Of a stretch of 64,000 nt of DNA, positions 1 to 64,000 are shown one piece after another. Within the stretch, counting starts at the first letter, position 1, and every line of letters begins with the position of its first letter. Both the position numbers and the translations under genes were made by a program. Location: contig JAJXVV010000003.1 in assembly GCA_021781955.1 (NCBI GenBank), positions 27,933 to 91,932 on the forward strand, written 5' to 3'. The notes under the pieces are model-generated. The model did not search any database. It saw only the letters and a list, made by a program, of their open reading frames with translations, and had not been told where the DNA came from. The stretch is from a bacterium. GTDB lineage: Bacteria; Patescibacteriota; Minisyncoccia; Phycocordibacterales; UBA2100.

Positions 1-194
1 CTGTTGGGCTTGTACGCGCACACGAGGTCCTTGGTGGCGTCGATGATGGCTCGATTGAAACCGACGATGCTCTCGCGGACGTCGGCCGTTCGCGCCGCTT
101 CGGGAATGCGTTCGAGGTCGCTATCGAGCCCAACGCACAGCATGTTGCCCGCATCCCACTGCTTCTCCAACAGCTCTCGAAAATCGCGACTCAT
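1..194 (-). CDS. pyrF: orotidine 5'-phosphate decarboxylase, N-terminal part (gene continues beyond window start)
   Basis: Minus-strand translation from ATG at 194-192 gives MSRDFRELLEKQWDAGNMLCVGLDSDLERIPE..., matching the N-terminal LCVGLD(P) region of type-2 OMP decarboxylases. Not in the ORF track because it is truncated by the window edge. Confidence 0.5.
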   Translation of the reverse strand, partial: MSRDFRELLEKQWDAGNMLCVGLDSDLERIPEAARTADVRESIVGFNRAIIDATKDLVCAYKPN

Positions 195-272
195 TAGGGG
201 CAATAGTATCATTCCGTATAAAAAGATACAGCCGGCGAAACCCTTGGGTTTCGCCGGCTGCGAATACTTCCG

Positions 273-707
273 TCAACACAAGTTGAAATGCCCGATCACT
301 GCTCTGTCGCCGACTAGCCGCGTATCGTCGTAATTGACGGGATCGACCAGCCGAAGCTGGAACCGGTAGTCCAGCCTGCCCGACGCTTCCAGGCGGAAAA
401 CAAAGCAGTCGTCCAAAAGCGCGAATTGGCGTCGATACCAGTCGATCCCATTCTGCATATCCATACAGTCAGCCAGATCTACCGCGCGACTCTCGAGTAT
501 CTCGACATCGGTCGTCAGGGCTTCAGCCGCCTCCGATGCCCTGACCTGGACCGCTTGCAACATCAGGCGGGCAACGCCGCGCTCCCTGACTTGCTTGATG
601 ACGAGCACGACCTCGGGCGGTTTTTCCATACCGAGCCGCCGTGCGGCGGCATTCGTTCGGCATGCCAATACCGCGTTAGCAGAATTTGCTTGCATGACCA
701 CCTCCAA
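273..707 (-). CDS. possible GNAT-family acetyltransferase (hypothetical)
   Basis: 144-aa ORF upstream of and co-oriented with pyrF. Contains an R-x-x-G-x-A element (VRERGVARLML) and a later GIDWYRRQFA segment resembling GNAT motifs A and B. The fold assignment is weak. Confidence 0.3.
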   Translation of the reverse strand: MEVVMQANSANAVLACRTNAAARRLGMEKPPEVVLVIKQVRERGVARLMLQAVQVRASEAAEALTTDVEILESRAVDLADCMDMQNGIDWYRRQFALLDDCFVFRLEASGRLDYRFQLRLVDPVNYDDTRLVGDRAVIGHFNLC

Positions 708-774
708 AAAGAACCGGGAGGTTGATGCTAACGAAATCGCACCCGTTCGTCAATCGCTCGGTTCGCGCGCTCCT

Positions 775-1959
775 TTAAAAGGCACCGAATTGTTTGCCGA
801 CCTTCGTAAACGCTTGCACCGCGCGCTCGATGTCCGCTTCGGTATGCGCAGCCGATACCTGGACGCGGATCCTCGCTTTGCCTTTGGGCACGACCGGAAA
901 CGCGAATCCGATCACGTAGATGCCTTCATCAAGGAGCGCCTTGGCCATCGCAACTGCGCGCTTCTCATCGCCGAGCATGATCGGCGTGATGGGGTGCGGC
1001 GCGTCCGATACCGTGAAGCCGTTCTCTTTCATGCGCGCGCGGAAGAGCGCGGTGTTATCCCAGAGTTTCTTGCGAACCTCCGGATGTTTAGCGAGATAAT
1101 CGATAACGAAAAGCGATGTGCCGGTGACGGCCGTATCGAGTGAGTTTGAAAAGAGATAGGTGCGGGAGCGGTTGCGCAAATAATCAGCCGCTTCCTTGCG
1201 GGTGGCGGTATACGCGCCGCCCGCGCCGCCGAGCGCTTTGCCGAAAGTGCCCGTCACGAAGTCGACGCGATCGGCGACACCGCAATGCTCCGGCGTGCCG
1301 CCTCCGTTGCTCCCCATCACGCCGATGCCGTGCGCATCGTCCACCATGACGAGCGCGCCGTACTTGCCGGCCAAATCACAGATCGCTTTGAGCGGCGCCA
1401 CGTCGCCGTCCATGCTGAAGACACCGTCGGTCGCAACGACCGTGAGCCGCTTGCCCGCAGCAGTCTTGAGCTTTTCTTCGAGATCGGCCATGTCCATGTG
1501 TTTAAAAACAGCGCGCTCGGCCTTGGAGAGGCGCACCGCGTCGATAATTGACGCGTGGTTGAGCTCATCGCTGATAATCATGTCTTCCGCGCCGAAGAAG
1601 GTTTGGAAGAGGCCGACGTTGGCCATGAAGCACGAGGAGTAGAGCACGGCGTCGTCCTGCCCGACGAGTTTCGCGATCGCGGCCTCAAGATCTTTGTGCA
1701 CAGTTTGCGTCCCGCAGATGAATCGCACCGAGGCAAGGCCGAAACCCCATTTTTTCACCGCGTTCTCCGACGCTTTTTCCAAAAGCCCCGTCCCCGAGAG
1801 CCCTAAATAATTATTCGCGCAGAAATTCAGAAGCTTCTTACCGCCGACCGCGATCTCTCTGCCTTGCGGCGACTCGAGCATGCGCTCGGTTTTGTACGTG
1901 CCAGTCTCCCGCATCGCAGCGAGTTCCTCCTGTAAAATTGGTTTGAGTTTGTCGTACAT
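775..1959 (-). CDS. kbl: 2-amino-3-ketobutyrate CoA ligase (glycine C-acetyltransferase)
   Basis: Near full-length similarity to E. coli Kbl from memory (NFCANNYLGL, SVRFICGTQ, ATDGVFSMDGD, MVDDAHG, PVVPKGKARIRVQVSAAHT). Start placed at the MYDKLK Met; the ORF track starts 9 codons earlier at 1986. Confidence 0.85.
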   Translation of the reverse strand: MYDKLKPILQEELAAMRETGTYKTERMLESPQGREIAVGGKKLLNFCANNYLGLSGTGLLEKASENAVKKWGFGLASVRFICGTQTVHKDLEAAIAKLVGQDDAVLYSSCFMANVGLFQTFFGAEDMIISDELNHASIIDAVRLSKAERAVFKHMDMADLEEKLKTAAGKRLTVVATDGVFSMDGDVAPLKAICDLAGKYGALVMVDDAHGIGVMGSNGGGTPEHCGVADRVDFVTGTFGKALGGAGGAYTATRKEAADYLRNRSRTYLFSNSLDTAVTGTSLFVIDYLAKHPEVRKKLWDNTALFRARMKENGFTVSDAPHPITPIMLGDEKRAVAMAKALLDEGIYVIGFAFPVVPKGKARIRVQVSAAHTEADIERAVQAFTKVGKQFGAF

Positions 1960-2041
1960 GGTGGGAAGTGTACGCCGCTGGCCCAAAAAGAAAAGGCCGC
2001 CACGAGAACGGTCTTTTCCGCTCTTGTGGACGGCCGAATGT

Positions 2042-2527
2042 TCAGTCTCCGTCTTTGTGATCGCGCGGCCAAGAACTTGTCAGCGAGGCCTCCGCTCGTT
2101 CTGCGCGTACCCTTGCCGTATCTGCCCGGTACGCGAACAGGAACGCGAGCGGCGACGAAGCATCTCTTAGATTGACGAGGACATGCGGTACGCTACGCGG
2201 TGCGACAAAATATGTGTTTTCCGTCAAGATCTTCACGCCAGACCATTTCAACTGCCCGTCGCCCGCCGCTTCCGCAAGACGCATCTCGCCAACGCCTCGC
2301 ACGATCAAGAACGATTCATCGTTCTGATCATGCATGTGGGCGAGACCTGAGCGTCCGCGAATGCTCCCCATGAAGATATCCCACCGTCCCCCGTCGCCAG
2401 TATCGGTGCGAACGTCAAGCTTGCGCACGTGAACATCGCTGCCATTCGCGGTACAGCTCTCCGCGAACGAACGGACCGTGTCGCTCCGTGAAAGTGTTTG
2501 CAAAACGACAAAGAGCCTTGCGCTCAT
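2042..2527 (-). CDS. cupin-domain protein (hypothetical)
   Basis: 161 aa between tdh and kbl on the same strand, with a cupin-like core (HMHDQNDESFLIVRGVGEM). Confidence 0.45.
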   Translation of the reverse strand: MSARLFVVLQTLSRSDTVRSFAESCTANGSDVHVRKLDVRTDTGDGGRWDIFMGSIRGRSGLAHMHDQNDESFLIVRGVGEMRLAEAAGDGQLKWSGVKILTENTYFVAPRSVPHVLVNLRDASSPLAFLFAYRADTARVRAERAEASLTSSWPRDHKDGD

Positions 2528-2611
2528 TGGTTTTCCTTTCTTGCGGTTCCGACGAATCCCGTCTGGGACGGTTATATCACGTAAAATCGCGGCTGCAATC
2601 GCGACTCGATC

Positions 2612-3823
2612 TCAGGCATTGATGCGGAACAGGATCTTCGGATACTTTTCCATCGCTTTTTCAAAAGACGCAGGCGTGAATTTCTTGAAATCGAGGACGG
2701 TGCCCTTCCCCTCCTTGAGCATCACCTTCCAGATCTTCTCTTGGATGCCATTGGTCTTGTCGGAGAGCACGCGCTGCGCGATCTGCCACGTGCCGAAGAT
2801 GCGGCGGCCGATGATGCCGTGAACGGTGAGTCCGCGCACGATGACCGAACGCGAGAAATCCGGTATCGTCATATCGCCGTCCTTGATCCCAAAGGCGATG
2901 ACGTGTCCGCCACGGCGCGTGCACATGATGCAGTTGTTGAGCGATGAGGGCGGGCCGGCCATTTCCATCGACACGTCGACACCCTTGCCATAGGTGAGCT
3001 CAATCACGCGCTCGACGACTTCCGGATCTGCGTCCCACGCGTGCTCCTTTTTCTTTTTCGTAATGAGAATGGTCTCATGCGCGCCGAGCCGCTTCGCCAT
3101 CGCGAGGTTGGCAGGGTTGACATCGGCGACGATGACCTTGGCCGCACCAAAGGCGCGCGCAAGAAGAATACTGAACATCCCGATCGCGCCCGCGCCCATG
3201 ATCGCGACGCGCTGCCCGCGCATATCGACTGCGGTTGTCGCATGCACCGCGTTGCCGAACGGATCCATGATGGAAGCGATCTCCGCACGGATGCGGCGGG
3301 AGTCGATCGCCCAGAGATTCTTCGCCGGTATCTTCACGTACTCAGCGAAAATCCCGTCGATCGAGATGCCGAGTATCGCCTCATTCAGACACACGTGCTC
3401 CTCGCCGAGACGGCACTGGTAGCAGCGTCCGCACGTCACGTGCGAGTCGCCGGACACGAGCGAGCCTACCTGTATCTTCACGGGATTCATCTCGTCTAGA
3501 TCGTAATAGAGGCGCTGCACCATAGAACCCATGGCGACGATCTCGCCGACGAATTCGTGGCCGGTGATGCGCACGCTCTTTCCCTCGCGTGAAAGCGAAT
3601 CGTGCACCATGTCGGAAAATGCGGTGCGGTACCAGAGTCCGCGATCGGAACCGCACACGCCGGCATACTTGATCTTGAGCACGACGGAGAGCGCGTCGTC
3701 GGGATTCTTCTTCTCATCGAGGACCGGCATCGGCACCTCGCGCATGACGAAACCGCGGCTCTTTTCCCATTCTCCTTTCGCGACATCTATGGTGAGTGCT
3801 TTAACCTTTCTCTGCATGGCCAT
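2612..3823 (-). CDS. tdh: L-threonine 3-dehydrogenase (Zn-dependent MDR family)
   Basis: Zn-ADH motifs (GVCGSD, GHEFVGEIV, catalytic Cys/His pattern, GAGAIG Rossmann) and colinear similarity to Tdh. Lies upstream of kbl in the same orientation, which is the classic threonine-to-glycine pair. Confidence 0.8.
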   Translation of the reverse strand: MAMQRKVKALTIDVAKGEWEKSRGFVMREVPMPVLDEKKNPDDALSVVLKIKYAGVCGSDRGLWYRTAFSDMVHDSLSREGKSVRITGHEFVGEIVAMGSMVQRLYYDLDEMNPVKIQVGSLVSGDSHVTCGRCYQCRLGEEHVCLNEAILGISIDGIFAEYVKIPAKNLWAIDSRRIRAEIASIMDPFGNAVHATTAVDMRGQRVAIMGAGAIGMFSILLARAFGAAKVIVADVNPANLAMAKRLGAHETILITKKKKEHAWDADPEVVERVIELTYGKGVDVSMEMAGPPSSLNNCIMCTRRGGHVIAFGIKDGDMTIPDFSRSVIVRGLTVHGIIGRRIFGTWQIAQRVLSDKTNGIQEKIWKVMLKEGKGTVLDFKKFTPASFEKAMEKYPKILFRINA

Positions 3824-3891
3824 ACGGTGGTACTCACTACACTACCACACGTACTGTTCTTTGCGCTACCCGCGTGGTATAGATTGATGTA

Positions 3892-5196
3892 ATGAACGCT
3901 CGCATCACTTCCCTCACCGAGCGGACGAGACGGGCAGGCGAGGGCGTGCTTGCCGAAGAAAAGAGCGGCGTCCTCGCACATCTTCCGTTCCTCGGCCCTG
4001 CGGTCATTGCCTCCATCGCCTACATGGACCCCGGCAATTTCGCGACGAACATCCAATCAGGGGCGCAGTACGGTTACATGCTCCTGTGGGTCGTGCTCGT
4101 CGCCAACTTGATCGCGATGCTCTTCCAAGCACTCTCGGCCAAGCTCGGTATCGTGACCGGTAAAAGCCTTGCCGAGCACTGCCGCGAGCAACTGCCCGCG
4201 TGGGCAACGTATGCGCTGTGGATCGGGAGCGAACTTGCCGCTATGGCGACCGATCTGGCCGAGGTCTTGGGCGGCGCCATCGGACTCACGCTCCTTTTCG
4301 GTCTCCCACTTATCGTGAGCGCCGCCATCACCGGCGTCGCCACCTATGTCATCCTGCTCCTCGAAGGGACCGGCTTCCGACCGATGGAGATCGTCATCGG
4401 CACGTTCGTCGGCGCGATCAGCTTGAGCTACATCGCGGAGCTTTTCATCGCCCCGCCCGCATGGGGCTCAGCGCTCTTCCACGCCGTCGTACCGCAACTC
4501 GCCGGCGGCGACAGCGTGCTCTTGGCAGTGGGTATCGTCGGCGCCACGGTGATGCCGCACGCCATCTACCTCCACTCGAGCCTCACCAAAGACCGCATAC
4601 CGGTGCGGGGCGACGCCGACGTGAAGCGCGTGCTCACCTTCTCCAACCACGAGGTCCTGCTCGCGCTTGGCGCCGCAGGACTCGTCAACATGGCGATGGT
4701 CGCCATGTCGGCGGTCGTCTTCTTCGCGACCGGCCATCAAAACGTCGCCTCGATCGAGAGCGCCTACCACACGCTCACGCCTCTGCTCGGCATCGCGGCC
4801 GCAGGCATCTTCATGCTCTCGCTCTTGGCCTCCGGATTTTCGAGCTCGGTCGTCGGCACGATGGCCGGGCAGACTATCATGCAGGATTTCGTGCATTTTA
4901 AAGTGCCGCTCTCCATCCGCCGTCTGCTCACGCTCGTCCCGACCTTTTTCGTGATCGGATTCGGCGTCGACCCGACGCAAGCGCTCATCGTAAGCCAGGT
5001 CGTGTTGAGCCTGCTCCTGCCGCTCCCGATCATCGCGCTCATCGTCTTCACCTCGCGCAAGGACATCATGGGACAGTTCGCGAGCGGCCCGCTCCTCCTC
5101 GGCGGCGCATCGCTCGCCTCACTCGTCGTCATCGCGCTCAACGTGTTGCTCCTCCTCCAGGTCGTCCGCGTGCCGATCCCCCTTTTGTCGGCATAA
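3892..5196 (+). CDS. mntH: NRAMP-family divalent metal (Mn2+/Fe2+) transporter
   Basis: DPGN motif (AYMDPGNFATN), MPHAIYLHSS motif, about 11 TM helices. Confidence 0.85.
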   Translation: MNARITSLTERTRRAGEGVLAEEKSGVLAHLPFLGPAVIASIAYMDPGNFATNIQSGAQYGYMLLWVVLVANLIAMLFQALSAKLGIVTGKSLAEHCREQLPAWATYALWIGSELAAMATDLAEVLGGAIGLTLLFGLPLIVSAAITGVATYVILLLEGTGFRPMEIVIGTFVGAISLSYIAELFIAPPAWGSALFHAVVPQLAGGDSVLLAVGIVGATVMPHAIYLHSSLTKDRIPVRGDADVKRVLTFSNHEVLLALGAAGLVNMAMVAMSAVVFFATGHQNVASIESAYHTLTPLLGIAAAGIFMLSLLASGFSSSVVGTMAGQTIMQDFVHFKVPLSIRRLLTLVPTFFVIGFGVDPTQALIVSQVVLSLLLPLPIIALIVFTSRKDIMGQFASGPLLLGGASLASLVVIALNVLLLLQVVRVPIPLLSA

Positions 5197-5199
5197 GTT

Positions 5200-8100
5200 T
5201 TACCGCGATTTCTGCGGAGCGCGGAAGAAGAGGACGGGTACGAGGATAAGCGTGAGGACGATCGCGAAGGAAAGGCCGAACATGATGGCGAAAGCGAGCG
5301 GACCCCACATCGCGTTGGTGAAGGAGAGCGGTACCATGCCGATCACCGTCGCGATTGTCGTGAGCGCGATGGGGCGCAGCCGCGTCGCAGCCGATTCAAC
5401 GACCGTATCTATCATCGGTTCCTCCGGATGCGCGCGGCGACGATGGATCATAGAATCCATGAGGATGATGGCGTGATTGATGATGACGCCGCCGAGCGCT
5501 ATGACGCCCAAGAGCGAGGAGAACGAGACCGGCTGCCCGACGAGCGCGAGGCCGTCCAAGACGCCGATGAGCGAGAGCGGCACGATGACGAGCAGGTAGA
5601 GCGTGTAGCGGATGGAGTTGAACGCGATGATGAGGATCATGAACATGAGCAAGAGTCCTGCGATGAGCGCGATGAACATGTCGGAGAAGGATTGATTGAT
5701 GTTCTGCGTTTCGCCGCCGTAGCTCACGGTCACGCCGGAGGGCAGGTTCAGTTCACTCAAGCGCTTTTGGAACTCGCTCGTCACCGCAGAGGCGGTCGTG
5801 TGGCTGTCTGGATAGGCCGAGACGGTCTCTTCGCGCACCTTGTTGCGATGCGAGATGCTCGCATTGCTCTGCGCGAGCGAGGTCGAGAGTATGGAGCCGA
5901 GCAATACCGGCCCGTTGCTCCCTTGCACCGAAAGGCTGTTGATGGCGTCGGCGGTCGTTTGATTCGTGTCCGACGGCGTCGTGAACGCGGGATTGAGGTC
6001 GAGCTTTGCGACAACGTCGATGTTTTGTCCGGGCAGCGTGATGGTCGTCGCCTTCGCGCCGTTGACCGAATCGCGCAAGACCTGCGCCACCTGCGCCGCA
6101 TTCACGCCGAAGGCCGCGGCCTTCGCTCGATCGATCGAGAGGTCGAACTCGGTGCCGTTGTTCTGCGTCGAAGAGGTCACGTTGGTCACGTGCGGCATGG
6201 TAAGGAGGAGCGCCTTGCCGCGATCAGCCGCCGTAATGAGATCGTCCAAGTTGTTGCCGTCGAATTGTATTTGGATGGGCGCGCCGGAGGATGGACCGTT
6301 GGAGCTTTGGAGCACCTGTACCGTCGCATCGTGTATCGGCGCGAGAAGCTGCTGCAGGTCGGTGACGATCTGCGTCGAGGTCTTCGTACGGTCGGTCCGC
6401 AAATTCACGGTGATGTTGGCCAGATTGGTGCTTGCGGGCGCGCCCGCGCTCAAGCCGCTCGAAAGCGCCGACCCCTGCCCTACCGTCGTCTGGAACGAAG
6501 CGATGTCTTTGTCGGTATACAGGAACTCCTCCACCTCGCGGGCCGCGAGATCGGTGCGCGCAAGCGTCGTCCCTTCCGGCGTCTCTATGTTAATGAACAC
6601 GAAATCCTGGTCGCTCTGCGGGAAGAAGACCGATTGCACAAGTCCGGATATCGGCAAGATAAGCGACGCCGCGAAAAGCAGACCGAGCGTCCAGAGGAAC
6701 CGGCGCTGCAAGCGCGGGCGCTCCAAGAGCACGCGCAAGGCGCGCTTGTACCACTCGGTGATCTTCGCGGTATACTCCTCCTGTTTCTCTTCGAGACGAT
6801 TGCGCTTGCCGCCGGTCAACGCGAGCGCGACCAAGGGCACGATGCCGAGGGCGACGAAGATCGATGCGGTCAGTACGAAAATGAGCGTGTACGGAATACC
6901 CGCGATGAACTTGCCGACGATGCCGCGAATGAAGAAGAGCGGCGCGAACACGGCGACCGTTGCCATCGTGCCGGCGATGAGGGGCCATGCGTAGTCGTGA
7001 AGCGCTGCGTGCGCCGCTTCGATCGGAGTCGGATACAGCTTGATGCGCGCGTGTATCGCCTCAGTGACGACGATGCCGGAGTCGACCAAGATGCCGACCG
7101 CGAGAATGAGCGCGAAGAGCGATATGAAGTTGAGCGTGTTGCCGGTGAGGTAGAGCGCGAGGAACGCGATCAAGAACGATATCGGTATCGAGATGGCCGC
7201 GACGAACGATTCGCGCCAGCCGATCGTGAGGAAGAGCACCGCCATGACGAGGAGCACGGTGATAGCGCCCGTGTGTGTGAGGTCGCCGAGCTGCTTTGCG
7301 ACCTGTGCGCCCTGATCAGTGGAAGGCGGTATGAAAACGTCGAGTCCCTTGAGCGTGGTGCTCTGGAGCTTTTGGAGCTCAGTGCGCACCGAATCCGCGG
7401 TCGTTTGGATGCCGGCGCTCGATTGCTTGTAGACGGTGAGCTCGATCGCCTGCTCGCTCGGCTTGCCCCCGATGGAGAGCCGCGAGTAGCTCGTGGCCGG
7501 CGCGAGTCCGTCGGAGATGAGCGCGATATCGCGCAGGTAAATGGGCGAACCGCTCTTTTGCCCGACCGCTATGTTCGCGATCTGCGAAGTGTCGGTGATG
7601 CCGCCCTTGAAGTTGAGATCGTAGTTGACGCCGTCAAAAGAGACGTTGCCTGCGGGCAGCGCCGCATTGCTCGCAGCGATCGCCGCAACGACGCCGGGAA
7701 GCGTAAGACCGTACTGCGAGAGTGCCGCTTGGCGCACGACGACGTCCACCTCGCGGTCAGGGACTCCCGCGACGTCGACCGAGGAGACGCCTGAGATCGC
7801 GGATAGATCGTTAGAAAGCGCCGTCCCGAGCGCCGAGAATTGCGTCGGCGGCAGATCGCCCCCGATCGAGGCGACGAGGATCGGTTGCGCGTTGAAATCT
7901 ATTTTGATGACCTGCGGCGTGGAAGCGTCGGTCGGCAGGTTCGGCTCTGCCTTGGCGACCGCGTCGCGCAGGTCTTGGATGGACTGGTTGATATCGGCGC
8001 TTGCGACGAACTGCACCGTGATCTCGGAAACGCCGTCGGACGACATCGAGGTCATCGTGTCGATGTTGGCGATGCCCGATATCTGATCTTCGAGTTTGTC

Positions 8101-8295
8101 CGTGACCAGCGTTTCCATGTCGGACGCGGAGGCACCCGGTAAGGTCGTTACAACGAAGCCGTCGGGTATCGTGATGGACGGGTAGTTCTCCTTCGGTATC
8201 GAAACGAGCGCCCAAATTCCTGCGGCGCAGAGCGCCGCCAAGAGGACGTAACTGAACTGGCGTTTATTCAAGAAAAAGTTCCAAAGCCACAGCAT
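5200..8295 (-). CDS. RND-family efflux permease (AcrB/HAE-type)
   Basis: 1031-aa 12-TM protein with two large periplasmic loops. Typical RND signatures. Convergent with mntH. Confidence 0.85.
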   Translation of the reverse strand: MLWLWNFFLNKRQFSYVLLAALCAAGIWALVSIPKENYPSITIPDGFVVTTLPGASASDMETLVTDKLEDQISGIANIDTMTSMSSDGVSEITVQFVASADINQSIQDLRDAVAKAEPNLPTDASTPQVIKIDFNAQPILVASIGGDLPPTQFSALGTALSNDLSAISGVSSVDVAGVPDREVDVVVRQAALSQYGLTLPGVVAAIAASNAALPAGNVSFDGVNYDLNFKGGITDTSQIANIAVGQKSGSPIYLRDIALISDGLAPATSYSRLSIGGKPSEQAIELTVYKQSSAGIQTTADSVRTELQKLQSTTLKGLDVFIPPSTDQGAQVAKQLGDLTHTGAITVLLVMAVLFLTIGWRESFVAAISIPISFLIAFLALYLTGNTLNFISLFALILAVGILVDSGIVVTEAIHARIKLYPTPIEAAHAALHDYAWPLIAGTMATVAVFAPLFFIRGIVGKFIAGIPYTLIFVLTASIFVALGIVPLVALALTGGKRNRLEEKQEEYTAKITEWYKRALRVLLERPRLQRRFLWTLGLLFAASLILPISGLVQSVFFPQSDQDFVFINIETPEGTTLARTDLAAREVEEFLYTDKDIASFQTTVGQGSALSSGLSAGAPASTNLANITVNLRTDRTKTSTQIVTDLQQLLAPIHDATVQVLQSSNGPSSGAPIQIQFDGNNLDDLITAADRGKALLLTMPHVTNVTSSTQNNGTEFDLSIDRAKAAAFGVNAAQVAQVLRDSVNGAKATTITLPGQNIDVVAKLDLNPAFTTPSDTNQTTADAINSLSVQGSNGPVLLGSILSTSLAQSNASISHRNKVREETVSAYPDSHTTASAVTSEFQKRLSELNLPSGVTVSYGGETQNINQSFSDMFIALIAGLLLMFMILIIAFNSIRYTLYLLVIVPLSLIGVLDGLALVGQPVSFSSLLGVIALGGVIINHAIILMDSMIHRRRAHPEEPMIDTVVESAATRLRPIALTTIATVIGMVPLSFTNAMWGPLAFAIMFGLSFAIVLTLILVPVLFFRAPQKSR

Positions 8296-8301
8296 AGGCG
8301 T

Positions 8302-9936
8302 CTATGGCGCCGTGGACGTGGCATTGTCGGAGCCGACGATAACGAACTCGCCCGCCGAGTGCCCGCGCGCATCGGTGACGATCTGTAGGTCCGGCGATAT
8401 GCCGGAAACAACGACCCGGTCGCCGAGGATGGGGCCGAGCTGCACCGGCTGCGCAGCGAGCGTCGAGCTCGCGCTCACGATGAATACGACCGAGCCGCCC
8501 GGAGTTATCTTGAGCGCGTTGATCGGAATGGAAAGCTGCGCGTTCTGTTTCGAGAGCGGCGCGCGAGCACGCGTGAGCGAGAGCGCGACGGCTTCGCCGT
8601 CGGTGAGATCGCCGGTCGCACCGGTTACACCAACTTTAACCTCTATCTTTCCGGTCGATGGATCGAGCGCGGGCGCGACGAACGTAATGACGCCGGGGAC
8701 CAAGCTCTCCATCATCGCGGGAGCACCGACGGCAAGCGTCTTCGCGTCGTCCGAGGTCACCTGTGCGTCCACGTAGAGCGCGCCGGGATTGGAGACGATA
8801 GCGACCTGCGAGAACGCGGGCACAAAATCGCCCTGCGTCACCGGCAAACTCACGATGGTGCCGGATATGGGGCTCCTGATGATGGTCTTCTCGAGCGCGG
8901 ATTGCGCGGCCTGCAACGCGCCTTGCGCCGATTTGAGCGAAGCCTGCGCTGCCGCGATGTCCTGCGGCGTACCAGAGGTCGCGCTATTGGATGCCGTTTG
9001 CGCCGACGAAAGCGCGCTATCATACGCGCTCTGCGCCGCGACGATCGCGCTTATCGCGGCAACCACTTCCGTGCGCGCCACCGAAAGCGATGCCTGGTAG
9101 CCGCTGATCGCTGAAGCTGAGTAATTGGTGTTGGGCACGGCCTGATTGAGCGCGGTGATGAGGTCGTTCAGGAACGCGGCGATTTGCCGCGTATCGGAGA
9201 GCATCTCCTGCGCGCTACCGGCGACGTCGATCGACGAGGAAGCCGTCACGATACCCTGCATATCCGCGAACGTGTTATTGAGACCGAGGCGCTCGTTGTT
9301 GATATTAGTGACGAGCTGCGTGTTGGGCACGGTAAGCGAGATGAATCGAGGGTCGCCCGAGTGCGGGTTGGTGAAGAGCACATCGGCTTTGGTATGCACG
9401 GCATCGTCGAGCGAGGAATATGCGCTCACGAGCGCCGCATCGAGCGCCGTGCCAGCGTTCTGCGCTGCCGTCGCCGCCTGCTGCGAGGTGATGCCGGTAT
9501 TGGCGGCGGTCGTGCTGGTGAGCTTCGAGAGCGAAGCCTGCGCCGCGTCGTACGCACCTTGCGCCTGTGTCACCGCTGCGCGCTGCGCGGAATTCTCGAA
9601 CTGCCCCAGCACCTGCCCGGCAACGACATGATCGCCGATCGATGCGGAGAGGCTCACGATCTCGCCAGAAGTTTGCGCCAGTATCGTCGCCTGGCTCTCC
9701 GACTTGACCGTACCGACGACCGAGAGCGGTCCCGCTTCGGCCGAAAGCGCGCTCACGGATTCAAGCGTCACGGTCGGCGTACCGGAAGGCTGGCTTTGTG
9801 TCGATGAGGTCGCGGCCATGAAGTGCCGCACGCCGATCACGATGACCGCAATGATAACGACGCCCCCGCCTGCCGCGTACGGCCAGGGCACCATCCGCAC
9901 CCGCTGCATCACATCACGCCATGTCATGTGATACAC
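8302..9936 (-). CDS. efflux periplasmic adaptor (membrane fusion protein, HlyD family)
   Basis: N-terminal membrane anchor, long Ala/Ser/Gln-rich coiled-coil region, C-terminal beta-barrel-like segment. Immediately upstream of the RND gene. The exact start among the first 15 codons is uncertain. Confidence 0.7.
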   Translation of the reverse strand: MYHMTWRDVMQRVRMVPWPYAAGGGVVIIAVIVIGVRHFMAATSSTQSQPSGTPTVTLESVSALSAEAGPLSVVGTVKSESQATILAQTSGEIVSLSASIGDHVVAGQVLGQFENSAQRAAVTQAQGAYDAAQASLSKLTSTTAANTGITSQQAATAAQNAGTALDAALVSAYSSLDDAVHTKADVLFTNPHSGDPRFISLTVPNTQLVTNINNERLGLNNTFADMQGIVTASSSIDVAGSAQEMLSDTRQIAAFLNDLITALNQAVPNTNYSASAISGYQASLSVARTEVVAAISAIVAAQSAYDSALSSAQTASNSATSGTPQDIAAAQASLKSAQGALQAAQSALEKTIIRSPISGTIVSLPVTQGDFVPAFSQVAIVSNPGALYVDAQVTSDDAKTLAVGAPAMMESLVPGVITFVAPALDPSTGKIEVKVGVTGATGDLTDGEAVALSLTRARAPLSKQNAQLSIPINALKITPGGSVVFIVSASSTLAAQPVQLGPILGDRVVVSGISPDLQIVTDARGHSAGEFVIVGSDNATSTAP

Positions 9937-10195
9937 AGTATACTACGCGGCACCATCGCCGTTTACCTGATGTGGTCGCAGAGCGCTGCGAGCCCGGCAC
10001 CGGCCGCGAGCGCGCCCGCAGCAGCCGCGACGGCCGAGCAACAAAACCCGGCACCCGCATCGACGAGCAGTGCGCCGCACCGGTGACGACTACCTCGTCG
10101 CCGTCGACGCGCAGGGCATGATCCTTCGGTGACCTTCGCTTCGCACCCCACCCTTTCATGCCGGAAACCTACGAGGTGACACCTCGTGGGTTTCG

Positions 10196-10876
10196 TCAGT
10201 TCCCCACTTTTTCGATGCGCTCGAGAAGGCCGTCCTCGAGCAAGAGAACGCGGTCGACGTAGCGCTTGTCGTCTGGCTCGTGCGTGACCATGATGATGGT
10301 CTGCTTGAGCTCTTTGTTGAGTTTCGTGAACAGTTCGAGCACGACCTTCGCAGATTCCGTGTCGAGATTGGCGGTCGGTTCGTCGGCGAAGACGATCTCC
10401 GGCGAGTTGACGAGCGCGCGCGCGATAGCGACGCGCTGCTGTTCGCCACCCGAGAGCTCGTGCGGGTAGTGGTGGAGCCGCTCGCCGAGGCCGACGAGCG
10501 AAAGCAGCTCGCCCGCGCGCTTTTTGTATACGGTCGAGGGCGTGCCGAGCGCGCGAGCGGGCAAGTACACATTTTCGAGCGCGGTGAATTCCGCGATGAG
10601 CGCGTACTCCTGGAAAACGTAGCCGAGATGTTCGAGCCGGAAGGCGGTGCGCTCCCGCTCCGAGAGCTTGGTCACATCGGTGCCGTTCACGACGACCTCG
10701 CCGGAGGTCGGCATGTCGATGAGCGAAAGCTGATGTACGAGCGTCGATTTGCCGGAGCCGCTGCGACCCATGACCGCGACGAATTCGCCGTCTTGTACCT
10801 CGAACGAGACGCCGCGCAGCGCTCTCGTCGGCACTTTGCCGGGGTATGTTTTGATGACATTGCGAATGGTGATCAT
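10196..10876 (-). CDS. ABC transporter ATP-binding protein (MacB/LolD-like)
   Basis: Walker [10 protein letters not shown], signature [15 protein letters not shown], Walker B IVFADEPT. Start set at the MITIRN Met (cat at 10874-10876); the longer ORF-track N-terminus is arginine-rich noise. Confidence 0.8.
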
Positions 10877-10884
10877 AGCGAACG

Positions 10885-12111
10885 TTAGCCCCAAATGGCG
10901 GTAAGGATGCTCTCGCGCACGACGAGACGCGCGGGAACGAGGCCGGAAATGAATCCGGCAACGAGGAACCCGATGACGCTCTCGCCGATCAAGGTCGGAC
11001 CGAACGAGAGCAAGAGCGGACCGAAGGGCAGCATGATGGGATGCACGCTCAAGACGGGCAGCAAGATGCCGAAGACGAAGAAGAGTCCGACGAGCACGCC
11101 GCAGATCACGTAGAAGAGCGATTGGAACACGTAGGCCCACACGACGACGTCCTCCTTGATGCCGATAGCCTTCAAGATGCCGATCTGCCGGCGGCGGTTG
11201 AGGGCGTTGATGTAGATCATGACGAAAATGGTGATCGCCGCGACCAGGACGCTAATGATCGAGACTATCCCCGCGATCAACGTGAATGCGTCGAGCACTG
11301 ATTGAATGACCGCGAGGAGCTCCGAATACATTTTCACCTGGAGCTGCGGCGCGAGCGCCTCGATGCGGCCTTTGTAGTACGAGAGCGGATGCGACGCGTC
11401 GACCTTCACGAGGATCTGCGACGCCTGATCGGAAGCGCCGAGGACCGACTCGGCCTCGCGGCTCGTGATATACGTGTTGGAAAGCGCCGTGCCGAACGTG
11501 ATGTTCACGATGCCTTTCACGGTGTACTGCCGCCGCACGCCGTTGGCGTAGGTGATGGTCACCTTATCGCCCACTTTGGCGCCGCCGAGATCGGAAGGTA
11601 CCGGCAGGCCATAGCCGCCAGCAAGCGCCGCAGGCAGGAGGACCTGATCGGTATCGCTCGGCGAGAGGAACTGCCCCGCAACGAGGTAGCGCTTGAGCGA
11701 GAGCGCGTCGTCCACCTGACCGGGATCGATGCCGATCATCTGCGCCGATACGCTCTTGAAGACACCGTTCTTATCCGCATCGAACGATATCGAACCGGCC
11801 GTGAGGTACACGCGCGCCGTGCCGACGATGCCGGGAATCGTGTGCAGCTGCGCCTGCAATTGCTCTTCATCGGCGATGAACTGTTCCGGCACGGGGAGCT
11901 GCTGGGGCGTGATGACGATATCGGAGGTGGTCGTATTGATGAGGAGATTGGTGATGGTGTCGAGCAATCCTGAGAAAACGCCCGGAATGAACACCATGTT
12001 GAAGAACGAGAGACATAAGATGAGCAGCATGAACGCGAGAAGCGAGCGGCTGCTCCGCATGATCGATTTGTACGCGATGAAGAGCGCGGTCGAGAGGTCG
12101 GTCAAGGTCAT
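10885..12111 (-). CDS. FtsX-like ABC transporter permease
   Basis: 4-TM FtsX/MacB-type permease with a large extracytoplasmic domain. Start at the MTLTDLS Met (cat at 12109-12111). Forms an operon with the ATPase and the upstream adaptor. Confidence 0.75.
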   Translation of the reverse strand: MTLTDLSTALFIAYKSIMRSSRSLLAFMLLILCLSFFNMVFIPGVFSGLLDTITNLLINTTTSDIVITPQQLPVPEQFIADEEQLQAQLHTIPGIVGTARVYLTAGSISFDADKNGVFKSVSAQMIGIDPGQVDDALSLKRYLVAGQFLSPSDTDQVLLPAALAGGYGLPVPSDLGGAKVGDKVTITYANGVRRQYTVKGIVNITFGTALSNTYITSREAESVLGASDQASQILVKVDASHPLSYYKGRIEALAPQLQVKMYSELLAVIQSVLDAFTLIAGIVSIISVLVAAITIFVMIYINALNRRRQIGILKAIGIKEDVVVWAYVFQSLFYVICGVLVGLFFVFGILLPVLSVHPIMLPFGPLLLSFGPTLIGESVIGFLVAGFISGLVPARLVVRESILTAIWG

Positions 12112-12133
12112 AGCGCGAGAAAGACTCTCCAGG

Positions 12134-12219
12134 GGCGCGTCCGGACGGACACTTCCCGCGGAGGAACTGTCCGAGCGAAGCGAGTTTTCCGCAGCGGGAA
12201 GTGTCCGTCCGGACGCGCC
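12134..12219. repeat. hairpin repeat element copy 1 (26-bp perfect inverted arms, conserved 34-nt loop)
   Basis: Arms are ggcgcgtccggacggacacttcccgc and gcgggaagtgtccgtccggacgcgcc. The loop ggaggaactgtccgagcgaagcgagttttccgca is 30/34 identical to the loop of a second hairpin at 40736-40817. Intergenic between the adaptor and FtsX genes. Confidence 0.6.
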
Positions 12220-12230
12220 ACACCCATAGG

Positions 12231-13760
12231 TCAATTCGTTCCCGTCACGACGACGTCGCCTTCTTGTAGGCCGGAAAGTATTTGCACCATGCCGCTCTGG
12301 TCTTTGAGGCCGGTGGAGACCGGCATCGTCGTCGGCGAACCGTTCTGGAGCAGCTGTACCGTGCTGCTCGCGCCCGAGGCCGTGACCGCGCTCGCCGGCA
12401 CGAGGAGGGCGTCGGAACTCGAGGCCGTCTGTATCCACACATTGGCCGTCATGCCGGGCCTCACGCCTGCGTACGTTTTAGTAAAGAGGATGGTTGTTTG
12501 GTAGTAGATGGCGCCGCCGACCACGGTCTGCGCGGGATCAACTTCGCTCACCTTCCCGTCGAACGACGTGCCTGCCGGAAATGCGTCGAGCTCGATGCGC
12601 ACCGGGTCCCCTGGCACCACGCCAACGACGTTGTCCTCCGAGACGTTGACCTTCACGTCGAGCGCCTGATCGGGCTGCAGCGTGACCACCGCAATATCCG
12701 GCGTCACGTTCTCGCCCACGCTCCCCTGCGTATCGGTGATAGTGCCGCTGAAAGGCGCGATGATCTCGAGGGTGCGTATCTGCGCTTGGATCGCGGTGGC
12801 GGCGGCTTGCGCCTGCTGCACGGCGGCTTGCTGCGCGGCAATGGTCGAGGCGGTCGAGCCGGCGAATTGGAGCGCCAGGGTCTTTTGGTCTTTAGCGAGG
12901 GTCGAGGACGCTGCTGCTTGCGTCGTCTCGGCAGCAGTCAGCGTTGAGAGCGCGGCATTGACGTTCGTACGCGCGGTCGCAACACCGGTCGTCCAGGTCG
13001 TGAGCTGCGTCTGGGTGACGCCCTGGCCGGGCAGTGCTTTGTTGAGCGCCGTGTTCGCATCGGCGAGCAAATTCGAGACGGCATTAAGCCCGCTCTCCGC
13101 CTGAGCGATCGGCAAAGCGCCGCCTGCGGATGCCGCGAGCTGCGCTTGGCTCCAATCGGCCATCGTCGAGCCGATGGCCACGCGCTCGCTCTCGAGCTGC
13201 GTCTCAAGCTGCGAATCGGGCAGCGAGAACAGGACCTGCGGGTTCGTGCTGCGAGGATTGTTGAACAAAAGATCGACGCTGTTGCCGATCGCGCTATCAG
13301 ACGTCGTGTAGGCGCTCATGAGCGCGTTCAAAAGGGACTGCCGGCTCTGCGAGAGCGCGACCTCGTCGCTTTGCACCTGCGCTTGCGTAACGGCTATCTG
13401 CTCAGGGCGTGTGCCTTCTTGCAGGGTCGCGAGCGCCGCCTGCTGCATCGCGACCACTGCCTGCGCCTGGGAGAGCTGCGCCTCAAGCACGCTCGTGTCT
13501 TGCTGCGCGAGCACGGCTCCCGCCGCGACACGCTGTCCGACCGCCACATTGAGCGCGACGAGCTGCCCCGGCGACTGGAAGCGCAGGACGCTCGTCGTCG
13601 GCGACTCGACATTGCCGCTCGCGAGCGCCTCCTGCACGATAGGGCCGCGCGTTACCGCTGCCGTGACGTAAGCCGCCGGCCGGGTGCGCACGAAAAGGAC
13701 GGCCGCGCCTGCGACGAGCACGACCGCGATCCCGATGGTCGCGAGCGCGTGGTTCTTCAT
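12231..13760 (-). CDS. efflux adaptor (membrane fusion protein, MacA/HlyD family)
   Basis: Signal-anchor MKNHALATIGIAVVLVAG, long coiled-coil (Q/A-rich), C-terminal beta domain. Start set at the MKNH Met (cat at 13758-13760). Confidence 0.7.
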   Translation of the reverse strand: MKNHALATIGIAVVLVAGAAVLFVRTRPAAYVTAAVTRGPIVQEALASGNVESPTTSVLRFQSPGQLVALNVAVGQRVAAGAVLAQQDTSVLEAQLSQAQAVVAMQQAALATLQEGTRPEQIAVTQAQVQSDEVALSQSRQSLLNALMSAYTTSDSAIGNSVDLLFNNPRSTNPQVLFSLPDSQLETQLESERVAIGSTMADWSQAQLAASAGGALPIAQAESGLNAVSNLLADANTALNKALPGQGVTQTQLTTWTTGVATARTNVNAALSTLTAAETTQAAASSTLAKDQKTLALQFAGSTASTIAAQQAAVQQAQAAATAIQAQIRTLEIIAPFSGTITDTQGSVGENVTPDIAVVTLQPDQALDVKVNVSEDNVVGVVPGDPVRIELDAFPAGTSFDGKVSEVDPAQTVVGGAIYYQTTILFTKTYAGVRPGMTANVWIQTASSSDALLVPASAVTASGASSTVQLLQNGSPTTMPVSTGLKDQSGMVQILSGLQEGDVVVTGTN

Positions 13761-13839
13761 ATCGTACAGGATACCACGCGGCGCGCTCCTCCAGAGGAAC
13801 GTGCCGCTCAATGTCATGTGTTTGCTACAATGCGCGAGT

Positions 13840-14691
13840 ATGAAATTCATCGGACGCCCTACCGTCGGTCTCGCGCTCTCCGGCGGATCGGCCAAAGGCC
13901 TCGCGCACATCGGCGTCATCAAGGCATTCGAAGAGGCGGGAATACCGATAGACATGATCGCCGGCACCAGCATGGGTGCGCTCGTCGGCGCGTTTTATGC
14001 AGCCGGCCGCGATGGCGCCGAACTGGAGCGCATCGCGAACTCGATCGACCGGCGGCAGCTCTTGCAGCTCCTCGACCCTGGCTTCAACGGCGGCTTGATG
14101 GCGGGCGAGAAGGTATACGAGTTCATCGATTCGTTCCTACGCGGCGCGACCTTCGAGAAATGCCGCGTCCCTTTCCGCGTCGTCACCACCGACCTGCGCA
14201 CCGGCGAGCCGACCATCTTCGACGACGGCGAACTGCTGCCCGCAATACGCGCGAGCATTTCGCTGCCTCTGGTGTTCAATCCGGTCCCGTATCGCGATCT
14301 TCTCCTCACCGACGGCGGACTCTCGCTCCCCTTGCCCGCGCGCGTCGTGCGCGACATGGGAGCCGACATCGTCATCTCCGTCAACGTGCTCTCCCGCCTC
14401 GACCCGCGAGCTGTCGTTCACCCGAAAGGCGTCAGCGGCATTTTCAGTGTCGCGAACGCGTCCATCGACATCATGATGCGCAACCTCACGAAGCAGGACG
14501 CCACGCTTTCTGACATCGTCATCGCGCCGGAGGTAAGCAGCTTCAATAGCCGCGACTTCGATCGCGCGCGGCCGCTTATCGAGCTTGGTGCCGTCTCCGC
14601 CAAGGAGGTGCTCCCCCGCATCAAGGGCGCGATCACCGCGAAGACCCCGCCGCTACGGCGCCTTCTTACCCGCCTGCGTTCACTGCATTGA
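13840..14691 (+). CDS. patatin-like phospholipase
   Basis: GGSAKG oxyanion motif, GTSMG nucleophile elbow (GxSxG), DGG catalytic Asp motif. Start at the MKFIGRP Met. Confidence 0.75.
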   Translation: MKFIGRPTVGLALSGGSAKGLAHIGVIKAFEEAGIPIDMIAGTSMGALVGAFYAAGRDGAELERIANSIDRRQLLQLLDPGFNGGLMAGEKVYEFIDSFLRGATFEKCRVPFRVVTTDLRTGEPTIFDDGELLPAIRASISLPLVFNPVPYRDLLLTDGGLSLPLPARVVRDMGADIVISVNVLSRLDPRAVVHPKGVSGIFSVANASIDIMMRNLTKQDATLSDIVIAPEVSSFNSRDFDRARPLIELGAVSAKEVLPRIKGAITAKTPPLRRLLTRLRSLH

Positions 14692-15967
14692 TCTCCCCAG
14701 GACCGAGTATTCCTTCGTGCATCGCGTACGCGCCATACGCAGCAGCCGCGAGGCAGACGACGCCGCCCACGACGAGCGGCATGCGGCCGCCCGCGACATC
14801 GGCGAGATAGCCGAGCGCAGGGCCGCCGATCGCCGTCGAACCGATGAAGAACACCGACTGGAGCGCGAGCGCGCGGCCGCGCATCTCTGGCCGCGCATCC
14901 ACCTGTATGAGCGTCGTCGTTGCGGTCGAATAGATAACGCTCGAGGCGCCCACGAAAAACGCGATGCCGATCGCGCTCCACACGTTCGGCGCGGCGGAGA
15001 GCGCGAGCACTGCGAGGCCGAACGCGGCCGCGCCGGCGACGACGTGCCGCACGCTGATATCCTCGCGCCGCGCGATAAGGAACGAACCTGCAATCGCGCC
15101 GACGCTGAAGATCGAGTAGAGCACCGTGAAGACGCCGTCGGCAGCGCCGAGCGATCGCGTCACGAAGAGCGGGAGCGTGACGGTGAAATTGAGCGTAAGC
15201 GTCCCGATGAGCGCAAGCATGATGAAATTCACCAAAAACACCGGCGTCGCGCGGATATAGCGTAGACCCTCGCGCACGCTGCCACCGCGTACCGCCGCTT
15301 GTGCGGCACGGTGGAGCTCGTTCGTGCGCATCTGATATAAACTCCATAGCACCGCGAGGTACGAGAGCGCGTCGATCGTAAAACACCAGCCGTAGCCAAT
15401 GCTCACGATGAGCGCGCCGGCGAGCGCCGGTCCGAACACGCGCGCGACATTGACCGTGGTGCTATAGAGCACGACCGCGTTGGGCACGTCCTCGGGCGCC
15501 ACCATTTCGCTCACAAAAGAACGGCGCAACGGATTATCGAGCGAGAGCAAGATCCCGCCGAAGAGCGCGAGCGCGTACAGGCCGACAAGCGGCGGGTGCG
15601 GCAAGAACGCGAACACCGCGAGCCCCGCCGATTGCGCCATCTCGAGACCTTGCGTTGCGTAGAGGAGCGCGTGCTTGTCGAAACGGTCCGCAACCGTGCC
15701 TGCCCACGCAGAAAAGAGCAGTATCGGCCCGTACTGGCACGCGGCAAGCACGCCGACGGCGAAACCGCTCTCCGTGACCTTGAGCACGAGGAGCGTGAGA
15801 GCGACGCTCGTGAGCCAGTTGCCCGTGTTCGAGATGGTCTGGCCGTAGAAAAATAGCTTGAAATTACGATTGCGGAGCGACACGAACGTCTCGCGCATCA
15901 GACTTGCCATGCCGCGCATGCCGCCACCATCGAGCAATCCTGCACCATGAGTCATGTATTTAGTCAT
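14666..15967 (-). CDS. MFS transporter
   Basis: 12-TM MFS topology (EntS/macrolide-exporter-like). The start may be an internal Met (MRGMASLM). Confidence 0.7.
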   Translation of the reverse strand: MTKYMTHGAGLLDGGGMRGMASLMRETFVSLRNRNFKLFFYGQTISNTGNWLTSVALTLLVLKVTESGFAVGVLAACQYGPILLFSAWAGTVADRFDKHALLYATQGLEMAQSAGLAVFAFLPHPPLVGLYALALFGGILLSLDNPLRRSFVSEMVAPEDVPNAVVLYSTTVNVARVFGPALAGALIVSIGYGWCFTIDALSYLAVLWSLYQMRTNELHRAAQAAVRGGSVREGLRYIRATPVFLVNFIMLALIGTLTLNFTVTLPLFVTRSLGAADGVFTVLYSIFSVGAIAGSFLIARREDISVRHVVAGAAAFGLAVLALSAAPNVWSAIGIAFFVGASSVIYSTATTTLIQVDARPEMRGRALALQSVFFIGSTAIGGPALGYLADVAGGRMPLVVGGVVCLAAAAYGAYAMHEGILGPGEINAVNAGG

Positions 15968-16102
15968 GTATTATATAGTATGCACGAGTGTGAGACATTC
16001 GCTTCAGACGTGCTACGGGATCGCACGGGAACATTGATGACGAGATTGTTGGCTAGACGGAGGAAGTGTCTGATAAAGATTATAAGAAGTAATGGTTAAC
16101 AT

Positions 16103-17152
16103 ATGAGGGCAACCCTATTCAAAGGACCGCGTCGCGTTGAACTCGGCGAACGTCCTGACCCCGTTATCAAAGAGCCGACCGACGCCATCGTGCGCGTGGT
16201 CATGGGATGCGTTTGTGGTTCTGATCTCTGGTACTACCGCGGCATCAATCCGCACAAGGAAGGCAGTATCGGGCACGAATTCATCGGCATCGTCGAGAAA
16301 ATCGGCGATGACGTGAAAGATACCAAGGTCGGCGATTTGGTCATCGCACCGTTCGATTACAGCGACGGCACCTGTGCCAACTGCAAAGCCGGCTACACCT
16401 TCGAGTGCCCACACGGCGGCGCGTTCGGCAATGGCGATACCGATGGCGGTCAGGGCGAGTACGTGCGCGCTCCATATGCAGACGTCAATCTCGTGAAAGT
16501 GCCGAAAGGTGAATATACAGAAGACCAGCTCGCGTCGTTCCTCGCGCTCTCGGACGTCATGTGCACCGGCTTTCATGCTGCGTCGAGCGCTGGGGTAAAG
16601 AAAGGAGACGTGGTGGCCGTTGTCGGCGACGGCGCAGTGGGTCTGTCCGGTATCATCGCGGCAAAGCTAAAGGGCGCATCGCGCATCATCGCGCTCTCCC
16701 GTAATCCAGCGCGCCAAAAGCTCGCCAAAGAGTTTGGGGCGACCGACATCGTGCCGGAGCGCGGCGAGGAAGCAGTGGCTGCGGTTATGAAGCTGACCGA
16801 TGGCGTTGGCGTGAACGCCGCGCTCGAATGCGTTGGCACTAAAGAAGCGCTCGAAACCGCGGCGAATGTCACGCGCGCGGGCGGCATGGTCGGCGCGGTC
16901 GGTGTTCCCACCTACGGCACGATCGAGTACGCCAAAATGTTTTTCTGGCGCAACATCGGCATCAAGGGCGGCGTCGCTCCGGCGCGCACTTACATCCCGG
17001 AGCTTCTTAAAGCGGTACTCAATGGGCGTATCAATCCAGGCCGTGTCTTCGACCTGCGCACTGACCTTGATAATGTCGCGGAGGCGTACGCCGCGATGGA
17101 CGAGCGCCGCGCTATCAAGTCGCTCCTTAAGGTGAGCGAGATTAATCGCTAG
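16103..17152 (+). CDS. Zn-dependent alcohol dehydrogenase (MDR family)
   Basis: GHEFIGIV, structural-Zn Cys cluster (C..C..C, CANCKAGYTFEC), GDGAVG Rossmann motif. Confidence 0.8.
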   Translation: MRATLFKGPRRVELGERPDPVIKEPTDAIVRVVMGCVCGSDLWYYRGINPHKEGSIGHEFIGIVEKIGDDVKDTKVGDLVIAPFDYSDGTCANCKAGYTFECPHGGAFGNGDTDGGQGEYVRAPYADVNLVKVPKGEYTEDQLASFLALSDVMCTGFHAASSAGVKKGDVVAVVGDGAVGLSGIIAAKLKGASRIIALSRNPARQKLAKEFGATDIVPERGEEAVAAVMKLTDGVGVNAALECVGTKEALETAANVTRAGGMVGAVGVPTYGTIEYAKMFFWRNIGIKGGVAPARTYIPELLKAVLNGRINPGRVFDLRTDLDNVAEAYAAMDERRAIKSLLKVSEINR

Positions 17153-17240
17153 CCAGAAGCGATCGCTCGCTTACCATCGTAAAAAGTTCGGGCGCCCCTT
17201 AGCCCTCGATTTTCGCGATTTTCAAAAAACGAAGTGAAGC

Positions 17241-17270
17241 GGTCGCATTACACCGTCTCACGTTCCTGCG
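17241..17270. repeat. direct repeat copy A (putative att-like site)
   Basis: ggtcgcattacaccgtctcacgttcctgcg matches 37812-37841 ggtcgcgaaacacggtctcacgttcctgcg at 26/30 positions, including a perfect 16-mer. Confidence 0.6.
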
Positions 17271-17689
17271 TGTGCCCAGACACTCAGACCGCCCGCATCG
17301 CCTCGGAGGCGAACGCACCAGCACACCCAGATACTTTTTGTCAAGGGCGCAGCTCTACGCTGTTCTTAGAACCTATTTTAGCAAAAATCAGGGCTGATCT
17401 GCCTAGTCATACAGGTAGTCATTCGGGGTGGCGCGGAATGACTACCCTCCGAATCTGGAAAAGGCACTGGCATCTTCGGCTCCAACCTGTATTTATCTGC
17501 GCGCGAAGCGCGCGGAGTAACTAAACCACAATGGGCTGCGCTGTGCGCAGCCAAAAATAATTTCCCTTTAGTTCCTATTGCGGTGAGGGTCGGTCTAGAA
17601 CCAACCTGTTTCAAGCATTGTAAGGGTTCTTTGGCGAGTTTGCGACCTGCCGATTTTAGGGGGAACGGTCGCTGAGAATGTTACAAACG

Positions 17690-18445
17690 TTACAACTTTT
17701 TGCGTAGTTTCTTGCGGGCCTCCCGCTTAGCCCTCCGATCCTCCCGTTGTCGCTTTTCTTCCTCTTCTCGCGCTTTCATCTCCTCAGGAGGAATGATGCG
17801 TAGATGGTCCATGATTTTGTAACCCTTGAGGGTCTCGCGCGGATCACCGAAGCAATACCACTCGTATGACCGATACCATGTCTGCCCATCGCGATCTTCC
17901 TTCACCAACTGAGATTCAACCAATTTCTTGGGCGGCAAGGTACCCTCGTTGTCCTTGATAAGGAACAGCCGTGCGTGTACGCGTCCCGCACCATCCGTCA
18001 CAGTGCGCGCCTTCAGTACTCCTTCTTTGATCCATCGTGTGACATCTGAGTGCTTCAGGTTGAATGCGCGCTGAAGTTCGTGTTCCCTGTAGTAACTCTT
18101 CTCGCGTTTCGCGAGAGACCCCGGGATTTCTTTTCGATCGACAGCTCCGTGGCACGTAAGGCAGGTGACGCCCCATTTGTCGTACCAGCTTCCTTCTTCC
18201 CGCGAACTCTCGTGGCAAATAGCGCACGTGCGACCACGGCCCTCAAGGACAAATCCTTTGGGAGACTCTTGGAGACGCTTCTTCCATCCTTGTTCCTTCA
18301 CCCAGAGCTCGTACAGAATCTCAGCCAACCCCGCCAGATTGCGCGAAGCTTCTTCCGCCTCCTCCCAGGTAACTTCCTTGCCCTCGCGCTTCTCGAGAAG
18401 CTCTTTCATTTTCTGAATGTGTTTTTTGTGTTCCTCCGCATCCAT
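17690..18445 (-). CDS. hypothetical protein with C-x2-C...C-x2-C zinc-ribbon-like motif and a lysine/arginine-rich C-terminal tail
   Basis: CAICH-x17-CLTCH. No signal peptide. Start at the MDAEEHKK Met (cat at 18443-18445). Confidence 0.5.
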   Translation of the reverse strand: MDAEEHKKHIQKMKELLEKREGKEVTWEEAEEASRNLAGLAEILYELWVKEQGWKKRLQESPKGFVLEGRGRTCAICHESSREEGSWYDKWGVTCLTCHGAVDRKEIPGSLAKREKSYYREHELQRAFNLKHSDVTRWIKEGVLKARTVTDGAGRVHARLFLIKDNEGTLPPKKLVESQLVKEDRDGQTWYRSYEWYCFGDPRETLKGYKIMDHLRIIPPEEMKAREEEEKRQREDRRAKREARKKLRKKL

Positions 18446-18870
18446 ACCTATATTCTGCCGAACTCGCGCAGCGAACGCTAACGGACGCGAGCGCTTGCAA
18501 ACGACGACAAACTGTTGTGTTATCCACAGCTCCCTCTTCCTGTCCAAAGACAATCTCCCCGGAATCCGTATGATGGAAGTACGCAGCTTACCGCGCGCCC
18601 TCACGAAGGGCCCGTAGGAAAGCGACGAGGCTGCAGGGCGCTACAGCCGCTGAGCAGAACCCTGCTCAGGCAAGGTGCGTAACACCGAAGACAGCGCTTC
18701 GGCCCTATCTTCAGACTCTGCGCTCCTTGGCCCTGATTCTCGGTCTCACGAAGACTCAGAATCCCAGAAAACAAAAACACGATTATTCACCGCGAGCGGT
18801 TCGCCGCTCTCGAATTAAGTGCTTTTGTTTGCGTGGGATTTTTTCTCGTGCACGCAAAGGCCTATGCACA

Positions 18871-20214
18871 ATGACCAATCAAGAATTGAAGATTACGTAT
18901 GTCCCCATTGAGACCCTTAAACACCCTGAACGGAATCCTCGCTTCTGGAGCAACGAGGTAAAGCTCCAGCTCAAAGAGAGCGTCACAAGACACGGGGTTG
19001 TCGACCCATTAATCATCAATACCGCGCCCGGCCGGGAGAACATCTGCATTGGTGGGAACTTGCGGTTGGAGGTCCTCAAAGAGCTCGGCCATAAAACAGT
19101 GCCGGTCGTCTCACTCTCCATCACCGACCCGAACAAGGAGCAGGAGCTCATATTGCGGTTGAATCGCAATGTCGCGGAGTTCGACGCGACGCTCCTCAGT
19201 GAGTTCGACGAGGCGTTCCTCAAAGACATCGGATTTTCGTCGGAAGAATTGGATGAGGTGTTTGAGGTCGAGAAAGACGAAGAACAATTCGACCTCGAAA
19301 AGGAATTAGACAAGCTCCAGATAGATCAGATCACCGTAGAGAAAGGAGACGTGTACGACCTCGATGGGTCACGTCTTAAATGCGGCGACTCTACTGTGGA
19401 GGCTGACGTGCTGGACCTAATGCGCGGAGAAAAAGCGGACATGTGCATGACCGACATGCCGTACCGCCTCAGTTACCTGAAGGGCAAAACGCGCAAAGGA
19501 AACCCAACGGTCGGCTTCGGTGCAAAAAGAAACCGCCGGTACCTCGAGACCGAGGCGCTGCCACCGGACTTCGTTGAGAAGTGGATGGGTAATGTTGCCA
19601 AGGTCGCTAACAAGGACTTTTCCATCATTTCCTACGAAAACTGGCGCAACATCCGCGAACAGTGGGACGTGATGGAGAAGCAAGGATGGAAGGTCCGCAA
19701 CATGATCGTCTGGCACCTCCCCACGAGGAACCAGGGCTATGCCGGCAAAAATATCTTGTTCTCGAAGCATGACATCGCGATGGTCGGCACGAGCGAAGCA
19801 CACAGCGGTCTCAACCTTGAGCCCGAGGACGGACTCTATGAGAACCAGTACGAAACTGCTCTCTTCGCGATCCAGGGTAAAGGTTCCCACTGGGAAAACT
19901 ACGGCAAAAACAAGAAGTACTGCCCGACGGATTTCATCGAGTTCAACGCAGCTGACGAGAAGTCTTCCGGGCAAGCGATCATCTACGGCGTAAAGCCGAT
20001 TGAGATCCTCCTGCCCTACATCAAAACGCTCACCAAGCGCGGTCAGCTCATCATTGAGCCCTTTGCGGGATCGGGTTCCACATTAATTGGAGCGAATACA
20101 CTTGGTCGCCGGTGCTTCGCGATGGAAAAAGTACCGACCTATGCCGAGGTCATCCTCAACCGATGGGAAAAGTTCTCTGGGAAGAAACGCGTAAAGATCC
20201 ATGCACAAGCGTGA
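18871..20214 (+). CDS. ParB-like nuclease domain / DNA methyltransferase fusion (beta-class N6A/N4C MTase)
   Basis: N-terminal ParB/Srx-like region (KITYVPIETLKHPERNPRFW...VVDPLIIN). Then DMPY (motif IV variant of DPPY) precedes the FAGSGST AdoMet-binding motif I, which is beta-class order. Common in phages and plasmids. Confidence 0.7.
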   Translation: MTNQELKITYVPIETLKHPERNPRFWSNEVKLQLKESVTRHGVVDPLIINTAPGRENICIGGNLRLEVLKELGHKTVPVVSLSITDPNKEQELILRLNRNVAEFDATLLSEFDEAFLKDIGFSSEELDEVFEVEKDEEQFDLEKELDKLQIDQITVEKGDVYDLDGSRLKCGDSTVEADVLDLMRGEKADMCMTDMPYRLSYLKGKTRKGNPTVGFGAKRNRRYLETEALPPDFVEKWMGNVAKVANKDFSIISYENWRNIREQWDVMEKQGWKVRNMIVWHLPTRNQGYAGKNILFSKHDIAMVGTSEAHSGLNLEPEDGLYENQYETALFAIQGKGSHWENYGKNKKYCPTDFIEFNAADEKSSGQAIIYGVKPIEILLPYIKTLTKRGQLIIEPFAGSGSTLIGANTLGRRCFAMEKVPTYAEVILNRWEKFSGKKRVKIHAQA

Positions 20215-21094
20215 TCAGATATCGGTACTTCTCAGCACGCTTGCTGAGGGACACACCATCACAGCCGCCTGCAAGCGAGCGGGTGTGTCCCGCATGTTCT
20301 ACGACCGCCACTACAAGAGCGACCTCGCGTTCAAGAAGCAGGTCGATGAAGTACGGAGAACCGGGCTTGAGACGAACAACGATCGCGTCGTCTCAGCCCA
20401 CATGAAGAAAATCAGTGACGGCGGCTGGCCTGCAATCAAGTACTACCTCGAACACAACGTCACTCCCTACAAGAAAATGGCCGACCGGCCCGAGCCCGTT
20501 CCTATGCACCCCGTACCGGAGACCCTCTCCGATGCCGAGGCATATGAGCAGTTCGTCCTTTGGAGCGCTCTCTCGCCCGAGGAGCGTTCCTGGCGTGGGA
20601 TTGAGACACGTGAGCAGTTCTGCAAAACCTACGGCGTTCCGAGCATCCGATTGCTTGATATCTGGGCACAGCGTCCAGACTTCGAACAACGCGTTGCCAC
20701 GCTCCGGGAAGACTGGATCATCCTCAAGACCGGTGAACTACTGGGCGACATCTATGGCGCTGCCCGAGGCGGTGATTTCAAGAGTCGGCGGCTCTGGCTG
20801 GAGTATGCCCGGCACATCAAGGAAAAGCGTGATGCTGCGGGACCGAAGCCGAATCTGATTTCGCCGGAGGACGTGCGCTACATAATCGGCATGTTGCCAG
20901 AAGCGCTACAGAATCTTAACTACATGCGCCTGGACAGCATCAGGGGTGACGTTGCCAGATACGAAAGAGAGCGGGAGCGTAAAGAGCATGAGCGGGCGGA
21001 GATTGAAGATCGAGCGAAGAAGGACGCTCTGATGGAGCACTACAGAAAGCCGGATGGAGAAATCGACTGGGGCGCGTATTCGGAGTCGTTGTAA
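20201..21094 (+). CDS. HTH DNA-binding protein (phage terminase small-subunit-like), hypothetical
   Basis: N-terminal HTH (TITAACKRAGVSRMFYDRHY). Translationally coupled to the MTase gene (14-nt overlap). The function call is weak. Confidence 0.4.
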   Translation: MHKRDQISVLLSTLAEGHTITAACKRAGVSRMFYDRHYKSDLAFKKQVDEVRRTGLETNNDRVVSAHMKKISDGGWPAIKYYLEHNVTPYKKMADRPEPVPMHPVPETLSDAEAYEQFVLWSALSPEERSWRGIETREQFCKTYGVPSIRLLDIWAQRPDFEQRVATLREDWIILKTGELLGDIYGAARGGDFKSRRLWLEYARHIKEKRDAAGPKPNLISPEDVRYIIGMLPEALQNLNYMRLDSIRGDVARYERERERKEHERAEIEDRAKKDALMEHYRKPDGEIDWGAYSESL

Positions 21095-21099
21095 CTTCT

Positions 21100-21309
21100 C
21101 TAGGGCCTCTTGCGAGGCAAAAAGAGCCGGAGCTGATGAGGAGGAGGAGGTGGTACCTCCTTGCGGTTTTCGACATGCCACAGAAGCTGGAGCAGCTTGA
21201 TGAGATGACCCCAGATCGCGTACGCCTCGCCGAGCGAGATATCGCGACCGGTCGCTTCCTTGATGATTCGGCGAAGCTCCTGGGCACTCTGGGGCGTAAG
21301 AATGGCCAT
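21100..21309 (-). CDS. small hypothetical protein (69 aa) with polyproline tail
   Basis: ATG-initiated ORF downstream of and co-oriented with the SHOCT gene, GC-rich third codon positions. An overlapping plus-strand ORF (21136-21327) is equally possible. Confidence 0.2.
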   Translation of the reverse strand: MAILTPQSAQELRRIIKEATGRDISLGEAYAIWGHLIKLLQLLWHVENRKEVPPPPPHQLRLFLPRKRP

Positions 21310-21353
21310 GGGGCCATTCCAGCTTAGATTCAGGCGTTTGCGAAGCGAGCTGT

Positions 21354-21815
21354 CTACAGCCCAAGTAGCTGTTTCTTCTTGGCCGAAAACTCCTCGTCGG
21401 TAAGGACGCCTTTGTCTTTGAGTGCAGCAAGTCTCTCCAGATCGTCGACACCACTCGCATGACCAGCAAATCGGCCGAACCGCGCGTCATTAATAGCTTG
21501 CTCCCATGAGAGGAAATGGCTCGGAGAGGCGGCGGCAAAAATGAGTTGCCGGCGATCGTGGTGCACGAACTTTGCACGGCGTTCGGTGTTACCGTCTTTG
21601 TAGACGATGAAAAGATTGTCTTTAAAGTCCATCTTTTCCGTATTGACGCTCACGATGTTCAAGAGCGGCACGCGCAACAGTTCCTGGTTACGTTTCTTCG
21701 AAAGGAAATATACGTCACTCCTTGTAAGGACCAGTGAGCCTCTATGTGCCTTATGCCAAAAGCCATTGTGCTGTATAAGGTTGTCCTCTTTCTTCAAAAC
21801 TTGCTCTTCCGCCAT
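21354..21815 (-). CDS. PH-like (bPH/GRAM-like) domain protein with C-terminal SHOCT domain
   Basis: The C-terminus DDLERLAALKDKGVLTDEEFSAKKKQLLG matches the SHOCT short C-terminal oligomerisation motif. Confidence 0.5.
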   Translation of the reverse strand: MAEEQVLKKEDNLIQHNGFWHKAHRGSLVLTRSDVYFLSKKRNQELLRVPLLNIVSVNTEKMDFKDNLFIVYKDGNTERRAKFVHHDRRQLIFAAASPSHFLSWEQAINDARFGRFAGHASGVDDLERLAALKDKGVLTDEEFSAKKKQLLGL

Positions 21816-21973
21816 ATCGTTATGGTTAGGTTAAATAAAGCCGACCTTGTGTTCCTAGCTTAGTTTCAAGACCTTGCGAAGCGGGTTACCAACTCTTGCC
21901 TTTGAAGGGTATTCGTAGCCTACCATAATATCTAAAGTTTGGATATTCAGTTCTTGGATAGACGCTTATTGGT

Positions 21974-22192
21974 ATGGGAAAGAGCATCCATACCAAGGAG
22001 TACAAGGTTTTTGTAGAGCGCCTGAAGAAGGCCCGGATTGAGGCTGGCCTGACTCAAGTGCAAGCAGCAAAGAAACTAGGCCGCCCGCAGTCGCACATTT
22101 CGAATGTTGAGACTGGCCAGCAGCGCGTGGATATAGTGGAGCTTAAGCGGTTTGCGAAGCTCTACGGGAAGAGTATCGAGTACTTCCTCTAA
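21974..22192 (+). CDS. XRE-family HTH transcriptional regulator (Cro/CI-like)
   Basis: 72 aa. HTH LTQVQAAKKLGRPQSHISNVETGQ. Confidence 0.7.
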   Translation: MGKSIHTKEYKVFVERLKKARIEAGLTQVQAAKKLGRPQSHISNVETGQQRVDIVELKRFAKLYGKSIEYFL

Positions 22193-22968
22193 AAACTTTC
22201 GGAATCAACGGCGAGCCCGATCTGCCTTCCAATTGGCTTTATTAGCTTCTCTTCCAAGAGAGGAAAGTAGCTTGGCATAAATCGAAAAAGGCCAACCTTA
22301 GGGTATCGAGCTTCAATCGTGCTCGAAAAGAAAGAGGCGGAGAGATCGTCGATAATGTATTCAAGATCCGGATCTAGCAGCACCTTCTCGACATCGAGTC
22401 TGCGGCAATGGTCGTAGAATTTTTTGTACTCGTGTCGGTATCTCTTCACTGTCTCAATAACCTTTAGCGGATCTTCCAGCTCTTTGAATAGGATGAACGA
22501 CGTAAGCAGCGATTCTATTCCCTGGGTTAAGAGAATTTCATACCGCCCGCTGTCTTCCTTCTTATGATACAGAAATTTCGCGGAATCGATACAGTCTCTT
22601 CCGGTCGTATAAAAAGAAACGACGAGATCATCACGCCTATTTTGCGTAAGGACTGTCTCGAGGAATTCATCGATTCCAATGTCAGCTTCTCCCTTTCGTC
22701 GACGAGGATAGAACGTCGAGAGTTGGTCATCGCGATACACCAAAAGATGTGGGTAAAGAATGCCGCTCCCTGTCTGCCGTATCTGAATCTTAGCCAGTAT
22801 CGATTCTTTTAAGAGCTCATCTTTTATCTTTTGCGCATGATCAGATTCGGATATGATCTCAGTCTCAGTTCTAATGGGTAAACTACTCTTTTCAATGTCA
22901 TCTAAGAGAGCCAGCGTCTTGGATACGTCGTCGTGGGGGTTATAAATCAAGCGGAATACTATTCTCAT
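22189..22968 (-). CDS. hypothetical protein, compositionally foreign (AT-rich)
   Basis: 259-aa ORF spanning a marked local GC drop (visibly A/T-rich codons against an otherwise ~60% GC background). No motif recognised. Convergent with and overlapping the XRE gene by 4 nt. Confidence 0.5.
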   Translation of the reverse strand: MRIVFRLIYNPHDDVSKTLALLDDIEKSSLPIRTETEIISESDHAQKIKDELLKESILAKIQIRQTGSGILYPHLLVYRDDQLSTFYPRRRKGEADIGIDEFLETVLTQNRRDDLVVSFYTTGRDCIDSAKFLYHKKEDSGRYEILLTQGIESLLTSFILFKELEDPLKVIETVKRYRHEYKKFYDHCRRLDVEKVLLDPDLEYIIDDLSASFFSSTIEARYPKVGLFRFMPSYFPLLEEKLIKPIGRQIGLAVDSESF

Positions 22969-23043
22969 ATAAGAATATTCTTCAATTTCTAATCCAGAAT
23001 ATCCACTCCCTTCTCGTAAAGATTACAGGTCGGCGGAGTAATC

Positions 23044-23829
23044 TCACACCACATGCGAGCGATCCACATCTATTCGAGTCGCTGCAAGGTACCAGATAAA
23101 CCCAACGAGCAGCACGGTGAGGACCAGACTGACTGTGCCATCGCCGAATCCAAGACCGCTGACGCTCGGTGCCTTGCCGAACCAGTCTGCAAACGAAGCA
23201 CCTAATGGGCGTGTGAGAATGTACGCGAGCCAGAATGCGAGCACAGCGTTGCGAGTCAGGTGCTCGTGGTGCTCGGAGAGCCAGCCCTTTGCGGCATAGT
23301 GGAAGATAGCGATGAGCGCGATAAGCCCGGCAAAAAGTAATCCTGCAGAGAGAAAGCCGAGGTTGAGGGTGAACGCCATCATGTCGCCCCATGCGGTGCC
23401 GAGCGCGAAGGTCGCGCACACGGTGAGCCAGTAGAATATTTCCCTTCGCCGCGTCGTAATGCTGTGAATGGATAGCGTCTTTTCAACCGCGTACCAGAGG
23501 ATAAAAATAACGACGAGCGACACGGCGAAGAATATGGTCGTGTAGAGGTACGGAATACCGATGACGATATGGAGGACATCTGCCCCCATCGTGCCGAATA
23601 CGGCAACCATGGTGACCGCGAGCCAGTACACCCACGCGTTGTATCGTGGCCACCAGAATTGGAGTGTGAGCGCAGCCGCGAATGCAAGCGCACCGATACC
23701 GACTGCGACGTACGGGTTGATGGAGTACACGAGGTAGTCGGACGCACTCTCACCGAGCGCGGTGGTAAGGAGTTTGACGATCCAGAAAAACGCCGTGATC
23801 TGGGGAACTTTTCGCAAACCCTGCCGCAT
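23044..23829 (-). CDS. polytopic membrane protein, paralog 1 (uncharacterised family)
   Basis: Shares FWI(V/I)K(L/I)L, AFWLAYI(L/M)TRPLGAS and other blocks with the upstream gene. Start at MRQGLRK is 1 nt after the upstream stop. Confidence 0.6.
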   Translation of the reverse strand: MRQGLRKVPQITAFFWIVKLLTTALGESASDYLVYSINPYVAVGIGALAFAAALTLQFWWPRYNAWVYWLAVTMVAVFGTMGADVLHIVIGIPYLYTTIFFAVSLVVIFILWYAVEKTLSIHSITTRRREIFYWLTVCATFALGTAWGDMMAFTLNLGFLSAGLLFAGLIALIAIFHYAAKGWLSEHHEHLTRNAVLAFWLAYILTRPLGASFADWFGKAPSVSGLGFGDGTVSLVLTVLLVGFIWYLAATRIDVDRSHVV

Positions 23830-23830
23830 A

Positions 23831-24685
23831 TCACTCTGGCATCGGAACGTGCTCCCTGCGCTGTTCCTCAATATCATCTTTGACGGTCTCAGCCGTGATC
23901 ACGTCACGCTTCGTCAGCGTCAGGAAGATGACGAGTGCGAGAATGGCGCCGAGGAAAATAAAACTCGTCATCGTCGTGCCAAGACCTAAGCCACCATCAC
24001 TTTGTGCTTGAGATAGATAATCGCCAATCGAGGCTCCGAGAGGGCGCGTCATGATGTACGCGAGCCAGAACGCAAGAACCGCATTCGAGGACACGTGCCG
24101 ATGCTCAATGCCCAGGACTGCTTTGAAGATGTAATGGGCCGCAGTAATAGCAGCGATAACGCCAGCAAAGATGAGGAGCGCCGTAAGGTACCCTAGGTTG
24201 AATTTCTCAGCTACCAGGTCGCCCGCCGCAGTGCCGAGCGCAAAAGTAAAGAGAATCGTGAGCCAGTAAAACGCCTCGCGACGCTTCGAGAAAATTGTGT
24301 GGATAGAGAGCGTCTTCTCGAACGCGAACCAGACCGCGAACGTGATCGCGAGGAGAATCGCGAACACCGTGGTGGTGGTCGTGAGCGACACGCCGAGATT
24401 GTCGGTGAGGTTGTCTGTGATGAGCGTGCCGACAACGCTGATAAATACGACGGCAAGCCAGTAGATTGAGGGAACGTACCTTTTCGCTCGGAACTGGAAG
24501 AAGAGAATGACGATGAGGATGGCCCCCATTACCAAGCTCGTGCCGTTGAGCCCAAAGCCAAGCGTCGTATTCAAATAATCGGCCGCGGTCTCGCCCACGG
24601 TCGTGCAAAGAATTTTTATGATCCAAAAGTACAGCGTTACTTCCGGAACCTTATTGAGCATTTGTTGCCATTTTGACGGCCCCAT
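23831..24685 (-). CDS. polytopic membrane protein, paralog 2 (uncharacterised family)
   Basis: Tandem duplicate of the downstream gene. The start is uncertain (Met at 24685 or 24661). An AT-rich promoter-like region lies upstream at 24700-24780. Confidence 0.55.
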   Translation of the reverse strand: MGPSKWQQMLNKVPEVTLYFWIIKILCTTVGETAADYLNTTLGFGLNGTSLVMGAILIVILFFQFRAKRYVPSIYWLAVVFISVVGTLITDNLTDNLGVSLTTTTTVFAILLAITFAVWFAFEKTLSIHTIFSKRREAFYWLTILFTFALGTAAGDLVAEKFNLGYLTALLIFAGVIAAITAAHYIFKAVLGIEHRHVSSNAVLAFWLAYIMTRPLGASIGDYLSQAQSDGGLGLGTTMTSFIFLGAILALVIFLTLTKRDVITAETVKDDIEEQRREHVPMPE

Positions 24686-24904
24686 GGCGCTCGGCTGTTT
24701 AGGATTCGCACTCGTTACTGCTGGCATATGGTTAGGGATAGTAATGCATTTTAGGAATAATTGTAAGGCGGTGCACCGAGGGGTCAGTCGATGCACCGCT
24801 TTACGCACTCGCCGCAAATATCTCAAGCGGCTAAGCAAAGAGGACGGAAGTCCTCACTGGTAAGAATCTCTCATGGACTGTAAAGATTTTGTAAAGCGCG
24901 TCCA

Positions 24905-24955
24905 GAAAGAACAAGGGCCGGTTCCGTTGCGGACCGGCCCTTGTTCTGTTTCTCT
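24905..24955 (-). terminator. Rho-independent terminator (bidirectional hairpin)
   Basis: A GC stem aagggccggttccg / cggaccggccctt is flanked by an A-run on one side and gttctgtttctctc on the other. Lies downstream of the secreted-protein gene ending at 24968. Confidence 0.5.
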
Positions 24956-24967
24956 CTCACTGTCGCC

Positions 24968-25606
24968 TTACTGCCCCACGACTTCCGCGCCGCCAGGGGC
25001 TTTCGTCACCTGCGCGGTCGCGACGGCGTAGCCGGGCGCGCTCACTTCTATAGAGAACTTCAGCTGATCGAGCGCCGTCCCGTAAATGCCATGCATGTTC
25101 GCCGGAAAATGCCCATAGCCGGATTGATTGTCGAAGTGCACCGTAACGCTGCCGTGCGCCGGGATCGTTATCCCCGTGAGAGGCTTGTAGTACCCCTCTT
25201 TCTTGCCGTTCGCCGAGTCGGTAATGGTGTAGTACGCCTCAAGATTCGAGAGCGTTTGATTGGTCAGATTGTTGATGACGAACTGCAAGTGGTCGCTGAC
25301 GGCATTGCCTGCCGCATCGACGTTATTCTCAACCATGACCGAAGTGAGTTTGATTCCTGACTTGGTCGAGGTGTTCTTGATTGGGTTCGGATACAGCCCC
25401 GGTACCACGTCCTCCGGATTTGCTCCCGCCGTTTGGCTTGTCGTTGACGCACCAGAGGTGGCAGACGGCTGCGTGTACGACGAAGGCGTATTCGGTGCAT
25501 TCGTCGCGACTGTTTGCGTCGCTGAACCGCCCGGATGCAATGCGAATATCACTATTGCTGCCACCGCGATGACGACGCCTCCGATTATGTATGCTGTTTT
25601 GTTCAT
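24968..25606 (-). CDS. secreted Ser/Thr-rich hypothetical protein
   Basis: Signal peptide/anchor MNKTAYIIGGVVIAVAAIVIFA, low-complexity linker, C-terminal globular domain. Last gene of the ABC-2 operon. Confidence 0.5.
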   Translation of the reverse strand: MNKTAYIIGGVVIAVAAIVIFALHPGGSATQTVATNAPNTPSSYTQPSATSGASTTSQTAGANPEDVVPGLYPNPIKNTSTKSGIKLTSVMVENNVDAAGNAVSDHLQFVINNLTNQTLSNLEAYYTITDSANGKKEGYYKPLTGITIPAHGSVTVHFDNQSGYGHFPANMHGIYGTALDQLKFSIEVSAPGYAVATAQVTKAPGGAEVVGQ

Positions 25607-25657
25607 AGTAAGGGTGTTAATGGTTGGTAATGTCTGCTAATAATCGCTGCGACCGCA

Positions 25658-26635
25658 TCATGGCGATGAAGCCATGATGCGTTTGTTGCTTGCGAACAGA
25701 AACGCCGCGCCGACTCCCACGACGTAAAGGGCCATCAAGAGCGCGAGGTCCGGCCACTTGTCGCCCATGATGTAGCTGAGCGACTTGTCGTTGTACATGC
25801 CCTTGATGCCGAGCGTAGCGAACACGAGCCGCTCGTAGTGCTTTTCAATCGAGCTGACCTCCAGGGCATTGCGGAAATTCTCATAGTTCTGGAATTGCGC
25901 GATGATGACACTTTGCTGATCCTGCGTGGTGTGCATGCTGGCGAAGAACCCACCGGGGACCTGGTTGTCGGGATCCATCGTGTCGCCGATCTGCGGAATG
26001 ATGAGCACGAACACGAGCCAGAGCGCGAAGGAAAGCAGCAGCGCGCGCGGCAGATCCTTGAAAAAGAGCGTGAGCGCCGCGGAGAAGCAGAAGAAAAATA
26101 GCAGGTAGAAATACGTGTAGGCGAATGACAAGGTCAGCTTAAGCATCTCCACAGTGGAAAATGCCACGTGGCCGATGGCCGTTATCGACAGCGCGATGAA
26201 ACCTTCAAGGAGCGCGAGCAGCGTGAGAATGAGCAGACTGGTGCCAAGTATCTTTCCGCCCACCAGCGCGGTGCGGGAAACCGGCCTCGTGAGGAGCAGC
26301 CGAGAGGTGTTGGTCCCTTTCTCTTTGGCAACGGCGAGATATCCGAGTACTATTGCGAGGACAGCGCCGATGATTTCTAGGTATTCAATTGTTCCGCGCA
26401 GCATCAGCAGCGGATAGTATGAGGGCGGCGGAATGACTGCACCGGCACGCTGCGCGGCCGTGAGCTGAGACAGTGCGGCATTGTACTGCGCCACTTCCGC
26501 CTGGAAGTTGAATGACGCGACGAGGATCGACACGGTGGTAAGCAATACCATGAAGCCCGCCAGCGTGATGAACAAGGCGCTCCGCGCAGAATCCCGGTAC
26601 TCTTTCTTGGCGATGGTGAGCGTTGGAGAAGTCAT
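25658..26635 (-). CDS. ABC-2 type transporter permease
   Basis: 6-TM ABC-2 permease topology. Start set at MTSPTLT so that it abuts the upstream stop. Confidence 0.6.
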   Translation of the reverse strand: MTSPTLTIAKKEYRDSARSALFITLAGFMVLLTTVSILVASFNFQAEVAQYNAALSQLTAAQRAGAVIPPPSYYPLLMLRGTIEYLEIIGAVLAIVLGYLAVAKEKGTNTSRLLLTRPVSRTALVGGKILGTSLLILTLLALLEGFIALSITAIGHVAFSTVEMLKLTLSFAYTYFYLLFFFCFSAALTLFFKDLPRALLLSFALWLVFVLIIPQIGDTMDPDNQVPGGFFASMHTTQDQQSVIIAQFQNYENFRNALEVSSIEKHYERLVFATLGIKGMYNDKSLSYIMGDKWPDLALLMALYVVGVGAAFLFASNKRIMASSP

Positions 26636-26636
26636 A

Positions 26637-27578
26637 TCATGCGATTTGATCGGCCGTTGTTGAATACTTCTGGAGCGCAAATACGCACGCTGCTCCGGCA
26701 ACTACGCCCGCAGCGGCCAGCGCGAGAATCGCACCGATATCGAACGGGCCCGGACTTATGCGCAAGAAATGCAGCGCTAGAGCCGTATAGTCTTGTCCGA
26801 AAGAGAACGGGCTCAGTATTGCGCGAGCGGACGAGAAAAATGCGCCCGACGCCGCCGGAGCGTGCGCGAGCGTGACCGGATTGAGGAGCGAAACCGGGTT
26901 CTGCCCCGTCGATAGTTCGGGCAGGATGAATACGACGGCAATCCACACGAGAACAGGCGCGAGAAGCGCGAGGGACTCGTTCGACATGTACACGCCGAAG
27001 AGGAGGCCGATCGCAGCAAAGAACGTGAGGTACACGAAAGACACCGCATAGAAAGCGGCCAACGAGAGGAACTCTCCTCCGGAGAGGTGCAGTGCGGGGA
27101 TGAAGAGAGTGCTGAGCGCGCTTACGACGAACATGCCGAGTATAACGAGGAGCAACGCCACGTTGATGCCGCAGAGTTTGCCCGCGATATAGAGCGGTCG
27201 CCCGGCGGGGCGCGACAGCAGGAGCGGGACGACTCCCGATTTGCGGTCGCGCACGAATGAGCGGTGGCCGATAACGATGGCGAGCAATGCGCCAACCAAG
27301 AGCGTGTAGATGATCAGATTGTTGAATATCGCGAGAGTTGAGACGCCGAGAAGCGGGTTCGGAGCGATGTGCGAAACGCCCGCCGCTTTCAGGGTGGCAA
27401 CCGTGGCCGCGTATATTGCGAGCGTCGTCGAGCGCGTCGACCATCCGATAAATACTGCAAAGAGCGTCACGGCTGAGAAAATGCCGAGCAGCGTCGAAAA
27501 GGTCCCTTCCCGCCTCAGAGTGCGCAGTTCGTGGGCGACGATCGTTCGCAACGGACTTGCTACGCGAGAGGAATTCAT
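26637..27578 (-). CDS. ABC-2 type transporter permease
   Basis: 6-TM ABC-2 permease. 4-nt overlap with the upstream ATPase gene. Confidence 0.6.
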   Translation of the reverse strand: MNSSRVASPLRTIVAHELRTLRREGTFSTLLGIFSAVTLFAVFIGWSTRSTTLAIYAATVATLKAAGVSHIAPNPLLGVSTLAIFNNLIIYTLLVGALLAIVIGHRSFVRDRKSGVVPLLLSRPAGRPLYIAGKLCGINVALLLVILGMFVVSALSTLFIPALHLSGGEFLSLAAFYAVSFVYLTFFAAIGLLFGVYMSNESLALLAPVLVWIAVVFILPELSTGQNPVSLLNPVTLAHAPAASGAFFSSARAILSPFSFGQDYTALALHFLRISPGPFDIGAILALAAAGVVAGAACVFALQKYSTTADQIA

Positions 27579-28345
27579 GACACTTCTGTAGTTTCCATTC
27601 TGACGTAAATCTCCTCGAGCGAGGCCTCGTCGGGGAATTTCTTCTGCGTGCGCTCCATGGTGTCCGAGTAAATGAGCTTGCCCATGCTGAGAACGCCGAT
27701 CGACGTGCAGGTCTTTCCGACCTCTGAAAGAAGGTGTGTGTTCATAAAAATAGTCATGCCGCGCTCCCGGTTGAGGCGCAGAATGATATCGCGCAGGTTT
27801 TTGATGCCCATTGGATCCAGACCGGACGTCGGCTCGTCGAGGAAGAGCACGGCGGGGTTGTGAAGGATCGCCTGCGCGATGCCGATGCGCTGCCGCATAC
27901 CCTTCGAGAACGTTTTCAGCCGTTTGTGCTCGACTCCCCGGAAGTCGAGGAATGCGAGCGTCTCGTCGATTTTGGCGTCGACCTCCTCGACGCCGGAAAG
28001 GCGCGCAAAATACGCCAGGTTCTCATATGCGGTGAGATCGTTGTAGAACGTGACATTCTCCGGCAGATATCCGATGCGTTTGCGTACATCGATACTCTGC
28101 GAGAGTGTGTTGAATCCGGCAATCTTAACCTCACCCGCGGTCTGTCGCAGGAGCGTCGTCAAGATGCTCATGGTGGTCGTCTTGCCTGCGCCGTTGTGCC
28201 CAAGGAAGCCGAAAATCTCCCCTGCGGGAATGGATAAATTGAGGTCGTGCAATACCGTATGCCCGTTGTACGCGTGCGTTACGCCGCGAACTTCAATGGC
28301 GGGAGATTCGCCATGGCGCTGTTTTGATTCCATGGCTAATACCAT
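27575..28345 (-). CDS. ABC transporter ATP-binding protein
   Basis: Walker A GHNGAGKTT, signature SKGMRQRIGIAQAI, Walker B LFLDEPTSGLD. Confidence 0.8.
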   Translation of the reverse strand: MVLAMESKQRHGESPAIEVRGVTHAYNGHTVLHDLNLSIPAGEIFGFLGHNGAGKTTTMSILTTLLRQTAGEVKIAGFNTLSQSIDVRKRIGYLPENVTFYNDLTAYENLAYFARLSGVEEVDAKIDETLAFLDFRGVEHKRLKTFSKGMRQRIGIAQAILHNPAVLFLDEPTSGLDPMGIKNLRDIILRLNRERGMTIFMNTHLLSEVGKTCTSIGVLSMGKLIYSDTMERTQKKFPDEASLEEIYVRMETTEVS

Positions 28346-28395
28346 GGAATATGGCGTGTAAAAAGTCTGTAAAGGAGATCGAGGGCCTGCGCAGC

Positions 28396-28983
28396 CTATT
28401 TCCGAGCCCTTCGATACAGGTAGTAGCCGACCAGCAAGACTCCGCAGACGGCGATGCCGTATTCAAGTGGTGCGACGTAATCACCGATATCGTTCCACTG
28501 ATTGCCGAGCAAATAGCCGATCCATGCGAGCAAACCGGACCATAGCAGAGAGCCGGCGAATGTGTATAACGAGAACCTCCATACATTCATCTCGAACATG
28601 CCGGCCGGGAGCGAGATGTATGTGCGGACGGCCGGCAAAAGGCGCGACAGAAATACGGCCGCACTCCCGTATTTGGAAAACCACGAGGCACCCCGGTGAT
28701 AATCCTCTTCTTTCAGCAATACGTATTTCCCATAGCGGCGTATCCAGCCGATGAGCACGCTCTCCTCGAGCAAATACCCGATGTAGTACCCGACGAGCGA
28801 ACCAGCGAGATTTCCTAGAGCACCGGCGAGCATGACGAACCAGAGATTAAGGGATCCTTGGCTCGCAAGATAACCCGCGAACGGCATGGTCACCTCGGAC
28901 GGAATGGGAACGAAGACGCTCTCAAGCGTCATGAGTGCGAAGAGCGCGAAATAGCCGAACGACTGGATAATACCTGTCACCAT
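28396..28983 (-). CDS. DedA/SNARE-associated family membrane protein
   Basis: Characteristic FVPIPSE...G segment and 4-5 TM helices. Confidence 0.7.
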   Translation of the reverse strand: MVTGIIQSFGYFALFALMTLESVFVPIPSEVTMPFAGYLASQGSLNLWFVMLAGALGNLAGSLVGYYIGYLLEESVLIGWIRRYGKYVLLKEEDYHRGASWFSKYGSAAVFLSRLLPAVRTYISLPAGMFEMNVWRFSLYTFAGSLLWSGLLAWIGYLLGNQWNDIGDYVAPLEYGIAVCGVLLVGYYLYRRARK

Positions 28984-29006
28984 AGCGAAGAATCAAATGC
29001 GTCCCG

Positions 29007-30017
29007 CTACGTGGACGAGAGCGGCAGCCGCATCGTCACCTTTGTGCCTTTTCCTTTCTCACTCTCGATAGACACCTCCCCGCCATGCTGGGCGATAATC
29101 TCCTTGACGATGGAGAGGCCGAGGCCGCTGCCGTTTGTCCCTTCACCTTTGTAGAAACGCTCGAAGACGTGCGGCAGATCTTTCAGGTCGATGCCGGTAC
29201 CGGTATCAGACACGCGCATAAGCGCCTGCGGTCCCTCGCGGCGCACCTCGAGTACCACCGAACCTCCCTGCGGCGTATGTTCGATCGCATTTTGCAGGAG
29301 ATTCGTTAGTACTCGGGCGATTTCGGACGACCTCCCGAGAATAGTTATCGGAGCTGCCGCGGATATCGCAATGGAGACGCCGTTCTTGTCACCGAGCGCC
29401 TTTAGTTTCTCCGCCGTGCTTCTGGCGACTTCCGCGAGGTCTATTTGCTCTGCGGGAGCCGGTGAACGCGTATGCGAGCGCGCGAGCGTGAGGAGGTCGC
29501 TCGTCATGCTCGTGAGGTGGTCTATCTCCTCGATGTTGCTGCGCAACGCCGTCTGCATAAGTTCCTTGGTCGGCGAAGGGTTGCGCAGGAGCACTTCGAA
29601 GTCGTTGCGCATGACCGCGAGTGGCGTACGCAATTCGTGAGAAGCTTTTTCGGAGAATGCCTGCTGCGCCTCAAGTGCGCGCTGTATGGGGCGAAGCGTG
29701 TATCCGGCAAACCAGAATCCTAATGCTCCTGTACAGACCAGAATGACGGCATCGACGAGCAGCAGGTCGCGTTCGAAAGAAGTTAACGTGCGGTCGATGA
29801 ACTGCTGCTGTGCCTCATTGCTGGAGAAATCGCCGTCGACCCCGTTGCCTTCATTCAGACTCTGCTGCAGGTTGAAATAGAGAAACGCGCTGAAACCGAT
29901 CACGATGGCCGCGACGATAACGACGTAGACGCCCGTGAGCTTCAAACGGGCCCAAAAGAATACGCTACGATCGGAGACGGTATCCGATGCCCCTGACAGT
30001 TTCGATTGCTGAGCCAT
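29007..30017 (-). CDS. sensor histidine kinase
   Basis: H-box HELRTPL, N/G1/G2 boxes (LLQNAIEHT, DTGTGI, GLGLSIV). One N-terminal TM. Overlaps the RR gene end by 53 nt. Confidence 0.75.
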   Translation of the reverse strand: MAQQSKLSGASDTVSDRSVFFWARLKLTGVYVVIVAAIVIGFSAFLYFNLQQSLNEGNGVDGDFSSNEAQQQFIDRTLTSFERDLLLVDAVILVCTGALGFWFAGYTLRPIQRALEAQQAFSEKASHELRTPLAVMRNDFEVLLRNPSPTKELMQTALRSNIEEIDHLTSMTSDLLTLARSHTRSPAPAEQIDLAEVARSTAEKLKALGDKNGVSIAISAAAPITILGRSSEIARVLTNLLQNAIEHTPQGGSVVLEVRREGPQALMRVSDTGTGIDLKDLPHVFERFYKGEGTNGSGLGLSIVKEIIAQHGGEVSIESEKGKGTKVTMRLPLSST

Positions 30018-30636
30018 GTGTATCCTTCAGCTTATTCCTCAGGTTGTTAATATGCACGTCCATCGCTCGACTCGTGGGATTGAAATTAAAATCCCAGAGA
30101 TGGTCTATAATCTGCTGCCGGTCGACTACCTCGTCCGGCCTGCTCATGAAATATTCGAGCAGACGGAATTCTTTGAGCGTGAGATTGAGCTTCTTGCCCC
30201 CTTGAAATGCCTCCTGCGATGCGGGCTTGAGCAGCAGGTCTCCTACGGAAAGGTCCGGCGAGCGCGTCTCGCGCGGCCTTCTCGAAAGCGCCCGCACGCG
30301 CGATAGCAGTTCTTCCAGTGAGAAGGGCTTCACGAGGTAGTCGTCAGCGCCGCTGTCGAGACCGACGATCTTGTCGTGCGTCGTGTCGCGCGAGGTGAGC
30401 ATGATGATCGGGGTCATGATGTGCTGCTCGCGAAGGGAGCGGCATATTTCAAGTCCATTCTTGCCCGGCAGGTTGATATCGAGGATTACGACATCGTAAT
30501 CACGGTGGCTCATAAAGAGGCGGCGTTCCGCATCTTCTCCCCGCGTGAGATAGTCGGCGGCGTAACCCTCCTGGCGGAATCCTTGCGTGAGAGAACTCGC
30601 GAGCTTCTGGTTATCTTCCACGACAAGAATCCGCAT
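29965..30636 (-). CDS. OmpR-family response regulator
   Basis: Receiver domain (MRILVVEDN...DVVILDINLPGKNG...) plus winged-helix C-terminal domain (GIGYRL). Start at the MRILVVEDN Met (cat at 30634-30636). Confidence 0.85.
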   Translation of the reverse strand: MRILVVEDNQKLASSLTQGFRQEGYAADYLTRGEDAERRLFMSHRDYDVVILDINLPGKNGLEICRSLREQHIMTPIIMLTSRDTTHDKIVGLDSGADDYLVKPFSLEELLSRVRALSRRPRETRSPDLSVGDLLLKPASQEAFQGGKKLNLTLKEFRLLEYFMSRPDEVVDRQQIIDHLWDFNFNPTSRAMDVHINNLRNKLKDTHGSAIETVRGIGYRLRS

Positions 30637-30727
30637 AGTGACAACACTATATAGGAGTACGTAAGTTTTGTGTAAAGCGCAAACCCCCTCGCATGGGAGG
30701 GGGTTTGGGGACTCAGACTTGGAAGCT

Positions 30728-31108
30728 TTACTGCTCCGATGTGTCTGAAGAGCCGGCCGGCTCGCTCGCTTCGCTCTGCGCGCTGCCATCGCCATCGCCT
30801 TGTGCTGAGACGCTCGCGTGCTGCGTGCCGCTTACCGCGGCATCTGTGCCGCCGTTGCCGTCCTGATGCTCACCCTGCTGGTCGAGGGTCGATCCCGGAC
30901 CCGCCTGCACGTTGTCAGTGTCCGCCTGATCGTTCGCCGTTTCCGGCTTATCGACCGTGCCTTGCACGGAGTTGGCCGAGGAGGTAACGACCGGAGTATT
31001 GGACGTGGCGGTCGTTTGCGCGCTTGCCATGAGCGCCGTTCCGCCTGCTGCCCCCGCGAGCGCCATCATGCCCGCTGTCGCAAGAAGCAATGCCTTGTTC
31101 TTTAACAT
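30728..31108 (-). CDS. secreted acidic low-complexity protein (hypothetical)
   Basis: Signal peptide MLKNKALLLATAGMMALAGAAGG followed by a T/S/D/G/Q-rich sequence. Confidence 0.4.
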   Translation of the reverse strand: MLKNKALLLATAGMMALAGAAGGTALMASAQTTATSNTPVVTSSANSVQGTVDKPETANDQADTDNVQAGPGSTLDQQGEHQDGNGGTDAAVSGTQHASVSAQGDGDGSAQSEASEPAGSSDTSEQ

Positions 31109-31217
31109 ACAACTTTACTGTTAACTAATAACAGCAAGAGTATAGAGAGCGGCACGTAAAGTATCTGTAAAAGTACGGCGTACAAACTTTTCCGAAGCGT
31201 TTCTCAGAGCAAATCAA

Positions 31218-31676
31218 TTACGCACGATAAAAGCGGTTCATTGCGACTTTCCACGCGGATACAGCAATGAGCGCGAATACCACACTCGCAACGACGTCGA
31301 GCGGATGATGGAGACCGACATATACGCGCGCCGCGGCAACGAGTATCGCGATGGCCCACAGGGCAATGCCGAGCCACTTGTTCCAAAACATACCGACCGC
31401 AGCAAAAGCCGAGACAAGGAGGGTGTGATCGGACGGAAATCCGTTATCGGGCGCATGCGGGAGCAGCGGTGTGAAGTGTCCGACGACGAACGGGCGCGGA
31501 TCGAAGTACAGGTGGTTGGCAAGAAAACCGAGTGCATAGGTGAGCAGCCCGGCGGGGATGGCGAATAGAGCGAGGCGCACCCATGAAGCACGCGGCTGGG
31601 AGAAGAAATATGCGCCAAGAATGATGATGGGCAGTGCTATCCCGTACTGGGCTATGAATTCGAAAAATGCGTCCAT
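31218..31676 (-). CDS. PAP2-family phosphatase (undecaprenyl-diphosphatase-like)
   Basis: PSDHT and GLHHPLDV motifs (PAP2 signatures), 4 TM. Confidence 0.7.
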   Translation of the reverse strand: MDAFFEFIAQYGIALPIIILGAYFFSQPRASWVRLALFAIPAGLLTYALGFLANHLYFDPRPFVVGHFTPLLPHAPDNGFPSDHTLLVSAFAAVGMFWNKWLGIALWAIAILVAAARVYVGLHHPLDVVASVVFALIAVSAWKVAMNRFYRA

Positions 31677-31745
31677 GTTTTTCAGCAGTCGTAGCTACCT
31701 AGTATAATCCCCATGAACCATTCGCGACGAACGGTATCAAGCTGC

Positions 31746-32495
31746 CTACAGTTTATCGAACTGATACCCCTGCGCTTTCAACTTTGGCACGATCTGCTCA
31801 AGCACAATGAGGCTTTCTGGAGCATTCGGTCCGCCGATGTGCATGAGGATGGTTCCGCCGTTCGCAGCATGGGAAAGTATCGCGTGCACGATCGCGTCCG
31901 CATTCTTGTTGAACGGATCGCCGGCGATATCGGTGCCGTCATTGATGGCGTACCCGAGGCTCTTCACGAACGCGTCGTTTTGCGCGTTGGTGCACGCGCC
32001 GGGGAATCGGAAAAGAGTCGTCGTCTGCCCCGTGTCTTCCTTGATGATCTGTTCCGTCTCCTGTATCTGCCGGATCTTCTCCTGGTCGGTCGTGAGCGTC
32101 CTGAGCCAATAGCAATGCGGAACAAAAGACGATTCGTCGTAGCTGTGGTTCTCAAACCCAAATTGACTGGTTGAGGCGAGGCTGTGCATTAGATCGGGGT
32201 ATGCGACGGCGAAAAGCCCCGAAACGAAGAAGGTTGCCGGGATATGATTCTGTTCAAGGTACGAAAACACCGCCGGGTCATACCACACCTTGCCTGCACT
32301 GCGTATCTTCCGGTACATCAGCTCGTTCATGTCCATATCGAGCGTGAGGTAGATTATTTTTTGCGGGGCGACTTCCGACGATGTGGCGGCTGTCGCCGGA
32401 GCCGCTGCAGGCGGGAGCACCGGCTGATGCGAGAGCCCGACCAACGAAGAAACGGCCATGGTTATTCCGGCCAAGAGTGATGCAAAGATATGCAT
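31746..32495 (-). CDS. polysaccharide deacetylase (NodB homology domain), secreted
   Basis: Signal peptide, TFFVSGLFA, HSYDE, ILMHIGG-type NodB motifs. Confidence 0.65.
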   Translation of the reverse strand: MHIFASLLAGITMAVSSLVGLSHQPVLPPAAAPATAATSSEVAPQKIIYLTLDMDMNELMYRKIRSAGKVWYDPAVFSYLEQNHIPATFFVSGLFAVAYPDLMHSLASTSQFGFENHSYDESSFVPHCYWLRTLTTDQEKIRQIQETEQIIKEDTGQTTTLFRFPGACTNAQNDAFVKSLGYAINDGTDIAGDPFNKNADAIVHAILSHAANGGTILMHIGGPNAPESLIVLEQIVPKLKAQGYQFDKL

Positions 32496-32551
32496 TTCTA
32501 AAATCTACCATTATCGCGGCGTAATGCGCTTATACGGTATCATTACAGGTA

Positions 32552-33721
32552 ATGCGAGAAAAGTTTTTCGGTCTTCCTAGGAATATTTTCCTACTCGGCC
32601 TCACGAGTCTCTTCAACGACTTCTCGTCTGAGATGGTGTTTTCGATCTTTCCCGCGTTCTTCATCTCGGCGCTCCACGCAGGAGCGGCATCGCTCGGGCT
32701 GGTGGACGGCATCGCCGAGGCGACATCCAACCTCTTCAAAATCTACTCGGGCAGTCTCTCAGACAGGCTTGGGCGTCGCAAACCGCTCGTAATCTCGGGC
32801 TACGCGCTCTCGGTCGTGACGCGGCCTTTCTACATACTCGTTTCGACGGTCAGCGGCGTACTCGGCTTGCGCGTTATCGACCGCCTCGGTAAGGGGTTGC
32901 GCACGGCTCCACGCGACGCCATCATTTCGCTCTCGTCGGAGAAGAACGAGCTCGGCCGCTCGTTCGGCTTTCACCGCGCCATGGACACGACGGGGGCGAT
33001 ACTCGGGCCCTTGGTCGCGTACCTCATCCTGCGGACGTTCCCGCTCCAGTTCAACTACGTATTCCTTACTGCGTTCGGCGTCGGCTTGCTCACGCTTCTC
33101 ACGCTAGCATTCATCTCGGATGTTGCCACGCATGGCAACGCGCAACGCGCCCAACTCTTGGCGTCGTTCAAAGAACTCTCTCCGCGCTTCAAGCTTTTTC
33201 TCCTCGCCGTGTTCGTACTCTCGGCCGGAAGCCTGCCGGTCGCGGTGGTGCTTCTCAAGACAGCGTCACTCGGCCTTGCAGTCGCCGACATTCCACTCTT
33301 TTTTGCCGTGTATAGCATCTCCTATGCGATCTTCTCCATACCGGCCGGAAGGCTCTCCGATCATGTCGGGGCACGCACCGTCATCTTCGTCGGCTATCTT
33401 GTCCTCATCGCCAGCTATGCTGTGCTCAATTTCGCATACGGCGCGTGGACGCTCGCCATTGCCTTTCTCGTGTTCGGCCTATTTCCCGCGCTCACGGACG
33501 GCGTGCAGCGTTCTCTTGCTGCACGGCTCACGGGCGAGACTGTTCGCGGCGGCGGTTTGGGATGGCTCAATGCATCGGTCGGGTTTGGCGCACTTCTTGC
33601 GGGCATAGCGGGAGGATATTTATGGCAGACATACAGCCCGACAACCGCATTTTTCACTGGTGGCATTGTTGTGATGTTTGGACTCCTGCTTCTCCTCGTT
33701 TCAGGAAGCCAGAAGGGCTAG
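32552..33721 (+). CDS. MFS transporter
   Basis: 12-TM MFS topology with a DRLGRRKP-type motif between TM2 and TM3. Confidence 0.7.
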   Translation: MREKFFGLPRNIFLLGLTSLFNDFSSEMVFSIFPAFFISALHAGAASLGLVDGIAEATSNLFKIYSGSLSDRLGRRKPLVISGYALSVVTRPFYILVSTVSGVLGLRVIDRLGKGLRTAPRDAIISLSSEKNELGRSFGFHRAMDTTGAILGPLVAYLILRTFPLQFNYVFLTAFGVGLLTLLTLAFISDVATHGNAQRAQLLASFKELSPRFKLFLLAVFVLSAGSLPVAVVLLKTASLGLAVADIPLFFAVYSISYAIFSIPAGRLSDHVGARTVIFVGYLVLIASYAVLNFAYGAWTLAIAFLVFGLFPALTDGVQRSLAARLTGETVRGGGLGWLNASVGFGALLAGIAGGYLWQTYSPTTAFFTGGIVVMFGLLLLLVSGSQKG

Positions 33722-33781
33722 AAGTTACCAACTCCGAGGAGGAACGGATGCTCTGGACTCCTTCACTAAAGGCGTCATTCC

Positions 33782-35119
33782 TTGGGGTGTATGGACACCA
33801 TTACGAGGGCACCCCTGGGCGGTATTAGCAGGCAGGCCGTACAAGCGCCCGTAAGGATCAAATACTGCCTGTATGCAAGAAAGAGCACCGAGAGTGAGGA
33901 GCGGCAGGTGCTTTCGATAGATAGCCAGATCAAGGAGATGCTCCAGCTGGCCGACCGAGAAGGGCTTGAGGTAGTGGAGATGAAGCGCGAGTCTCACTCG
34001 GCAAAGGAAACTGGCAAGCGGCCGGTATTCAATGAGATCGTCGACGAGCTCCGGGCTGGCAAGTATAACGGTATCCTCACCTGGGCACCGGATCGTATCA
34101 GCCGTAACGCCGGGGACCTTGGCAAGATTGTCGACCTCATGGATGCGGGAGCATTGATGGAGATTCGCACATACGGTCAGAGTTTCAAGAATAATCCGAA
34201 TGAGAAGTTCCTTCTCATGATTCTCGGCTCGCAAGCCAAACTCGAGAACGACAATCGCGGAGTGAACGTGAAGCGCGGGTTGCGGACGCGCTGCGAGATG
34301 GGTTTGCGGCCGGGCGTAGCACCGGTCGGCTACAACAACGAGAAGCATGCTGACAAGAAGTGCCACGCAATCGTTGATCCGGCGCGCGCGCCGATCGTGA
34401 AGCAGATGTTTGAGAAAGTCGCCAACGAGAAGTGGAGCGGCAGGCGCATACACCAGTGGCTCAAGTTCGAGCTCAACTTCAAGAGTCGGGGCAACAAGAA
34501 CATGACGCTTAGCAGCGTGTACGTAGTACTCCAGAACCACTTCTACTACGGCATGTTTGAGTACCCGGTAAACAGCGGGAATTGGTACGAGGGCAGACAC
34601 CAGCCGCTCATCACCAAAGAATTGTTCGACAAGACGCAAGAGCAACTCAAGCGCGACCGGATCGTGCGCTCCGACATTAAGGAATTTGCCTTCACCAAGC
34701 TTATGGTATGCGGCCTGTGTGGCTCCGGCATCTCCGCTGACGAGAAGTTTAAGAAGCTCAAGGATGGAACCTCTAACCGCTATGTGTACTACGGCTGCAC
34801 CCGAGCGCGGGACAAGAGCTGTAAGGGCGGCTACGTGCGCGAGGAGGCGCTCATCGAGCAGATGGTGAAAGTGATGGACAAGGTCGATTTCAACAAGATG
34901 GCCATGCGTGACAAGTTCGAGGCCGAGGTAGAGCGCATGCGGAAGTTCCAGCGTGCATTCACTGGCGGAGATGATGCCAAACCACGGAAGGACATAGATC
35001 TGTGCGACTACGCGAAGTACCTGCTCAAGGAAGGCAGCGTTACGGAAAAACGAGAGCTGCTACTTTGCATCAAAAGCAAGCTGGTGCTTACCAGAAGCGA
35101 ATTGAAACTCGAAAACTAG
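33782..35119 (+). CDS. large serine recombinase (resolvase/integrase family)
   Basis: N-terminal resolvase domain with nucleophile context YARKSTESEE and a conserved GILTWAPDRISRN block, then a recombinase domain and a zinc-ribbon (CGLCGS...YYGC...C). About 445 aa. Confidence 0.8.
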   Translation: MGCMDTITRAPLGGISRQAVQAPVRIKYCLYARKSTESEERQVLSIDSQIKEMLQLADREGLEVVEMKRESHSAKETGKRPVFNEIVDELRAGKYNGILTWAPDRISRNAGDLGKIVDLMDAGALMEIRTYGQSFKNNPNEKFLLMILGSQAKLENDNRGVNVKRGLRTRCEMGLRPGVAPVGYNNEKHADKKCHAIVDPARAPIVKQMFEKVANEKWSGRRIHQWLKFELNFKSRGNKNMTLSSVYVVLQNHFYYGMFEYPVNSGNWYEGRHQPLITKELFDKTQEQLKRDRIVRSDIKEFAFTKLMVCGLCGSGISADEKFKKLKDGTSNRYVYYGCTRARDKSCKGGYVREEALIEQMVKVMDKVDFNKMAMRDKFEAEVERMRKFQRAFTGGDDAKPRKDIDLCDYAKYLLKEGSVTEKRELLLCIKSKLVLTRSELKLEN

Positions 35120-36052
35120 TTATCTAGAATCGAGGTCTCGCGTCTCGCCATTTATGTAATCAGGAATATCTCGGTTCTTTTCACTGATGATCCTTTCCAT
35201 CTCATCAATTTGACGAATTGTGGGTTTATCGTCGTGACGCATAGCAATTTGACGTCCTTTTGCAAGATATCGTTTTGCTGCTCGGAATCGATATGCAGTC
35301 TTCAGATCATTGGCTAAGTTATGGTATGCGATCGCGGCAAGAGGATCATTCAATTCCTCAAACAACGCTGCGGCAACAAGAAAGCTGTCGGTAAATTTCT
35401 TAACATGGGCATTTAATTTGCGGGCATCACCGTTTGAAAGCAGTAACAAATATTCAGGCAGAGGATAACGCATAAATTCGTATCTGCTCCAAAGTTTTGT
35501 TCGCAGACCACCGCGCATGCAAACGACCTTGTATTGTATATAACGAGAACTTTCAATGCTGCCTTTCGCCATTAAAACAAGTGCTTGAATTCTCTTATTT
35601 CCAGTTTGGTTTGCAAGTGAAATAGCATCGGCGAGCGAGCTATCAATCCCGGCTTCGAGTGTCTGCACTTCAGCAGATAATGAGTCAAACTCCTGTTTTT
35701 CAGCTTCGGTCGCAAACTCGACCCATCTTGGCGGGAGTTTTAGCATCGCCATTCGATGGCGACGCAGCACAACCTGATGCATTGACATATCTGCAAGGCG
35801 TCCCAAAAAATGAGCGCGAAGATCCTTTAAATTTAGTGCTGAGGTTATCTTTAACCCTTCTACGAGGAGAGCCAATATTTTCAGATTGTCTTCCACTGGA
35901 GATAGAACACCAATGGCTACATCGATAAATTGAAGGCGGGTGTGAGGATCTTTAATTTGAGGATCCAGCTTTAACAAGTTGGCACGCGCTTGAGTACGCT
36001 TGCCCTCCGACGCCAAAGTAAGCGCTTTTTTAATTTCATCTTTTTGTGACAT
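35120..36052 (-). CDS. hypothetical alpha-helical protein (third gene of HNH/DUF4238-like cassette)
   Basis: 310 aa. Lower GC than its surroundings. Its start overlaps the upstream gene end by 17 nt; its stop abuts the recombinase stop (convergent, 0-nt gap). Confidence 0.5.
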   Translation of the reverse strand: MSQKDEIKKALTLASEGKRTQARANLLKLDPQIKDPHTRLQFIDVAIGVLSPVEDNLKILALLVEGLKITSALNLKDLRAHFLGRLADMSMHQVVLRRHRMAMLKLPPRWVEFATEAEKQEFDSLSAEVQTLEAGIDSSLADAISLANQTGNKRIQALVLMAKGSIESSRYIQYKVVCMRGGLRTKLWSRYEFMRYPLPEYLLLLSNGDARKLNAHVKKFTDSFLVAAALFEELNDPLAAIAYHNLANDLKTAYRFRAAKRYLAKGRQIAMRHDDKPTIRQIDEMERIISEKNRDIPDYINGETRDLDSR

Positions 36053-36962
36053 GGCGATATTGGTACCACAATTTTAATTCATGCCAGCGCATCGAAGCTT
36101 GGTGTCGCAGTATTTTAAGAATAAAGAAAAAGTCCAGCGGATAGCGGCGGTACCAATGGCGACGAGCTCTTGAGCTGTTTGCTATAAAGTATTTATAAGA
36201 ATGCCCCACAGTCATACGGTTCGATTCCTCAACCTCAGTTTTATCCCTGAGTACATACCCCCGTAACGGGCTTCGGCTCATGCAAAGTAATATCTCTGGA
36301 GAAAGTGGAAGATACACCTCGACTCGTTCTTGCCCAAGGTCAGGACCGTAAGCACGCTGCCATTGGAGTTCAGGATTGAATACCTGACAAGGGTCGTCAG
36401 AGGTGATGTATTTTGCGCCCCCATCCGAACAGAGGAAGGCGATGTTCATATCCATGAGCATCATTGCCACATCAGGCAGGAGCTGAACGAAATTCAGCTT
36501 ATGGCCATTTTCCATTTCTTGCTTTAGGCCTTGGCGTTCTTCTGGAGTAACGTCGGGGCTCATTTGTTCCATCAACTGATCGTGAAAGCGCTGCATGTTA
36601 TCCCTGAAGCGTGGCGTACGTTGAAGCATCGCTGCAACGAATACACGTAACGTTATGCGTTCGTCTTCAGTGAGTGGTAATCGCTGACTGATCTTATCTT
36701 TGAAAAGAGCTGCATATTTTCCTTCAAGGGTCGCTAGCGTTTCTTCGATGGAATAGTTTTTCTCGCCAGACTTCAGCTTAAGCGTGTATAGATCCTTTTC
36801 AACGAAAACGTTCGTTATCGAACTTTTACGGCCCTTCTTCTCGCCTTTATTAAAAGTCCAGAGATAGGAGGTCTTTCTAAAAAGGAAGTCCGAAGCGGCC
36901 CACTCTCGTAGGTAGCATTGCGGAACGTAATGTTGTCTGGTTGGACCTTTTGCCACGACCAA
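36036..36962 (-). CDS. DUF4238-like protein (hypothetical)
   Basis: The N-terminus TRQHYVPQCYLREW matches the HYVPQ-YL motif I recall as defining DUF4238. TTG/GTG start with AGGGG about 7 nt upstream. AT-richer than the host background. Confidence 0.5.
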   Translation of the reverse strand: MVVAKGPTRQHYVPQCYLREWAASDFLFRKTSYLWTFNKGEKKGRKSSITNVFVEKDLYTLKLKSGEKNYSIEETLATLEGKYAALFKDKISQRLPLTEDERITLRVFVAAMLQRTPRFRDNMQRFHDQLMEQMSPDVTPEERQGLKQEMENGHKLNFVQLLPDVAMMLMDMNIAFLCSDGGAKYITSDDPCQVFNPELQWQRAYGPDLGQERVEVYLPLSPEILLCMSRSPLRGYVLRDKTEVEESNRMTVGHSYKYFIANSSRARRHWYRRYPLDFFFILKILRHQASMRWHELKLWYQYRHVTKR

Positions 36963-36990
36963 ACGATACCCCTACTTTGTCTTTTCCGCA

Positions 36991-37767
36991 CTAAGGAGCG
37001 AAAGGGTCTAGGGCATCATGATTTGGAGATACGTTCCTTTCGGAAATTCCCAGTGCTGCGCCCTGCGGGACAAGACCCGATGGAAGAACATAGAAACCTG
37101 CACAACCTCTCGCGTCTTGGTCGCGTACCTTACCCAAGTCTTTCCAATCGTAAACATCGAGCGCGAAGAAGCACATCCATGGACCGTTGTTATCCGCCTG
37201 ATTCCAAACACATTCATAGGTAAGATTACCTTTGTTACACTGGACTTTATCGAGATTGTTTTTCGCGCGATTGTCTTTTATAGCTTGAACGAATGCAGCG
37301 TGCTGAGGAAGGATCGGATCGATAACCGGCTTACCATGTACCATGCGCCCGCGAGGAAATGGGGTTACGAGTGCACAGTTATCTCGTATATCGAGCACCG
37401 GTTCTTTGTATAGAGCGGCATGAAAGCCGCTGATCCAGCGCCATACAGCTTCGTCAACATCCAAGTTCGTGAGGGCACCAAGTTGTGGATTTATGACCAG
37501 GCGGCGATGTTTCGGATCCGATGGTTTTTTGCCGTACCGAAGTGCGATAAGCTGGGCAATCTTTTCATCGGTTAAGGTGTGCGCACTGTTGCAAGCTTGG
37601 TGCGTCGGCAAAATCAAGGGATCTTTATGATCCGTTTGGAAGATAGAGTCGGGCGGAACATGATCGCGATTTTTGACATCTCCTGCCGCGAACATTTTCC
37701 CGCACAAATAGCAGAACGGAAGGTTCTGCACTGGGCGACGTTCAGTTTGCGTAATGAGCGAAATCAT
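36991..37767 (-). CDS. HNH-nuclease-domain protein (N-terminal HNH-like motif plus about 190-aa unknown C-terminal domain)
   Basis: C-x2-C ... NRDHVPP ... HQACNSAH follows the HNH pattern (Zn ligands plus catalytic His-Pro). Start at MISLITQ (cat at 37765-37767). The longer ORF-track version (to 38058) reads through tRNA-Ser and is an artefact. Confidence 0.5.
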   Translation of the reverse strand: MISLITQTERRPVQNLPFCYLCGKMFAAGDVKNRDHVPPDSIFQTDHKDPLILPTHQACNSAHTLTDEKIAQLIALRYGKKPSDPKHRRLVINPQLGALTNLDVDEAVWRWISGFHAALYKEPVLDIRDNCALVTPFPRGRMVHGKPVIDPILPQHAAFVQAIKDNRAKNNLDKVQCNKGNLTYECVWNQADNNGPWMCFFALDVYDWKDLGKVRDQDARGCAGFYVLPSGLVPQGAALGISERNVSPNHDALDPFAP

Positions 37768-37811
37768 ATTGAGTCGGACTATTTTACGACGAAAACGCCC
37801 CGACGTGGGAC

Positions 37812-37841
37812 GGTCGCGAAACACGGTCTCACGTTCCTGCG
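37812..37841. repeat. direct repeat copy B (abuts/overlaps by 2 nt the 3' end of tRNA-Ser)
   Basis: See copy A at 17241-17270. Confidence 0.6.
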
Positions 37842-37926
37842 GAGAGGGAGGGATTCGAACCCTCGATACCGTTTCCAGTATGCCGCATTTCGAGTGCGGT
37901 GCCTTCGACCACTCAGCCACCTCTCC
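37840..37926 (-). tRNA. tRNA-Ser (anticodon CGA), long variable arm, no encoded CCA
   Basis: Reverse complement folds as GGAGAGG / D-arm / CCGCA-CTCGAAA-TGCGG / 18-nt variable arm / GAGGG-TTCGAAT-CCCTC / CCTCTCC plus G. Confidence 0.85.
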
Positions 37927-38063
37927 CAGTACCACCCCGAAAGGGGTGGTCCTCCCGCAAAACGCGGGGAAAATGACCTGGCCACCATCAAAATAGCACA
38001 CTTTCGAGCCGTGAAAAAATGCGTTACACTGCAGACGATTCGCGCATGCTGCGAACAAAAGAC

Positions 38064-38135
38064 GGCCCTATCGTCTAGTGGTTAGGACAGCAGCTTTTCA
38101 AGCTGTTAACTCGGGTTCGATTCCCGATAGGGTCA
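38064..38135 (+). tRNA. tRNA-Glu (anticodon TTC), no encoded CCA
   Basis: GGCCCTA acceptor with D-arm GTCT/GGAC, anticodon arm GCAGC-TTTTCAA-GCTGT, T-arm TCGGG-TTCGATT-CCCGA, TAGGGTC plus A. Confidence 0.8.
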
Positions 38136-38136
38136 A

Positions 38137-38706
38137 GTGGACACTACCGATACCAGCCCGGTCGACGAAGCGCTCGCGAAAGCGCTACAGGAGGGCGACG
38201 AGCAGGCGCTCGCGGTCTTGATGGATCGCTACACTGGCAAACTCCTGCGCTACGGGCGGCGCTTCCTCACCTCGCAGGACGACATCGCCGATATCGTGCA
38301 AGACGTCTTCATATCGGTCTACGAAAACATCCGCGACTTCGACGCGACCCGCCGCTTCTCGCCGTGGATCTACCGTATCGCGCACAATGCGTTCGTCAAC
38401 GCACTACGCAAGCGAGCGCACGGGCCACTCTACGGACTCGACCTCGATCTCGACCGCGTGATGCCCCATCTCGTCTACGAGGATCCGGACAAGAAAGAGA
38501 AAGAACGAGCGGAGCTGCGTGTAGTACTGGAGCAAGGCCTCGGCAAGCTCTCCCCTGCCTATCGCGAGGTCATCGATTTGTACTACTTCGAGGACTTCAG
38601 CTATCAGGAAATAGCGGACGTTTTGCATGTGCCACTCGGTACGGTCAGCATTCGCCTCTCGCGCGCCAAAGCAGCGCTCAAGAAAACACTTCCCAAAGAC
38701 CTATGA
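38137..38706 (+). CDS. ECF-subfamily RNA polymerase sigma-70 factor
   Basis: Region 2 (DIVQDVFISVY, FSPWIYRIAHN) and region 4 (YREVIDLYYFEDFSYQEIADVLHVPLGTV). Apparent GTG start 2 nt after the tRNA-Glu; first ATG is codon 29, so the exact start is uncertain. Confidence 0.7.
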   Translation: MDTTDTSPVDEALAKALQEGDEQALAVLMDRYTGKLLRYGRRFLTSQDDIADIVQDVFISVYENIRDFDATRRFSPWIYRIAHNAFVNALRKRAHGPLYGLDLDLDRVMPHLVYEDPDKKEKERAELRVVLEQGLGKLSPAYREVIDLYYFEDFSYQEIADVLHVPLGTVSIRLSRAKAALKKTLPKDL

Positions 38707-39416
38707 GCGACGACACCATCCAGCAGCACATACATGAGCAGGTATTGAGCCGCGTCAAAAGTGGCAGCGTGCACATGCGCTCACGCGCGTACTTTTTCCT
38801 GCGCGTGACGACGACCGCGGTGACCGCGCTCCTCGTGCTCGGCATCTCATCGCTCATCTTGAGCTTCATCGGTTTCTCCATCCACGCGAGCGGGCAGGAC
38901 ATCCTGCTCGGCTTCGGAGCGCGCGGTATCGGCACTTTTTTCGCGCTCTTCCCTTGGCCGCTCTTTATCGCAGACCTCTTGCTCATGCTCGCCCTCGAGT
39001 GGTGTTTGCAGGGATTCCGTTTCGGCTACCGCTTCTCGCTCGTCTCGATATTCGTCCTTACCTTCGCCATGAGTTGGTTCCTCGGTTTTCTGATCGAGCT
39101 CACTCCCCTCCATGACTCGCTCCTCTCAGCGGCCGATCGCGGCGAACTCCCGATCGCCGGCGGCCTCTACGAGCATATCCGCGACCCGCACCACGACCTC
39201 GGCATCTTCCGCGGCACGGTCTTTTCGGTGCAGAACGGCCAGGTCATGATCGGACACGATGACGGCGACCACGACCCGGACGACGGCACCTGGACCGTCG
39301 CGCTCCCGCCCGACACGCCGCCGCCGCAGGTGGGAGATCGCATGCTCGTCTTCGGCAGCTCGACCGGCTCGCAGGTGGACGCGTATGGCATCGAGCATCT
39401 CTCGCCCGAGCAATAG
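38703..39416 (+). CDS. putative anti-sigma factor / membrane protein
   Basis: ATGA overlap with the sigma gene stop. Several TM helices and a C-terminal extracytoplasmic domain. No recognisable zinc-binding anti-sigma motif. Confidence 0.45.
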   Translation: MSDDTIQQHIHEQVLSRVKSGSVHMRSRAYFFLRVTTTAVTALLVLGISSLILSFIGFSIHASGQDILLGFGARGIGTFFALFPWPLFIADLLLMLALEWCLQGFRFGYRFSLVSIFVLTFAMSWFLGFLIELTPLHDSLLSAADRGELPIAGGLYEHIRDPHHDLGIFRGTVFSVQNGQVMIGHDDGDHDPDDGTWTVALPPDTPPPQVGDRMLVFGSSTGSQVDAYGIEHLSPEQ

Positions 39417-39496
39417 AAACCGCCATGAAAGAAATCGCCCCGCCGCACGTAGTAGTGGCATGAGACCGCTTCCACAGCTCGTCTCGTCCTCGCCAT

Positions 39497-39979
39497 ATGA
39501 AACGCATCATCGCTTCTATCGTTTTCATTATTACCTTTGCCGTCTACGCGGGATACCAACATCTCGTTAGCGCCTCGCCGACGGCACTCGCCGCTACGGG
39601 TGCCGCGACCGCTTTTGCTGCTGGCGCTGCCGCTTCAACGGCAAGCGCATCTGGATCGTCCGCGCCACCTTCGAGCGCTTCCGCATCAAACGGCCAATAC
39701 AAGGACGGCGCGTACACGGGCGACGCGGTCAGCGCGTACTACGGAACCGTTCAGGTACAAGCGGTAATAAAGAACGGCCGGCTCGCAAACGTCAATTTCC
39801 TGCAATACCCGAGCGATCGCAGCACGTCGCAATTCATCAACAGCCAAGCGATGCAGGGATTGGCGCAAGAGGCCGTCAACGCGCAGAGCGCCAATGTCGA
39901 CGGCGTCTCCGGGGCAACCGACACGACGATGGCGTTCCGTCAGTCGCTTTCGACCGCGCTTTCTGCGGCAGCGGCATAA
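39497..39979 (+). CDS. FMN-binding domain protein (secreted/anchored, flavinylation substrate)
   Basis: Signal anchor, Ala/Ser-rich linker, C-terminal FMN_bind-like domain with DGVSGATDTT (S-G-A-T flavinylation motif). Confidence 0.6.
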   Translation: MKRIIASIVFIITFAVYAGYQHLVSASPTALAATGAATAFAAGAAASTASASGSSAPPSSASASNGQYKDGAYTGDAVSAYYGTVQVQAVIKNGRLANVNFLQYPSDRSTSQFINSQAMQGLAQEAVNAQSANVDGVSGATDTTMAFRQSLSTALSAAAA

Positions 39980-39992
39980 CCTTGCACCTACC

Positions 39993-40853
39993 ATGCGGCA
40001 AACGCGCGACATCATGGGCATGCCGGTCATCGTCGAGATAGTCGGCGGCGATGAGGCCGCGCTCGAGGCGGTGTTCGCCTACTTCCGCGGGATCGATGAG
40101 CAGTTCAGCCCGTACAAAAAAGAAAGCGAGGTCTCGCGCCTCAGCGACGGCCGCCTTGCTAAGAGCGCCGCTTCGCGCGAGATGCGTGAGGTGCTTTTGC
40201 TCGCCGAACAAACCAAGCGCGAGACGAACGGCTATTTCGATATTTACACGCCGAGCGGTTCGTTCGACCCTTCCGGCCTCGTGAAAGGTTGGGCGATCCA
40301 AAAAGCCGCACAGCTTTTGCATGACAGGGGGCATCATAATTTCTGGGTCGAAGCGGGCGGCGACATCCAAACCTCCGGCCGCAACGCTGAAGGCGGCGAG
40401 TGGAGCGCCGGCATCCGCAATCCGTTCAATTCGTCCGAGATCGTGAAGGTCGTCTATCCGCGTGGCGCAGGCATCGCGACATCCGGCACCTACGTCCGCG
40501 GCAGCCACATCTACGATCCGCACCTGGGAGCTCCGGTGCGTTCCGAGCTCGTGAGCCTTACCGTTATCGGGAAAAACGTCTACGAGGCCGACCGCTTCGC
40601 CACGGCGGCTTTCGCCATGGGGCGTGACGGCATGTACTTCATCGAGCAGCACCCGGAACTCGAAGGCTACGCCATTGACGTACAGTGCCGCGCCACGCTC
40701 ACGAGCGGTTTTGCCGGATACACAATCGCTGCAAAGCCGTCCGGCGCGAAAGTTCTTGCAGAGGAACTGCCCGAGCGAAGCGAGTTTTCCGACGCAGGAA
40801 CCTTCGTGCCGGACGGCTCTCGGATATCATTACCGACGTATGCCACTTCGTAA
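39993..40853 (+). CDS. apbE: FAD:protein FMN transferase (ApbE family)
   Basis: ApbE family blocks (MGMPVIVEI, GYFDIY, GLVKGWAIQKAA, FWVEAGGDI, ATSGTYVRG). The C-terminal 30 aa are encoded by hairpin repeat copy 2. Confidence 0.7.
   Translation: MRQTRDIMGMPVIVEIVGGDEAALEAVFAYFRGIDEQFSPYKKESEVSRLSDGRLAKSAASREMREVLLLAEQTKRETNGYFDIYTPSGSFDPSGLVKGWAIQKAAQLLHDRGHHNFWVEAGGDIQTSGRNAEGGEWSAGIRNPFNSSEIVKVVYPRGAGIATSGTYVRGSHIYDPHLGAPVRSELVSLTVIGKNVYEADRFATAAFAMGRDGMYFIEQHPELEGYAIDVQCRATLTSGFAGYTIAAKPSGAKVLAEELPERSEFSDAGTFVPDGSRISLPTYATS
40736..40817. repeat. hairpin repeat element copy 2 (24-bp imperfect inverted arms, conserved 34-nt loop)
   Basis: Arms are gccgtccggcgcgaaagttcttgc and gcaggaaccttcgtgccggacggc (21/24 complementary). 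The loop agaggaactgcccgagcgaagcgagttttccgac is 30/34 identical to copy 1. Lies inside the apbE 3' end and just upstream of the next gene's start. Confidence 0.6.
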
Positions 40854-41568
40854 AACGATCCTCTCGATAGCGATGCTCGCGATATTCTCGACGTACGCGT
40901 TCTACGAGCACGCGCACAGCGACAGCGGAAATCTCGCAGCGCTCATCATGAGCGACCTCACGGGCCGCGAGCAAAACGGCATAGCTGCCGCTGACTCGCA
41001 CACCACTCCGTCGCAACAGACTGCAACGACCCCTGCACCGGCTGCGAGCGCTACCGCGCAACAACAGTACGCGCAATACCTCGCGCAGATCAATGCGCAA
41101 GCTGCGCGCCGCGGAGATGAAAGCTCATCTGAGGGCGAAGGTGAGGGCGGTGAGGGGCGACGTCTTGCGACCACGCAGCCAGCACCCGCCCCCGCACAGA
41201 CGCAAGCAGCAACCCCTGCGCAATCCGCCCAAACGCAACCAGCTCAGACCTCTGCTCCAGCGCAGCCGCAACAGCCGCAGGGACAGTACAAGGATGGCAC
41301 GTACACCGGACCGAGCGTGTTCGTCTACTACGGCAACGTGCAGGTGCAGGCCATCATCCAGGGCGGCAAGATAGCCGACGTCAAGTTCCTCCAATACCCG
41401 AGCGATCGCAGCACGTCGCAGTACATTAATAGCCAGGCCATGCCGATGCTGACCCAGGAGGCGATCGCTGCGCAGAGCGCCAATGTGAGCGGCGTCTCCG
41501 GCGCATCCGAGACGAGCAGCGGCTTCGTGCAGTCGCTCGGTCCAGCGCTCGCGCAAGCGCACGCATAA
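40840..41568 (+). CDS. FMN-binding domain protein, paralog 2 (Gln/Ala/Pro-rich linker)
   Basis: Signal anchor, long low-complexity linker, C-terminal domain about 70% identical to the 39497 protein, with NVSGVSGASETS (S-G-A-S motif). Start at MPLRKTIL (atg 40840). Confidence 0.6.
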   Translation: MPLRKTILSIAMLAIFSTYAFYEHAHSDSGNLAALIMSDLTGREQNGIAAADSHTTPSQQTATTPAPAASATAQQQYAQYLAQINAQAARRGDESSSEGEGEGGEGRRLATTQPAPAPAQTQAATPAQSAQTQPAQTSAPAQPQQPQGQYKDGTYTGPSVFVYYGNVQVQAIIQGGKIADVKFLQYPSDRSTSQYINSQAMPMLTQEAIAAQSANVSGVSGASETSSGFVQSLGPALAQAHA

Positions 41569-41582
41569 CAACGCAAGATACT

Positions 41583-43103
41583 ATGCCGAGATTCATGGAT
41601 GAATTTTTGAACAAGGTGACCATGTACCGCCTGTTGGTCTATTACCTCGGCGGACTCCTCCTCATCTCTGCCAGTTTCTCGGCTATCGGCATGCTTCCGT
41701 ACGATCCCGTCAATGTTCTCGCGAGCGCAGGCTTCCTCATCGCGGTGTGCTGGCTTTCCAACATCATCTTCGCGCGTTTCTGGAGCGTGCCGCCCAATGC
41801 CGAATCTTCGCTCATCACGGCACTCATCCTCTCGCTCATCATCACGCCAACCTGGCCGGACGCGTCATTCTTCTTCCTTCTGTGGGCAGGACTCCTCGCC
41901 ATGGGGTCGAAGTATTTGCTGTCGGTACGCGGCAAACACGTGTTCAATCCTGCCGCGTTCGGCGTCGCCATCACGGCGCTCGCGCTCAAGGACTCGGCCA
42001 CCTGGTGGGTCGCTGGCAATCTGCCGCTCATGCTCTTCATTCTCGCGGGCGGCATCTTGGTCGTGCGCAAGATCCACCGCACCGACCTCGTGATCCCGTT
42101 CTTCGCAGCAGGCATCATAAGCTCGCTCATGTTCATACCGCTCACGCCGCAAGACGTCATCTCGGCGCTCACCGCGACGCTTTTGCACACGACGCTCTTC
42201 TTCTTTGGCTTCGTGATGCTCACCGAGCCTCTGACCACGCCGCCGCGACGCGCGGGCCGCATCGCGTACGGTGCGCTCGTCGGCATACTCTTCGCGCCCT
42301 GGGTGCATGTGGGATCGCTCTACTTCACGCCTGAACTCGCGCTCCTTGCGGGCAATGTCTTCTCGTTCCTCATCAGCCCCAAGTACAAAGCGGTGCTCCA
42401 GCTCTCACAGGTCCGCAAGCTCGCCAACGACACGTACGAGTTCATTTTCTCGGGCCGCGTACCGCACTTCCAGCCCGGACAATTTGCGGAATGGACGCTC
42501 GACGCCGACACGTCAGACTCGCGCGGCAACCGCCGCTGGTTCACCATCGCCTCCTCGCCCACCGAGAACGACGTTCGGCTCGGCATCAAGTTCTATGCGG
42601 ACCCGAGCACCTACAAAACGTTCCTCGCTGATTTCCGCAACGGCCGCAAAATACTCACCGGGAGCATCGCGGGAGATTTCACGATGCCGAAGAATCCTAA
42701 GCGCAAGCTCGCCTTCATCGCCGGCGGTATCGGCGTCACCCCTTTCCGCAGCATGGTGAAGTATCTGCACGATCGCAACGAGCGGCGCGATGCGGTGCTT
42801 CTCTACTCGAACCGCTCGGAAGCGGAGATCGCCTATCGTGACATATTCGACGCTGCCGAGCGCGCGGGCATCGGTTTTCGCGCTCATTACACGCTCACCG
42901 ACAAGAGCGTCGCGCCCACCTGGCAAGGCGAGCGCGGATTCGTCGATGCCAACATGATCACCCGCACGATGCCGGATTACAAAGAGCGGACATTCTACAT
43001 CTCCGGACCGCCGTCGATGGTGGGCACCTTCAAGCATCTCCTGCACGAAATGGGCGTCCCGCGCCGCCGGATCAAGACCGACTACTTCCCGGGATTCGCT
43101 TGA
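41583..43103 (+). CDS. membrane-bound FAD/NAD(P)-binding oxidoreductase (polytopic N-terminal domain fused to FNR-like C-terminal domain)
   Basis: About 240-aa multi-TM N-terminal domain (FNPAAFG). The C-terminal domain has an RxFT..S FAD-binding motif (RRWFTIASSP) and a GGIGVTPF NAD(P)-binding motif. Confidence 0.6.
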   Translation: MPRFMDEFLNKVTMYRLLVYYLGGLLLISASFSAIGMLPYDPVNVLASAGFLIAVCWLSNIIFARFWSVPPNAESSLITALILSLIITPTWPDASFFFLLWAGLLAMGSKYLLSVRGKHVFNPAAFGVAITALALKDSATWWVAGNLPLMLFILAGGILVVRKIHRTDLVIPFFAAGIISSLMFIPLTPQDVISALTATLLHTTLFFFGFVMLTEPLTTPPRRAGRIAYGALVGILFAPWVHVGSLYFTPELALLAGNVFSFLISPKYKAVLQLSQVRKLANDTYEFIFSGRVPHFQPGQFAEWTLDADTSDSRGNRRWFTIASSPTENDVRLGIKFYADPSTYKTFLADFRNGRKILTGSIAGDFTMPKNPKRKLAFIAGGIGVTPFRSMVKYLHDRNERRDAVLLYSNRSEAEIAYRDIFDAAERAGIGFRAHYTLTDKSVAPTWQGERGFVDANMITRTMPDYKERTFYISGPPSMVGTFKHLLHEMGVPRRRIKTDYFPGFA

Positions 43104-43169
43104 GCAATGAAACGGTCGTGTCGCGGCGCGCTCCTTGCGGAGCGCGCCGCTTTTTTGGATACTGGTGCG

Positions 43170-43799
43170 ATGAACGATGAACAGCAGGCACTGAAAGTGC
43201 TCGCGCGCGATCCGCGATTCAAGAAACTCATCGCCAAGCACGGTGCGCCCGTATGGCGGCCGCGCGGCACAGCGTTCCGTTCGCTCGCGCGCGCCATCAT
43301 CCACCAGCAAGTATCGACCGCAGCCGCGAAGAGCATCGAGAGAAAATTCCTTTCGCTGTTCCCGCGCGACTCCTTCCCGACCCCCGCGCGCGTGGCGGCG
43401 CTTTCGGTACACCAGCTGCGCGCGGCGGGACTTTCCGCACAAAAGGCAACGTACCTGCACGACCTCGCGGCGAAATTCTCGGACGGTACGGTACGGCATC
43501 GCAAGCTTCCGTACATGACCAACGACGAAATAGTCGAGCACCTCACAAAGGTCAAAGGTATCGGCGTGTGGACCGTGCACATGTTCCTCATCTTTACCTT
43601 GCGCCGACCGGACGTGCTCCCCGTCGGCGATCTCGGTATCCGCAAGGGCTTCCAGGCGATATATGGATCGAAAACGTTGCCCGATGCTGCGGAAATGGAG
43701 CGGCGTGCGGCCGCCTGGCGGCCGCACGCCTCAGTAGCAAGCTGGTACCTCTGGCGCGCTGCTGGCGACGCGGCGACCGCGCGCCAGAAACGTTCCTAG
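43170..43799 (+). CDS. DNA-3-methyladenine glycosylase II-like (HhH-GPD family, AlkA-like)
   Basis: HhH-GPD region (LTKVKGIGVWTVHMFLIF...PVGDLGIRKG) with the catalytic Asp context. Start at MNDEQQ (alternative at 43107). Confidence 0.65.
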   Translation: MNDEQQALKVLARDPRFKKLIAKHGAPVWRPRGTAFRSLARAIIHQQVSTAAAKSIERKFLSLFPRDSFPTPARVAALSVHQLRAAGLSAQKATYLHDLAAKFSDGTVRHRKLPYMTNDEIVEHLTKVKGIGVWTVHMFLIFTLRRPDVLPVGDLGIRKGFQAIYGSKTLPDAAEMERRAAAWRPHASVASWYLWRAAGDAATARQKRS

Positions 43800-43886
43800 C
43801 GTTGTAGAGAACGCGAACGGCCGAGGGTGCTCCTCGGCCTTTTGCGTTATCAAGGACTCCCCTTGATGAAACTCTTTGAGAGCCCT

Positions 43887-44405
43887 CTAGTTGGTACCGA
43901 AAGTCGTGCCCGCGACGGTGCCGTCGGCGTTGGTGAGAAGCGTATCCTTGTGCAGATCGAACTGCTTGTCGCCGTCATCCGTGTAGATGAGCGCCTGGTA
44001 ACGCTGTCCCGGCTCGGTCGCGCGCAAGAGCGGGACCTGCACATTGGCGTGCGTACCCGCCGGGAAAAGCGCCGCGCCGAGCGTACGGCCCGTGTTGTCG
44101 CGAATGGCGACCCAGCCGAGCTTCGGCAAGGTGACCGAGGCAACGGTGACGATGCTGCCCGCTCCCTGATCGTTGACGGTGATGAGGCCGCCGCTCACGT
44201 TCAATTCGGCGCCCGTATTCGCGAGGGATGCCGCACCGGATGCGGAGGCAGCGGTCGATGTACTCGTGTCGACGACCGAACCGGCGGTCGTGCTCGCGAT
44301 GGTCGAGCCGACCTTCGATTTGGTGCCGGCATACCATGCGCCGATAATGAGGAGAACCACGATAATGCCCGCGATGATCCGATTGCCGTTGTCGTTGAGA
44401 TCCAT
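43887..44405 (-). CDS. membrane-anchored hypothetical protein
   Basis: Start at MDLNDNG (cat at 44403-44405), one TM, S/T/A-rich linker, C-terminal beta-rich domain. Confidence 0.4.
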   Translation of the reverse strand: MDLNDNGNRIIAGIIVVLLIIGAWYAGTKSKVGSTIASTTAGSVVDTSTSTAASASGAASLANTGAELNVSGGLITVNDQGAGSIVTVASVTLPKLGWVAIRDNTGRTLGAALFPAGTHANVQVPLLRATEPGQRYQALIYTDDGDKQFDLHKDTLLTNADGTVAGTTFGTN

Positions 44406-44466
44406 ACGGAATATGCCTGTGTTATTAACGTATATGCCGCACAGTGTATGGGTACGAGCAGCTCTG

Positions 44467-45099
44467 TCAAATACCGGCCGCAACAAAGACCTCCGGGGCA
44501 GGAACGACGCCTTCGCGCAAGATAACGACGCCAGAAGCGCAGTCGATGACCGTGGAAGGCGCGGCTGGAGGCAAAACGCCTCCATCGATGACGAGCGAGA
44601 TGCTTGATACGGCTTCGCCGAGCTGGATGAGGATGTCGTCGATGCGGCGCGGCGCAGCCGCGCCGCTCACGTTCGCGCTCGTCGCCGTGACGGGAGTTCC
44701 GAAAACGCGGGTGAGCGCCACGCAAAAATCGTGATCGGGTATGCGGAAACCGAACGTCGCTCTGCCTTTCGCGATGCCCGCGTCCAAGCCGATTCGTTTC
44801 TTCACGACGAACGTCGCCTTCCCTTTCGGCAAACGCTCGGCCAGCCGCCGCGCCGTATCGTTCACTTCGCCGTACCGCTCGGCCATCGCGAGATCGGCGA
44901 CGATCGCGTGCATCGGCTTGTCGTCCCGCCGCCCCTTTAACGCGTACACTTTCGCGACAGCTTCATCAGAAAGTGCGTCTGCGCCGAGGCCGTACAGGGT
45001 GTCGGTCGGATACAGCACGACCCCTCCGGCACGCAATGCGGCGGCCGCCTTGGCGGCCGCCGCATCGATACCCGCCTCCGCAAGTGAAATGCGTTCCAT
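44467..45099 (-). CDS. tsaC: L-threonylcarbamoyladenylate synthase (TsaC/YrdC/Sua5 family)
   Basis: YrdC-fold blocks (VVLYPTDTLYGLG, ATSANVSG, STVIDC). Confidence 0.8.
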   Translation of the reverse strand: MERISLAEAGIDAAAAKAAAALRAGGVVLYPTDTLYGLGADALSDEAVAKVYALKGRRDDKPMHAIVADLAMAERYGEVNDTARRLAERLPKGKATFVVKKRIGLDAGIAKGRATFGFRIPDHDFCVALTRVFGTPVTATSANVSGAAAPRRIDDILIQLGEAVSSISLVIDGGVLPPAAPSTVIDCASGVVILREGVVPAPEVFVAAGI

Positions 45100-45103
45100 C
45101 GGG

Positions 45104-45175
45104 TGCGCGGTAAAGGGATCGAACCTTTGACCCTCGTCACGTCAAGACGATGCTCTACCACTGAGCTAACCGCGC
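45104..45175 (-). tRNA. tRNA-Val (anticodon GAC), no encoded CCA
   Basis: Reverse complement: GCGCGGT-TA-GCTCAGTGGTAGAGC-A-TCGTC-TTGACGT-GACGA-GGGTC-AAAGG-TTCGATC-CCTTT-ACCGCGC-A. Confidence 0.85.
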
Positions 45176-45254
45176 AATATAATCACAGACAGAACTCTTC
45201 TTCTTTTGAGAATAGGATAACTATAGCCGATTCGAGTGATATTTTCCACCCAGC

Positions 45255-47024
45255 CTACTCTCCGATAAAACCGCCCGCTTGTATGTTCCAGAGCTTCTGG
45301 TAGAGGCCACCCTGCGAGAGCAGATCGTCGTGCGCCCCCTGCGCGACGACCTTGCCCTGATCGATGACGACGATGCGGTCCATTTTCATGATGGTCGAAA
45401 GCCGGTGCGCGATGACGAGCGCGGTCTTCCCCTGCATCAGAGTCGAGAGTGAGTCCTGGATGAGCGCTTCGCTCTCGCTGTCGAGCGAAGAGGTCGCCTC
45501 GTCGAGGATGAGGATGGGCGAGTTCTTGAGGATAGCGCGCGCGATAGCGACCCGCTGGCGTTCGCCGCCAGAGAGCTTGATGCCGCGCTCGCCCACGTAG
45601 GTGTCGTACCCGTGGGAGAACCGAGAAATGAATTCGTCGCAGTGCGCCTTCTTTGCGGCCTCGATAACCTCTGCGTCCGATGCGTCACGGCGACCATAGC
45701 GGATGTTCTCCATGAGCGTGCGGTGGAAGAGTATCGGCTCTTGCGGTACGAAACCGATCACCTCGCGCAAGCTCTCCTGCGTCACCTGCGCGACGTTCTG
45801 GCCGTCTATCTCGATCGCGCCCTCTTTCACGTCGTAGAGACGCAGGATGAGGCGCGTCATGGTACTTTTGCCCGCGCCCGAGGGGCCGACGAGCGCCACT
45901 TTCTCGCCGCCCGCGATCAAAAGATTGAGTTCGTGATAGATGGGGTCGTCGGGACGGAAGTAAAAGCCCACTCCGCGCAGCGCGATCGTCCCGACCGAAA
46001 CGGCGAGCGGTCGTGCGCCGGGCTGGTCCTGCACCTCGTACGGCATCGCGAGAAGCTCCACCATTTCGCCCGCATCGGCGTATGCGTCGTACACGCGCCG
46101 CAATTCCCGGTTGAGCGCGATGAGCCGCTCAATCGCGGTGATGAGGTACGACTGGATGAGCACAAAATCGCCGAGCGTGAGGAGCCCACGCTGCCAGAAA
46201 TAGACGGCGCCGAAAAGCATGCCCGCTTCGATAACAAGCATGAAGAGCCCGATCGCGGACCATATCCACGTGTCGGTGGTCCAGGCGCGCATGACCGCCT
46301 CATGCCAGCGATGTACCGTCCTGTCGAAACGTATCGATTCGAATGTACGTGCCGAGAACAGCGCGATGTTCGACTGATTGGCGACGGCGTCAGCGAGGTC
46401 GGCCGTCACGCGCGTCTCAGCCGCGGCGCGAGCCGCGCGTATCGGTCGGCGCATCCTCGACACCCAGATCTGGAACGCGATCAGGCACGCGCTCCAAAGC
46501 GCAAGCGCAAGCCCAAGCGTGTGGTTGCGGATATAGAGAACGACGACGGCGCCAGTGACGAAGAGAAAGGTCGGCACGAACTGCATGAAGATGCTGTCGA
46601 AGAGCAGCTCGAAACCGCGCGCGTACTTGGTGACCTTGTGCGTGAGCGAGCCGGCGAAGCGAGAGAGGAAAAAATCGTACGAGTGGCCCATGAGCCGCTT
46701 GAAAACGCCGGAATAAATGTCCTGCATCGCATAACCTTCGAGGTAGATCATCGCTACGTCGAAGAGTCGTCGCGCTGTCATCTCGACGAACCACAAGAAC
46801 GCGACTATCCCGATGATGCCAAACAGTCGCGGGGTAATGCCCGGCACGGCAGGTCCCTGCACGAGGAGGTTGAAAAAATCCTTGAGGTAGAGCGGCGCCG
46901 CGATAGTCGCCGCTTGCGTAATGGCGATCGTGACGATGATCACAGAAAGGAGCCACGGGTAGCGCAGCGCGTAGCGCGCGTATGCATGGAACACTTTGGG
47001 TGCCGGTCGAGACTTCTTTTGCAT
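45255..47024 (-). CDS. ABC exporter, fused permease/ATP-binding protein (MsbA-like)
   Basis: 6-TM domain plus NBD ([33 protein letters not shown]). Confidence 0.8.
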   Translation of the reverse strand: MQKKSRPAPKVFHAYARYALRYPWLLSVIIVTIAITQAATIAAPLYLKDFFNLLVQGPAVPGITPRLFGIIGIVAFLWFVEMTARRLFDVAMIYLEGYAMQDIYSGVFKRLMGHSYDFFLSRFAGSLTHKVTKYARGFELLFDSIFMQFVPTFLFVTGAVVVLYIRNHTLGLALALWSACLIAFQIWVSRMRRPIRAARAAAETRVTADLADAVANQSNIALFSARTFESIRFDRTVHRWHEAVMRAWTTDTWIWSAIGLFMLVIEAGMLFGAVYFWQRGLLTLGDFVLIQSYLITAIERLIALNRELRRVYDAYADAGEMVELLAMPYEVQDQPGARPLAVSVGTIALRGVGFYFRPDDPIYHELNLLIAGGEKVALVGPSGAGKSTMTRLILRLYDVKEGAIEIDGQNVAQVTQESLREVIGFVPQEPILFHRTLMENIRYGRRDASDAEVIEAAKKAHCDEFISRFSHGYDTYVGERGIKLSGGERQRVAIARAILKNSPILILDEATSSLDSESEALIQDSLSTLMQGKTALVIAHRLSTIMKMDRIVVIDQGKVVAQGAHDDLLSQGGLYQKLWNIQAGGFIGE

Positions 47025-47056
47025 CGTGACACGATAGCACATGCTATAAAGGTGCC

Positions 47057-48103
47057 ATGCGGATACTCGGCGTCGAGACCAGCTGCGACGAAACGGCCAT
47101 TTGCCTTATCGAGGCCAGTGGCGAGTTCGGTCCTGCGTTCAGATTCAGCGTGCTTGGCGACACGCTCGCCTCACAGGCAACGCTGCACGCGCAGTATGGC
47201 GGCGTGTTCCCCAATCTCGCGAAGCGCGAACACCTCAAGAACCTGCCGGTGCTTTATGAGGCGGTGCAGAAACAGGTTGGCGGTGTGAAGCCGGACGCGA
47301 TCGCGGTCACGGTCGGGCCAGGGCTTGAGCCGTGTCTGTGGACGGGGATCAATTTCGTGCAGAGGCTCGCCGATGAGTCGAAAGCGCCTGTCGTCGGCGT
47401 CGATCACATGGAGGGACACATCATGCTCTCGATGATGGCCCACGGAAAACTGTCTGACTTCGAGTTCCCCGTGCTCGCTCTCCTCATTTCCGGCGGCCAC
47501 ACGGAACTCGTCGTGATGCGCTCCTTCGGCGAGTACGAGGTGGTCGGGCGCACGCGCGACGATGCGGCTGGCGAGGCGTTCGACAAGGTCGCGCGATTGC
47601 TCAGCCTGCCGTATCCGGGCGGGCCGGAGATATCGCGCATTGCGCGGGCCGCCCGTTCCGCGGGCGGCCCGCGCCTCTACAACCTTCCGCGTCCGATGCT
47701 CCACGAAAATAATCTCGACTTTTCGTTCTCCGGCCTCAAGACCGCCGTACGGCGGCAGGTCGAAGACAAATCAGTCACCGACGATGAGCGCGCCGCGCTC
47801 GCGCGCGAGTTCGAGGACGCGGTCGCCGACGTGCTCGTCGGCAAAGCGATGCGTGCCATCGACGAGTACGGCATCAACACGCTCGTCGTGGGCGGCGGCG
47901 TTTCTGCCAACGACTATATTCGTGAGCGGCTGAAGACCGCGCTGGAAAACGAAGGCAACATCGCCAAGCTCCTCGTCCCTCCACCGGAGCTCGCCACCGA
48001 CAACGCACTCATGATCGCGCTCGCCGGCTACTTCCACGCGCAGAAGAAAGAATTTACCGACCCGTCGTCGCTCACCGCCGACGGCAACCTCGCGCTTGGC
48101 TAA
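47057..48103 (+). CDS. tsaD: tRNA N6-adenosine threonylcarbamoyltransferase
   Basis: MRILGVETSCDETA N-terminus and Kae1/TsaD family blocks (metal-binding HMEGH, GGVSAN). Confidence 0.9.
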   Translation: MRILGVETSCDETAICLIEASGEFGPAFRFSVLGDTLASQATLHAQYGGVFPNLAKREHLKNLPVLYEAVQKQVGGVKPDAIAVTVGPGLEPCLWTGINFVQRLADESKAPVVGVDHMEGHIMLSMMAHGKLSDFEFPVLALLISGGHTELVVMRSFGEYEVVGRTRDDAAGEAFDKVARLLSLPYPGGPEISRIARAARSAGGPRLYNLPRPMLHENNLDFSFSGLKTAVRRQVEDKSVTDDERAALAREFEDAVADVLVGKAMRAIDEYGINTLVVGGGVSANDYIRERLKTALENEGNIAKLLVPPPELATDNALMIALAGYFHAQKKEFTDPSSLTADGNLALG

Positions 48104-48119
48104 TTCGTGCTATAACTTC

Positions 48120-50312
48120 GCCATGGAACCGTCCAAGGCGCCTGAAGCGTTCTTGAGGCCCTACAACCCGGCCGAGCAGGAACCGCGCATGCTTGAGCTG
48201 TGGGAAGACAGCGGCTACGCCAATCCAGACGTCTGTGTCGAGAAAGGCGTCATCGAGCCTGATGCCGAACCCTATTCAATAGTATTGCCGCCGCCCAACG
48301 TGACCGGCACGCTTCACATGGGACATGCCGCGATGCTCGCTATCGAAGACATCCTCATCCGCTACCACCGCATGCGCGGGTACAAGACCCTTTGGTTGCC
48401 CGGCACCGATTCGGCCGCCATCGCCACGCAATCAAAAGTTGAAACGGATATCTACAAGAAGGAAAAGAAGACCCGGCACGACCTCGGCCGCGAGGAGCTG
48501 CTCAAACGCATCGAGCAATTCACCGACGAGAGCAAGGCGACGATCATCAACCAAACGAAGAAGATGGGCAGCTCGCTCGATTGGAGTCGCTACGCCTACA
48601 CGATGGACGAGGAGCGGTATGCGGCCGTCATGGAAGCGTTCGTGCGCATGTACGATGCGGGCCTTATTTATCGCGGCGACCGCATCGTCAATTGGGACCC
48701 GAAATTGCAGACGACCGTCTCCGACGACGAAATCGAGCACGTCGAACAGAAAGACCCATTTTTCCATTTCAAGTACGGCCCGTTCGACATCGGTACCGTA
48801 CGCCCTGAGACGAAGTTCGTCGACAAGTACGTCGTCATGCATCCCGAAGACGAGCGTTACGCGCAGTACAAGCATGGCCAAACGATCGAGGTGGAGTGGA
48901 TCAACGGCCCTATTACGGCAACCATCATTAAAGACAAGGCGGCCGACATGAGCTTCGGTTCGGGCGTGATGACCATTACGCCCGCGCACTCGGCCATCGA
49001 CTTCGAGATCGCGCAGCGCCATGGGCTCGACATGGAGCGCGTGATCGACGACCGGGGTATTTTGCTGCCCATCGCGGGCGAGTTCGCCGGCATGCACATT
49101 AAGAAGGCGCGCGCGCTCATCGTCGACAAGCTCAAGGCCAAGGGCTTGATCGCGAAGGTGGACGAAGGCTACATGCACAACGTCGCGACCAACAGCCGTG
49201 GCGGCGGCATTATCGAGCCGCAGATCAAGCGCCAATGGTTCATCGCGGTCAATAAGAAAGCGAAGTTCCCCGACGGCAAAACGCGCACGCTCAAGGAGTG
49301 GATGCGGCACGCGGTCGAGAGCGGCGAGGTCGGCATCATGCCAGAGCGTTTCGAGAAAATTTACTACCACTGGATCGACAACCTGCGTGACTGGTGCATC
49401 TCGCGGCAAATATGGTTCGGTCACCGCATCCCCGCATGGTTCAAAGATGACGAGGTGAAAGTGCAGGCCGGCTCGCCGGGCGAGGGTTGGGAACAGGACC
49501 CCGACACGCTCGATACCTGGTTCTCGTCCGGCCTGTGGACATTTTCCACGCTCGGCTGGCCGGATGATACGCACGACATGAAGACCTACCACCCGACCTC
49601 CGTACTTGAGACCGGCTACGACATCCTCTTCTTCTGGGTCGCGCGCATGGTGCTCATGAGCGGATTCTTGCTCGGCGAGGTCCCCTTCCGCAAGGTCTAC
49701 CTGCACGGCCTTGTGCGCGACGGATCGGGCCGCAAGATGAGCAAATCGCTCGGCAACATCATCGACCCGCTCACGATGGTCGAGAAGTACGGCGCCGACG
49801 CCGCGCGCCTTTCGCTCGTCATCGGCGCTTCGATGGGCAACGACGTGAAGCTCTCGGAAGACCGCGTGCGCGGCTACAAACATTTCGGCAACAAGGTCTG
49901 GAACATCGCGCGCTTCGTGCTCGAGAATCAGCAAGACCCCAGAGGACCGTCCTCTGGGCGTCCAGAGGACGGTCCTCTGGGCGAGGAGGATAGGCTGCTT
50001 ATCGTCGAGGCGCACACGGTCGCCAAGCAGGTATCCGAGCACATCGACCGCTTCCGCCTCGACCTCGCGGCCGATCAGGTCTACCACTTCGTGTGGGACC
50101 GCTTCGCGGCAGAAATACTCGAAAGCTCGAAACCGATACTGAAAGGCGATGATGCGGCGGCCCGCCAAGGGCGGGCCGCCGCCCTCTCCGAGATACTCGG
50201 CATCTCGCTCAAAATCCTTCACCCCTTCATGCCCTTCGTCACTGAGGCAATCTGGCAGCAGCTGCCGCAGAAGGAGTCCGACCTCCTCATGGTGGCGAAA
50301 TGGCCGGTCTAG
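48120..50312 (+). CDS. valS: valyl-tRNA synthetase (short form, no C-terminal coiled-coil)
   Basis: HMGHA (HIGH-class motif in PPPNVTGTLHMGHA), KMSKS, and editing-domain and anticodon-binding blocks typical of ValRS. About 730 aa. Confidence 0.85.
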   Translation, partial: AMEPSKAPEAFLRPYNPAEQEPRMLELWEDSGYANPDVCVEKGVIEPDAEPYSIVLPPPNVTGTLHMGHAAMLAIEDILIRYHRMRGYKTLWLPGTDSAAIATQSKVETDIYKKEKKTRHDLGREELLKRIEQFTDESKATIINQTKKMGSSLDWSRYAYTMDEERYAAVMEAFVRMYDAGLIYRGDRIVNWDPKLQTTVSDDEIEHVEQKDPFFHFKYGPFDIGTVRPETKFVDKYVVMHPEDERYAQYKHGQTIEVEWINGPITATIIKDKAADMSFGSGVMTITPAHSAIDFEIAQRHGLDMERVIDDRGILLPIAGEFAGMHIKKARALIVDKLKAKGLIAKVDEGYMHNVATNSRGGGIIEPQIKRQWFIAVNKKAKFPDGKTRTLKEWMRHAVESGEVGIMPERFEKIYYHWIDNLRDWCISRQIWFGHRIPAWFKDDEVKVQAGSPGEGWEQDPDTLDTWFSSGLWTFSTLGWPDDTHDMKTYHPTSVLETGYDILFFWVARMVLMSGFLLGEVPFRKVYLHGLVRDGSGRKMSKSLGNIIDPLTMVEKYGADAARLSLVIGASMGNDVKLSEDRVRGYKHFGNKVWNIARFVLENQQDPRGPSSGRPEDGPLGEEDRLLIVEAHTVAKQVSEHIDRFRLDLAADQVYHFVWDRFAAEILESSKPILKGDDAAARQGRAAALSEILGISLKILHPFMPFVTEAIWQQLPQKESDLLMVAKWPV
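49939..49980. repeat. tandem pair of a palindromic 19-mer (ccagaggaccgtcctctgg and its reverse complement), in-frame inside valS
   Basis: Two hairpin-forming units separated by gcgt. Encodes PRGPSSGRPEDGPL within ValRS. A third copy is at 52218-52236. Confidence 0.7.
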
Positions 50313-50330
50313 GCACGCTATAATGCACGC

Positions 50331-51053
50331 ATGCCCGATATAGGGTCATTTAGTGCGGCTGCCGCGGGCGGAGTCTTGCCCGCGCTCGCGTGGGTGTGGT
50401 TCTGGCGCCGCGAGGACAGCGCGCACCCGGAGCCGCGCCGCCTCATTGCGCTCGCCTTTCTGGCGGGCATGGTCGCCGTCGGAGTCGTCATCCCTATTGA
50501 ACGGGCGGTCGTCCCCTACATCGCCTCGCAAACCCTCCTTTTCTCCGTATGGTCGACCATTGAGGAGATCATGAAGTACGTCATGGCGCGCCTCACGGTG
50601 CTCTACCGCTGGGAGAACGACGAGCCTATCGATCCGATCATCTACATGGTCACGACCGCGCTCGGCTTCGCGGCCGCCGAAAACACCCTCTTTTTGCTGT
50701 CTCCGCTGTCTGGCGACACACTCGCTCAGACCATCCTCACGGGCGATTTGCGCTTCGTGGGAGCAACGCTGCTGCATGTTCTTTCCTCAGCGGTCATCGG
50801 GGTCGCGCTTGCGCTCTCGTTCTACAAATCCAAGCGCACCAGACGCTGGTATACGGTCGCCGGAGTTATCCTCGCCGCCTCTTTGCACAGTCTCTTCAAT
50901 TTCCTTATACTGAACACACCAGAGACGCACATTTTCCGCACGTTCGGCTTCGTGTGGCTCGGGCTGATAGGTTTGCTCGCGGTCTTGGAGTACGTCAAGC
51001 GCATCCATCCCACTGTTAAAAAGATACTAGTCAAAAAAGTCTCATGGCGATAA
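50331..51053 (+). CDS. PrsW-family intramembrane protease
   Basis: WRREDSAHPEP near the N-terminus, EE...K and FAAAEN motifs typical of PrsW/YhfC-like proteases, multiple TM. Confidence 0.65.
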   Translation: MPDIGSFSAAAAGGVLPALAWVWFWRREDSAHPEPRRLIALAFLAGMVAVGVVIPIERAVVPYIASQTLLFSVWSTIEEIMKYVMARLTVLYRWENDEPIDPIIYMVTTALGFAAAENTLFLLSPLSGDTLAQTILTGDLRFVGATLLHVLSSAVIGVALALSFYKSKRTRRWYTVAGVILAASLHSLFNFLILNTPETHIFRTFGFVWLGLIGLLAVLEYVKRIHPTVKKILVKKVSWR

Positions 51054-51532
51054 AGAAACCAGGGTTCCTCTCCAAGCTCACCGGTTCTGATAATGAGTAC
51101 GAATATTTCGATGATGGCAAACCCGCCGTATTTGAAGGCGAGGGCGACGAGCGTCACGCGCAGATCCGTACGTCGCAGCAAGAATGGCGCGGCGAAGAGC
51201 CGCACGGGGAGCTCGCCGTCGACATCTACCAGACTCAGGACGCCATCGTGGTGAAAGCGCTCGTGGCGGGCGTCCAGCCGCAATCCATTGACATATCGCT
51301 TACCCGAGAGATGCTCACTATTTCCGGCTCACGCCAAGACGAACGCGAGGTGGAGGACGATAATTACTTCCAGCGCGAGCTCTACTGGGGATCGTTCTCT
51401 CGAACGATACTTTTGCCCGAGGAGGTCGATGTGGACATGGCGGAAGCCTCCGAAAAGCACGGCATTCTCATGATCCGCCTGCCAAAAATCAACAAGAAAA
51501 AAGAAACGAAGCTCAAGGTCCGCAGCCGATAG
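51044..51532 (+). CDS. Hsp20/alpha-crystallin small heat-shock protein
   Basis: Alpha-crystallin domain (AVDIYQTQDAIVVKALVAGV...ILMIRLPK). Confidence 0.8.
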   Translation: MAIKKPGFLSKLTGSDNEYEYFDDGKPAVFEGEGDERHAQIRTSQQEWRGEEPHGELAVDIYQTQDAIVVKALVAGVQPQSIDISLTREMLTISGSRQDEREVEDDNYFQRELYWGSFSRTILLPEEVDVDMAEASEKHGILMIRLPKINKKKETKLKVRSR

Positions 51533-51533
51533 C

Positions 51534-51560
51534 AAAAAGGCGCCCCCGGGCGCCTTTTTC
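51534..51560. terminator. bidirectional Rho-independent terminator
   Basis: aaaaaGGCGCCCccGGGCGCCttttt. Serves the hsp20 gene (plus) and the minus-strand gene ending at 51582. Confidence 0.8.
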
Positions 51561-51581
51561 GTTCGTGGAAAGATCGTGCTC

Positions 51582-52217
51582 TCAAGCGAGGTTCAATTTT
51601 GCCAACGCCTGGCGGACTTGTCGCCTCAACACCCAATTGCCGAGGGGAATGAACGCGTACGCCCACAACAACACAGCGGCCCCTAACGAACCCAGCACGA
51701 GCGCGTCAAAATCCGGCGACGGCCACGGCCTGAAATAGTGGATGATAGCCGCACTGAACACGAACGCACATCCACTCCATGTCAGGAAGTGGCGTTCACT
51801 TCTTGACGCCATCCACTGGGCCGCAGGACGCACCTTCCGGATTGCGCGTTCAATGATGGCAGGCGCCAACACGAACGCTCCATCGGGTCTTATTGAGCCA
51901 AGATTGGGCGTAAGCGCGTACGCCTTGCCGTCCTGCCATCCAACAAGGAAGACCTCCCGTCCCAGACCAAAAACGTGCACGCTCTCGAACTCTTCAAAGA
52001 AGTCTTTCATGTTCTCTCCCGTCTCGAGCGCGAACGTCAGCTCGATCCGATTACGAGATCGTCGATCCTGCGAGCAGACTTCAATGGAATAGTCGAACGC
52101 GGCACGCAACACGTCAAGGTGCGCAGTCTCGAGCCCTTTCATTGCCTTATCCCTTCTTTCTTTACAAGCAGCCCAGATTGAAGCACAGAAGGCGCGCTTG
52201 CACAAACCGATCCTCAC
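51582..52217 (-). CDS. hypothetical membrane protein
   Basis: 211 aa with a TM segment near the C-terminus. No motif recognised. Confidence 0.4.
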   Translation of the reverse strand: MRIGLCKRAFCASIWAACKERRDKAMKGLETAHLDVLRAAFDYSIEVCSQDRRSRNRIELTFALETGENMKDFFEEFESVHVFGLGREVFLVGWQDGKAYALTPNLGSIRPDGAFVLAPAIIERAIRKVRPAAQWMASRSERHFLTWSGCAFVFSAAIIHYFRPWPSPDFDALVLGSLGAAVLLWAYAFIPLGNWVLRRQVRQALAKLNLA

Positions 52218-52236
52218 CCAGAGGACCGTCCTCTGG
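52218..52236. repeat. palindromic 19-mer ccagaggaccgtcctctgg (third copy)
   Basis: Identical to the unit inside valS. Intergenic between two minus-strand genes. Confidence 0.65.
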
Positions 52237-52244
52237 AGAAGAGG

Positions 52245-53132
52245 TCACGAGGTCCGCAAATCCTCGTCTGTCGGAAAATCATCGTTGAGGAGGCCTATCT
52301 TGTAGATGTCGAAACTGTTATCTCCTTCGAACATATCCGAAGGATTCGGGAGATAGATGCGCGGGCGGGAGATCTCGGCCGTCGCATCCCGAATGAGCCG
52401 GTGGAAGAGCCGGAATTCCTCATCGAAATGCGTGAAGTCGATGACGTAGCGGCGCAATTGCGGCGAACCGTCGGCATTCTTGCGCTTCTTGAGCTCGTGA
52501 TAGATGAAGCGGCGTACCGGCTTTTGGAACAGCTCGCGCACGGTGTAGTAGTTGAATATCGCCTGGAGCACGAAGAGCGGCTTGTCTTGCTTGAGCGATG
52601 AGAACGAGTCCACGAATTTGTGATCGACGATATCGAACGCGCCGCGCTCCACTTTTGATCGCACGACGAGGTCCGAGACGGCCTTCAGGGGCAGCGGCAG
52701 GCCCTCGACTTCGACCATGCCCTTCACCTCAACGCCCACCACCTCGAAGCGCGGCGGCCGTTCCAGGTAAAAACCGATGGCCTGGAGATATTCGCGCTCC
52801 ATAGAGGCGCGTTTCTTTTTCTTGGCCGCGCGCGTCTTCGCTTTGCCGAAATTGATCTCAAGATCGGGCACCGCGCGCAAATATTCGAGCCCGAGCTCGA
52901 TGGCGCCCTCTTTGCCGATACCGCCATAAAAATGCTGGAGCGCGATGTGACCCGCGCGCCCGACCACGCCTGCAGGCGAGGAGGGCGTATCGTACACATG
53001 TTCGACATAGCGCTTGTACCAGGCCAAGGGATTCCGCAAGAAAGCCGCGAGCGACGAATGGCTCCAGTACTTGATGGGCGGCTTCCCTTCCGTTGGCATT
53101 GGGTGAGTATACCTCGTTTGACGCTCATTCAT
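52245..53132 (-). CDS. PD-(D/E)xK-superfamily nuclease-like protein (Cas4/RecB-like N-terminal region, no Fe-S Cys cluster)
   Basis: YWSHSSLAAF..NPLAWYKRYV N-terminus, AGHIALQ, and a D..D.K element (DIVDHKFV) fit the PD-(D/E)xK pattern. Confidence 0.45.
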   Translation of the reverse strand: MNERQTRYTHPMPTEGKPPIKYWSHSSLAAFLRNPLAWYKRYVEHVYDTPSSPAGVVGRAGHIALQHFYGGIGKEGAIELGLEYLRAVPDLEINFGKAKTRAAKKKKRASMEREYLQAIGFYLERPPRFEVVGVEVKGMVEVEGLPLPLKAVSDLVVRSKVERGAFDIVDHKFVDSFSSLKQDKPLFVLQAIFNYYTVRELFQKPVRRFIYHELKKRKNADGSPQLRRYVIDFTHFDEEFRLFHRLIRDATAEISRPRIYLPNPSDMFEGDNSFDIYKIGLLNDDFPTDEDLRTS

Positions 53133-53207
53133 ATCTATGGCATCCTACCGCGATACCTGCATTGCGTAATGTGGGTTGATCGAAGCCAAACCAAGGAGGC
53201 AGGTACG

Positions 53208-53330
53208 ATGTTCATCGTTTATTGGGTCTACGAGAAGGTCGACCAGCTCCTCGAATTTCTCGACCGCACGATCGGTCCGCTCGTGCGGCCGCCTGCGAAA
53301 CCGACACAGCCAACCCGTGTCGAGGAGTGA
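53208..53330 (+). CDS. small hydrophobic protein (40 aa), hypothetical
   Basis: Canonical SD AAGGAGG 8 nt upstream of ATG. MFIVYWVYEKVDQLLEFLDRTIGPLVRPPAKPTQPTRVEE. Confidence 0.35.
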   Translation: MFIVYWVYEKVDQLLEFLDRTIGPLVRPPAKPTQPTRVEE

Positions 53331-53501
53331 TCGTGCTCCGTTCTGTTCCCATATAACCCGAGCCCGCCGTGCCCCTCGCATCGGCGGCTCTTTTTTTGGC
53401 ATTATCCACTCGCGTCGATTGACTTTGCGTGCCGCGGGAATAGGATAGTTCGATCCTTGCATGAAAGGATGCCACCAGGCAATGACGAAAGGGGTCATCT
53501 G

Positions 53502-54173
53502 ATGGAAGCTCTTTTGTTCTCTGTCTCAGGACAGAGATTAACGAACAAGACCGAATTGTACCACCGGCTGAAAGAAGAACTTTCGAGGAGGTTCCCCGAA
53601 ATACCGTTCATGTTCCCTGGGAACCCGTTCGATCGTCTTCCCTTCCCGCTCACCTGGGAACGGGATCGCGGCGCGGACGCGCCGACGACGAGGCTGCTCG
53701 AGTGCTGGACGCGCCTCGATCGATTCTGTTCGAGGAATCTATGCTCCTTATTGCGCACCAAAAGCGTTATATTCGTGCATGGGTTCGGCCTCGATGCGCT
53801 TCTGCATGCAACTGCATGCGTCGATTGCGAGACGGCGAACGACGAGGCATTCAGGCTCCACAACGGGCTCGTCCGGCTTCGGCTGCAGGAGCAGAACATT
53901 GAAGCGCCGGAATACTTCATCACCCGAGCCGATGTGCGAACGCTTGACGCTCGCATCGTAAAGAGATACCCGGCGCTCACGGACATGCCGCAAGCGGCAC
54001 GGACGCGCTTCATCCGGTACGAAGAAGGAACGATCAACACGTATTTTCGCCGAATCAAGCACCAGAAGGAACCGCATTTCATCGATGCGGGCGAGACTGT
54101 CGAAAACATGGTCGAGCAGGTCGTTGCGGTCGTTATGCGACGGCTTCAAGAAAGGAAATTGCTCGCGGCGTAA
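53502..54173 (+). CDS. hypothetical protein
   Basis: About 224 aa upstream of the Ehr-like cluster, no motif recognised. Start at MEALLF (ORF track 53457). Confidence 0.4.
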   Translation: MEALLFSVSGQRLTNKTELYHRLKEELSRRFPEIPFMFPGNPFDRLPFPLTWERDRGADAPTTRLLECWTRLDRFCSRNLCSLLRTKSVIFVHGFGLDALLHATACVDCETANDEAFRLHNGLVRLRLQEQNIEAPEYFITRADVRTLDARIVKRYPALTDMPQAARTRFIRYEEGTINTYFRRIKHQKEPHFIDAGETVENMVEQVVAVVMRRLQERKLLAA

Positions 54174-54327
54174 CGTTGCCGATCGATGAGCCCGCGCTAT
54201 GTCGCGGGCTCTTTATTTGTCCGCCGACGCGGTTGCGCGTTCGTGCTCGTGGGTGTACAGTCTCGCACATCGGCCGAGCGCTCTCGCCACGGGTGACGCA
54301 TCGGTCTCTTTGTTTTATCGTGTCGCT

Positions 54328-54858
54328 ATGTATAGACTGCTGAAAAAAATCGCTTCGACCCCGCAGGTGACCATGCCGAGGAGCACTTTTGCCGATGCGG
54401 AATTCGAGACGCTCGGCGAGCGGCTCAGAGAGAGGATATTCTCATCCCTGAAAGGCTCGCTCGCGATACGCCAAGTCGCGGCCGGATCATCGAACGCCGA
54501 GGAATGGGAATTGACCGCGCTCGGCAACGCCTATTACGACATCGAGCGCTTCGGGATCAAGTTCGTCGCGTCCCCGCGCCACGCCGACGCGCTCCTCGTG
54601 AGCGGGCCGGTCTCGCGCAACATGGCAGAGGCGCTGCGCCGCACGTACGAGGCGACCCCCGCTCCAAAGATCGTCGTCGCGGTCGGCGACGGTGCGATCG
54701 ACGGCGGCATCTTCAAGGGCTCCTACGCGATAGCCGGCGGCGTCAAAGATGTCATTCCGGTCGATATCGAGATCCCGGGCGATCCGCCGACGCCGCAAGC
54801 CATCATCGCGGCTCTGCTGCAAGTCGTGGAGCGCCTCGGCACAAAACGCACGCCGTAA
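54328..54858 (+). CDS. NuoB/HycG-like small subunit, degenerate (all four [4Fe-4S] Cys ligands replaced)
   Basis: Strong colinear similarity to HycG/NuoB (ERFGIKFVASPRHADALLVSGPV, IPVDIEIPG.PPTP). At the positions where I recall HycG/NuoB having Cys-containing motifs (CxxCxxC, GACxxSGG, PGCPP), this protein reads VAAGSSNAEE, GDGAIDGG and PGDPP. Confidence 0.75.
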   Translation: MYRLLKKIASTPQVTMPRSTFADAEFETLGERLRERIFSSLKGSLAIRQVAAGSSNAEEWELTALGNAYYDIERFGIKFVASPRHADALLVSGPVSRNMAEALRRTYEATPAPKIVVAVGDGAIDGGIFKGSYAIAGGVKDVIPVDIEIPGDPPTPQAIIAALLQVVERLGTKRTP

Positions 54859-54859
54859 T

Positions 54860-56902
54860 ATGAGTATCCTTCCGCAGTACGGCATAACGCTTGCACTGGC
54901 GCTCTATGCAGCGGGCGCGCTCTCCTCGCTCGTTCTCGGCGCACGGAAGACGGAAGGCGCGGCCCTGATAGCATCGCACGCGTTCGCGGCCCTCGCCGCG
55001 CTCGCGGCGTTCGTTTCGGCGTGCTCGATCGTCGTCTCGGGCGCCGCAGCGCTCTTCGACGCGGGCAGCATCGGGCTCATGGCGCATGTGCTCACGATTC
55101 GTATCGATCCGCTTTCCGCGCTTTTCCTCGCCGTCATTTCAACGGTCGTATTCGCGGCATCGATCTACGGCATCGCCTACCAGAGGCAATTCCTCGGCGT
55201 GTACCGCTCATCTGGGTTCGGCTTCTTCTACAACGTGTTCCTCGCGAGCATGTCGCTCGTCGTCATGGCCGACAACGCGATCCTCTTCCTGCTTGCCTGG
55301 GAACTGATGGCCGTGTGCTCCTACGCGCTCGTCGTGTTCGAACGTCACGAGTCGCATGCCGTTGCCGCAGGCGCTCTTTACCTCCTGATTTCGCAGCTCG
55401 GCGCAGCGTGCTTGTTGGCCGCATTCGTCATACTCTACGGCATAGTCGGTTCGTGGGATTTCGAGGTGCTGCGCGCTCATACGACACAGCTCTCGGCCCT
55501 CGCGCAAAACGGCGTCCTGCTGCTTGCGCTCGTCGGTTTCGCCTCGAAAGCCGGCGTCATCCCGCTCCACATCTGGCTGCCGGAGGCGCATCCCGCTGCG
55601 CCCTCGCACGTGTCGGCAATCATGTCCGGCGTGATGATCAAGACCGCGCTTTTCATGATCATCCGTTTTTTCATCGAATTCTTTCCCGCGAGCGCATCGT
55701 GGGGGCTGGTCATCCTCGTCCTCGGCGGCATCTCGAGCCTGCTCGGAGTCCTGTACGCCCTCTCGGAGCATGACATTAAACGCCTCCTCGCTTTCCACAG
55801 CGTCGAGAACGTGGGCATTATCCTGCTCGGCATCGGCGCTTCGATCTGCTTCTTCTCATACGGCCTGCCCGCACTCGGCTACCTCGCGCTCGCAGCGGCG
55901 CTTTACCACACCGTCAACCACGCGCTCTTTAAGTCGCTTCTGTTCCTTTCCGCCGGCTCCGTGGTGCACTCGACCGGCACGCGCAACATGGAAGAGTACG
56001 GCGGCCTCATCCGCACGATGCCGTGGACCGCTCTTTTCTTCCTCGTCGGCGCGATCGCCATTTCCGGCCTGCCTCCATTCAACGGTTTCGTGAGCGAATG
56101 GCTCACCTTCCAGAGCCTGTTCGCTGGCATCAAAGCGCTCCCCGCGCTCGGGAAAGCGGTCTTTCTATTCGGCGCCGCCTCGCTCGCCTTCACCGGAGGG
56201 CTCGCTGCCGCGTGTTTCGTGAAGGCCTTCGGCGTGACATTCCTCGCGCGCGCGCGCAGCAGCCACGCCTCTCATGCGCACGAGACACCGGCACTGATGA
56301 TACTTCCCATGGGCCTGCTTGCGCTCCTCACGTTCCTGCTCGGCGTAGGCGCCTCCTCGTTCGCGCCCATACTCTCCACGATCGCGCTCTCGCTGCGCGG
56401 CGGCTCAGCGGGAGCGCCGCACGCGAACCCGCTGCAAGCGATCACCGTCGGCTCATCCGCAACGCTCTCAATGGCATGGATTGCCGCAGCGCTCTTGGCA
56501 GCCATCGCGCTCACGTATTTCTACACGCTATTCGCATCAAAGGGCACGCGACGCACCGTCTCTCGCACATGGGATTGCGGATATCCGCTCTCGCCTCGCA
56601 TGGAGATCACGGCGACGGGATTCTCGCGTTCCATCATCGTCATATTCCGCGGACTGCTGCGTCCGAGCATCCAGCGAAGCGCCGAGTATCACGACGCGGC
56701 GATGCGCTACTTCGCCAAGTCGCGCAGCGTGTACTTGCACATGCCAAATCTCTATCGCACGTACCTGTATGACCCCGCGGGGCTATTGATCGAGAAGGGC
56801 GCGATGCGCGCCCGCCGCATCCAAACCGGCAACCTCAACCTGTACCTGCTCTACATCCTCCTCACGATCGCCGCTCTCCTGGTGTGGACCATTCATTCAT
56901 AA
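54860..56902 (+). CDS. NuoL/HyfB/MrpA-like antiporter-type membrane subunit
   Basis: 680-aa polytopic protein with complex-I antiporter-subunit blocks (WLPEAHPAAPSHVSAIMSG, multiple TM). Confidence 0.8.
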   Translation: MSILPQYGITLALALYAAGALSSLVLGARKTEGAALIASHAFAALAALAAFVSACSIVVSGAAALFDAGSIGLMAHVLTIRIDPLSALFLAVISTVVFAASIYGIAYQRQFLGVYRSSGFGFFYNVFLASMSLVVMADNAILFLLAWELMAVCSYALVVFERHESHAVAAGALYLLISQLGAACLLAAFVILYGIVGSWDFEVLRAHTTQLSALAQNGVLLLALVGFASKAGVIPLHIWLPEAHPAAPSHVSAIMSGVMIKTALFMIIRFFIEFFPASASWGLVILVLGGISSLLGVLYALSEHDIKRLLAFHSVENVGIILLGIGASICFFSYGLPALGYLALAAALYHTVNHALFKSLLFLSAGSVVHSTGTRNMEEYGGLIRTMPWTALFFLVGAIAISGLPPFNGFVSEWLTFQSLFAGIKALPALGKAVFLFGAASLAFTGGLAAACFVKAFGVTFLARARSSHASHAHETPALMILPMGLLALLTFLLGVGASSFAPILSTIALSLRGGSAGAPHANPLQAITVGSSATLSMAWIAAALLAAIALTYFYTLFASKGTRRTVSRTWDCGYPLSPRMEITATGFSRSIIVIFRGLLRPSIQRSAEYHDAAMRYFAKSRSVYLHMPNLYRTYLYDPAGLLIEKGAMRARRIQTGNLNLYLLYILLTIAALLVWTIHS

Positions 56903-56907
56903 CGCGT

Positions 56908-57834
56908 ATGTACGTACTTTCGTTCGTCCTCAATGCAATCGTGGTCTCGGCCCTCTCACCGCTTGCGGTCGGGCTCATTCGCACACTTAAGGCTCGGATA
57001 CAGGTGCGCGTCGGGGCAGACCCGTTCCAGCCGTATCGCGACCTCTCGAAGCTCTTTCGCAAGGATGAGGTCATATCTGAGGACGCGTCATGGATATTCA
57101 CTGCCTCACCCTACATCGTGTTCGGCACGACGCTCGCGCTCGCAGCTGGCGTGCCGATCCTCTCCTCCGCGCTCACGTTCGCGCCGCTCAGCGACATGCT
57201 CGTGTTCGTGTACATGCTCGCTGTCGGCACCTTCTTTCTCGCGCTTTCCGGTATCGACGCCGGCAGCGGCTTCGGGGGCTTCGGCGCGAGCCGCGAAATG
57301 ACGATCGCGGCGCTGACGGAAGGCGGCCTCATACTCTCGCTTGCGGCGCTCGCACTCCTGACCGGCAGCAGCATGTTCCTGACGATGGCGAGCGTGACGA
57401 TGACGCTTCCGCTCGCGAAAGTGCTGCCGCTCATTATCGCCGCTGCCGCTTTCTTCATTGCTCTCCTTGCCGAGAACGCGCGTTACCCCGTCGACAACCC
57501 GGCGACCCATCTCGAGCTCACCATGGTACATGAGGCGATGCTTCTGGAACATTCCGGCAAAGGGCTCGCGCTCATGGAATGGTCGGCGTCGAACAAGCTG
57601 CTCATATTCACCGCGATATTCGTGAACGTGTTCCTGCCGTGGGGTTCCCCGACGAGCCCTGGCCTCGCCGCCCTGTTCGTCGGCGCGATATGGTTCGCGC
57701 TCAAAACGCTTGCCGTCCTCGCGGGCATCGCATGCATCGAATCGGGCATGGCGAAGTTCCGGATATTCCGCGTTCCCGACCTCCTTTTCACGTCGTTCGT
57801 CCTGAGTGTGATCGCCATCGTCCTTACCGTATGA
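56908..57834 (+). CDS. NuoH/HycD-like membrane subunit
   Basis: Colinear with HycD/NuoH (RIQVRVGADPFQPYRDLSKLF, ARYPVDNPATHLEL, EW). Confidence 0.8.
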   Translation: MYVLSFVLNAIVVSALSPLAVGLIRTLKARIQVRVGADPFQPYRDLSKLFRKDEVISEDASWIFTASPYIVFGTTLALAAGVPILSSALTFAPLSDMLVFVYMLAVGTFFLALSGIDAGSGFGGFGASREMTIAALTEGGLILSLAALALLTGSSMFLTMASVTMTLPLAKVLPLIIAAAAFFIALLAENARYPVDNPATHLELTMVHEAMLLEHSGKGLALMEWSASNKLLIFTAIFVNVFLPWGSPTSPGLAALFVGAIWFALKTLAVLAGIACIESGMAKFRIFRVPDLLFTSFVLSVIAIVLTV

Positions 57835-58481
57835 TATTCGGTCTCGACATACTCACGGTCTGCGCGAGCCTCGTCTTTTTGCTCGCGCTCCTGATGAACC
57901 TCGTTCGCAAGAATACGACCTTAATATCGCTCTACGTCATCCAATCGGTCGCCATCGCGGCAGCGCTCGCGGTCCTGGGCGGTACCGATGGCGAGACGGG
58001 ATTGGTGTACGCCGCGCTCCTGACGCTCGCGGTCAAAGGCGTCATAGCGCCGACCTTCCTCTATCGTCTCATTAGCAAATATTCCGGGCATTTTTCCGCA
58101 GCATCCTACCTCTCGATGCCGCCAACGCTCGTCGGCCTCGCCTGCATGACCGCATTCTCCTTCCTCCTGGCGCCGCACCTTCCCTTTGCCGGCGTGAGCG
58201 CGGTCCCGCTCCTGTTCGCTGGCATATTCAGCGCGCTATTCCTCATGATCAATCGACGCGGTGCGCTCTCAGCCGTGGTCGGGGTACTCGCGCTTGAGAA
58301 CGCGGCCGTGCTGCTCTCTTCGACCCTTGGAGCGGTACATACCTTCGCGCTCGAATTCACGATCGCGTTCGATATCGCGGTATGGGTCGCCATCGCCACG
58401 GCATTCCTTCACATGATGCACCGCCAGTTCGGTATCGTCGACACCGACACGCGCCTCATATCGCGCCTCACGGAAGAATAA
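57831..58481 (+). CDS. HyfE/NuoK-related small membrane subunit
   Basis: 216-aa 6-7 TM protein. ATGA overlap with the upstream stop, and it sits where hyfE lies in hyf clusters. Confidence 0.55.
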   Translation: MIFGLDILTVCASLVFLLALLMNLVRKNTTLISLYVIQSVAIAAALAVLGGTDGETGLVYAALLTLAVKGVIAPTFLYRLISKYSGHFSAASYLSMPPTLVGLACMTAFSFLLAPHLPFAGVSAVPLLFAGIFSALFLMINRRGALSAVVGVLALENAAVLLSSTLGAVHTFALEFTIAFDIAVWVAIATAFLHMMHRQFGIVDTDTRLISRLTEE

Positions 58482-58484
58482 CGT

Positions 58485-59939
58485 ATGATCATCTACCTTC
58501 TCCTCATCGCACCGCTCGTTGCCGCCGCCCTCACCGCCCTCATGCCGCGCGGGAAGAAGTGGCTCATCGAGTATGGCGCGCTCGGCGCGGCCTGCGTTGA
58601 ACTACTCATGGCCTGCATGATCGTCGCGGGCGTACTTGCGCACGGTGTCGTCAGAGCCTCTGCAGTGTTCGAGGCCGACGCGCTCGGCGCGTTCGTCGTG
58701 CTCTTCGTTTCCGTCGTCGGGCTCGCGGCGGCGATGCACTCGATCGGCCACTTGCGCGAGGAGATGCGGAAGCAGATCGTCGGGTTCAGCCGCGTCCGAC
58801 AATACTTCGTGCTTTTTCATCTCTTTTTCTTCGCCATGCTCGCTGCGGCGGTGACCGCAAGCCCCGTCCTGATGTGGGCGGCGATCGAGGCCACGACGCT
58901 CGCCTCTGCGTTCCTCGTTACCTTCTACAACAAGTCCTCAGCGCTGGAGGCAGGCTGGAAATTCCTCATCATCAATTCAGTCGGACTGCTGCTCGGCTTC
59001 TTGGGGACCTTGCTATTCCTTTCGGCTGCGGGCAGCGCGGGCGCGTCCGGCGCGTTCGTCACGTGGCACACGCTGCTCGGACTCTCGCCAGCGCTTAATC
59101 CCCTGCTCGTCAAGATCGCGTTCGTGTTCATCCTCGTAGGGTTCGGCACCAAAACCGGGTTCGTACCGATGCACACCTGGCTTCCCGACGCGCACTCAAA
59201 AGCTCCCATCCCGATCTCCGCGCTCCTCTCGGGCGTTCTCCTCAATATCGCGCTCATCGGTATCCTGCGTTTCCGTGCGGTCGTTGATACCGTGGTCGAC
59301 CCCTCGTTCTCATCGCATCTCCTGATCGGCTTCGGCGTCCTGTCCCTCGTCGTGGCCTCGTTCATCATCTACGCGCAGAAGAATTACAAGCGTCTTCTCG
59401 CCTACTCATCGATCGAGCACATGGGCATCATCGCGATCGGTTTCGGCATCGGAGGCCCAGGCACGGTGTTCGCGATCTTCCATCTTCTCTACCACGCGCT
59501 TCTCAAGCCGATCCTGTTCTTCTCGGCGGGCAACTTCTTTCTCAAGTATAGCTCTACGAAGATCGCGCGAGTGCGCGGCGCCCTGACAGCAATTCCGGTA
59601 TCCGCCACGCTCTTCTTCGTCGCATTGTTGGCCGTGGCGGGGACCCCTCCCTCAGGCATGTTCTTCACGGAACTCGGTATCCTGAGCGCGGGTGCGCGGA
59701 CCTACCCCTATCTCATACCCTTCGTGCTCGCAGCGCTTCTCATCAGCTTTGCCGGATTCATCAAGCAAGGGAGCGCCATGTTGTTCGGCGAGGCGCCCGC
59801 CGAAATCGCGAAAGGCGAGGCGAATAGCTGGACCATCGCCTCGATCGTATTCCTCTTCCTCGTATTCGCGACGATCAGTATCATGGTCCCATTCCCACTT
59901 TATGAGCTCGTGCAACACGCCGCGTCACTCGTCAGTTGA
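58485..59939 (+). CDS. NuoN/NuoM/HyfF-like antiporter-type membrane subunit
   Basis: 484-aa polytopic protein with antiporter blocks (GFGTKTGFVPMHTWLPDAHSKAPIPISALLSG). Confidence 0.8.
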   Translation: MIIYLLLIAPLVAAALTALMPRGKKWLIEYGALGAACVELLMACMIVAGVLAHGVVRASAVFEADALGAFVVLFVSVVGLAAAMHSIGHLREEMRKQIVGFSRVRQYFVLFHLFFFAMLAAAVTASPVLMWAAIEATTLASAFLVTFYNKSSALEAGWKFLIINSVGLLLGFLGTLLFLSAAGSAGASGAFVTWHTLLGLSPALNPLLVKIAFVFILVGFGTKTGFVPMHTWLPDAHSKAPIPISALLSGVLLNIALIGILRFRAVVDTVVDPSFSSHLLIGFGVLSLVVASFIIYAQKNYKRLLAYSSIEHMGIIAIGFGIGGPGTVFAIFHLLYHALLKPILFFSAGNFFLKYSSTKIARVRGALTAIPVSATLFFVALLAVAGTPPSGMFFTELGILSAGARTYPYLIPFVLAALLISFAGFIKQGSAMLFGEAPAEIAKGEANSWTIASIVFLFLVFATISIMVPFPLYELVQHAASLVS

Positions 59940-59940
59940 T

Positions 59941-61494
59941 ATGAACGACCAACACATCATCCAACGCTACTTGTCCGATCGCATCCCGGAGCGCAGCGGC
60001 AACACCCTCGTGGTGCGCGCGGAAGCGCACGAACTCACCGACCTGTTCCGAACGCTCATTGACGCGCTTCCGTTCATCTCGATGTTCGCGACCGACGAGT
60101 ACGGCTCGTTCAGTATTCGGTACGTGTTCGGCGTTCCGCACGAAAACGCGTTCATCGTCGTGCTGCTCCCGCTTTCCGGCACCGCGTTCCCGTCGCTCGC
60201 CCGCGAATTCCCCTGCACCGCCCTCTACGAGCGGCTTTGCATGACCATGTTCGGTCTCACGGCCGAAGGACACCCGGATCCGCGCACCGTCACCCTGCAC
60301 GAAGAGAACTGGCCGCGCGACACGTACCCGATGCGTACATCGTTCGAATGGAACACCCGCGTACCCATGCGGGGATCAGGCACGTACCGCTTCCATGAGG
60401 TCAGCGGTGAGGGCATCTACGAGATACCGGTCGGCCCGGTGCATGCTGGCATCATCGAACCGGGCAATTTCCGCTTCAGCGTCGCGGGCGAGGAGATCAT
60501 CGCGCTCGAAGCGCGTTTGGGCTGGGTGCACAAAGGCACCGAAAAGCTCTTCGAGCATCTCGCCATGAGCCAACACCCGGCACTCGCGGAGCATGTTTCC
60601 GGCGACAGCTCTTTCGCGCATTCGCTCGCATACTGTCAAGCGATCGAAGTCTTAACGGGCACCGCGGTACCGGAGCGCGCACGCTACCTGCGCACCGTAT
60701 TCGGCGAGCTGGAGCGGCTGACCATGCACCTATTCGATATCGGGAACATCTGCGGCAACGGGACCGGATTTACGTTCATGGCGACGCAGGGGTTCCGCAT
60801 GACCGAAGAACTGCGTCGCCTTTCGCAGCGGCTCGCGGGGAACCGTTTCTGGCGATCGATCAACCTGCCCGGCGGTGTCACCAAAGACATCTCCGCCGAC
60901 GATGCGCGACAGCTCACGACGTTCCTCGGCGCACTCAAGGAGGATTTCGCCGACATGATGAACGTCGCCGACCAGAGCGCTTCCCTCGCGAATCGCTTGC
61001 AGGGCACCGGCACCCTCTCGCGCGTCGTCGCGCAAGAGAACCACGCAACAGGCGTAGCCGCGCGCTGCGTGGGGATCGAGAAGGACGTCCGGGTCGAATA
61101 TCCCTACGCCGCGTACGATTCGCTCAAGCCGGACGTCGTAACGGAACAGGCGGGCGACGTCGACGCACGCGTCAAGGTGCGCGTGCGCGAGGTCTATGAA
61201 TCGATCCGGCTTATCGTCTTGGCGCTTGAGCGCCTGCCACGAGGCCCTCTCGCCACCACAATCCGCACGCTGCCGAGCAAGGGCATGGCGGTCGGTCTCA
61301 CGGAAAGCTGGCGCGGAGAGATCGCCTACGCGGTCATCACCGACGACCAAGGGGCGATCGCGCGGGTCGCTGTCCGAGACCCGTCATTCGTGCATTGGCA
61401 GCTTTTCCCGCATATGGTAGGACGCGACATGGTGCCTGATTTCCCTCTCATAAACAAAAGTCTCAACCTTTCGTATACTGGTAACGACCTGTAG
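59941..61494 (+). CDS. HycE-like large subunit (NuoC-NuoD fusion), degenerate (NiFe-ligating Cys absent)
   Basis: NuoC-like N-terminal half then a NuoD/HycE-like half (IPVGPVHAGIIEPGNFRF, RLGWVHKGTEK, AYCQAIEVLTG, RTVFGELERL). The expected CxxC site reads VSGDSSFAH and the C-terminal CxxC site reads DFPLINKSLN. Confidence 0.8.
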   Translation: MNDQHIIQRYLSDRIPERSGNTLVVRAEAHELTDLFRTLIDALPFISMFATDEYGSFSIRYVFGVPHENAFIVVLLPLSGTAFPSLAREFPCTALYERLCMTMFGLTAEGHPDPRTVTLHEENWPRDTYPMRTSFEWNTRVPMRGSGTYRFHEVSGEGIYEIPVGPVHAGIIEPGNFRFSVAGEEIIALEARLGWVHKGTEKLFEHLAMSQHPALAEHVSGDSSFAHSLAYCQAIEVLTGTAVPERARYLRTVFGELERLTMHLFDIGNICGNGTGFTFMATQGFRMTEELRRLSQRLAGNRFWRSINLPGGVTKDISADDARQLTTFLGALKEDFADMMNVADQSASLANRLQGTGTLSRVVAQENHATGVAARCVGIEKDVRVEYPYAAYDSLKPDVVTEQAGDVDARVKVRVREVYESIRLIVLALERLPRGPLATTIRTLPSKGMAVGLTESWRGEIAYAVITDDQGAIARVAVRDPSFVHWQLFPHMVGRDMVPDFPLINKSLNLSYTGNDL

Positions 61495-61568
61495 GGCTAA
61501 ACCCGCAGACATGGTTCTCGGACACTCCTGGCACGAGCGAATCATCGGAAATGCCGTATACTTGTCGC

Positions 61569-62117
61569 ATGAAGCGGCAATCGATATTCGGGCTCGCCGT
61601 GCTCGTCTTCTTCATTTTCGGCGGCGTGTGGTATGCGTTTACGTACCCTGCGCAAATCACCGGCCTCCTAGCCGGCAACTCTTCAGGCGGCGCGCCAAGC
61701 GGCGCGAGCCAACCATCGCAGCCGACCGTGCAGTCCGGCGTGCCGCTGGTGAACGGCAATGGCCAGAACATCGGCGGCAATCTCACGCTTGGCATATACG
61801 ACGACCCGCGTCTCGGTGCCTATCTTACCGGCTACACCGGCAACGCGGTGTACACCTTCGCCCGCGATCAGGTCGGCACCTCCACCTGCTACGGCACGTG
61901 CGCGCAGCTATGGCCGCCATACACCGTTTCCGGCACGTTGCAGTTCAACCTTCAGCCCGGCGTGAACCAAACACTCGTCGGTACGATCACGCGTACGGAT
62001 AACACCGAGCAACTCACCTACCGCGGCCTCCCGCTCTACTTCTATGCACCCGACCAGAGCGCCTCCCAAGCAAAAGGCCAAGGCGTGGGCGGCCTGTGGT
62101 ACGTCGTGACTCCGTAG
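61569..62117 (+). CDS. secreted protein with tandem lipoprotein-15-like (COG4315-type) repeats
   Basis: Signal anchor. Repeats NAVYTFARDQ...TCYGTCAQLWPPY and LTYRGLPLYFYAPDQS...GQGVGGLWYVV. Confidence 0.5.
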   Translation: MKRQSIFGLAVLVFFIFGGVWYAFTYPAQITGLLAGNSSGGAPSGASQPSQPTVQSGVPLVNGNGQNIGGNLTLGIYDDPRLGAYLTGYTGNAVYTFARDQVGTSTCYGTCAQLWPPYTVSGTLQFNLQPGVNQTLVGTITRTDNTEQLTYRGLPLYFYAPDQSASQAKGQGVGGLWYVVTP

Positions 62118-62123
62118 AGTCGT

Positions 62124-63404
<1,281 letters not shown>

Positions 63405-63524
63405 AGATATCCACAGGCCCCGAGTACAGAATCCGCCCGGAACGGGCGTTCCTGTACCCTCTTCTACCCTAAAATGGCTCTATTTCTTTCAAAAACAGGC
63501 ATTTGAGGGGCAAGGTGGACAAGT

Positions 63525-64000
63525 TTACACGGTATCGTGTAATTGTGCAATTTTCGTTGTCAACAGTTTATGCACAGAAATGAGGCGCTCGATCTCGGCC
63601 TCGTCGTGCTCGTTTTCGGCCTTTTTGAGCGCGACGGCGGTCTGTGAGAGCTCGCGCGCGGCACGATCCTTCGCGAGAAAGCGCAGGAGCGTATTCGCTT
63701 CGCGAGAAAGCGACGTGCTCGCGCCGAAAAGCCATTCGGCCTCGAAACGGAGTGCTTCTTGCTCGCTCTTATCAAGCGCCCGCATCGCGGCGAGCACCTT
63801 CTCGCCGATCACCTCCGTCATATCCTGCTCGAACGTCGCGAGATCAATCTGCGGCTCTCGTAGCGAGCGCTGCCAGAGCAAGAGCGCGAACGCTTGCTTC
63901 TCTCTGCTGTGGCCGTTCGCTGGCGCGGCTGCGGCTCGCGTGGCGCTCGGCGCCGGAGCGGTCGATGCGGATCCCGGGCCGTCCGCAGGCGCGACTGGAA
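63525..64000 (-). CDS. partial CDS upstream of rpoD (C-terminal part), possibly DNA primase C-terminal helical domain
   Basis: The open frame continues without a stop to the window end. It is helical, sits upstream of rpoD as dnaG usually does, and has no catalytic motifs within the window. Confidence 0.3.
   Translation of the reverse strand, partial: PVAPADGPGSASTAPAPSATRAAAAPANGHSREKQAFALLLWQRSLREPQIDLATFEQDMTEVIGEKVLAAMRALDKSEQEALRFEAEWLFGASTSLSREANTLLRFLAKDRAARELSQTAVALKKAENEHDEAEIERLISVHKLLTTKIAQLHDTV

Follow-up and report, generated by a model that had tools for sequence, protein, structure and literature searches.

A Patescibacteria operon of the NQR/RNF-like class combines a leaderless ApbE with two predicted outward-facing flavin carriers

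Four tightly packed genes on the plus strand, at positions 39497 to 43103 of a 64-kb stretch of DNA (the window) from a Kaiserbacteria-like member of the Patescibacteria, raise two questions: what kind of electron transfer system do they encode, and in which compartment do its carriers receive their flavin? The genes, which lie within the coordinates first assigned to them, encode a small FMN-binding protein (carrier 1), an ApbE flavin transferase, a second FMN-binding protein (carrier 2), and a fusion of an NqrB/RnfD-like membrane domain with an FNR-type reductase domain. Successive genes are separated by 13 nt, a 14-nt overlap, and 14 nt. Domain matches were judged against curated Pfam/NCBIfam cutoffs, and hits to PF04205, PF02424, PF03116, and PF00175 bear out the gene order proposed in the initial annotation, in which two FMN_bind proteins flank ApbE and are followed by a membrane/FNR fusion. 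No second ApbE or further FMN_bind gene was found elsewhere in the window.

Carrier 1 (39497 to 39979, +; 160 aa; PF04205, 31.4 bits; cutoff, 22) has an N-terminal anchor (MKR followed by a transmembrane helix), a 40-aa Ala/Ser linker, and an FMN_bind domain with the motif DGVSGAT, in which Thr141 (codon 39917 to 39919) is the putative flavin acceptor. Carrier 2 (40840 to 41568, +; 242 aa, or 231 aa from an alternative start at 40873; PF04205, 25.7 bits) repeats this layout with an MPLRK anchor and a much longer linker. Its motif is SGVSGAS, with Ser223 (codon 41506 to 41508) as the putative acceptor and another Ser where the Dxx[st]gA[TS] pattern has its upstream Asp. The FMN_bind domains of the two carriers are 67% identical. 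The carrier family profile matched the solved domain 8p2a_A (E = 2.4e-20) with SGAT aligned, and both carrier motifs align with its ApbE acceptor site, DAVSGAT, so that the acceptor Thr/Ser named at the outset stands in a proper alignment. The motif [VI][DNS]x[VI][ST]GA[TS] was present in all 63 related carriers, and the acceptor residue always lay 18 to 20 aa before the C terminus. Matches of the same profile to armadillo repeats were rejected as spurious, as no single stretch exceeded the threshold.

In both carriers a basic N terminus precedes a hydrophobic helix, and charge bias predicts an N-in/C-out topology for 56 of 65 carriers; no twin-arginine motif is present. The carriers are thus predicted to be exported. 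The carrier 2 linker, first described as roughly 120 aa, measures 121 aa and has the composition then reported (23% Ala, 16% Gln, 11% Thr, 9% Ser, and 8% Pro). Tethers of related carriers are likewise rich in Pro, Ala, Thr, and Ser and span 22 to 193 aa, a range that includes this one, and long linkers are frequent among them. It is plausible, from length and composition, that the carrier 2 linker crosses the cell wall.

The fusion protein (41583 to 43103, +) matches both PF03116 (NQR2_RnfD_RnfE, 43.6 bits; cutoff, 27.7) and PF00175 (NAD_binding_1, 64.2 bits; cutoff, 22). Its membrane domain (41583 to 42380, +; residues 1 to 266), with about 10 transmembrane helices by manual count, is an NqrB/RnfD homolog according to Pfam, to hhalign against Escherichia coli RsxD (probability, 92.6%), and to Foldseek searches with an AF2 model (pLDDT, 85.7). 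The 15 best PDB matches of the domain-only model were all RnfD or NqrB chains (TM-score, 0.58 to 0.69). A single-sequence PDB search with this domain returned only a chance T-cell-receptor match, and a family profile search reached RnfD over its C-terminal half only. The hhalign alignment shows that the domain has lost its own flavinylation loop: the roughly 80-aa RsxD loop bearing the SQAT motif is missing. We considered SATWW (residues 138 to 142) as a relic flavinylation site and rejected it, as it aligns with the QMTSW end of RsxD transmembrane helix 5 and not with SQAT. Four of 77 homologs have Asn or Asp at the corresponding A[ST]WW position, which is therefore not an obligate acceptor.

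The initial annotation had raised the possibility of ferric-reductase-like heme sites in this domain, which the data do not bear out. The fold is that of RnfD/NqrB, and the fusion has no match at E ≤ 0.01 to PF01794 (Ferric_reduct), the six-helix domain with two heme-ligating His pairs. Only four His residues are present (119, 165, 202, and 242), and from our own reading of helix positions in the model, they do not appear to form a paired bis-His arrangement.

The C-terminal FNR-type domain (42381 to 43103, +; residues 267 to 506) resembles the FAD/NAD domain of NqrF (2r6h, E = 1.4e-14), with fold matches to NqrF, flavohemoglobin, and b5 reductase. It carries the motifs RRWFTIAS (residue 317) and GGIGVTP (residue 381) and the C-terminal aromatic sequence FPGFA. 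Of the domains expected beforehand, PF04205, PF02424, and PF00175 scored above their cutoffs, while FAD_binding_6 had no match at E ≤ 0.01 in the fusion protein; despite this, an FAD-binding beta-barrel is seen in the predicted model and in the fold matches.

These parts correspond to a class that has already been cataloged. Meheust et al. (2021, eLife, PMC8238504) defined NQR/RNF-like systems as PF03116+PF00175 fusions clustered with ApbE/FMN_bind genes (within five genes) and reported them mainly from Actinobacteria and the candidate phyla radiation; the systems were later modeled by Huang et al. (2024, PMC10979944). Here, an N-terminal PF03116 and a C-terminal PF00175 occur in one protein, with folds that agree, and directly before its gene on the same strand come those for ApbE and the two FMN_bind proteins. 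The locus shares with the published systems its occurrence in the candidate phyla radiation and a membrane domain without its own flavinylation loop, in keeping with the published NqrB/RnfD-like subunit, from which the conserved flavinylated Thr is missing (Huang et al. 2024, PMC10979944). It differs in having two carrier genes flanking ApbE and, upstream, an ECF sigma factor gene, a putative anti-sigma gene, and a promoter motif to match. The comparison with published ApbE cluster catalogs thus places the locus in the NQR/RNF-like class, as an operon of a known system and no new kind of system. The earlier view of an ApbE-associated electron transfer module holds in that the FNR domain is of the cytoplasmic NAD(P)H type and the FMN_bind carriers are membrane anchored. 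We found no experimental test of any NQR/RNF-like member in the literature.

The resemblance to better-known complexes is partial in each case. With the Na+-NQR of Vibrio cholerae (NqrA to NqrF), the locus shares the NqrB fold of the membrane domain (Foldseek TM-score, about 0.6), a reductase like the FAD/NAD part of NqrF, carriers of the FMN_bind type found in NqrC, and maturation by ApbE. It lacks NqrA, NqrD, NqrE, the 2Fe-2S domain of NqrF, and the T236 site and loop of NqrB, and it joins the NqrB-like and NqrF-like parts in one chain, so that only NqrB-like, NqrF-FAD-like, and FMN_bind parts of the six-subunit enzyme are represented. NCBIfam scores were far under cutoff (nqrF, 65.8 versus 295; NqrB, 20.3 versus 414), electron flow is presumably one-way and not semicircular, and we saw no sign of ion pumping. 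RnfD chains were the best structural matches (8rbq_D and 9eri_D; TM-score, 0.68 to 0.69), and the FNPA and TEP/TDP motifs are common to both. In contrast to RNF (E. coli RsxD/RsxG), RnfA, RnfB, RnfC, and RnfE genes were found neither beside the operon nor among the other window genes scanned, the SQAT-bearing loop is deleted, and the rnfD score (TIGR01946) was 23.6 against a cutoff of 207. The carriers here are minimal FMN_bind domains of about 95 aa, closer to 8p2a than to any NqrC/RnfG chain in the PDB search.

Two other systems resemble the locus in function or layout. In the Gram-positive, flavin-based extracellular electron transfer pathway of Listeria (Ndh2/EetAB/PplA/FmnB), NADH electrons likewise reach ApbE-flavinylated FMN_bind domains at the cell surface; there, however, electrons travel via a quinone pool and EetA/B, and FmnB is secreted as a lipoprotein, whereas here one fusion protein is predicted to cross the membrane and ApbE has no signal. 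The NOX/ferric-reductase family, exemplified by Streptococcus pneumoniae NOX (8qt6), likewise has a membrane domain fused to an FNR-type NAD(P)H dehydrogenase at the C terminus, and the two FNR parts match strongly in fold, but the six-helix bis-heme domain is absent here.

Of 80 related loci, drawn from Patescibacteria, Chloroflexota, Actinomycetota, and Mesorhizobium, 64 keep the arrangement FMN_bind-ApbE-fusion; since this arrangement recurs across several phyla, the gene set is not a product of chance. Two carrier genes are rare, occurring in about 3 of the 80 related loci, this strain aside. Genes for a terminal reductase or another acceptor did not recur beside the cluster in these loci.

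An ECF-type promoter, controlled by an adjacent sigma/anti-sigma pair, appears to drive the operon. The sigma factor (38137 to 38706, +; 189 aa) contains only Sigma70_r2 and Sigma70_r4_2; its best NCBIfam match was SigW (E = 9e-34), and TIGR02937 scored above cutoff. Its stop codon overlaps the start (ATGA) of a multipass membrane protein gene (38703 to 39416, +; 237 aa), the product of which had no Pfam or NCBIfam match, known anti-sigma families included. In related loci L015, L027, L042, L043, and L058, the carrier gene is immediately preceded by a homologous sigma gene, and homologs of the membrane protein accompany that sigma gene in all five (E = 1e-13 to 5e-62). From this co-occurrence, its position, and the overlap, we infer that the membrane protein is an anti-sigma factor.

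A SigW-type promoter-like motif, TGAAAG-N17-CGTAGTA, lies at 39426 to 39454 (+), and the pattern TGAAA-N16/17-CGTRNTA occurs once in 64 kb against 0.05 matches expected. This strict pattern had no match in related loci and was discarded as overspecific. A looser form, TGAAA-N16/17-[CG]GT[AG], matched related loci and tracked sigma linkage, although it is not rare by itself in the window (3 matches versus 1.9 expected). Every sigma-linked locus with an intergenic gap (L015, L027, L043, and L058) carried TGAAA-N16-[CG]GTG at the corresponding site, as did L033 (5 of 73 loci, with about 0.7 expected). We saw no convincing conserved motif of this type upstream of the sigma gene itself. At the other end, a terminator-like hairpin (43123 to 43156, +; 12-bp stem with 11 G-C pairs, then T6) 20 nt past the fusion stop codon marks the 3' end of the operon. 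Under ECF control, the system would be switched on by a signal from the envelope.

ApbE lacks an export signal. The gene (39993 to 40853, +; 286 aa; PF02424, 143 bits) encodes a short form of the FAD:protein FMN transferase. Its longest open reading frame begins at 39894 and overlaps carrier 1; gene callers on identical contigs use 39993. The best PDB match was V. cholerae ApbE (6nxi, E = 2e-20), with SHIYDP opposite SHIIDP, retaining the His that is replaced by Gly in the companion entry 6nxj, and with the KGW, ATSG, and AD..AT motifs kept. On fold, this His, and the FAD/Mg-binding motifs, we assign the protein to the ApbE family. Its sequence opens with the first beta-strand motif (MGMP) and carries neither the Sec nor the lipoprotein signal of canonical periplasmic ApbE. 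A hydrophobic leader was likewise absent from all 66 cluster-linked relatives, from four phyla, and the in-frame regions upstream of the cluster ApbEs were too short or too polar to supply one; E. coli ApbE (Ftp), used as a control, gave a detectable lipoprotein signal.

The initial annotation had termed the locus an extracytoplasmic flavinylation locus and had named in advance a missing ApbE export signal as evidence to the contrary. Topology prediction supported it for the carriers, and for ApbE the missing signal is what was found. Extracytoplasmic flavinylation is therefore best read as a hypothesis, and the lack of a signal here and in the 66 relatives sits awkwardly with flavinylation of an outward-facing carrier. 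Apart from this feature, which it has in common with every relative examined, the locus is an ordinary NQR/RNF-like member. The descriptions of the class by Meheust et al. (2021, PMC8238504) and Huang et al. (2024, PMC10979944) do not discuss leaderless ApbE.

We consider it probable that this operon mediates NQR/RNF-like transmembrane electron transfer from NAD(P)H to outward-facing flavinylated carriers. By homology, the FNR-type domain would oxidize cytoplasmic NAD(P)H via FAD, and electrons would cross the membrane via a noncovalent flavin in the NqrB/RnfD-like domain, the occupancy of which is extrapolated from Huang et al. (2024). FMN on Thr141 of carrier 1 and Ser223 of carrier 2, presumably attached by the ApbE of the operon, would accept these electrons. 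Contact between carrier and membrane domain is predicted from the multimer model of Huang et al. (2024, PMC10979944), which places the carrier on the outer face. There, each small FMN_bind domain would be anchored through its N-terminal helix and a flexible tether (40 aa in carrier 1, 121 aa in carrier 2) and would pass electrons on to an acceptor outside the cytoplasm. Ferric iron, suggested for some clusters (Meheust et al. 2021, PMC8238504), is a candidate; oxidants of the cell envelope or of a host are speculative alternatives.

The same parts could be matured differently, with the leaderless ApbE loading FMN in the cytoplasm before the modified chain is inserted or translocated, a possibility that we regard as rather doubtful for this locus. 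In keeping with it are the uniform lack of a leader in the cluster ApbEs alongside the positive E. coli control, the fixed position of the acceptor close to the C terminus, the translational coupling of ApbE within the operon, and the existence of cytosolic ApbEs, as in Klebsiella. Against it, canonical ApbE needs a periplasmic location to work, the carriers have no twin-arginine motif, and we found no literature example of export after flavinylation by ApbE. If flavinylation were cytoplasmic, no FAD export would be needed, and the maturation route would change while the direction of electron flow would not. For the class as a whole, we propose tentatively, at somewhat less than even odds, that the dedicated ApbE is cytoplasmic, that FMN is attached before membrane insertion, and that the flavinylated chain is exported with no export of FAD. 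Were this proposal wrong, the carriers would not be extracytoplasmic, and the published model of the class would need revising.

A role as a reductase of ferric iron or another metal for iron assimilation seems unlikely to us. VIT1 iron transporters occur in six NQR/RNF-like clusters (Meheust et al. 2021, PMC8238504), and growth of Bifidobacterium breve under iron limitation has been linked both to an apbE mutant and to a cluster in which a membrane FMN-binding protein is encoded together with ABC components of the FtsX type. ABC ATPase genes lie near the cluster in 21 of the 80 related loci, and FtsX-type permease and HlyD-like genes do so in about 9 to 10. The B. breve genes, however, may not be homologous to the NQR/RNF-like locus, no iron transporter adjoins the operon in the window (an Nramp gene lies 35 kb away), and the regulator encoded next to the operon is an ECF sigma factor; no iron-responsive element is visible.

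It is very improbable that the carriers face the cytoplasm and that the operon, exporting no electrons, encodes an inward NAD(P)H-dependent reductase of a membrane quinone or lipid-soluble acceptor acting via the NqrB-like domain. In its favor, a leaderless ApbE would then share a compartment with its substrate. Against it, most Patescibacteria are thought to lack quinone biosynthesis. The charge bias of the carriers, their long Pro/Thr/Ser/Ala-rich tethers, the predicted N-terminal secretion signal of the protein from which 8p2a derives, and the outer-face carrier in the published model (Huang et al. 2024, PMC10979944) also argue against such an arrangement, which can be likened to the last steps of Na+-NQR.

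With two carriers on tethers of different lengths and a recognizable, apparently ECF-controlled promoter, the locus provides a clean example of the NQR/RNF-like class. Respiratory chains are generally considered absent from Patescibacteria. For such cells, a self-contained system carrying electrons outward from NAD(P)H would count among the few available routes for shedding reducing power or for reducing external substrates such as iron. The inconsistency between a flavin transferase without an export signal and substrates that look exported is family-wide, and it bears on how extracytoplasmic flavoproteins are matured.

Four forward-strand genes fill positions 39497 to 43103, separated in turn by 13 nt, a 14-nt overlap, and 14 nt. 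Carrier 1 (39497 to 39979) matches FMN_bind in Pfam (PF04205; 31.4 bits, cutoff 22). ApbE (PF02424; 143 bits) most likely starts at 39993, since a start at 39894 overlaps carrier 1 and gene callers used 39993 on identical public contigs; read from there, the protein begins MRQTRDIMGMPV... Carrier 2 (FMN_bind, 25.7 bits) starts at 40840 (MPLRK plus a helix) or at 40873, and the fusion protein (41583 to 43103) matches both NQR2_RnfD_RnfE (PF03116; 43.6 bits, cutoff 27.7) and NAD_binding_1 (PF00175; 64.2 bits). The flavinylation locus proposed in the initial annotation was thereby borne out at its stated coordinates, with its acceptor motifs and carrier 2 linker both present. Several public contigs encode the same protein as the fusion from its second methionine onward (502 aa); in NCBI assemblies GCA_027428515.1 and GCA_027352215.1 the gene order is also that of the window. 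Among named organisms, the closest relatives belong to “Candidatus Kaiserbacteria,” Paceibacterota, and the Patescibacteria group.

The term “NQR/RNF-like” was defined for flavinylation-associated clusters with a gene for a PF03116-PF00175 fusion (Meheust et al., eLife 2021, PMC8238504). The locus fits every testable element of that definition and, judged by its sequence, the operon is a genuine, intact member of a class already defined bioinformatically. Our literature search turned up no experimental work on these systems. The local peculiarities of the operon are its two carriers, one on a short and one on a long tether, and its linkage to an extracytoplasmic function (ECF) sigma factor.

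The membrane domain had been suspected of being a heme-binding, ferric-reductase-like module, a reading that gave way to the NqrB/RnfD family by Pfam, hhalign, and fold search. The N-terminal 266 residues of the fusion protein match this family in Pfam, and a profile of 23 homologues of the domain aligned to Escherichia coli RsxD with 92.6% probability in hhalign. Modelled with AlphaFold2 (pLDDT 85.7, pTM 0.82), the domain has 12 helices, which we read as about ten predicted membrane spans, and its 15 best PDB matches are all RnfD or NqrB chains (TM-scores 0.58 to 0.69). Judging from the hydrophobic segments and the charges around them, we would place both ends of the domain in the cytoplasm. 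The remaining 240 residues, at the C terminus, correspond to the FAD/NAD domain of NqrF (2r6h, E = 1.4e-14), with a fold resembling those of NqrF, flavohemoglobin, and cytochrome b5 reductases, and RRWFTIAS, GGIGVTP, and C-terminal aromatic motifs were found in the fusion protein.

In the hhalign alignment, the loop of about 80 residues between helices 5 and 6 that carries the SQAT motif in RsxD is deleted from the fusion protein, leaving a conserved xSA[ST]WW turn (residues 138 to 142, window positions 41994 to 42008) that is predicted to lie on the outer face. Despite its acceptor-like appearance, we rejected this turn as a flavinylation site: its alignment partner in RsxD is QMTSW, where helix 5 ends, and 4 of 77 homologues have Asn or Asp at the would-be acceptor position. 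The turn may instead line a flavin docking site. Huang et al. [quoted passage not shown] We retain the published electron-transfer mechanism of the class as the explanation that would best account for the operon. Among published proposals for the fate of the electrons, iron reduction leads (Meheust et al. 2021 suggested it for some of these clusters), but we found no specific support for it within the 64-kb window.

Both carriers have the acceptor motifs that had been noted initially, DGVSGAT in carrier 1 (Thr141, codon at 39917) and SGVSGAS in carrier 2 (Ser223, codon at 41506). A profile built from 29 carrier domains hits the crystal structure 8p2a (E = 2.4e-20), which we take to represent one domain of the multi-FMN protein of Streptomyces azureus described in a 2023 BBA Advances paper, and places DivSGAT opposite DAVSGAT of that structure, so that the acceptor residue holds in a proper alignment. 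The motif is present in all 63 related carriers, always 18 to 20 residues from the C terminus. The long linker reported for carrier 2 is likewise real (121 aa, rich in Ala, Gln, Thr, Ser, and Pro) but unexceptional, since linkers range from 22 to 193 aa across those 63 relatives; pooled, they are rich in Pro, Ala, Thr, and Ser. At least two Lys or Arg residues precede a conserved helix, LSxFVxxxFxxYA, in 61 of 65 carriers, and the net charge of the N-terminal flank exceeds that of the C-terminal flank in 56 of the 65, from which an N-in/C-out orientation is predicted. Conservation of the helix suggests that it is a retained anchor packing against the membrane domain rather than a cleaved signal peptide. 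In the domain, the two carriers of this operon share 67% identity, and each shares about 70% with the one carrier of the related locus L058. The carrier of another relative, L015, is extended at the N terminus by about 60 further residues, cytoplasmic and ahead of the anchor helix.

A scan of species-representative genomes yielded at least 600 candidate stretches, at least 595 of which contain a gene related to that of the fusion protein. The best 80 of these loci, which we compared, are spread over many lineages of Patescibacteria, Chloroflexota (cultured Dictyobacter and Ktedonospora among them), Actinomycetota, and Mesorhizobium. Within this set of the best 80 of at least 595, the order FMN_bind-ApbE-fusion is kept in 64, two carrier genes are rare (L048, L051, and L070), and no terminal reductase recurs near the cluster. 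An OmpR-type two-component pair lies just downstream in 14 to 16 of the same 80, an ECF sigma factor gene lies upstream in 13, and ABC ATPase genes lie nearby in 21, accompanied by genes for FtsX-type permeases and HlyD-like proteins in about 9 to 10.

Directly upstream of the operon is an ECF sigma factor gene (best NCBIfam match, SigW), whose stop codon is overlapped by the start of a gene for a multi-pass membrane protein that gave no family match. Between the latter and carrier 1 lies TGAAAG-N17-CGTAGTA (39426 to 39454), the sole match to TGAAA-N16/17-CGTRNTA in the 64 kb (0.05 expected); it resembles the Bacillus subtilis SigW consensus, TGAAAC-N16-CGTA. The four related loci with the sigma factor and its putative anti-sigma partner directly upstream and an intergenic gap (L015, L027, L043, and L058) have TGAAA-N16-[CG]GTG at the equivalent position, and only one other locus of the 73 scanned has it. 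The end of the operon is marked by a G+C-rich hairpin (43123 to 43156) with a 12-bp stem and a run of six Ts after it, lying 20 nt past the fusion stop codon. A long open reading frame for an HhH-GPD DNA glycosylase, open from 43107, contains this hairpin, and translation probably begins instead with the ATG at 43170 (MNDEQQ...). Just downstream of the operon, a convergent gene (43887 to 44585, reverse strand) encodes a DUF7282 protein in which a hydrophobic segment can be seen by eye; it is kept in the identical contigs and is not a recurrent neighbor in the related loci.

The operon adjoins a low-GC stretch (33725 to 38060; 0.49 to 0.50, versus about 0.60 in the flanks) that encodes a large serine recombinase (33782 to 35119), a DUF4238 protein (36036 to 36962), and unannotated open reading frames, and is adjoined by tRNA-Ser (37839 to 37926, reverse strand) and tRNA-Glu (38064 to 38135, forward strand). 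An otherwise identical public contig (L001) has other cargo at this site (a recombinase, Peptidase_M78, and an HTH protein), and the stretch looks like a strain-variable integrative island. A second lower-GC region (16000 to 25000; 0.51 to 0.56), with a ParB_N-DNA methylase fusion (18727 to 20214) and two DUF347-repeat membrane proteins (23044 to 23877 and 23831 to 24838), may be another mobile or acquired segment. Elsewhere, a membrane module resembling complex I or a group 4 hydrogenase (54199 to 61494) comprises a NuoB-like protein (54199 to 54858), two Proton_antipo_M subunits (54749 to 56902 and 58485 to 59939), a NuoH-like protein (56884 to 57834), and a fused NuoC-NuoD-like protein (59692 to 61494). 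Such a module is unusual in a Patescibacteria genome and is relevant to its redox economy. An Nramp-type metal transporter (3892 to 5196) adjoins an RND efflux pump (5200 to 8295) and an HlyD-type adaptor (8302 to 9936), with further HlyD and FtsX genes at 10885 to 13973; we found no link between these genes and the flavinylation operon.

The initial annotation had named a predicted cytoplasmic ApbE lacking an export signal as an outcome that would refute it, and this is the outcome that the sequence gives. The protein starts seven residues ahead of the MGMP motif, the first strand of the fold. The control, E. coli Ftp/ApbE, carries a lipoprotein signal of 20 residues (maximum of 1.99 on the Kyte-Doolittle scale over 15 residues) and then another 20 residues ahead of the corresponding MGT. 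None of 66 related cluster-linked ApbE genes has a hydrophobic leader, the in-frame upstream region being either a few residues long or devoid of a hydrophobic window; the leaderless ApbE is a family-wide feature and not a peculiarity of this window. By its motifs the enzyme otherwise looks active, with KGW, ATSG, and AD..AT kept and the His of SHIIDP retained at a site that is Gly in the companion Vibrio cholerae entry 6nxj. At two related loci, L013 and L026, ApbE, still leaderless, lies 2 to 4 kb upstream on the opposite strand.

Cytosolic ApbEs are known, but the substrates they serve are cytoplasmic (2025 ApbE review). For the maturation of the carriers, one option is that they are flavinylated before insertion. 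Alternatively, ApbE could be exported by an unrecognized route, or the carriers could be located elsewhere than their charge bias predicts. Leaderless ApbEs of NQR/RNF-like clusters are not mentioned in Meheust et al. 2021 (PMC8238504), Huang et al. 2024 (PMC10979944), or the 2025 ApbE review, and the leaderless ApbE is the only element of this operon that could change understanding of the class.

Follow-up and report, generated by a model that had tools for sequence, protein, structure and literature searches.

The valine--tRNA ligase gene (valS) of a Kaiserbacteria-like member of the Candidate Phyla Radiation (CPR) carries, in frame, a perfect 44-nt palindrome in which a 19-base unit occurs twice, in opposite orientations, and a third copy of this unit lies between two genes of the same genome. 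We put at about one in two the probability that this element is a REPIN-like palindromic repeat of low copy number, which was copied into or over a permissive loop of valS and is tolerated there. Comparable inverted doublets recur at the same valS position in related lineages, and units of this kind are also found in tsaD.

Anatomy and coding of the valS doublet

The window, i.e., the whole stretch of 64,000 nucleotides that was analysed, holds the host gene and the three unit copies as follows.

48123 to 50312, plus strand: valS, encoding valine--tRNA ligase (ValRS, 729 aa), host gene of the doublet, assigned from the open reading frame (ORF), its translation and the tRNA-synt_1 and Anticodon_1 domains
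49926 to 49982, plus strand: codons for ValRS residues 602-620, modelled by AlphaFold2 as the loop that joins helix 579-601 to helix 621-642 in the anticodon-binding helical domain
49938 to 49981, plus strand: perfect 44-nt palindrome made by the inverted unit doublet, found in hairpin scans (20-bp stem, GCGT loop)
49939 to 49957, plus strand: unit copy 1, CCAGAGGACCGTCCTCTGG, centre C, with the palindrome reaching 49938-49958
49962 to 49980, plus strand: unit copy 2, CCAGAGGACGGTCCTCTGG, centre G, hence in inverted orientation
52211 to 52237, minus strand: third copy, with the 19-mer at 52218-52236 and 26 of 27 nt matching 49961-49987 in inverted orientation

The encoded protein matches the ValRS of T. 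thermophilus (1GAX) with E = 1.7e-162. Each 19-base unit has 9-bp arms around a single central base, C or G, and this asymmetry defines its orientation; in copy 1 the stem reaches 10 bp (CCCAGAGGAC-C-GTCCTCTGGG). A preliminary description of this DNA had reported three copies of the 19-mer, and a sequence search bears out their coordinates. The pair in valS, there taken for a tandem with 8-bp hairpin stems, is instead an inverted doublet with centres C then G and the longer stems given above. Counted strand by strand, the 19-mer has six matches in the window against 0.01 expected from shuffles, and no degenerate further copies were found within it. The second arm of the doublet is the exact reverse complement of the first, an arrangement in which a template-switch product and a REPIN-like doublet look alike.

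Nucleotides 49938-49979 (42 nt) encode PRGPSSGRPEDGPL, a Pro/Gly/Ser/Arg-rich stretch of 14 residues at ValRS positions 606-619, after which the protein continues with GEEDRLL. The ORF remains intact, and the doublet is free of stop codons whichever of the three frames is read. It had been proposed that the pair adds 14 residues; the in-frame reading and the encoded peptide stand, with one G that had been dropped before EEDRLL restored, but because the loop varies in length the net gain over relatives is about 7-11 residues and not exactly 14.

The RNA hairpin of the doublet is predicted at about -47 to -53 kcal/mol (-53 for a 91-nt region; z = -5.6). Rfam 15 holds no family for it, the best hit being a sub-threshold microRNA family (24.9 bits vs a gathering score of 92), and an Rfam scan of the whole window returned tRNAs only. 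No target-site duplication, flanking direct repeats or conserved flanking motif was found at the unit copies examined. The combination of terminal inverted repeats and target-site duplication that defines a MITE is likewise absent, the entire element being palindromic.

Read along the minus strand, a PD-(D/E)XK nuclease gene (52245-53132, minus strand) has its stop codon 8 nt before the third copy, and a hypothetical gene (51582-52142, minus strand) begins about 76 nt after it. The third copy had thus been placed correctly between genes, although the shared sequence extends beyond the 19-mer to the 27-nt match listed above. This match takes in 7-8 nt at native valS codon positions, so that patch copying fits better than cutting at fixed element ends. 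A role as terminator or operator was considered for this copy and rejected, as it has neither a terminator-like T tract nor a promoter match and fits no consensus.

The ValRS loop as a palindrome hotspot

In the AlphaFold2 model (m9c84521a72de) pLDDT falls below 50 at residues 606-616, and the segment between conserved anchors ranges from 31 to 63 residues among 119 relatives. The insert is accordingly modelled within a disordered surface loop that joins the first two helices of the anticodon-binding domain, in keeping with the tolerated surface loop near this domain that had been suggested earlier. Comparison of orthologs also agrees with the suggestion that the insertion is lineage-specific, since the closest ValRS relatives (83-85% identity) lack it.

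A hairpin is present at the valS loop in nine of ten sampled Kaiserbacteria-like loci, mostly as inverted doublets of lineage-specific units. At the protein level, the loop peptides of 16 of the 119 relatives could be encoded by a perfect stem of 15 bp or more, as against 0.6% of control windows. That Kaiserbacteria-like ValRS have a palindrome hotspot at this loop is a new finding. The hairpin is nevertheless absent from many close relatives, the nearest included, and copies in three relatives (loci L006, L007 and L021) are decayed; intact stems are all perfectly Watson-Crick paired, with no G-T pairs. Another relative (L033) has a 42-nt insert at the equivalent position that has no sequence in common with the PRGPSSGRPEDGPL-coding insert (about 21% identity by eye, with flanks at about 80%). 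Inserts of similar length occupy one valS position in several lineages, and these could represent a single old insertion that has been rewritten in place. The neighbor-joining tree of 120 ValRS sequences is too star-like for counting independent gains.

Palindromic units in relatives and neighbouring genes

Inverted doublets with spacers of 0 to about 11 nt occur in the window and in loci L006, L007, L020, L022, L033 and L034. Their units measure 15-23 nt and the doublets 34-49 nt, equivalent to 7-16 residues, and the sequence varies by lineage. All carrier loci are enriched in a core, AGGNN-S-NNCCT (2-4 observed vs 0.1-0.8 in shuffles). Units are also shared between genes: CCAAGGTCSGACCTTGG, the unit of L007, forms a perfect 48-nt inverted doublet, in frame, in tsaD and a decayed doublet in valS, and TGGAGGTTSAACCTCCA is found in the valS of L022 and the tsaD of L021. 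Two further palindromes of the window bear on these sites.

47642 to 47674, plus strand: perfect palindrome with a 14-bp stem inside tsaD, in the loop preceding the LPRPM motif
50154 to 50182, plus strand: second valS palindrome, perfect, with a 13-bp stem, encoding AAARQGRAAA and unlike the doublet in sequence

The tsaD site before LPRPM is occupied by other palindromes in L020 and L021, and in L019 a palindrome breaks the tsaD reading frame. The second valS site is also a perfect 13-bp palindrome in L019 and L009, of different sequence and unchanged length, which implies paired changes on both arms. An insertion was considered at this site and rejected, given that the segment is of equal length in six of seven compared relatives. 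In the window, tsaC, tsaD and an HhH-GPD gene each contain unique GC-rich perfect palindromes, and in the window ORFs taken together 10 perfect stems reach 10 bp or more, compared with 0.57 in codon shuffles. The second valS palindrome and the tsaD palindrome belong to a wider phenomenon shared with the doublet. The valS insertion, earlier described as unusual, is therefore not peculiar to this gene, as the loop of relatives holds other palindromes and tsaD, tsaC and the HhH-GPD gene have palindromes too.

Copy number, wider distribution and candidate transposases

The source genome has three units at two loci in the 73.4 kb examined (the window plus 9.4 kb beyond). Two of the three are intragenic, in valS, and the units of relatives lie inside valS and tsaD, in a sampling of the valS neighbourhood. 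No transposase of the HUH, RAYT or PF01797 type was found among the gene calls between 38 and 64 kb of the window and in the 9.4 kb beyond, and a Pfam scan of 20 further selected window ORFs gave no HUH/RAYT or other candidate transposase. The label REP-like applied in the preliminary description can be upheld only for the architecture: the loci seen in 73.4 kb are few, the placement is mostly intragenic and no RAYT/HUH gene turned up among those scanned.

A census of the 19-mer, which had also been proposed, yielded no additional copies in the window and only chance-level matches elsewhere: four loci in 185,579 GTDB species genomes, where we estimate that about 4.3 would be expected by chance. 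One of the exact matches, a direct doublet upstream of uvrA (L001), is the only other doublet among them; it was considered as a second host and rejected, since it lies in an Acidobacteriota genome and its UvrA groups with Terriglobia/Acidobacteriota. JGI metagenomes contain the 19-mer at nine loci, mostly AT-rich terminators, five of which are one and the same locus. Terminator-like hairpins of the 19-mer followed by T runs were seen on unrelated AT-rich contigs (L002, L010, L012-L014 and L016-L018), and L011 and L015 show no similarity to Kaiserbacteria loci. IMG/VR contains no match to the 19-mer. The units of relatives gave 4 single matches each in that database. A search of 5.8 billion proteins with the doublet translated in its three reading frames gave no match, the source ValRS itself being among those missed, and so carries no information. 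As judged from the 19-mer scans of GTDB, JGI and IMG/VR, there is no evidence for the element beyond the source lineage.

Origin of the valS element

In the reading that we favor, the 19-21-nt unit is a hairpin with one asymmetric central base, the inverted doublet in valS being its 44-bp perfectly palindromic form, and the element would be one of a loosely defined family of short palindromic units in Kaiserbacteria-like genomes that share the core and differ in lineage-specific arms. Copying at the DNA level would have put the element into the valS loop or overwritten an older palindrome there, probably through hairpin-dependent transposition, or through ectopic conversion and template switching between palindromes. 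We infer the mobility of the element, the enzyme or process behind it and its neutrality; the translated 14-residue stretch most likely has no adaptive function. Its persistence in an essential gene can be attributed to a length that preserves the frame, the absence of stop codons in every frame and a disordered, length-variable loop.

Formation in place, with no mobile element, is possible but rates clearly below the copied repeat. Here template switching (quasipalindrome correction, fold-back copying) would make and refresh palindromes at stall-prone permissive sites, and the doublet would be a single hairpin copied off the nascent or complementary strand. Such switching has been documented as both creating and maintaining perfect stems (PMC8794818). 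The perfect Watson-Crick pairing of intact copies is what it would leave, and at each instance the palindrome is extended by its own flanking bases. The paired arm changes at 50154-50182 among the window, L019 and L009, the unique GC-rich palindromes of tsaC, tsaD and the HhH-GPD gene and the excess of long stems over codon shuffles point the same way, and the frame-breaking tsaD palindrome of L019 is expected from a mutational process blind to frame. It does not readily account for identical units of 17-27 nt lying 2.2-3.3 kb apart in one genome, nor does it explain why L021 tsaD and L022 valS share TGGAGGTTSAACCTCCA. A bolder version of the phenomenon, which we regard as rather doubtful, is an active and undescribed DNA-level process in Kaiserbacteria-like CPR that rewrites perfect palindromic doublets at fixed permissive loops (valS, tsaD and tsaC). 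It can be speculated that this would involve either a nuclease or transposase specific for hairpins or, in a lineage without palindrome-removing nucleases, template switching at an unusually high frequency; protein loop sequence would then be made by palindrome turnover instead of point mutation, with genes occasionally split, as tsaD is in L019.

It is improbable that the hairpin is itself under selection, for instance as an mRNA structure that delays the ribosome where the anticodon-binding domain begins or as a site for a dimeric protein, with the intergenic copy serving as operator or terminator. The recurrence of hairpins of different sequence at an equal position in the sampled valS loci resembles covariation, the stability of about -47 kcal/mol is high, and the intergenic copy is close to a stop codon and a gene start. 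Yet many close relatives, including the nearest, do without the hairpin, L006, L007 and L021 have let it decay, neither an Rfam family nor a T tract or promoter match accompanies it, and valS-type units also sit in the unrelated tsaD loop. Palindromes are known trouble spots in library preparation and assembly, and a fold-back chimera could give a spurious inverted duplication. We consider this highly improbable here, as the identical ValRS is encoded on 11 contigs from several assemblies, an independent ENA assembly (L032) likewise has the third copy, the reading frame is preserved, and relatives sequenced in other studies have the same doublet architecture at the same codon position.

Implications

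If the copied repeat is confirmed genome-wide, it would add to the Rickettsia palindromic elements (RPEs) a second example of selfish palindromic DNA inside essential genes, independent of the first and on a much smaller scale. In the literature searched, we found no description of such in-gene palindromic repeats in the CPR. These loci offer a system for asking how perfect palindromes arise, copy and stay perfect, and for setting transposition against template switching; they also bear on the tolerance of small genomes for perfect palindromes of 34-49 bp and on the entry of new sequence into surface loops of conserved enzymes. In practical terms, aminoacyl-tRNA synthetases and tsaD serve as phylogenetic markers, and palindrome loops distort their alignments; such loops can also cause a gene to be annotated in pieces, and they mark places where assemblies and polymerases may fail.

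Comparison with known palindromic systems

Intrinsic terminators share with the element the 19-mer itself, which forms the stem of T-run hairpins on the unrelated AT-rich metagenome contigs, but all three window copies lack a T tract and a terminator call, and two are inside an ORF. Template-switch (quasipalindrome) mutations produce perfect stems in one event, stem extension and paired changes on both arms (PMC8794818). The perfect stems described here and the in-place palindrome at 50154-50182 are alike in this respect; template switching is, however, a local mutational process and not a repeat family, and gives no reason to expect one unit at loci far apart.

The likeness to REPs and REPINs lies in a short palindrome with an asymmetric, orienting centre, in inverted pairing that yields a longer hairpin and in genome-specific variants (PMC3337134, PMC3116915, PMC5581495). 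REPINs are overwhelmingly extragenic, occur in tens to hundreds per genome with spacers of tens of bases, and have a single-copy RAYT gene flanked by REPs (PMC3337134, PMC3116915, PMC5581495). The copies found here are, in the valS neighbourhood sampled, mostly intragenic, few were seen, the spacers measure 0-11 nt and the scanned genes include no RAYT.

RPEs (Ogata et al., 2000), as a later account describes them, are about 100-150 bp long, encode conserved peptides of 30-50 residues and fall into defined families with dozens of copies per genome (PMC10969869). The present element has no sequence similarity to them and differs in its 44-nt length, its lineage-variable units of 15-23 nt, its two loci in 73 kb and its Kaiserbacteria-like CPR host. 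With RPEs, as the same account characterizes them, it has in common that palindromic repeats lie in frame in unrelated housekeeping genes of a host-dependent bacterium with a small genome, that the extra peptide is translated at positions compatible with the protein fold, and that further copies are located between genes (PMC10969869).

The palindromic doublet in valS

The valS gene (ORF 48123-50312) carries the expected Pfam domains and encodes a ValRS that matches the T. thermophilus enzyme (1GAX; E = 1.7e-162, residues 12-728), with best homologues in Candidatus Kaiserbacteria, Parcubacteria and Patescibacteria and a top non-self match of 85% identity. The window sequence matches NCBI assembly GCA_027428515.1 (contig DAICBG010000008.1). 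Three copies of a 19-nt unit were located in the window, where shuffles predict 0.01 chance matches:

49939-49957, in valS: copy 1, CCAGAGGACCGTCCTCTGG, central C
49962-49980, in valS: copy 2, the same 19-mer with central G
52218-52236, intergenic: copy 3, exact 19-mer

The preliminary description placed the valS copies correctly but took them for a tandem pair; given their opposite centres (C, then G) they are inverted, and with their flanks they make up one perfect 44-nt palindrome (49938-49981), in which GCGT is the loop of a 20-bp stem. The RNA hairpin of this palindrome is predicted at about -47 kcal/mol, and the surrounding 91-nt region has a predicted fold of -53 kcal/mol (z = -5.6). 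None of the three frames of the 44 nt contains a stop codon, and the encoded peptide, PRGPSSGRPEDGPL, occupies ValRS residues 606-619. The third copy, 2.2 kb from the doublet, is exact as first described, and its identity extends even further, to 26/27 nt against 49961-49987 in inverted orientation. No degenerate additional copies or half-site excess were found in the window. Another 9.4 kb of source-genome sequence, carrying rpoB, rpoC and dnaG, has no unit copy either, and the unit is thus known from 2 loci in 73 kb.

The end of the PD-(D/E)XK nuclease ORF near the third copy, at 52245-52290, lies about 10 residues beyond that of its relatives (...IYKIGLLNDDFPTDEDLRTS vs ...IYRLGLIE). Since this extension traverses hairpin-rich sequence adjoining the repeat, the original stop codon seems to have been replaced by the repeat region.

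The suggestion that the insertion sits in a tolerated loop is supported by an AlphaFold2 model (mean pLDDT 74), in which it falls in loop residues 602-620 between helices 579-601 and 621-642, the first pair to follow the KMSKS region, with pLDDT < 50 at residues 606-616; in the 1GAX alignment it lies in a gap adjoining T. thermophilus residues 594-600. The C-terminal region of T. thermophilus ValRS includes a coiled coil. At 729 aa, the window ValRS stops level with residue 706 of that 862-aa protein and thus is without this region; its 120 close relatives are all of comparably reduced length (703-835 aa).

A hotspot of palindromes across relatives

Among 119 relatives, the segment between the NKxWNIxRFV and DxFRLDLA anchors varies from 31 to 63 residues. 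Alignment of orthologs upheld the proposed lineage specificity, the insert being absent in the nearest protein relatives, namely P0002 and P0006 (LEYPEQGEMNDG...) and P0004 (LENPAEGTGELLADD). Many other relatives carry differing peptides at this site that are translated palindromes, and a hairpin was present in 8 of the 9 relatives whose DNA was fetched.

DNA at the valS loop in relatives (L, DNA locus; P, its ValRS)
L033, P0005 (84% identical, same ENQQD flank): 15-bp stem; inverted doublet ACAAGTC-W-GACTTGT, 4-nt spacer
L034, P0023: 23-bp stem; doublet ATCGGGATTT-CGT-AAATCCCGAT
L022, P0110: 23-bp stem; doublet TGGAGGTT-S-AACCTCCA
L009, P0027: 13-bp stem
L020, L006, L007, L021 (P0065, P0096, P0041, P0107): doublets CCAAGGTC-S-GACCTTGG, intact to decayed
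L019, P0004: no hairpin

The window and L033 inserts share position and length (42 nt), and the loop DNA, counted by eye, is about 21% identical within the insert vs about 80% in the flanks. In an unbiased test on the proteins alone, we asked whether some choice of codons would let the loop DNA fold into a perfect hairpin, with 20-residue windows as controls. Possible stems of 15 bp or more were obtained for 16/119 loops vs 0.6% of control windows, and stems of 13 bp or more for 30/119 vs 5.4%, a test that undercounts decayed doublets.

Further palindromes within ORFs

Perfect hairpins are in excess in the window ORFs: 10 have stems of at least 10 bp, compared with 0.57 in codon-shuffled controls, and 7 have stems of at least 12 bp, compared with 0. 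As the ORFs were picked greedily by length, a few hairpins may fall in over-extended 5' ends. Gene calls place palindromes as follows:

43702-43730: HhH-GPD gene
44644-44666 and 45036-45065: tsaC/Sua5
47642-47674: tsaD
49938-49981 and 50154-50182: valS

Those in the HhH-GPD gene, tsaC/Sua5 and tsaD are GC-rich with 10-14-bp stems, many contain CGGCCG, and their translations are Ala/Arg/Gly-rich; a further GC-rich perfect palindrome lies at 43123-43150. The corresponding sites of tsaC and tsaD (two in the latter) are occupied by different palindromes in relatives.

The second valS palindrome (50154-50182; perfect 13-bp stem) encodes AAARQGRAAA. It was rejected as an insertion, the segment being of equal length in 6 of 7 relatives compared. 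The window, L019 and L009 carry three different perfect 13-bp stems at the same codons, which implies that the two arms changed together, as pairs.

L019 (JGI Ga0480578_0000621) has, in the tsaD loop preceding LPRPM, a 35-nt perfect palindrome (9529-9563, 16-bp stem). It introduces a TAA stop and shifts the frame by +1, and tsaD is therefore called there as two ORFs, of 245 and 136 aa. Possible explanations are a split gene, a pseudogene, recoding, or an error in sequencing the palindrome. The case shows that the palindrome process takes no account of the reading frame and that the filtering is done by selection.

Units at distant loci

In L007, tsaD contains a perfect in-frame 48-nt doublet of CCAAGGTCSGACCTTGG (residues 87-102), and 3.3 kb away, in valS, this unit recurs as a decayed doublet. 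Another unit, TGGAGGTTCAACCTCCA, is common to L021 tsaD and L022 valS. The window, L007 and L021/L022 units have the core AGGNN-S-NNCCT in common, which is enriched in every carrier locus (2-4 observed vs 0.1-0.8 in shuffles).

The exact 19-mer occurs at chance level in 185,579 species genomes, with 4 matches vs about 4.3 expected by our own estimate, 596 Gb / (4^19/2). JGI metagenomes gave 9 matches, mostly terminator stems in AT-rich contigs, and IMG/VR none. At eight loci (L002, L010, L012-L014, L016-L018), on unrelated AT-rich contigs from genomes or metagenomes, the identical 19-mer makes up the stem of a terminator hairpin with a T tract. The only other doublet of the 19-mer, a direct one with a 26-nt period just upstream of uvrA (L001, 36-80), was rejected as a related element and treated as coincidence because the genome is an Acidobacteriota MAG. 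The terminator and L001 matches are convergence, not homology.

Other features of the window

A second repeat family consists of hairpins of about 84 nt at 12134-12219 and 40735-40818, one intergenic and the other forming the C-terminal ~30 codons of an ApbE ORF; their apical 30 nt agree at 29/30 (GAGGAACTGYCCGAGCGAAGCGAGTTTTCCG), their lower stems differ by compensatory changes, and no Rfam match was found. At 33782-38135, an integrated element is suggested by a large serine recombinase (33782-35119), DUF4238 and unknown ORFs adjoining tRNA genes (37840-37926, 38064-38135). A second mobile island is likewise suggested at 17690-22968, where an XRE-like HTH and a SHOCT protein accompany a ParB-N/N6_N4 DNA methylase fusion (18727-20214). 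Directly after hsp20, AAAAAGGCGCCCCCGGGCGCCTTTTT (51534-51559), a 12-bp-stem hairpin between A and T runs, looks like a bidirectional intrinsic terminator.

Origin of the doublet

A perfect inverted doublet lies in frame in a permissive loop, it is missing from the nearest relatives, and identical units are present at other loci. From these observations together we infer a DNA-level repeat that would have been copied between sites and kept where harmless, and our best estimate, with a probability of about 0.5, is that the valS element belongs to a family of palindromic repeats that is mobile or undergoes ectopic conversion. The main rival, in which template switching in place did everything, is tentative and clearly less probable. 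That template switching creates perfect stems and keeps them perfect is documented (PMC8794818); this process accounts for the perfect arms, the stem extensions specific to each instance and the in-place palindrome at 50154-50182, and it may turn single hairpins into doublets. Alone, however, it gives no account of one unit recurring at loci far apart, or of a unit shared by different genes in separate genomes.

A selected hairpin function ranks after template switching and is unlikely; counting against it are the absence of a hairpin from many relatives, the decayed copies and the lack of any regulatory signal. Least likely, and very improbable, is an artefact. The earlier concern over mis-assembly is largely allayed by the identical ValRS product on 11 contigs from several assemblies, by the intergenic copy in an independent ENA assembly (L032) and by same-design doublets at the same codon position in relatives from other studies.

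Comparison with known repeat systems

The valS doublet is more than a one-gene curiosity: in Kaiserbacteria-like genomes, palindromic doublets recur in permissive loops of essential genes, and this is one of them. Its doublet design, orientation-marking central base and genome-specific variants resemble REPINs (PMC3337134), and in this architectural sense the label REP-like is apt. A classical REPIN system is made less likely by the low copy number seen, the bias to intragenic sites, the absence of a RAYT from the 73 kb examined (in the window, 20 selected ORFs were scanned against Pfam) and the 27-nt match, which takes in bases that occupy native codon positions of valS. The in-frame position within housekeeping genes recalls the Rickettsia RPE (PMC10969869). 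Falling outside both families by their defining features, the element is RPE-like in behaviour and REPIN-like in architecture.

Follow-up and report, generated by a model that had tools for sequence, protein, structure and literature searches.

Gene organization of the locus

The 64-kb stretch of DNA analysed here (the window) belongs to a CPR bacterium which is Kaiserbacteria-like and has a tiny genome. Between positions 54328 and 61494 it harbours six tightly packed genes on the plus strand, arranged in the order S-A-B-C-D-L and separated by +1, +5, -4, +3 and +1 nt, respectively. They encode a NuoB/HycG/MbhJ-like small subunit (ehrS, 54328-54858, 176 aa; PF01058, E 1.5e-26), a HyfB/HycC/NuoL/MrpA-like antiporter-type subunit (ehrA, 54860-56902, 680 aa; NF005086, hydrogenase 4 subunit B, E 7e-193; 7z0s_C, E 5e-72), a HycD/NuoH-like subunit (ehrB, 56908-57834, 308 aa; PF00146, E 3e-39; HycD 7z0s_D, E 3e-44), a HyfE-like membrane subunit (ehrC, 57831-58481, 216 aa; NF008556, E 7e-6, under cut-off), a HyfF/NuoN/MrpD-like antiporter-type subunit (ehrD, 58485-59939, 484 aa; NF005044, hydrogenase 4 subunit F, E 1.5e-125) and a HycE-like large subunit representing a NuoC-NuoD fusion (ehrL, 59941-61494, 517 aa; PF00329 and PF00346; HycE 7z0s_E, E 6e-68). 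All six reading frames are intact, and the six subunit types proposed in a preliminary description of this DNA were borne out by Pfam and NCBIfam matches as well as by gene calls on public contigs with identical DNA. The Ehr (energy-converting-hydrogenase-related) subunit set EhrA, EhrB, EhrC, EhrD, EhrL and EhrS is complete, without NuoI/HycF or NuoEFG.

Located 3' of the upstream gene, a strong terminator-like hairpin on the plus strand (54188-54211; 9-bp stem, 8 of its pairs being GC, with a T-rich tail behind it) sets the cluster apart from that gene as the beginning of a transcription unit of its own. The hairpin also speaks against a longer ehrS starting at 54199. An alternative GTG start of ehrB is present at 56884.

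Large subunit

In the alignment of EhrL with HycE (7z0s_E), RVCGICGFAHS is replaced by HVSGDSSFAHS and SLDPCYSCT by SLNLSYTGN. The NiFe-coordinating Cys positions are occupied by S220, S223, S511 and G514, and EhrL is devoid of the four large-subunit Cys ligands of group 4 [NiFe]-hydrogenases. The SGDS reading of the N-terminal CxxC (L1 motif, 60598-60609, plus strand) given in the preliminary description agrees with this alignment; its reading of DPCxxC as DFPLINKS is set about eight residues too early, DFPLINKS corresponding to DAPLIIGS of HycE, but was correct in that no Cys is present. The L2 motif, NLSYTG, locates at 61465-61482 on the same strand and is followed by only three further residues, a stop position common across Ehr.

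The replacement motifs RxSGD and NKSFNLSYSGNDL occur throughout the published Ehr class; R-x-S-G-D and PDFPLINKSFNLSY[SA]GNDL are common to EhrL and the loci of Nitrospira, Acidobacteria, Thaumarchaeota and Rokubacteria, an empirical signature of the present comparison and not one taken from a definition in the literature. L1 and L2 are invariant in the homologues of EhrL and nearly invariant across all Ehr, and no fixed difference separates EhrL from its counterparts in cluster-containing Ehr. True hydrogenases of the same family (loci L024, L050, L065 and L069) read RICGxCS and ELCYxCxDR. The complex-I quinone ligands H38 and Y87 of T. thermophilus Nqo4 correspond to Ile and Gly221 in EhrL (2fug_4 alignment). 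The loop HAGIIEPG is invariant, and the β1-β2 loop is of the hydrogenase type.

Small subunit

Residue-by-residue alignment of EhrS with MbhJ (6cfw_J) and HycG (7z0s_G; E 2e-26) revealed the replacement of GSCNGC by GSSNAE, of GAC by GDG and of PGCPP by PGDPP, in agreement with the Cys-less sites of the preliminary description. The missing Cys columns expected there for the two Q-module proteins were thus found in both (HycE, MbhJ and HycG alignments). The former [4Fe-4S] ligand positions are held, according to the alignment, by S55 (54490-54492), E58 (54499-54501), G122 (54691-54693) and D152 (54781-54783), all encoded on the plus strand; the third position is the Gly and not the Asp preceding it. 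Where the alignment covers the ligand positions, Cys is found in MbhJ, HycG and two complex-I NuoB/PSST homologues, while EhrS contains no Cys in its entire sequence. An AF2 model of EhrS searched with Foldseek displays the NuoB/MbhJ fold, with low confidence precisely at the ligand-site loop.

The four ligand Cys are absent from all 120 closest EhrS homologues, 91 of which lack Cys altogether. The ligand-replacing residues are themselves conserved, E58 and D152 being invariant among these 120 proteins; in L085, a Falkowbacteria locus, Asn occupies position 152, and a sister sub-lineage has kept one Cys at ligand position 2 (x-C-D-D). Since three independent assemblies agree exactly in the DNA of the cluster and the substitutions are common to 120/120 homologues, assembly error is ruled out. 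No description of the loss of the small-subunit [4Fe-4S] site was found in searchable papers. EhrS without cluster ligands is apparently new with respect to the literature searched, whereas the Cys-less large subunit of CPR bacteria has already been reported (Jaffe et al. 2020, PMC7304191).

Membrane subunits

EhrA possesses the conserved Glu of TM5, Lys of TM7, TM8 and TM11 and Glu of TM12. EhrD likewise has conserved Glu in TM5, Lys in TM7 and TM11 and Glu/Lys in TM12, the TM8 Lys being replaced by Asn as in most Ehr. The charged residues of both proteins are invariant within the clade described below. EhrB keeps the acidic residues of the TM5-6 loop (alignment with HycD, 7z0s_D). The C-terminal half of EhrC is weakly MrpC/NuoK/MbhG-like: a profile of 23 EhrC orthologues matches MbhG (6cfw_G) weakly (E 0.0015), and the invariant E156 lines up with the MrpC-like subunits MbhG and MbsG. 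A homologue occupies the EhrC position in most related loci spanning it.

Phylogenetic position and conservation

A neighbour-joining tree of large subunits groups EhrL with those of Ehr. Together with large-subunit motifs as in Ehr of other phyla and a gene set equal to EhrA/B/C/D/L/S of Geobacter, this supports the class membership suggested beforehand; judged from its sequences, the complex represents an Ehr of a clade occurring mainly in CPR/Patescibacteria. The CPR clade has been placed within Ehr (PMC7304191). In the large-subunit tree, a crude neighbour-joining one that carries no support values, all degenerate small subunits fall into one, mostly CPR, clade, which indicates a single origin. 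Outside of it, the four Cys are kept in 66 of the 79 small subunits scored at related Ehr loci. The loss of the N2-type cluster ligands claimed in the preliminary description is therefore real, and it is the mark of one clade rather than an Ehr-wide property.

Among the six subunits, EhrS is the most conserved and slowest-evolving one (53-83 % identity vs 24-65 % for the other five), and the motifs persist in homologues at 47-83 % identity. Clade loci spanning the whole cluster have, in essentially every case, their six genes in the same order. The cluster is under strong purifying selection.

Gene neighbourhood and missing partners

Pfam scans of large ORFs detected neither hyp nor hycF/nuoI nor formate dehydrogenase genes in the 64-kb window, and a ferredoxin-type CxxCxxCxxxC motif is absent from all ORFs of 50 aa or more in the window. 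As stated in the preliminary description, the cluster includes no HycF/NuoI-like gene; none was present in the window or in the surveyed clade loci, in line with the published Geobacter Ehr subunit list, which is likewise free of a HycF/NuoI-type subunit. About 11 kb upstream of the cluster, the window contains a flavin module (ApbE, FMN_bind, RnfD-FNR-like).

Recurrent neighbours in the clade are genes of the F-type ATP synthase and of a Na+/H+ exchanger. The genes atpG, atpD and atpC precede the cluster in the same orientation in L085, L028 and L002 (directly adjacent) and in L018 (about 2 kb off), and ATP-synthase genes are found nearby in L008. This amounts to about 5 of about 25 clade loci, compared to none of about 62 canonical Ehr loci; no ATP-synthase genes adjoin the cluster in the window itself. 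A CPA-type Na+/H+ exchanger and a DedA protein are encoded directly upstream in L086, L088 and L089. Across 20 clade loci no recurrent redox neighbour was detected, nor is any metabolic gene consistently adjacent.

Comparison with related complexes

Canonical Ehr, as in Geobacter sulfurreducens (EhrA-1/A-2/B/C/D/L/S, GSU0739-0745), Nitrospira, Acidobacteria, Thaumarchaeota and Rokubacteria, comprise the same six subunit types and share the large-subunit motifs (R-x-S-G-D, NKSFNLSYSGNDL) and the conserved antiporter residues. They differ in their EhrS, which in the above 66 of 79 small subunits has the [4Fe-4S] Cys motifs GSCNxCE, G[AD]C and PGCPP where S, E, G and D are found here, in their gene order (A-B-C-D-L-S in Geobacter, Nitrospira and Acidobacteria, S-A-B-C-D-L here) and in the ATP-synthase adjacency, which was observed in the present clade alone. 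As far as the large subunit is concerned, the CPR Ehr clade of Jaffe et al. 2020 (BMC Biol 18:69, PMC7304191) is the same entity; this CPR group was described as monophyletic within Ehr, devoid of the NiFe Cys and one that "likely cannot interact with H2". That account of group-4-related proteins is confined to the L1/L2 motifs of the large subunit and does not discuss the small subunit, Fe-S ligands, other subunits or neighbouring genes.

Formate hydrogenlyase of E. coli (Hyc, PDB 7Z0S), Hyf and group 4 [NiFe]-hydrogenases provide the best PDB/NCBIfam matches for every subunit, and the hydrogenase-type β1-β2 loop is shared with formate hydrogenlyase. Unlike these enzymes, the present complex has no NiFe ligands, no proximal cluster and no HycF or HycB, and the 64-kb window contains no hyp, HycF/EchF-like or formate dehydrogenase genes. 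With complex I, NDH-1, MBH and MBS it shares NuoB, NuoC, NuoD, NuoH and antiporter-like modules including conserved coupling loops, but relative to complex I/NDH-1 cluster N2, the quinone ligands H38 and Y87, the N-module and NuoI are missing. To our knowledge, all characterised members of the complex I/MBH/MBS type keep an N2-type cluster. Mrp antiporters (PDB 6Z16, 7QRU, 7D3U) likewise have two antiporter-like subunits with complete Lys/Glu chains (the TM8 Lys of EhrD being Asn) and no redox cofactors, and EhrC is a weak counterpart of their MrpC/NuoK-like element and its membrane Glu. In contrast to the present complex, they are devoid of NuoH-, NuoB-, NuoC- and NuoD-like subunits; conversely, no counterparts of MrpB, MrpE, MrpF and MrpG were identified in the cluster, and for MrpC there is only the weak match of the C-terminal half of EhrC (MbhG, E 0.0015). 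The complex does not belong to the Mrp family.

Functional interpretation

Because the clade has lost the small-subunit [4Fe-4S] site in addition to the NiFe site, which is missing throughout Ehr, the complex has neither a recognisable binding site for a redox cofactor of any kind nor an electron-input subunit. All metal ligands are lost, yet conservation is strong and ATP-synthase neighbours are frequent, so the complex probably moves ions without redox chemistry. As a whole, the interpretation as a redox-cofactor-free Ehr variant acting as redox-independent ion translocator is given about an even chance. The non-hydrogenase, possibly non-redox, ion-translocating role put forward in the preliminary description agrees with all results, including the intact Lys/Glu chain, the absent quinone ligands, the lack of a redox partner gene nearby and the ATP-synthase and exchanger neighbours. 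Several observations weigh against a translocator. The cytoplasmic module of about 700 residues would not be needed by a plain antiporter, yet it is the best-conserved part; the EhrL pocket (SGDSS/NLSYSGNDL) may still perform Ehr chemistry because EhrL has no fixed difference from cluster-containing Ehr; the residues now occupying the former cluster site (Ser/Thr, Glu or one Cys, Asp) are potential metal ligands; and no more than about 5 of about 25 clade loci have ATP-synthase genes next to the cluster, the window not among them.

The pocket is central to a rather unlikely alternative, according to which the complex is a chemically driven (or chemistry-driving) machine whose EhrL pocket, formed by S220, D222, S223, N509, S511, Y512, N515 and D516, takes up and converts a small substrate of the cytoplasm, or else binds an ion or ligand. 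This event would involve no electron wire and would be coupled to ion translocation. The near-invariance of the pocket motifs in all Ehr including this clade, the lack of any EhrL change accompanying cluster loss, the conserved complex-I coupling elements (β1-β2 loop, EhrB TM5-6 loop) and the slower evolution of the cytoplasmic module relative to the membrane subunits would fit such a machine, and non-redox partners of antiporter-like subunits have a precedent in DabA with DabB. On the other hand, no substrate candidate is known, His and Cys, the usual metal ligands in catalysis, are absent from the pocket, no metabolic gene consistently adjoins the cluster, and the same chemistry is hard to picture without a cluster if the pocket of cluster-keeping Ehr is presumably fed with electrons.

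It is less probable still, and on the whole doubtful, that the complex remains a redox enzyme, holding a metal or cluster on non-Cys ligands (Ser/Thr55, Glu/Cys58, Asp152, D121, E59, E61) or receiving electrons from a partner encoded elsewhere. The replacing residues are indeed O-donors and conserved (neither E58 nor D152 varies in the 120 nearest homologues), the sister sub-lineage retains its one Cys (x-C-D-D), the view is confined to 64 kb of the genome, and the upstream flavin module could be counted in favour. We know of no [4Fe-4S] cluster bound entirely without Cys, however, and position 122 is Gly, position 152 is Asn in L085, the AF2 confidence is low at exactly the ligand-site loop, no NiFe or quinone site is present to take up electrons, and a recurrent redox neighbour is absent across 20 loci. 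Moreover, CPR bacteria as a rule possess neither quinones nor respiratory chains (PMC8080830, PMC10633639). Decay into a functionless relic of an Ehr or hydrogenase operon, as the loss of every cofactor ligand and the reductive evolution of CPR genomes might suggest, is very improbable in view of six intact frames, the recurrent six-gene order in essentially all clade loci spanning the cluster, motifs kept at 47-83 % identity, invariant antiporter residues and an EhrS that is the slowest-evolving subunit.

The genes present, the loss of the ligands and its conservation, the confinement to one clade and the gene neighbours are observed; for the redox-independent translocator we infer absence of redox chemistry, ion translocation and a functional tie to the ATP synthase. 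The coupling hardware is kept under strong purifying selection: EhrL has the hydrogenase-type β1-β2 loop, EhrB the acidic loop between TM5 and TM6, EhrC the NuoK/MrpC-like Glu, and EhrA and EhrD the complete Lys/Glu chains. The complex may resemble Mrp in operating as a redox-independent cation/proton translocator, with the cofactor-free EhrS-EhrL cap serving as a structural, gating or ligand-sensing lid above the EhrB entry channel. Its task would be to convert, or to keep in balance, the ion gradient made or used by the F-type ATP synthase.

Organization and integrity of the ehr gene cluster

The six genes of the Ehr (energy-converting-hydrogenase-related) cluster occupy positions 54328–61494 on the forward strand: ehrS for the NuoB/HycG-like small subunit (54328–54858; PF01058, Pfam), ehrA (HyfB/NuoL-like, 54860–56902; NF005086, NCBIfam, E 7e-193), ehrB (NuoH/HycD-like, 56908–57834; PF00146, Pfam), ehrC (HyfE-like, 57831–58481; weak NCBIfam match, E 7e-6), ehrD (HyfF/NuoN-like, 58485–59939; NF005044, NCBIfam, E 1.5e-125) and ehrL for the large subunit, a NuoC-NuoD fusion (59941–61494; PF00329 plus PF00346, Pfam). 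Coordinates were taken from gene calls on public contigs with DNA identical to the window cluster, which together with the Pfam and NCBIfam matches confirm the six co-directional subunit genes of the preliminary description. From ehrS to ehrL, successive genes are spaced by +1, +5, −4, +3 and +1 nt, and a strong terminator-like hairpin (54188–54211) lies ahead of the cluster. A start of ehrS at 54199 was rejected, because it overlaps this hairpin and the public gene calls give 54328. The closest named homologues belong to Candidatus Kaiserbacteria and other Parcubacteria, which places the organism among the CPR/Patescibacteria. Housekeeping genes (ValRS, PrsW, HSP20, RpoD and DnaG) surround the cluster, which is flanked on the left by a gene for a 223-aa protein without family match (53502–54173, +) and on the right by one for a secreted Lipoprotein_15/SCO0930-type repeat lipoprotein (61569–62117, +); neither flanking gene recurs beside the cluster in other lineages.

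The cluster DNA is 100 % identical across three independent assemblies (GCA_027428515.1 and two ENA assemblies), and the large subunit is present on 16 contigs. Assembly errors, envisaged at the outset as a possible source of the substitutions, are excluded by this identity. As the three contigs provide no substitution data for dN/dS, the relative conservation of the subunits was used instead. Of the six subunits, EhrS shows the highest conservation in every locus compared (53–83 % identity versus 24–65 % for the others), also against relatives still carrying the Fe-S cluster; that the six genes represent a decaying remnant is essentially excluded. In two of the related loci from contig_N-style assemblies (L086, 3282–8994; L090, 1203–6847) EhrA is encoded in two or three separate pieces, which probably reflect assembly frameshift errors rather than real pseudogenes.

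Loss of cofactor ligands

Alignment of EhrS with MbhJ (6cfw_J) and HycG (7z0s_G) revealed GSSNAE in place of GSCNGC, GDG in place of GAC and PGDPP in place of PGCPP. The [4Fe-4S] ligand positions are now S55, E58, G122 and D152, since the family alignment puts Gly at the third ligand; the Asp preceding this Gly is also found in cluster-containing relatives (GDC). The entire EhrS protein is devoid of cysteine, in agreement with the ligand loss proposed for the small subunit. All four cysteines are likewise absent from each of the 120 best small-subunit homologues (61–100 % identity), 91 of which contain no cysteine anywhere. E58 and D152 never vary among these 120 sequences; Ser or Thr (rarely Asn) stands at position 55, and Gly, Ala or Asp at position 122. 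The structure predicted for EhrS (mean pLDDT 72.7) is of low confidence in one segment only, residues 55–70, which is exactly the former CxxC loop, and a Foldseek search confirmed the NuoB/MbhJ fold and nothing beyond.

In EhrL, the N- and C-terminal NiFe-ligand motifs (L1 and L2) of HycE (7z0s_E) are replaced, RVCGICGFAHS by HVSGDSSFAHS and SLDPCYSCT by SLNLSYTGN. Neither motif retains a cysteine, in agreement with the preliminary description, in which the C-terminal motif had been read as DFPLINKS, about eight residues out of register with the HycE alignment. The complex-I quinone ligands H38 and Y87 of Nqo4 correspond to Ile and Gly221 in the EhrL alignment, and the β1-β2 loop has the hydrogenase-type sequence HAGIIEPG. 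Nearly all of the 120 best large-subunit homologues (47–69 % identity) carry ERxSGDSS, with the C-terminal end PDFPLINKSFNLSY[ST]GNDL. Furthermore, a CxxCxxCxxxC motif is absent from all window ORFs of 50 aa or longer, and Pfam scans of the large ORFs in these 64 kb detected no hyp, hycF/nuoI or formate dehydrogenase genes; the lack of a HycF/NuoI-like gene noted for the cluster thereby extends to the window ORFs scanned.

Ehr complexes received their name in Geobacter (EhrA-1, C, L, S and others, GSU0739–0745) and have repeatedly been described as hydrogenase-like, lacking the NiFe ligands and without assigned function (PMC7894505, PMC6349859, PMC10284858, PMC3569383). The loss in the large subunit is already known, since a monophyletic CPR clade within Ehr, with large subunits devoid of metal-binding cysteines, was reported by Jaffe et al. 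2020, who concluded that these proteins are probably unable to interact with H2 (PMC7304191). For group-4-related proteins, their supplementary figure is restricted to the large-subunit motifs L1 and L2, and the small subunits that they analysed are those of group 3b (PMC7304191). No mention of Fe-S ligand loss in an Ehr small subunit was found within the literature searched, and a small subunit free of the cofactor appears not to have been described so far.

Membrane arm

The membrane subunits retain their charged residues. EhrA possesses Glu in TM5, Lys in TM7, TM8 and TM11, and Glu in TM12, a set like that of HycC; EhrD has the same set but with Asn at TM8, as in most Ehr. These residues are invariant in the degenerate clade, the group whose small subunits lost the Fe-S ligands, as well as in canonical, cluster-keeping Ehr. 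EhrB has HycD as its closest match (E 3e-44), with the acidic TM5-6 loop retained. A PDB search with the single EhrC sequence yielded no match; a 23-sequence profile gave only weak matches to the MrpC/NuoK-like MbhG and MbsG, in which the invariant E156 of EhrC aligns to the membrane Glu of both proteins.

Phylogenetic distribution and gene neighbourhood

A scan of one genome per species provided 80 loci, which were analyzed with phmmer and MAFFT. Two gene orders occur, S-A-B-C-D-L as in the window cluster and A-B-C-D-L-S as in Geobacter. The replacement motifs of the large subunit occur throughout the Ehr family (Nitrospira, Acidobacteria, Thaumarchaeota, Rokubacteria, Firmicutes and CPR), and all four small-subunit cysteines are kept in 66 out of 79 small subunits. 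In a neighbour-joining tree of the large subunit, for which a phylogeny had been called for in the preliminary description, every degenerate small subunit falls into one clade. This clade consists mostly of CPR (Kaiser-, Falkow-, Uhr-, Davies-, Moran- and Saccharibacteria), together with a small number of MAGs that bear the labels Firestonebacteria, Bdellovibrionales, Endomicrobiales, Thermoleophilia and Fibrobacteria; all four cysteines are retained in the S-first clade next to it (Rokubacteria, Chloroflexi). At the four ligand positions, degenerate small subunits read x-E-G-D without any Cys, x-E-G-D with a stray Cys at +2, or x-C-D-D. The sole clade-wide fixed substitution among the first 80 loci is PGCPP to PGDPP (Cys to D152 of EhrS), and no EhrL residue that changed together with the cluster loss is fixed across the clade in this set. 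The later-added Falkowbacteria locus L085 has PGNPP, i.e. Asn at position 152.

A few true hydrogenases with all NiFe cysteines (RICGxCS, ELCYxCxDR) share the family and gene order (L024, L050, L065 and L069, from Thermincola, Negativicutes, Myxococcales and Desulfotomaculum); a true hydrogenase nested among Ehr was noted earlier for D. ruminis (PMC3569383). Two Nitrospirota loci contain a tandem pair of complete Ehr clusters (L043, 9887–19808; L063, 3945–13922), and in a Fibrobacteria MAG (L009, 53–15706) a degenerate-clade cluster lies beside a second Ehr-like cluster.

The F-type ATP synthase genes atpG, atpD and atpC are located upstream on the same strand in four degenerate-clade loci (L085, L028, L002 and, with a gap of 2 kb, L018 of Uhrbacteria) and about 6 kb from the Ehr cluster in L008; none of the approximately 62 canonical Ehr loci has ATP synthase genes beside the cluster. 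As both major sub-clades include such loci, this arrangement may be ancestral in the degenerate clade. The genes directly upstream in one lineage (L086, L088, L089) encode a CPA-type Na+/H+ exchanger and a DedA/VTT protein. No redox partner gene recurs beside the cluster in 20 clade loci, and all-against-all clustering of the flanking genes yielded only antisense shadow ORFs, lineage-specific DnaG/RpoD synteny and ATP synthase.

Other features of the window

Three adjacent genes (39894–43103, +) code for an ApbE flavin transferase (39894–40853), an FMN_bind-domain protein (40624–41568) and a 506-aa fusion (41583–43103) of an RnfD/NqrB-like membrane domain (residues ~150–265) with an FNR/NqrF-like NAD(P)H-binding reductase domain (residues ~270–502). 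Within a CPR genome, the trio resembles a minimal membrane module for flavin electron transfer of the Nqr/Rnf type and may be relevant to the question of membrane energetics discussed below. A region of lower GC content (33782–38058; 0.49–0.50 versus 0.58–0.62 on either side) harbours a large serine recombinase (33782–35119), a DUF4238 protein and unannotated ORFs and is probably an integrated mobile element. A second such stretch (18000–24000; 0.51–0.54) contains several ORFs without family match and a ParB_N domain-DNA methylase fusion (18727–20214). Genes for an AcrB-type RND transporter of 1031 aa, two adaptor proteins of the HlyD type and a permease resembling FtsX/MacB follow one another at 5200–13973 (−); such parts of a tripartite pump are unexpected in a CPR bacterium, which presumably has no outer membrane. 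Also present are two tandem membrane proteins built of DUF347 repeats (23044–24838, −) and an Nramp metal transporter (3892–5196).

Functional interpretation

Judged from its sequence, the window complex is an Ehr without its last cofactor. Since NiFe site, Fe-S cluster, quinone ligands and electron-input subunit are all missing, no known redox-driven mechanism is available to it. Ion translocation is favoured, because the membrane arm is intact and strongly conserved and the neighbours across the clade are ion-related, and the missing sites likewise support the cofactor-less, possibly non-redox, ion-translocating role of the preliminary description. The complex has about an even chance of being a redox-independent, Mrp-like cation/proton translocator functionally tied to ATP synthase; its membrane arm would translocate cations and protons without redox drive, and the cap formed by EhrS and EhrL would persist as a lid with a structural or gating role.

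The main weakness of this translocator assignment is that conservation is best in the cap and that the EhrL pocket is unchanged relative to cluster-containing Ehr. These same two features keep alive the proposal that the pocket binds or converts a ligand, which we nevertheless regard as unlikely. Less likely still, and rather improbable, is a metal site formed by non-Cys residues or a partner encoded elsewhere; the Asn of L085 at the position of D152 weakens the simple idea of a new metal site.

In discussions of complex-I-type machines, redox chemistry at the NuoB/NuoD interface is usually taken to drive coupling. The chance is slightly short of even that the present module is a member of the complex-I/membrane-hydrogenase superfamily with a full Q-module-like cap, all coupling elements and zero redox cofactor, which became fixed in a large clade of mostly CPR members and was ancestrally linked to the F-type ATP synthase operon. 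In that case it would be the first "Q-module" of a non-redox kind, possibly converting an ion gradient or acting as a pump gated by a ligand or an ion, and possibly part of how CPR bacteria without respiratory chains manage their membrane potential. As a natural, strongly conserved variant with an intact NuoB/NuoD interface lacking any cofactor, it offers a test of the non-redox use of cap and coupling loops. CPR/Patescibacteria keep the F-type ATP synthase, and how they make and manage proton-motive force is a stated open problem (PMC8080830, PMC10633639); because membrane-potential management in CPR is an acknowledged question, the module is of some importance. Encoded repeatedly directly behind atpGDC or a Na+/H+ exchanger, this conserved six-subunit module is a concrete, clonable candidate for CPR membrane energetics.
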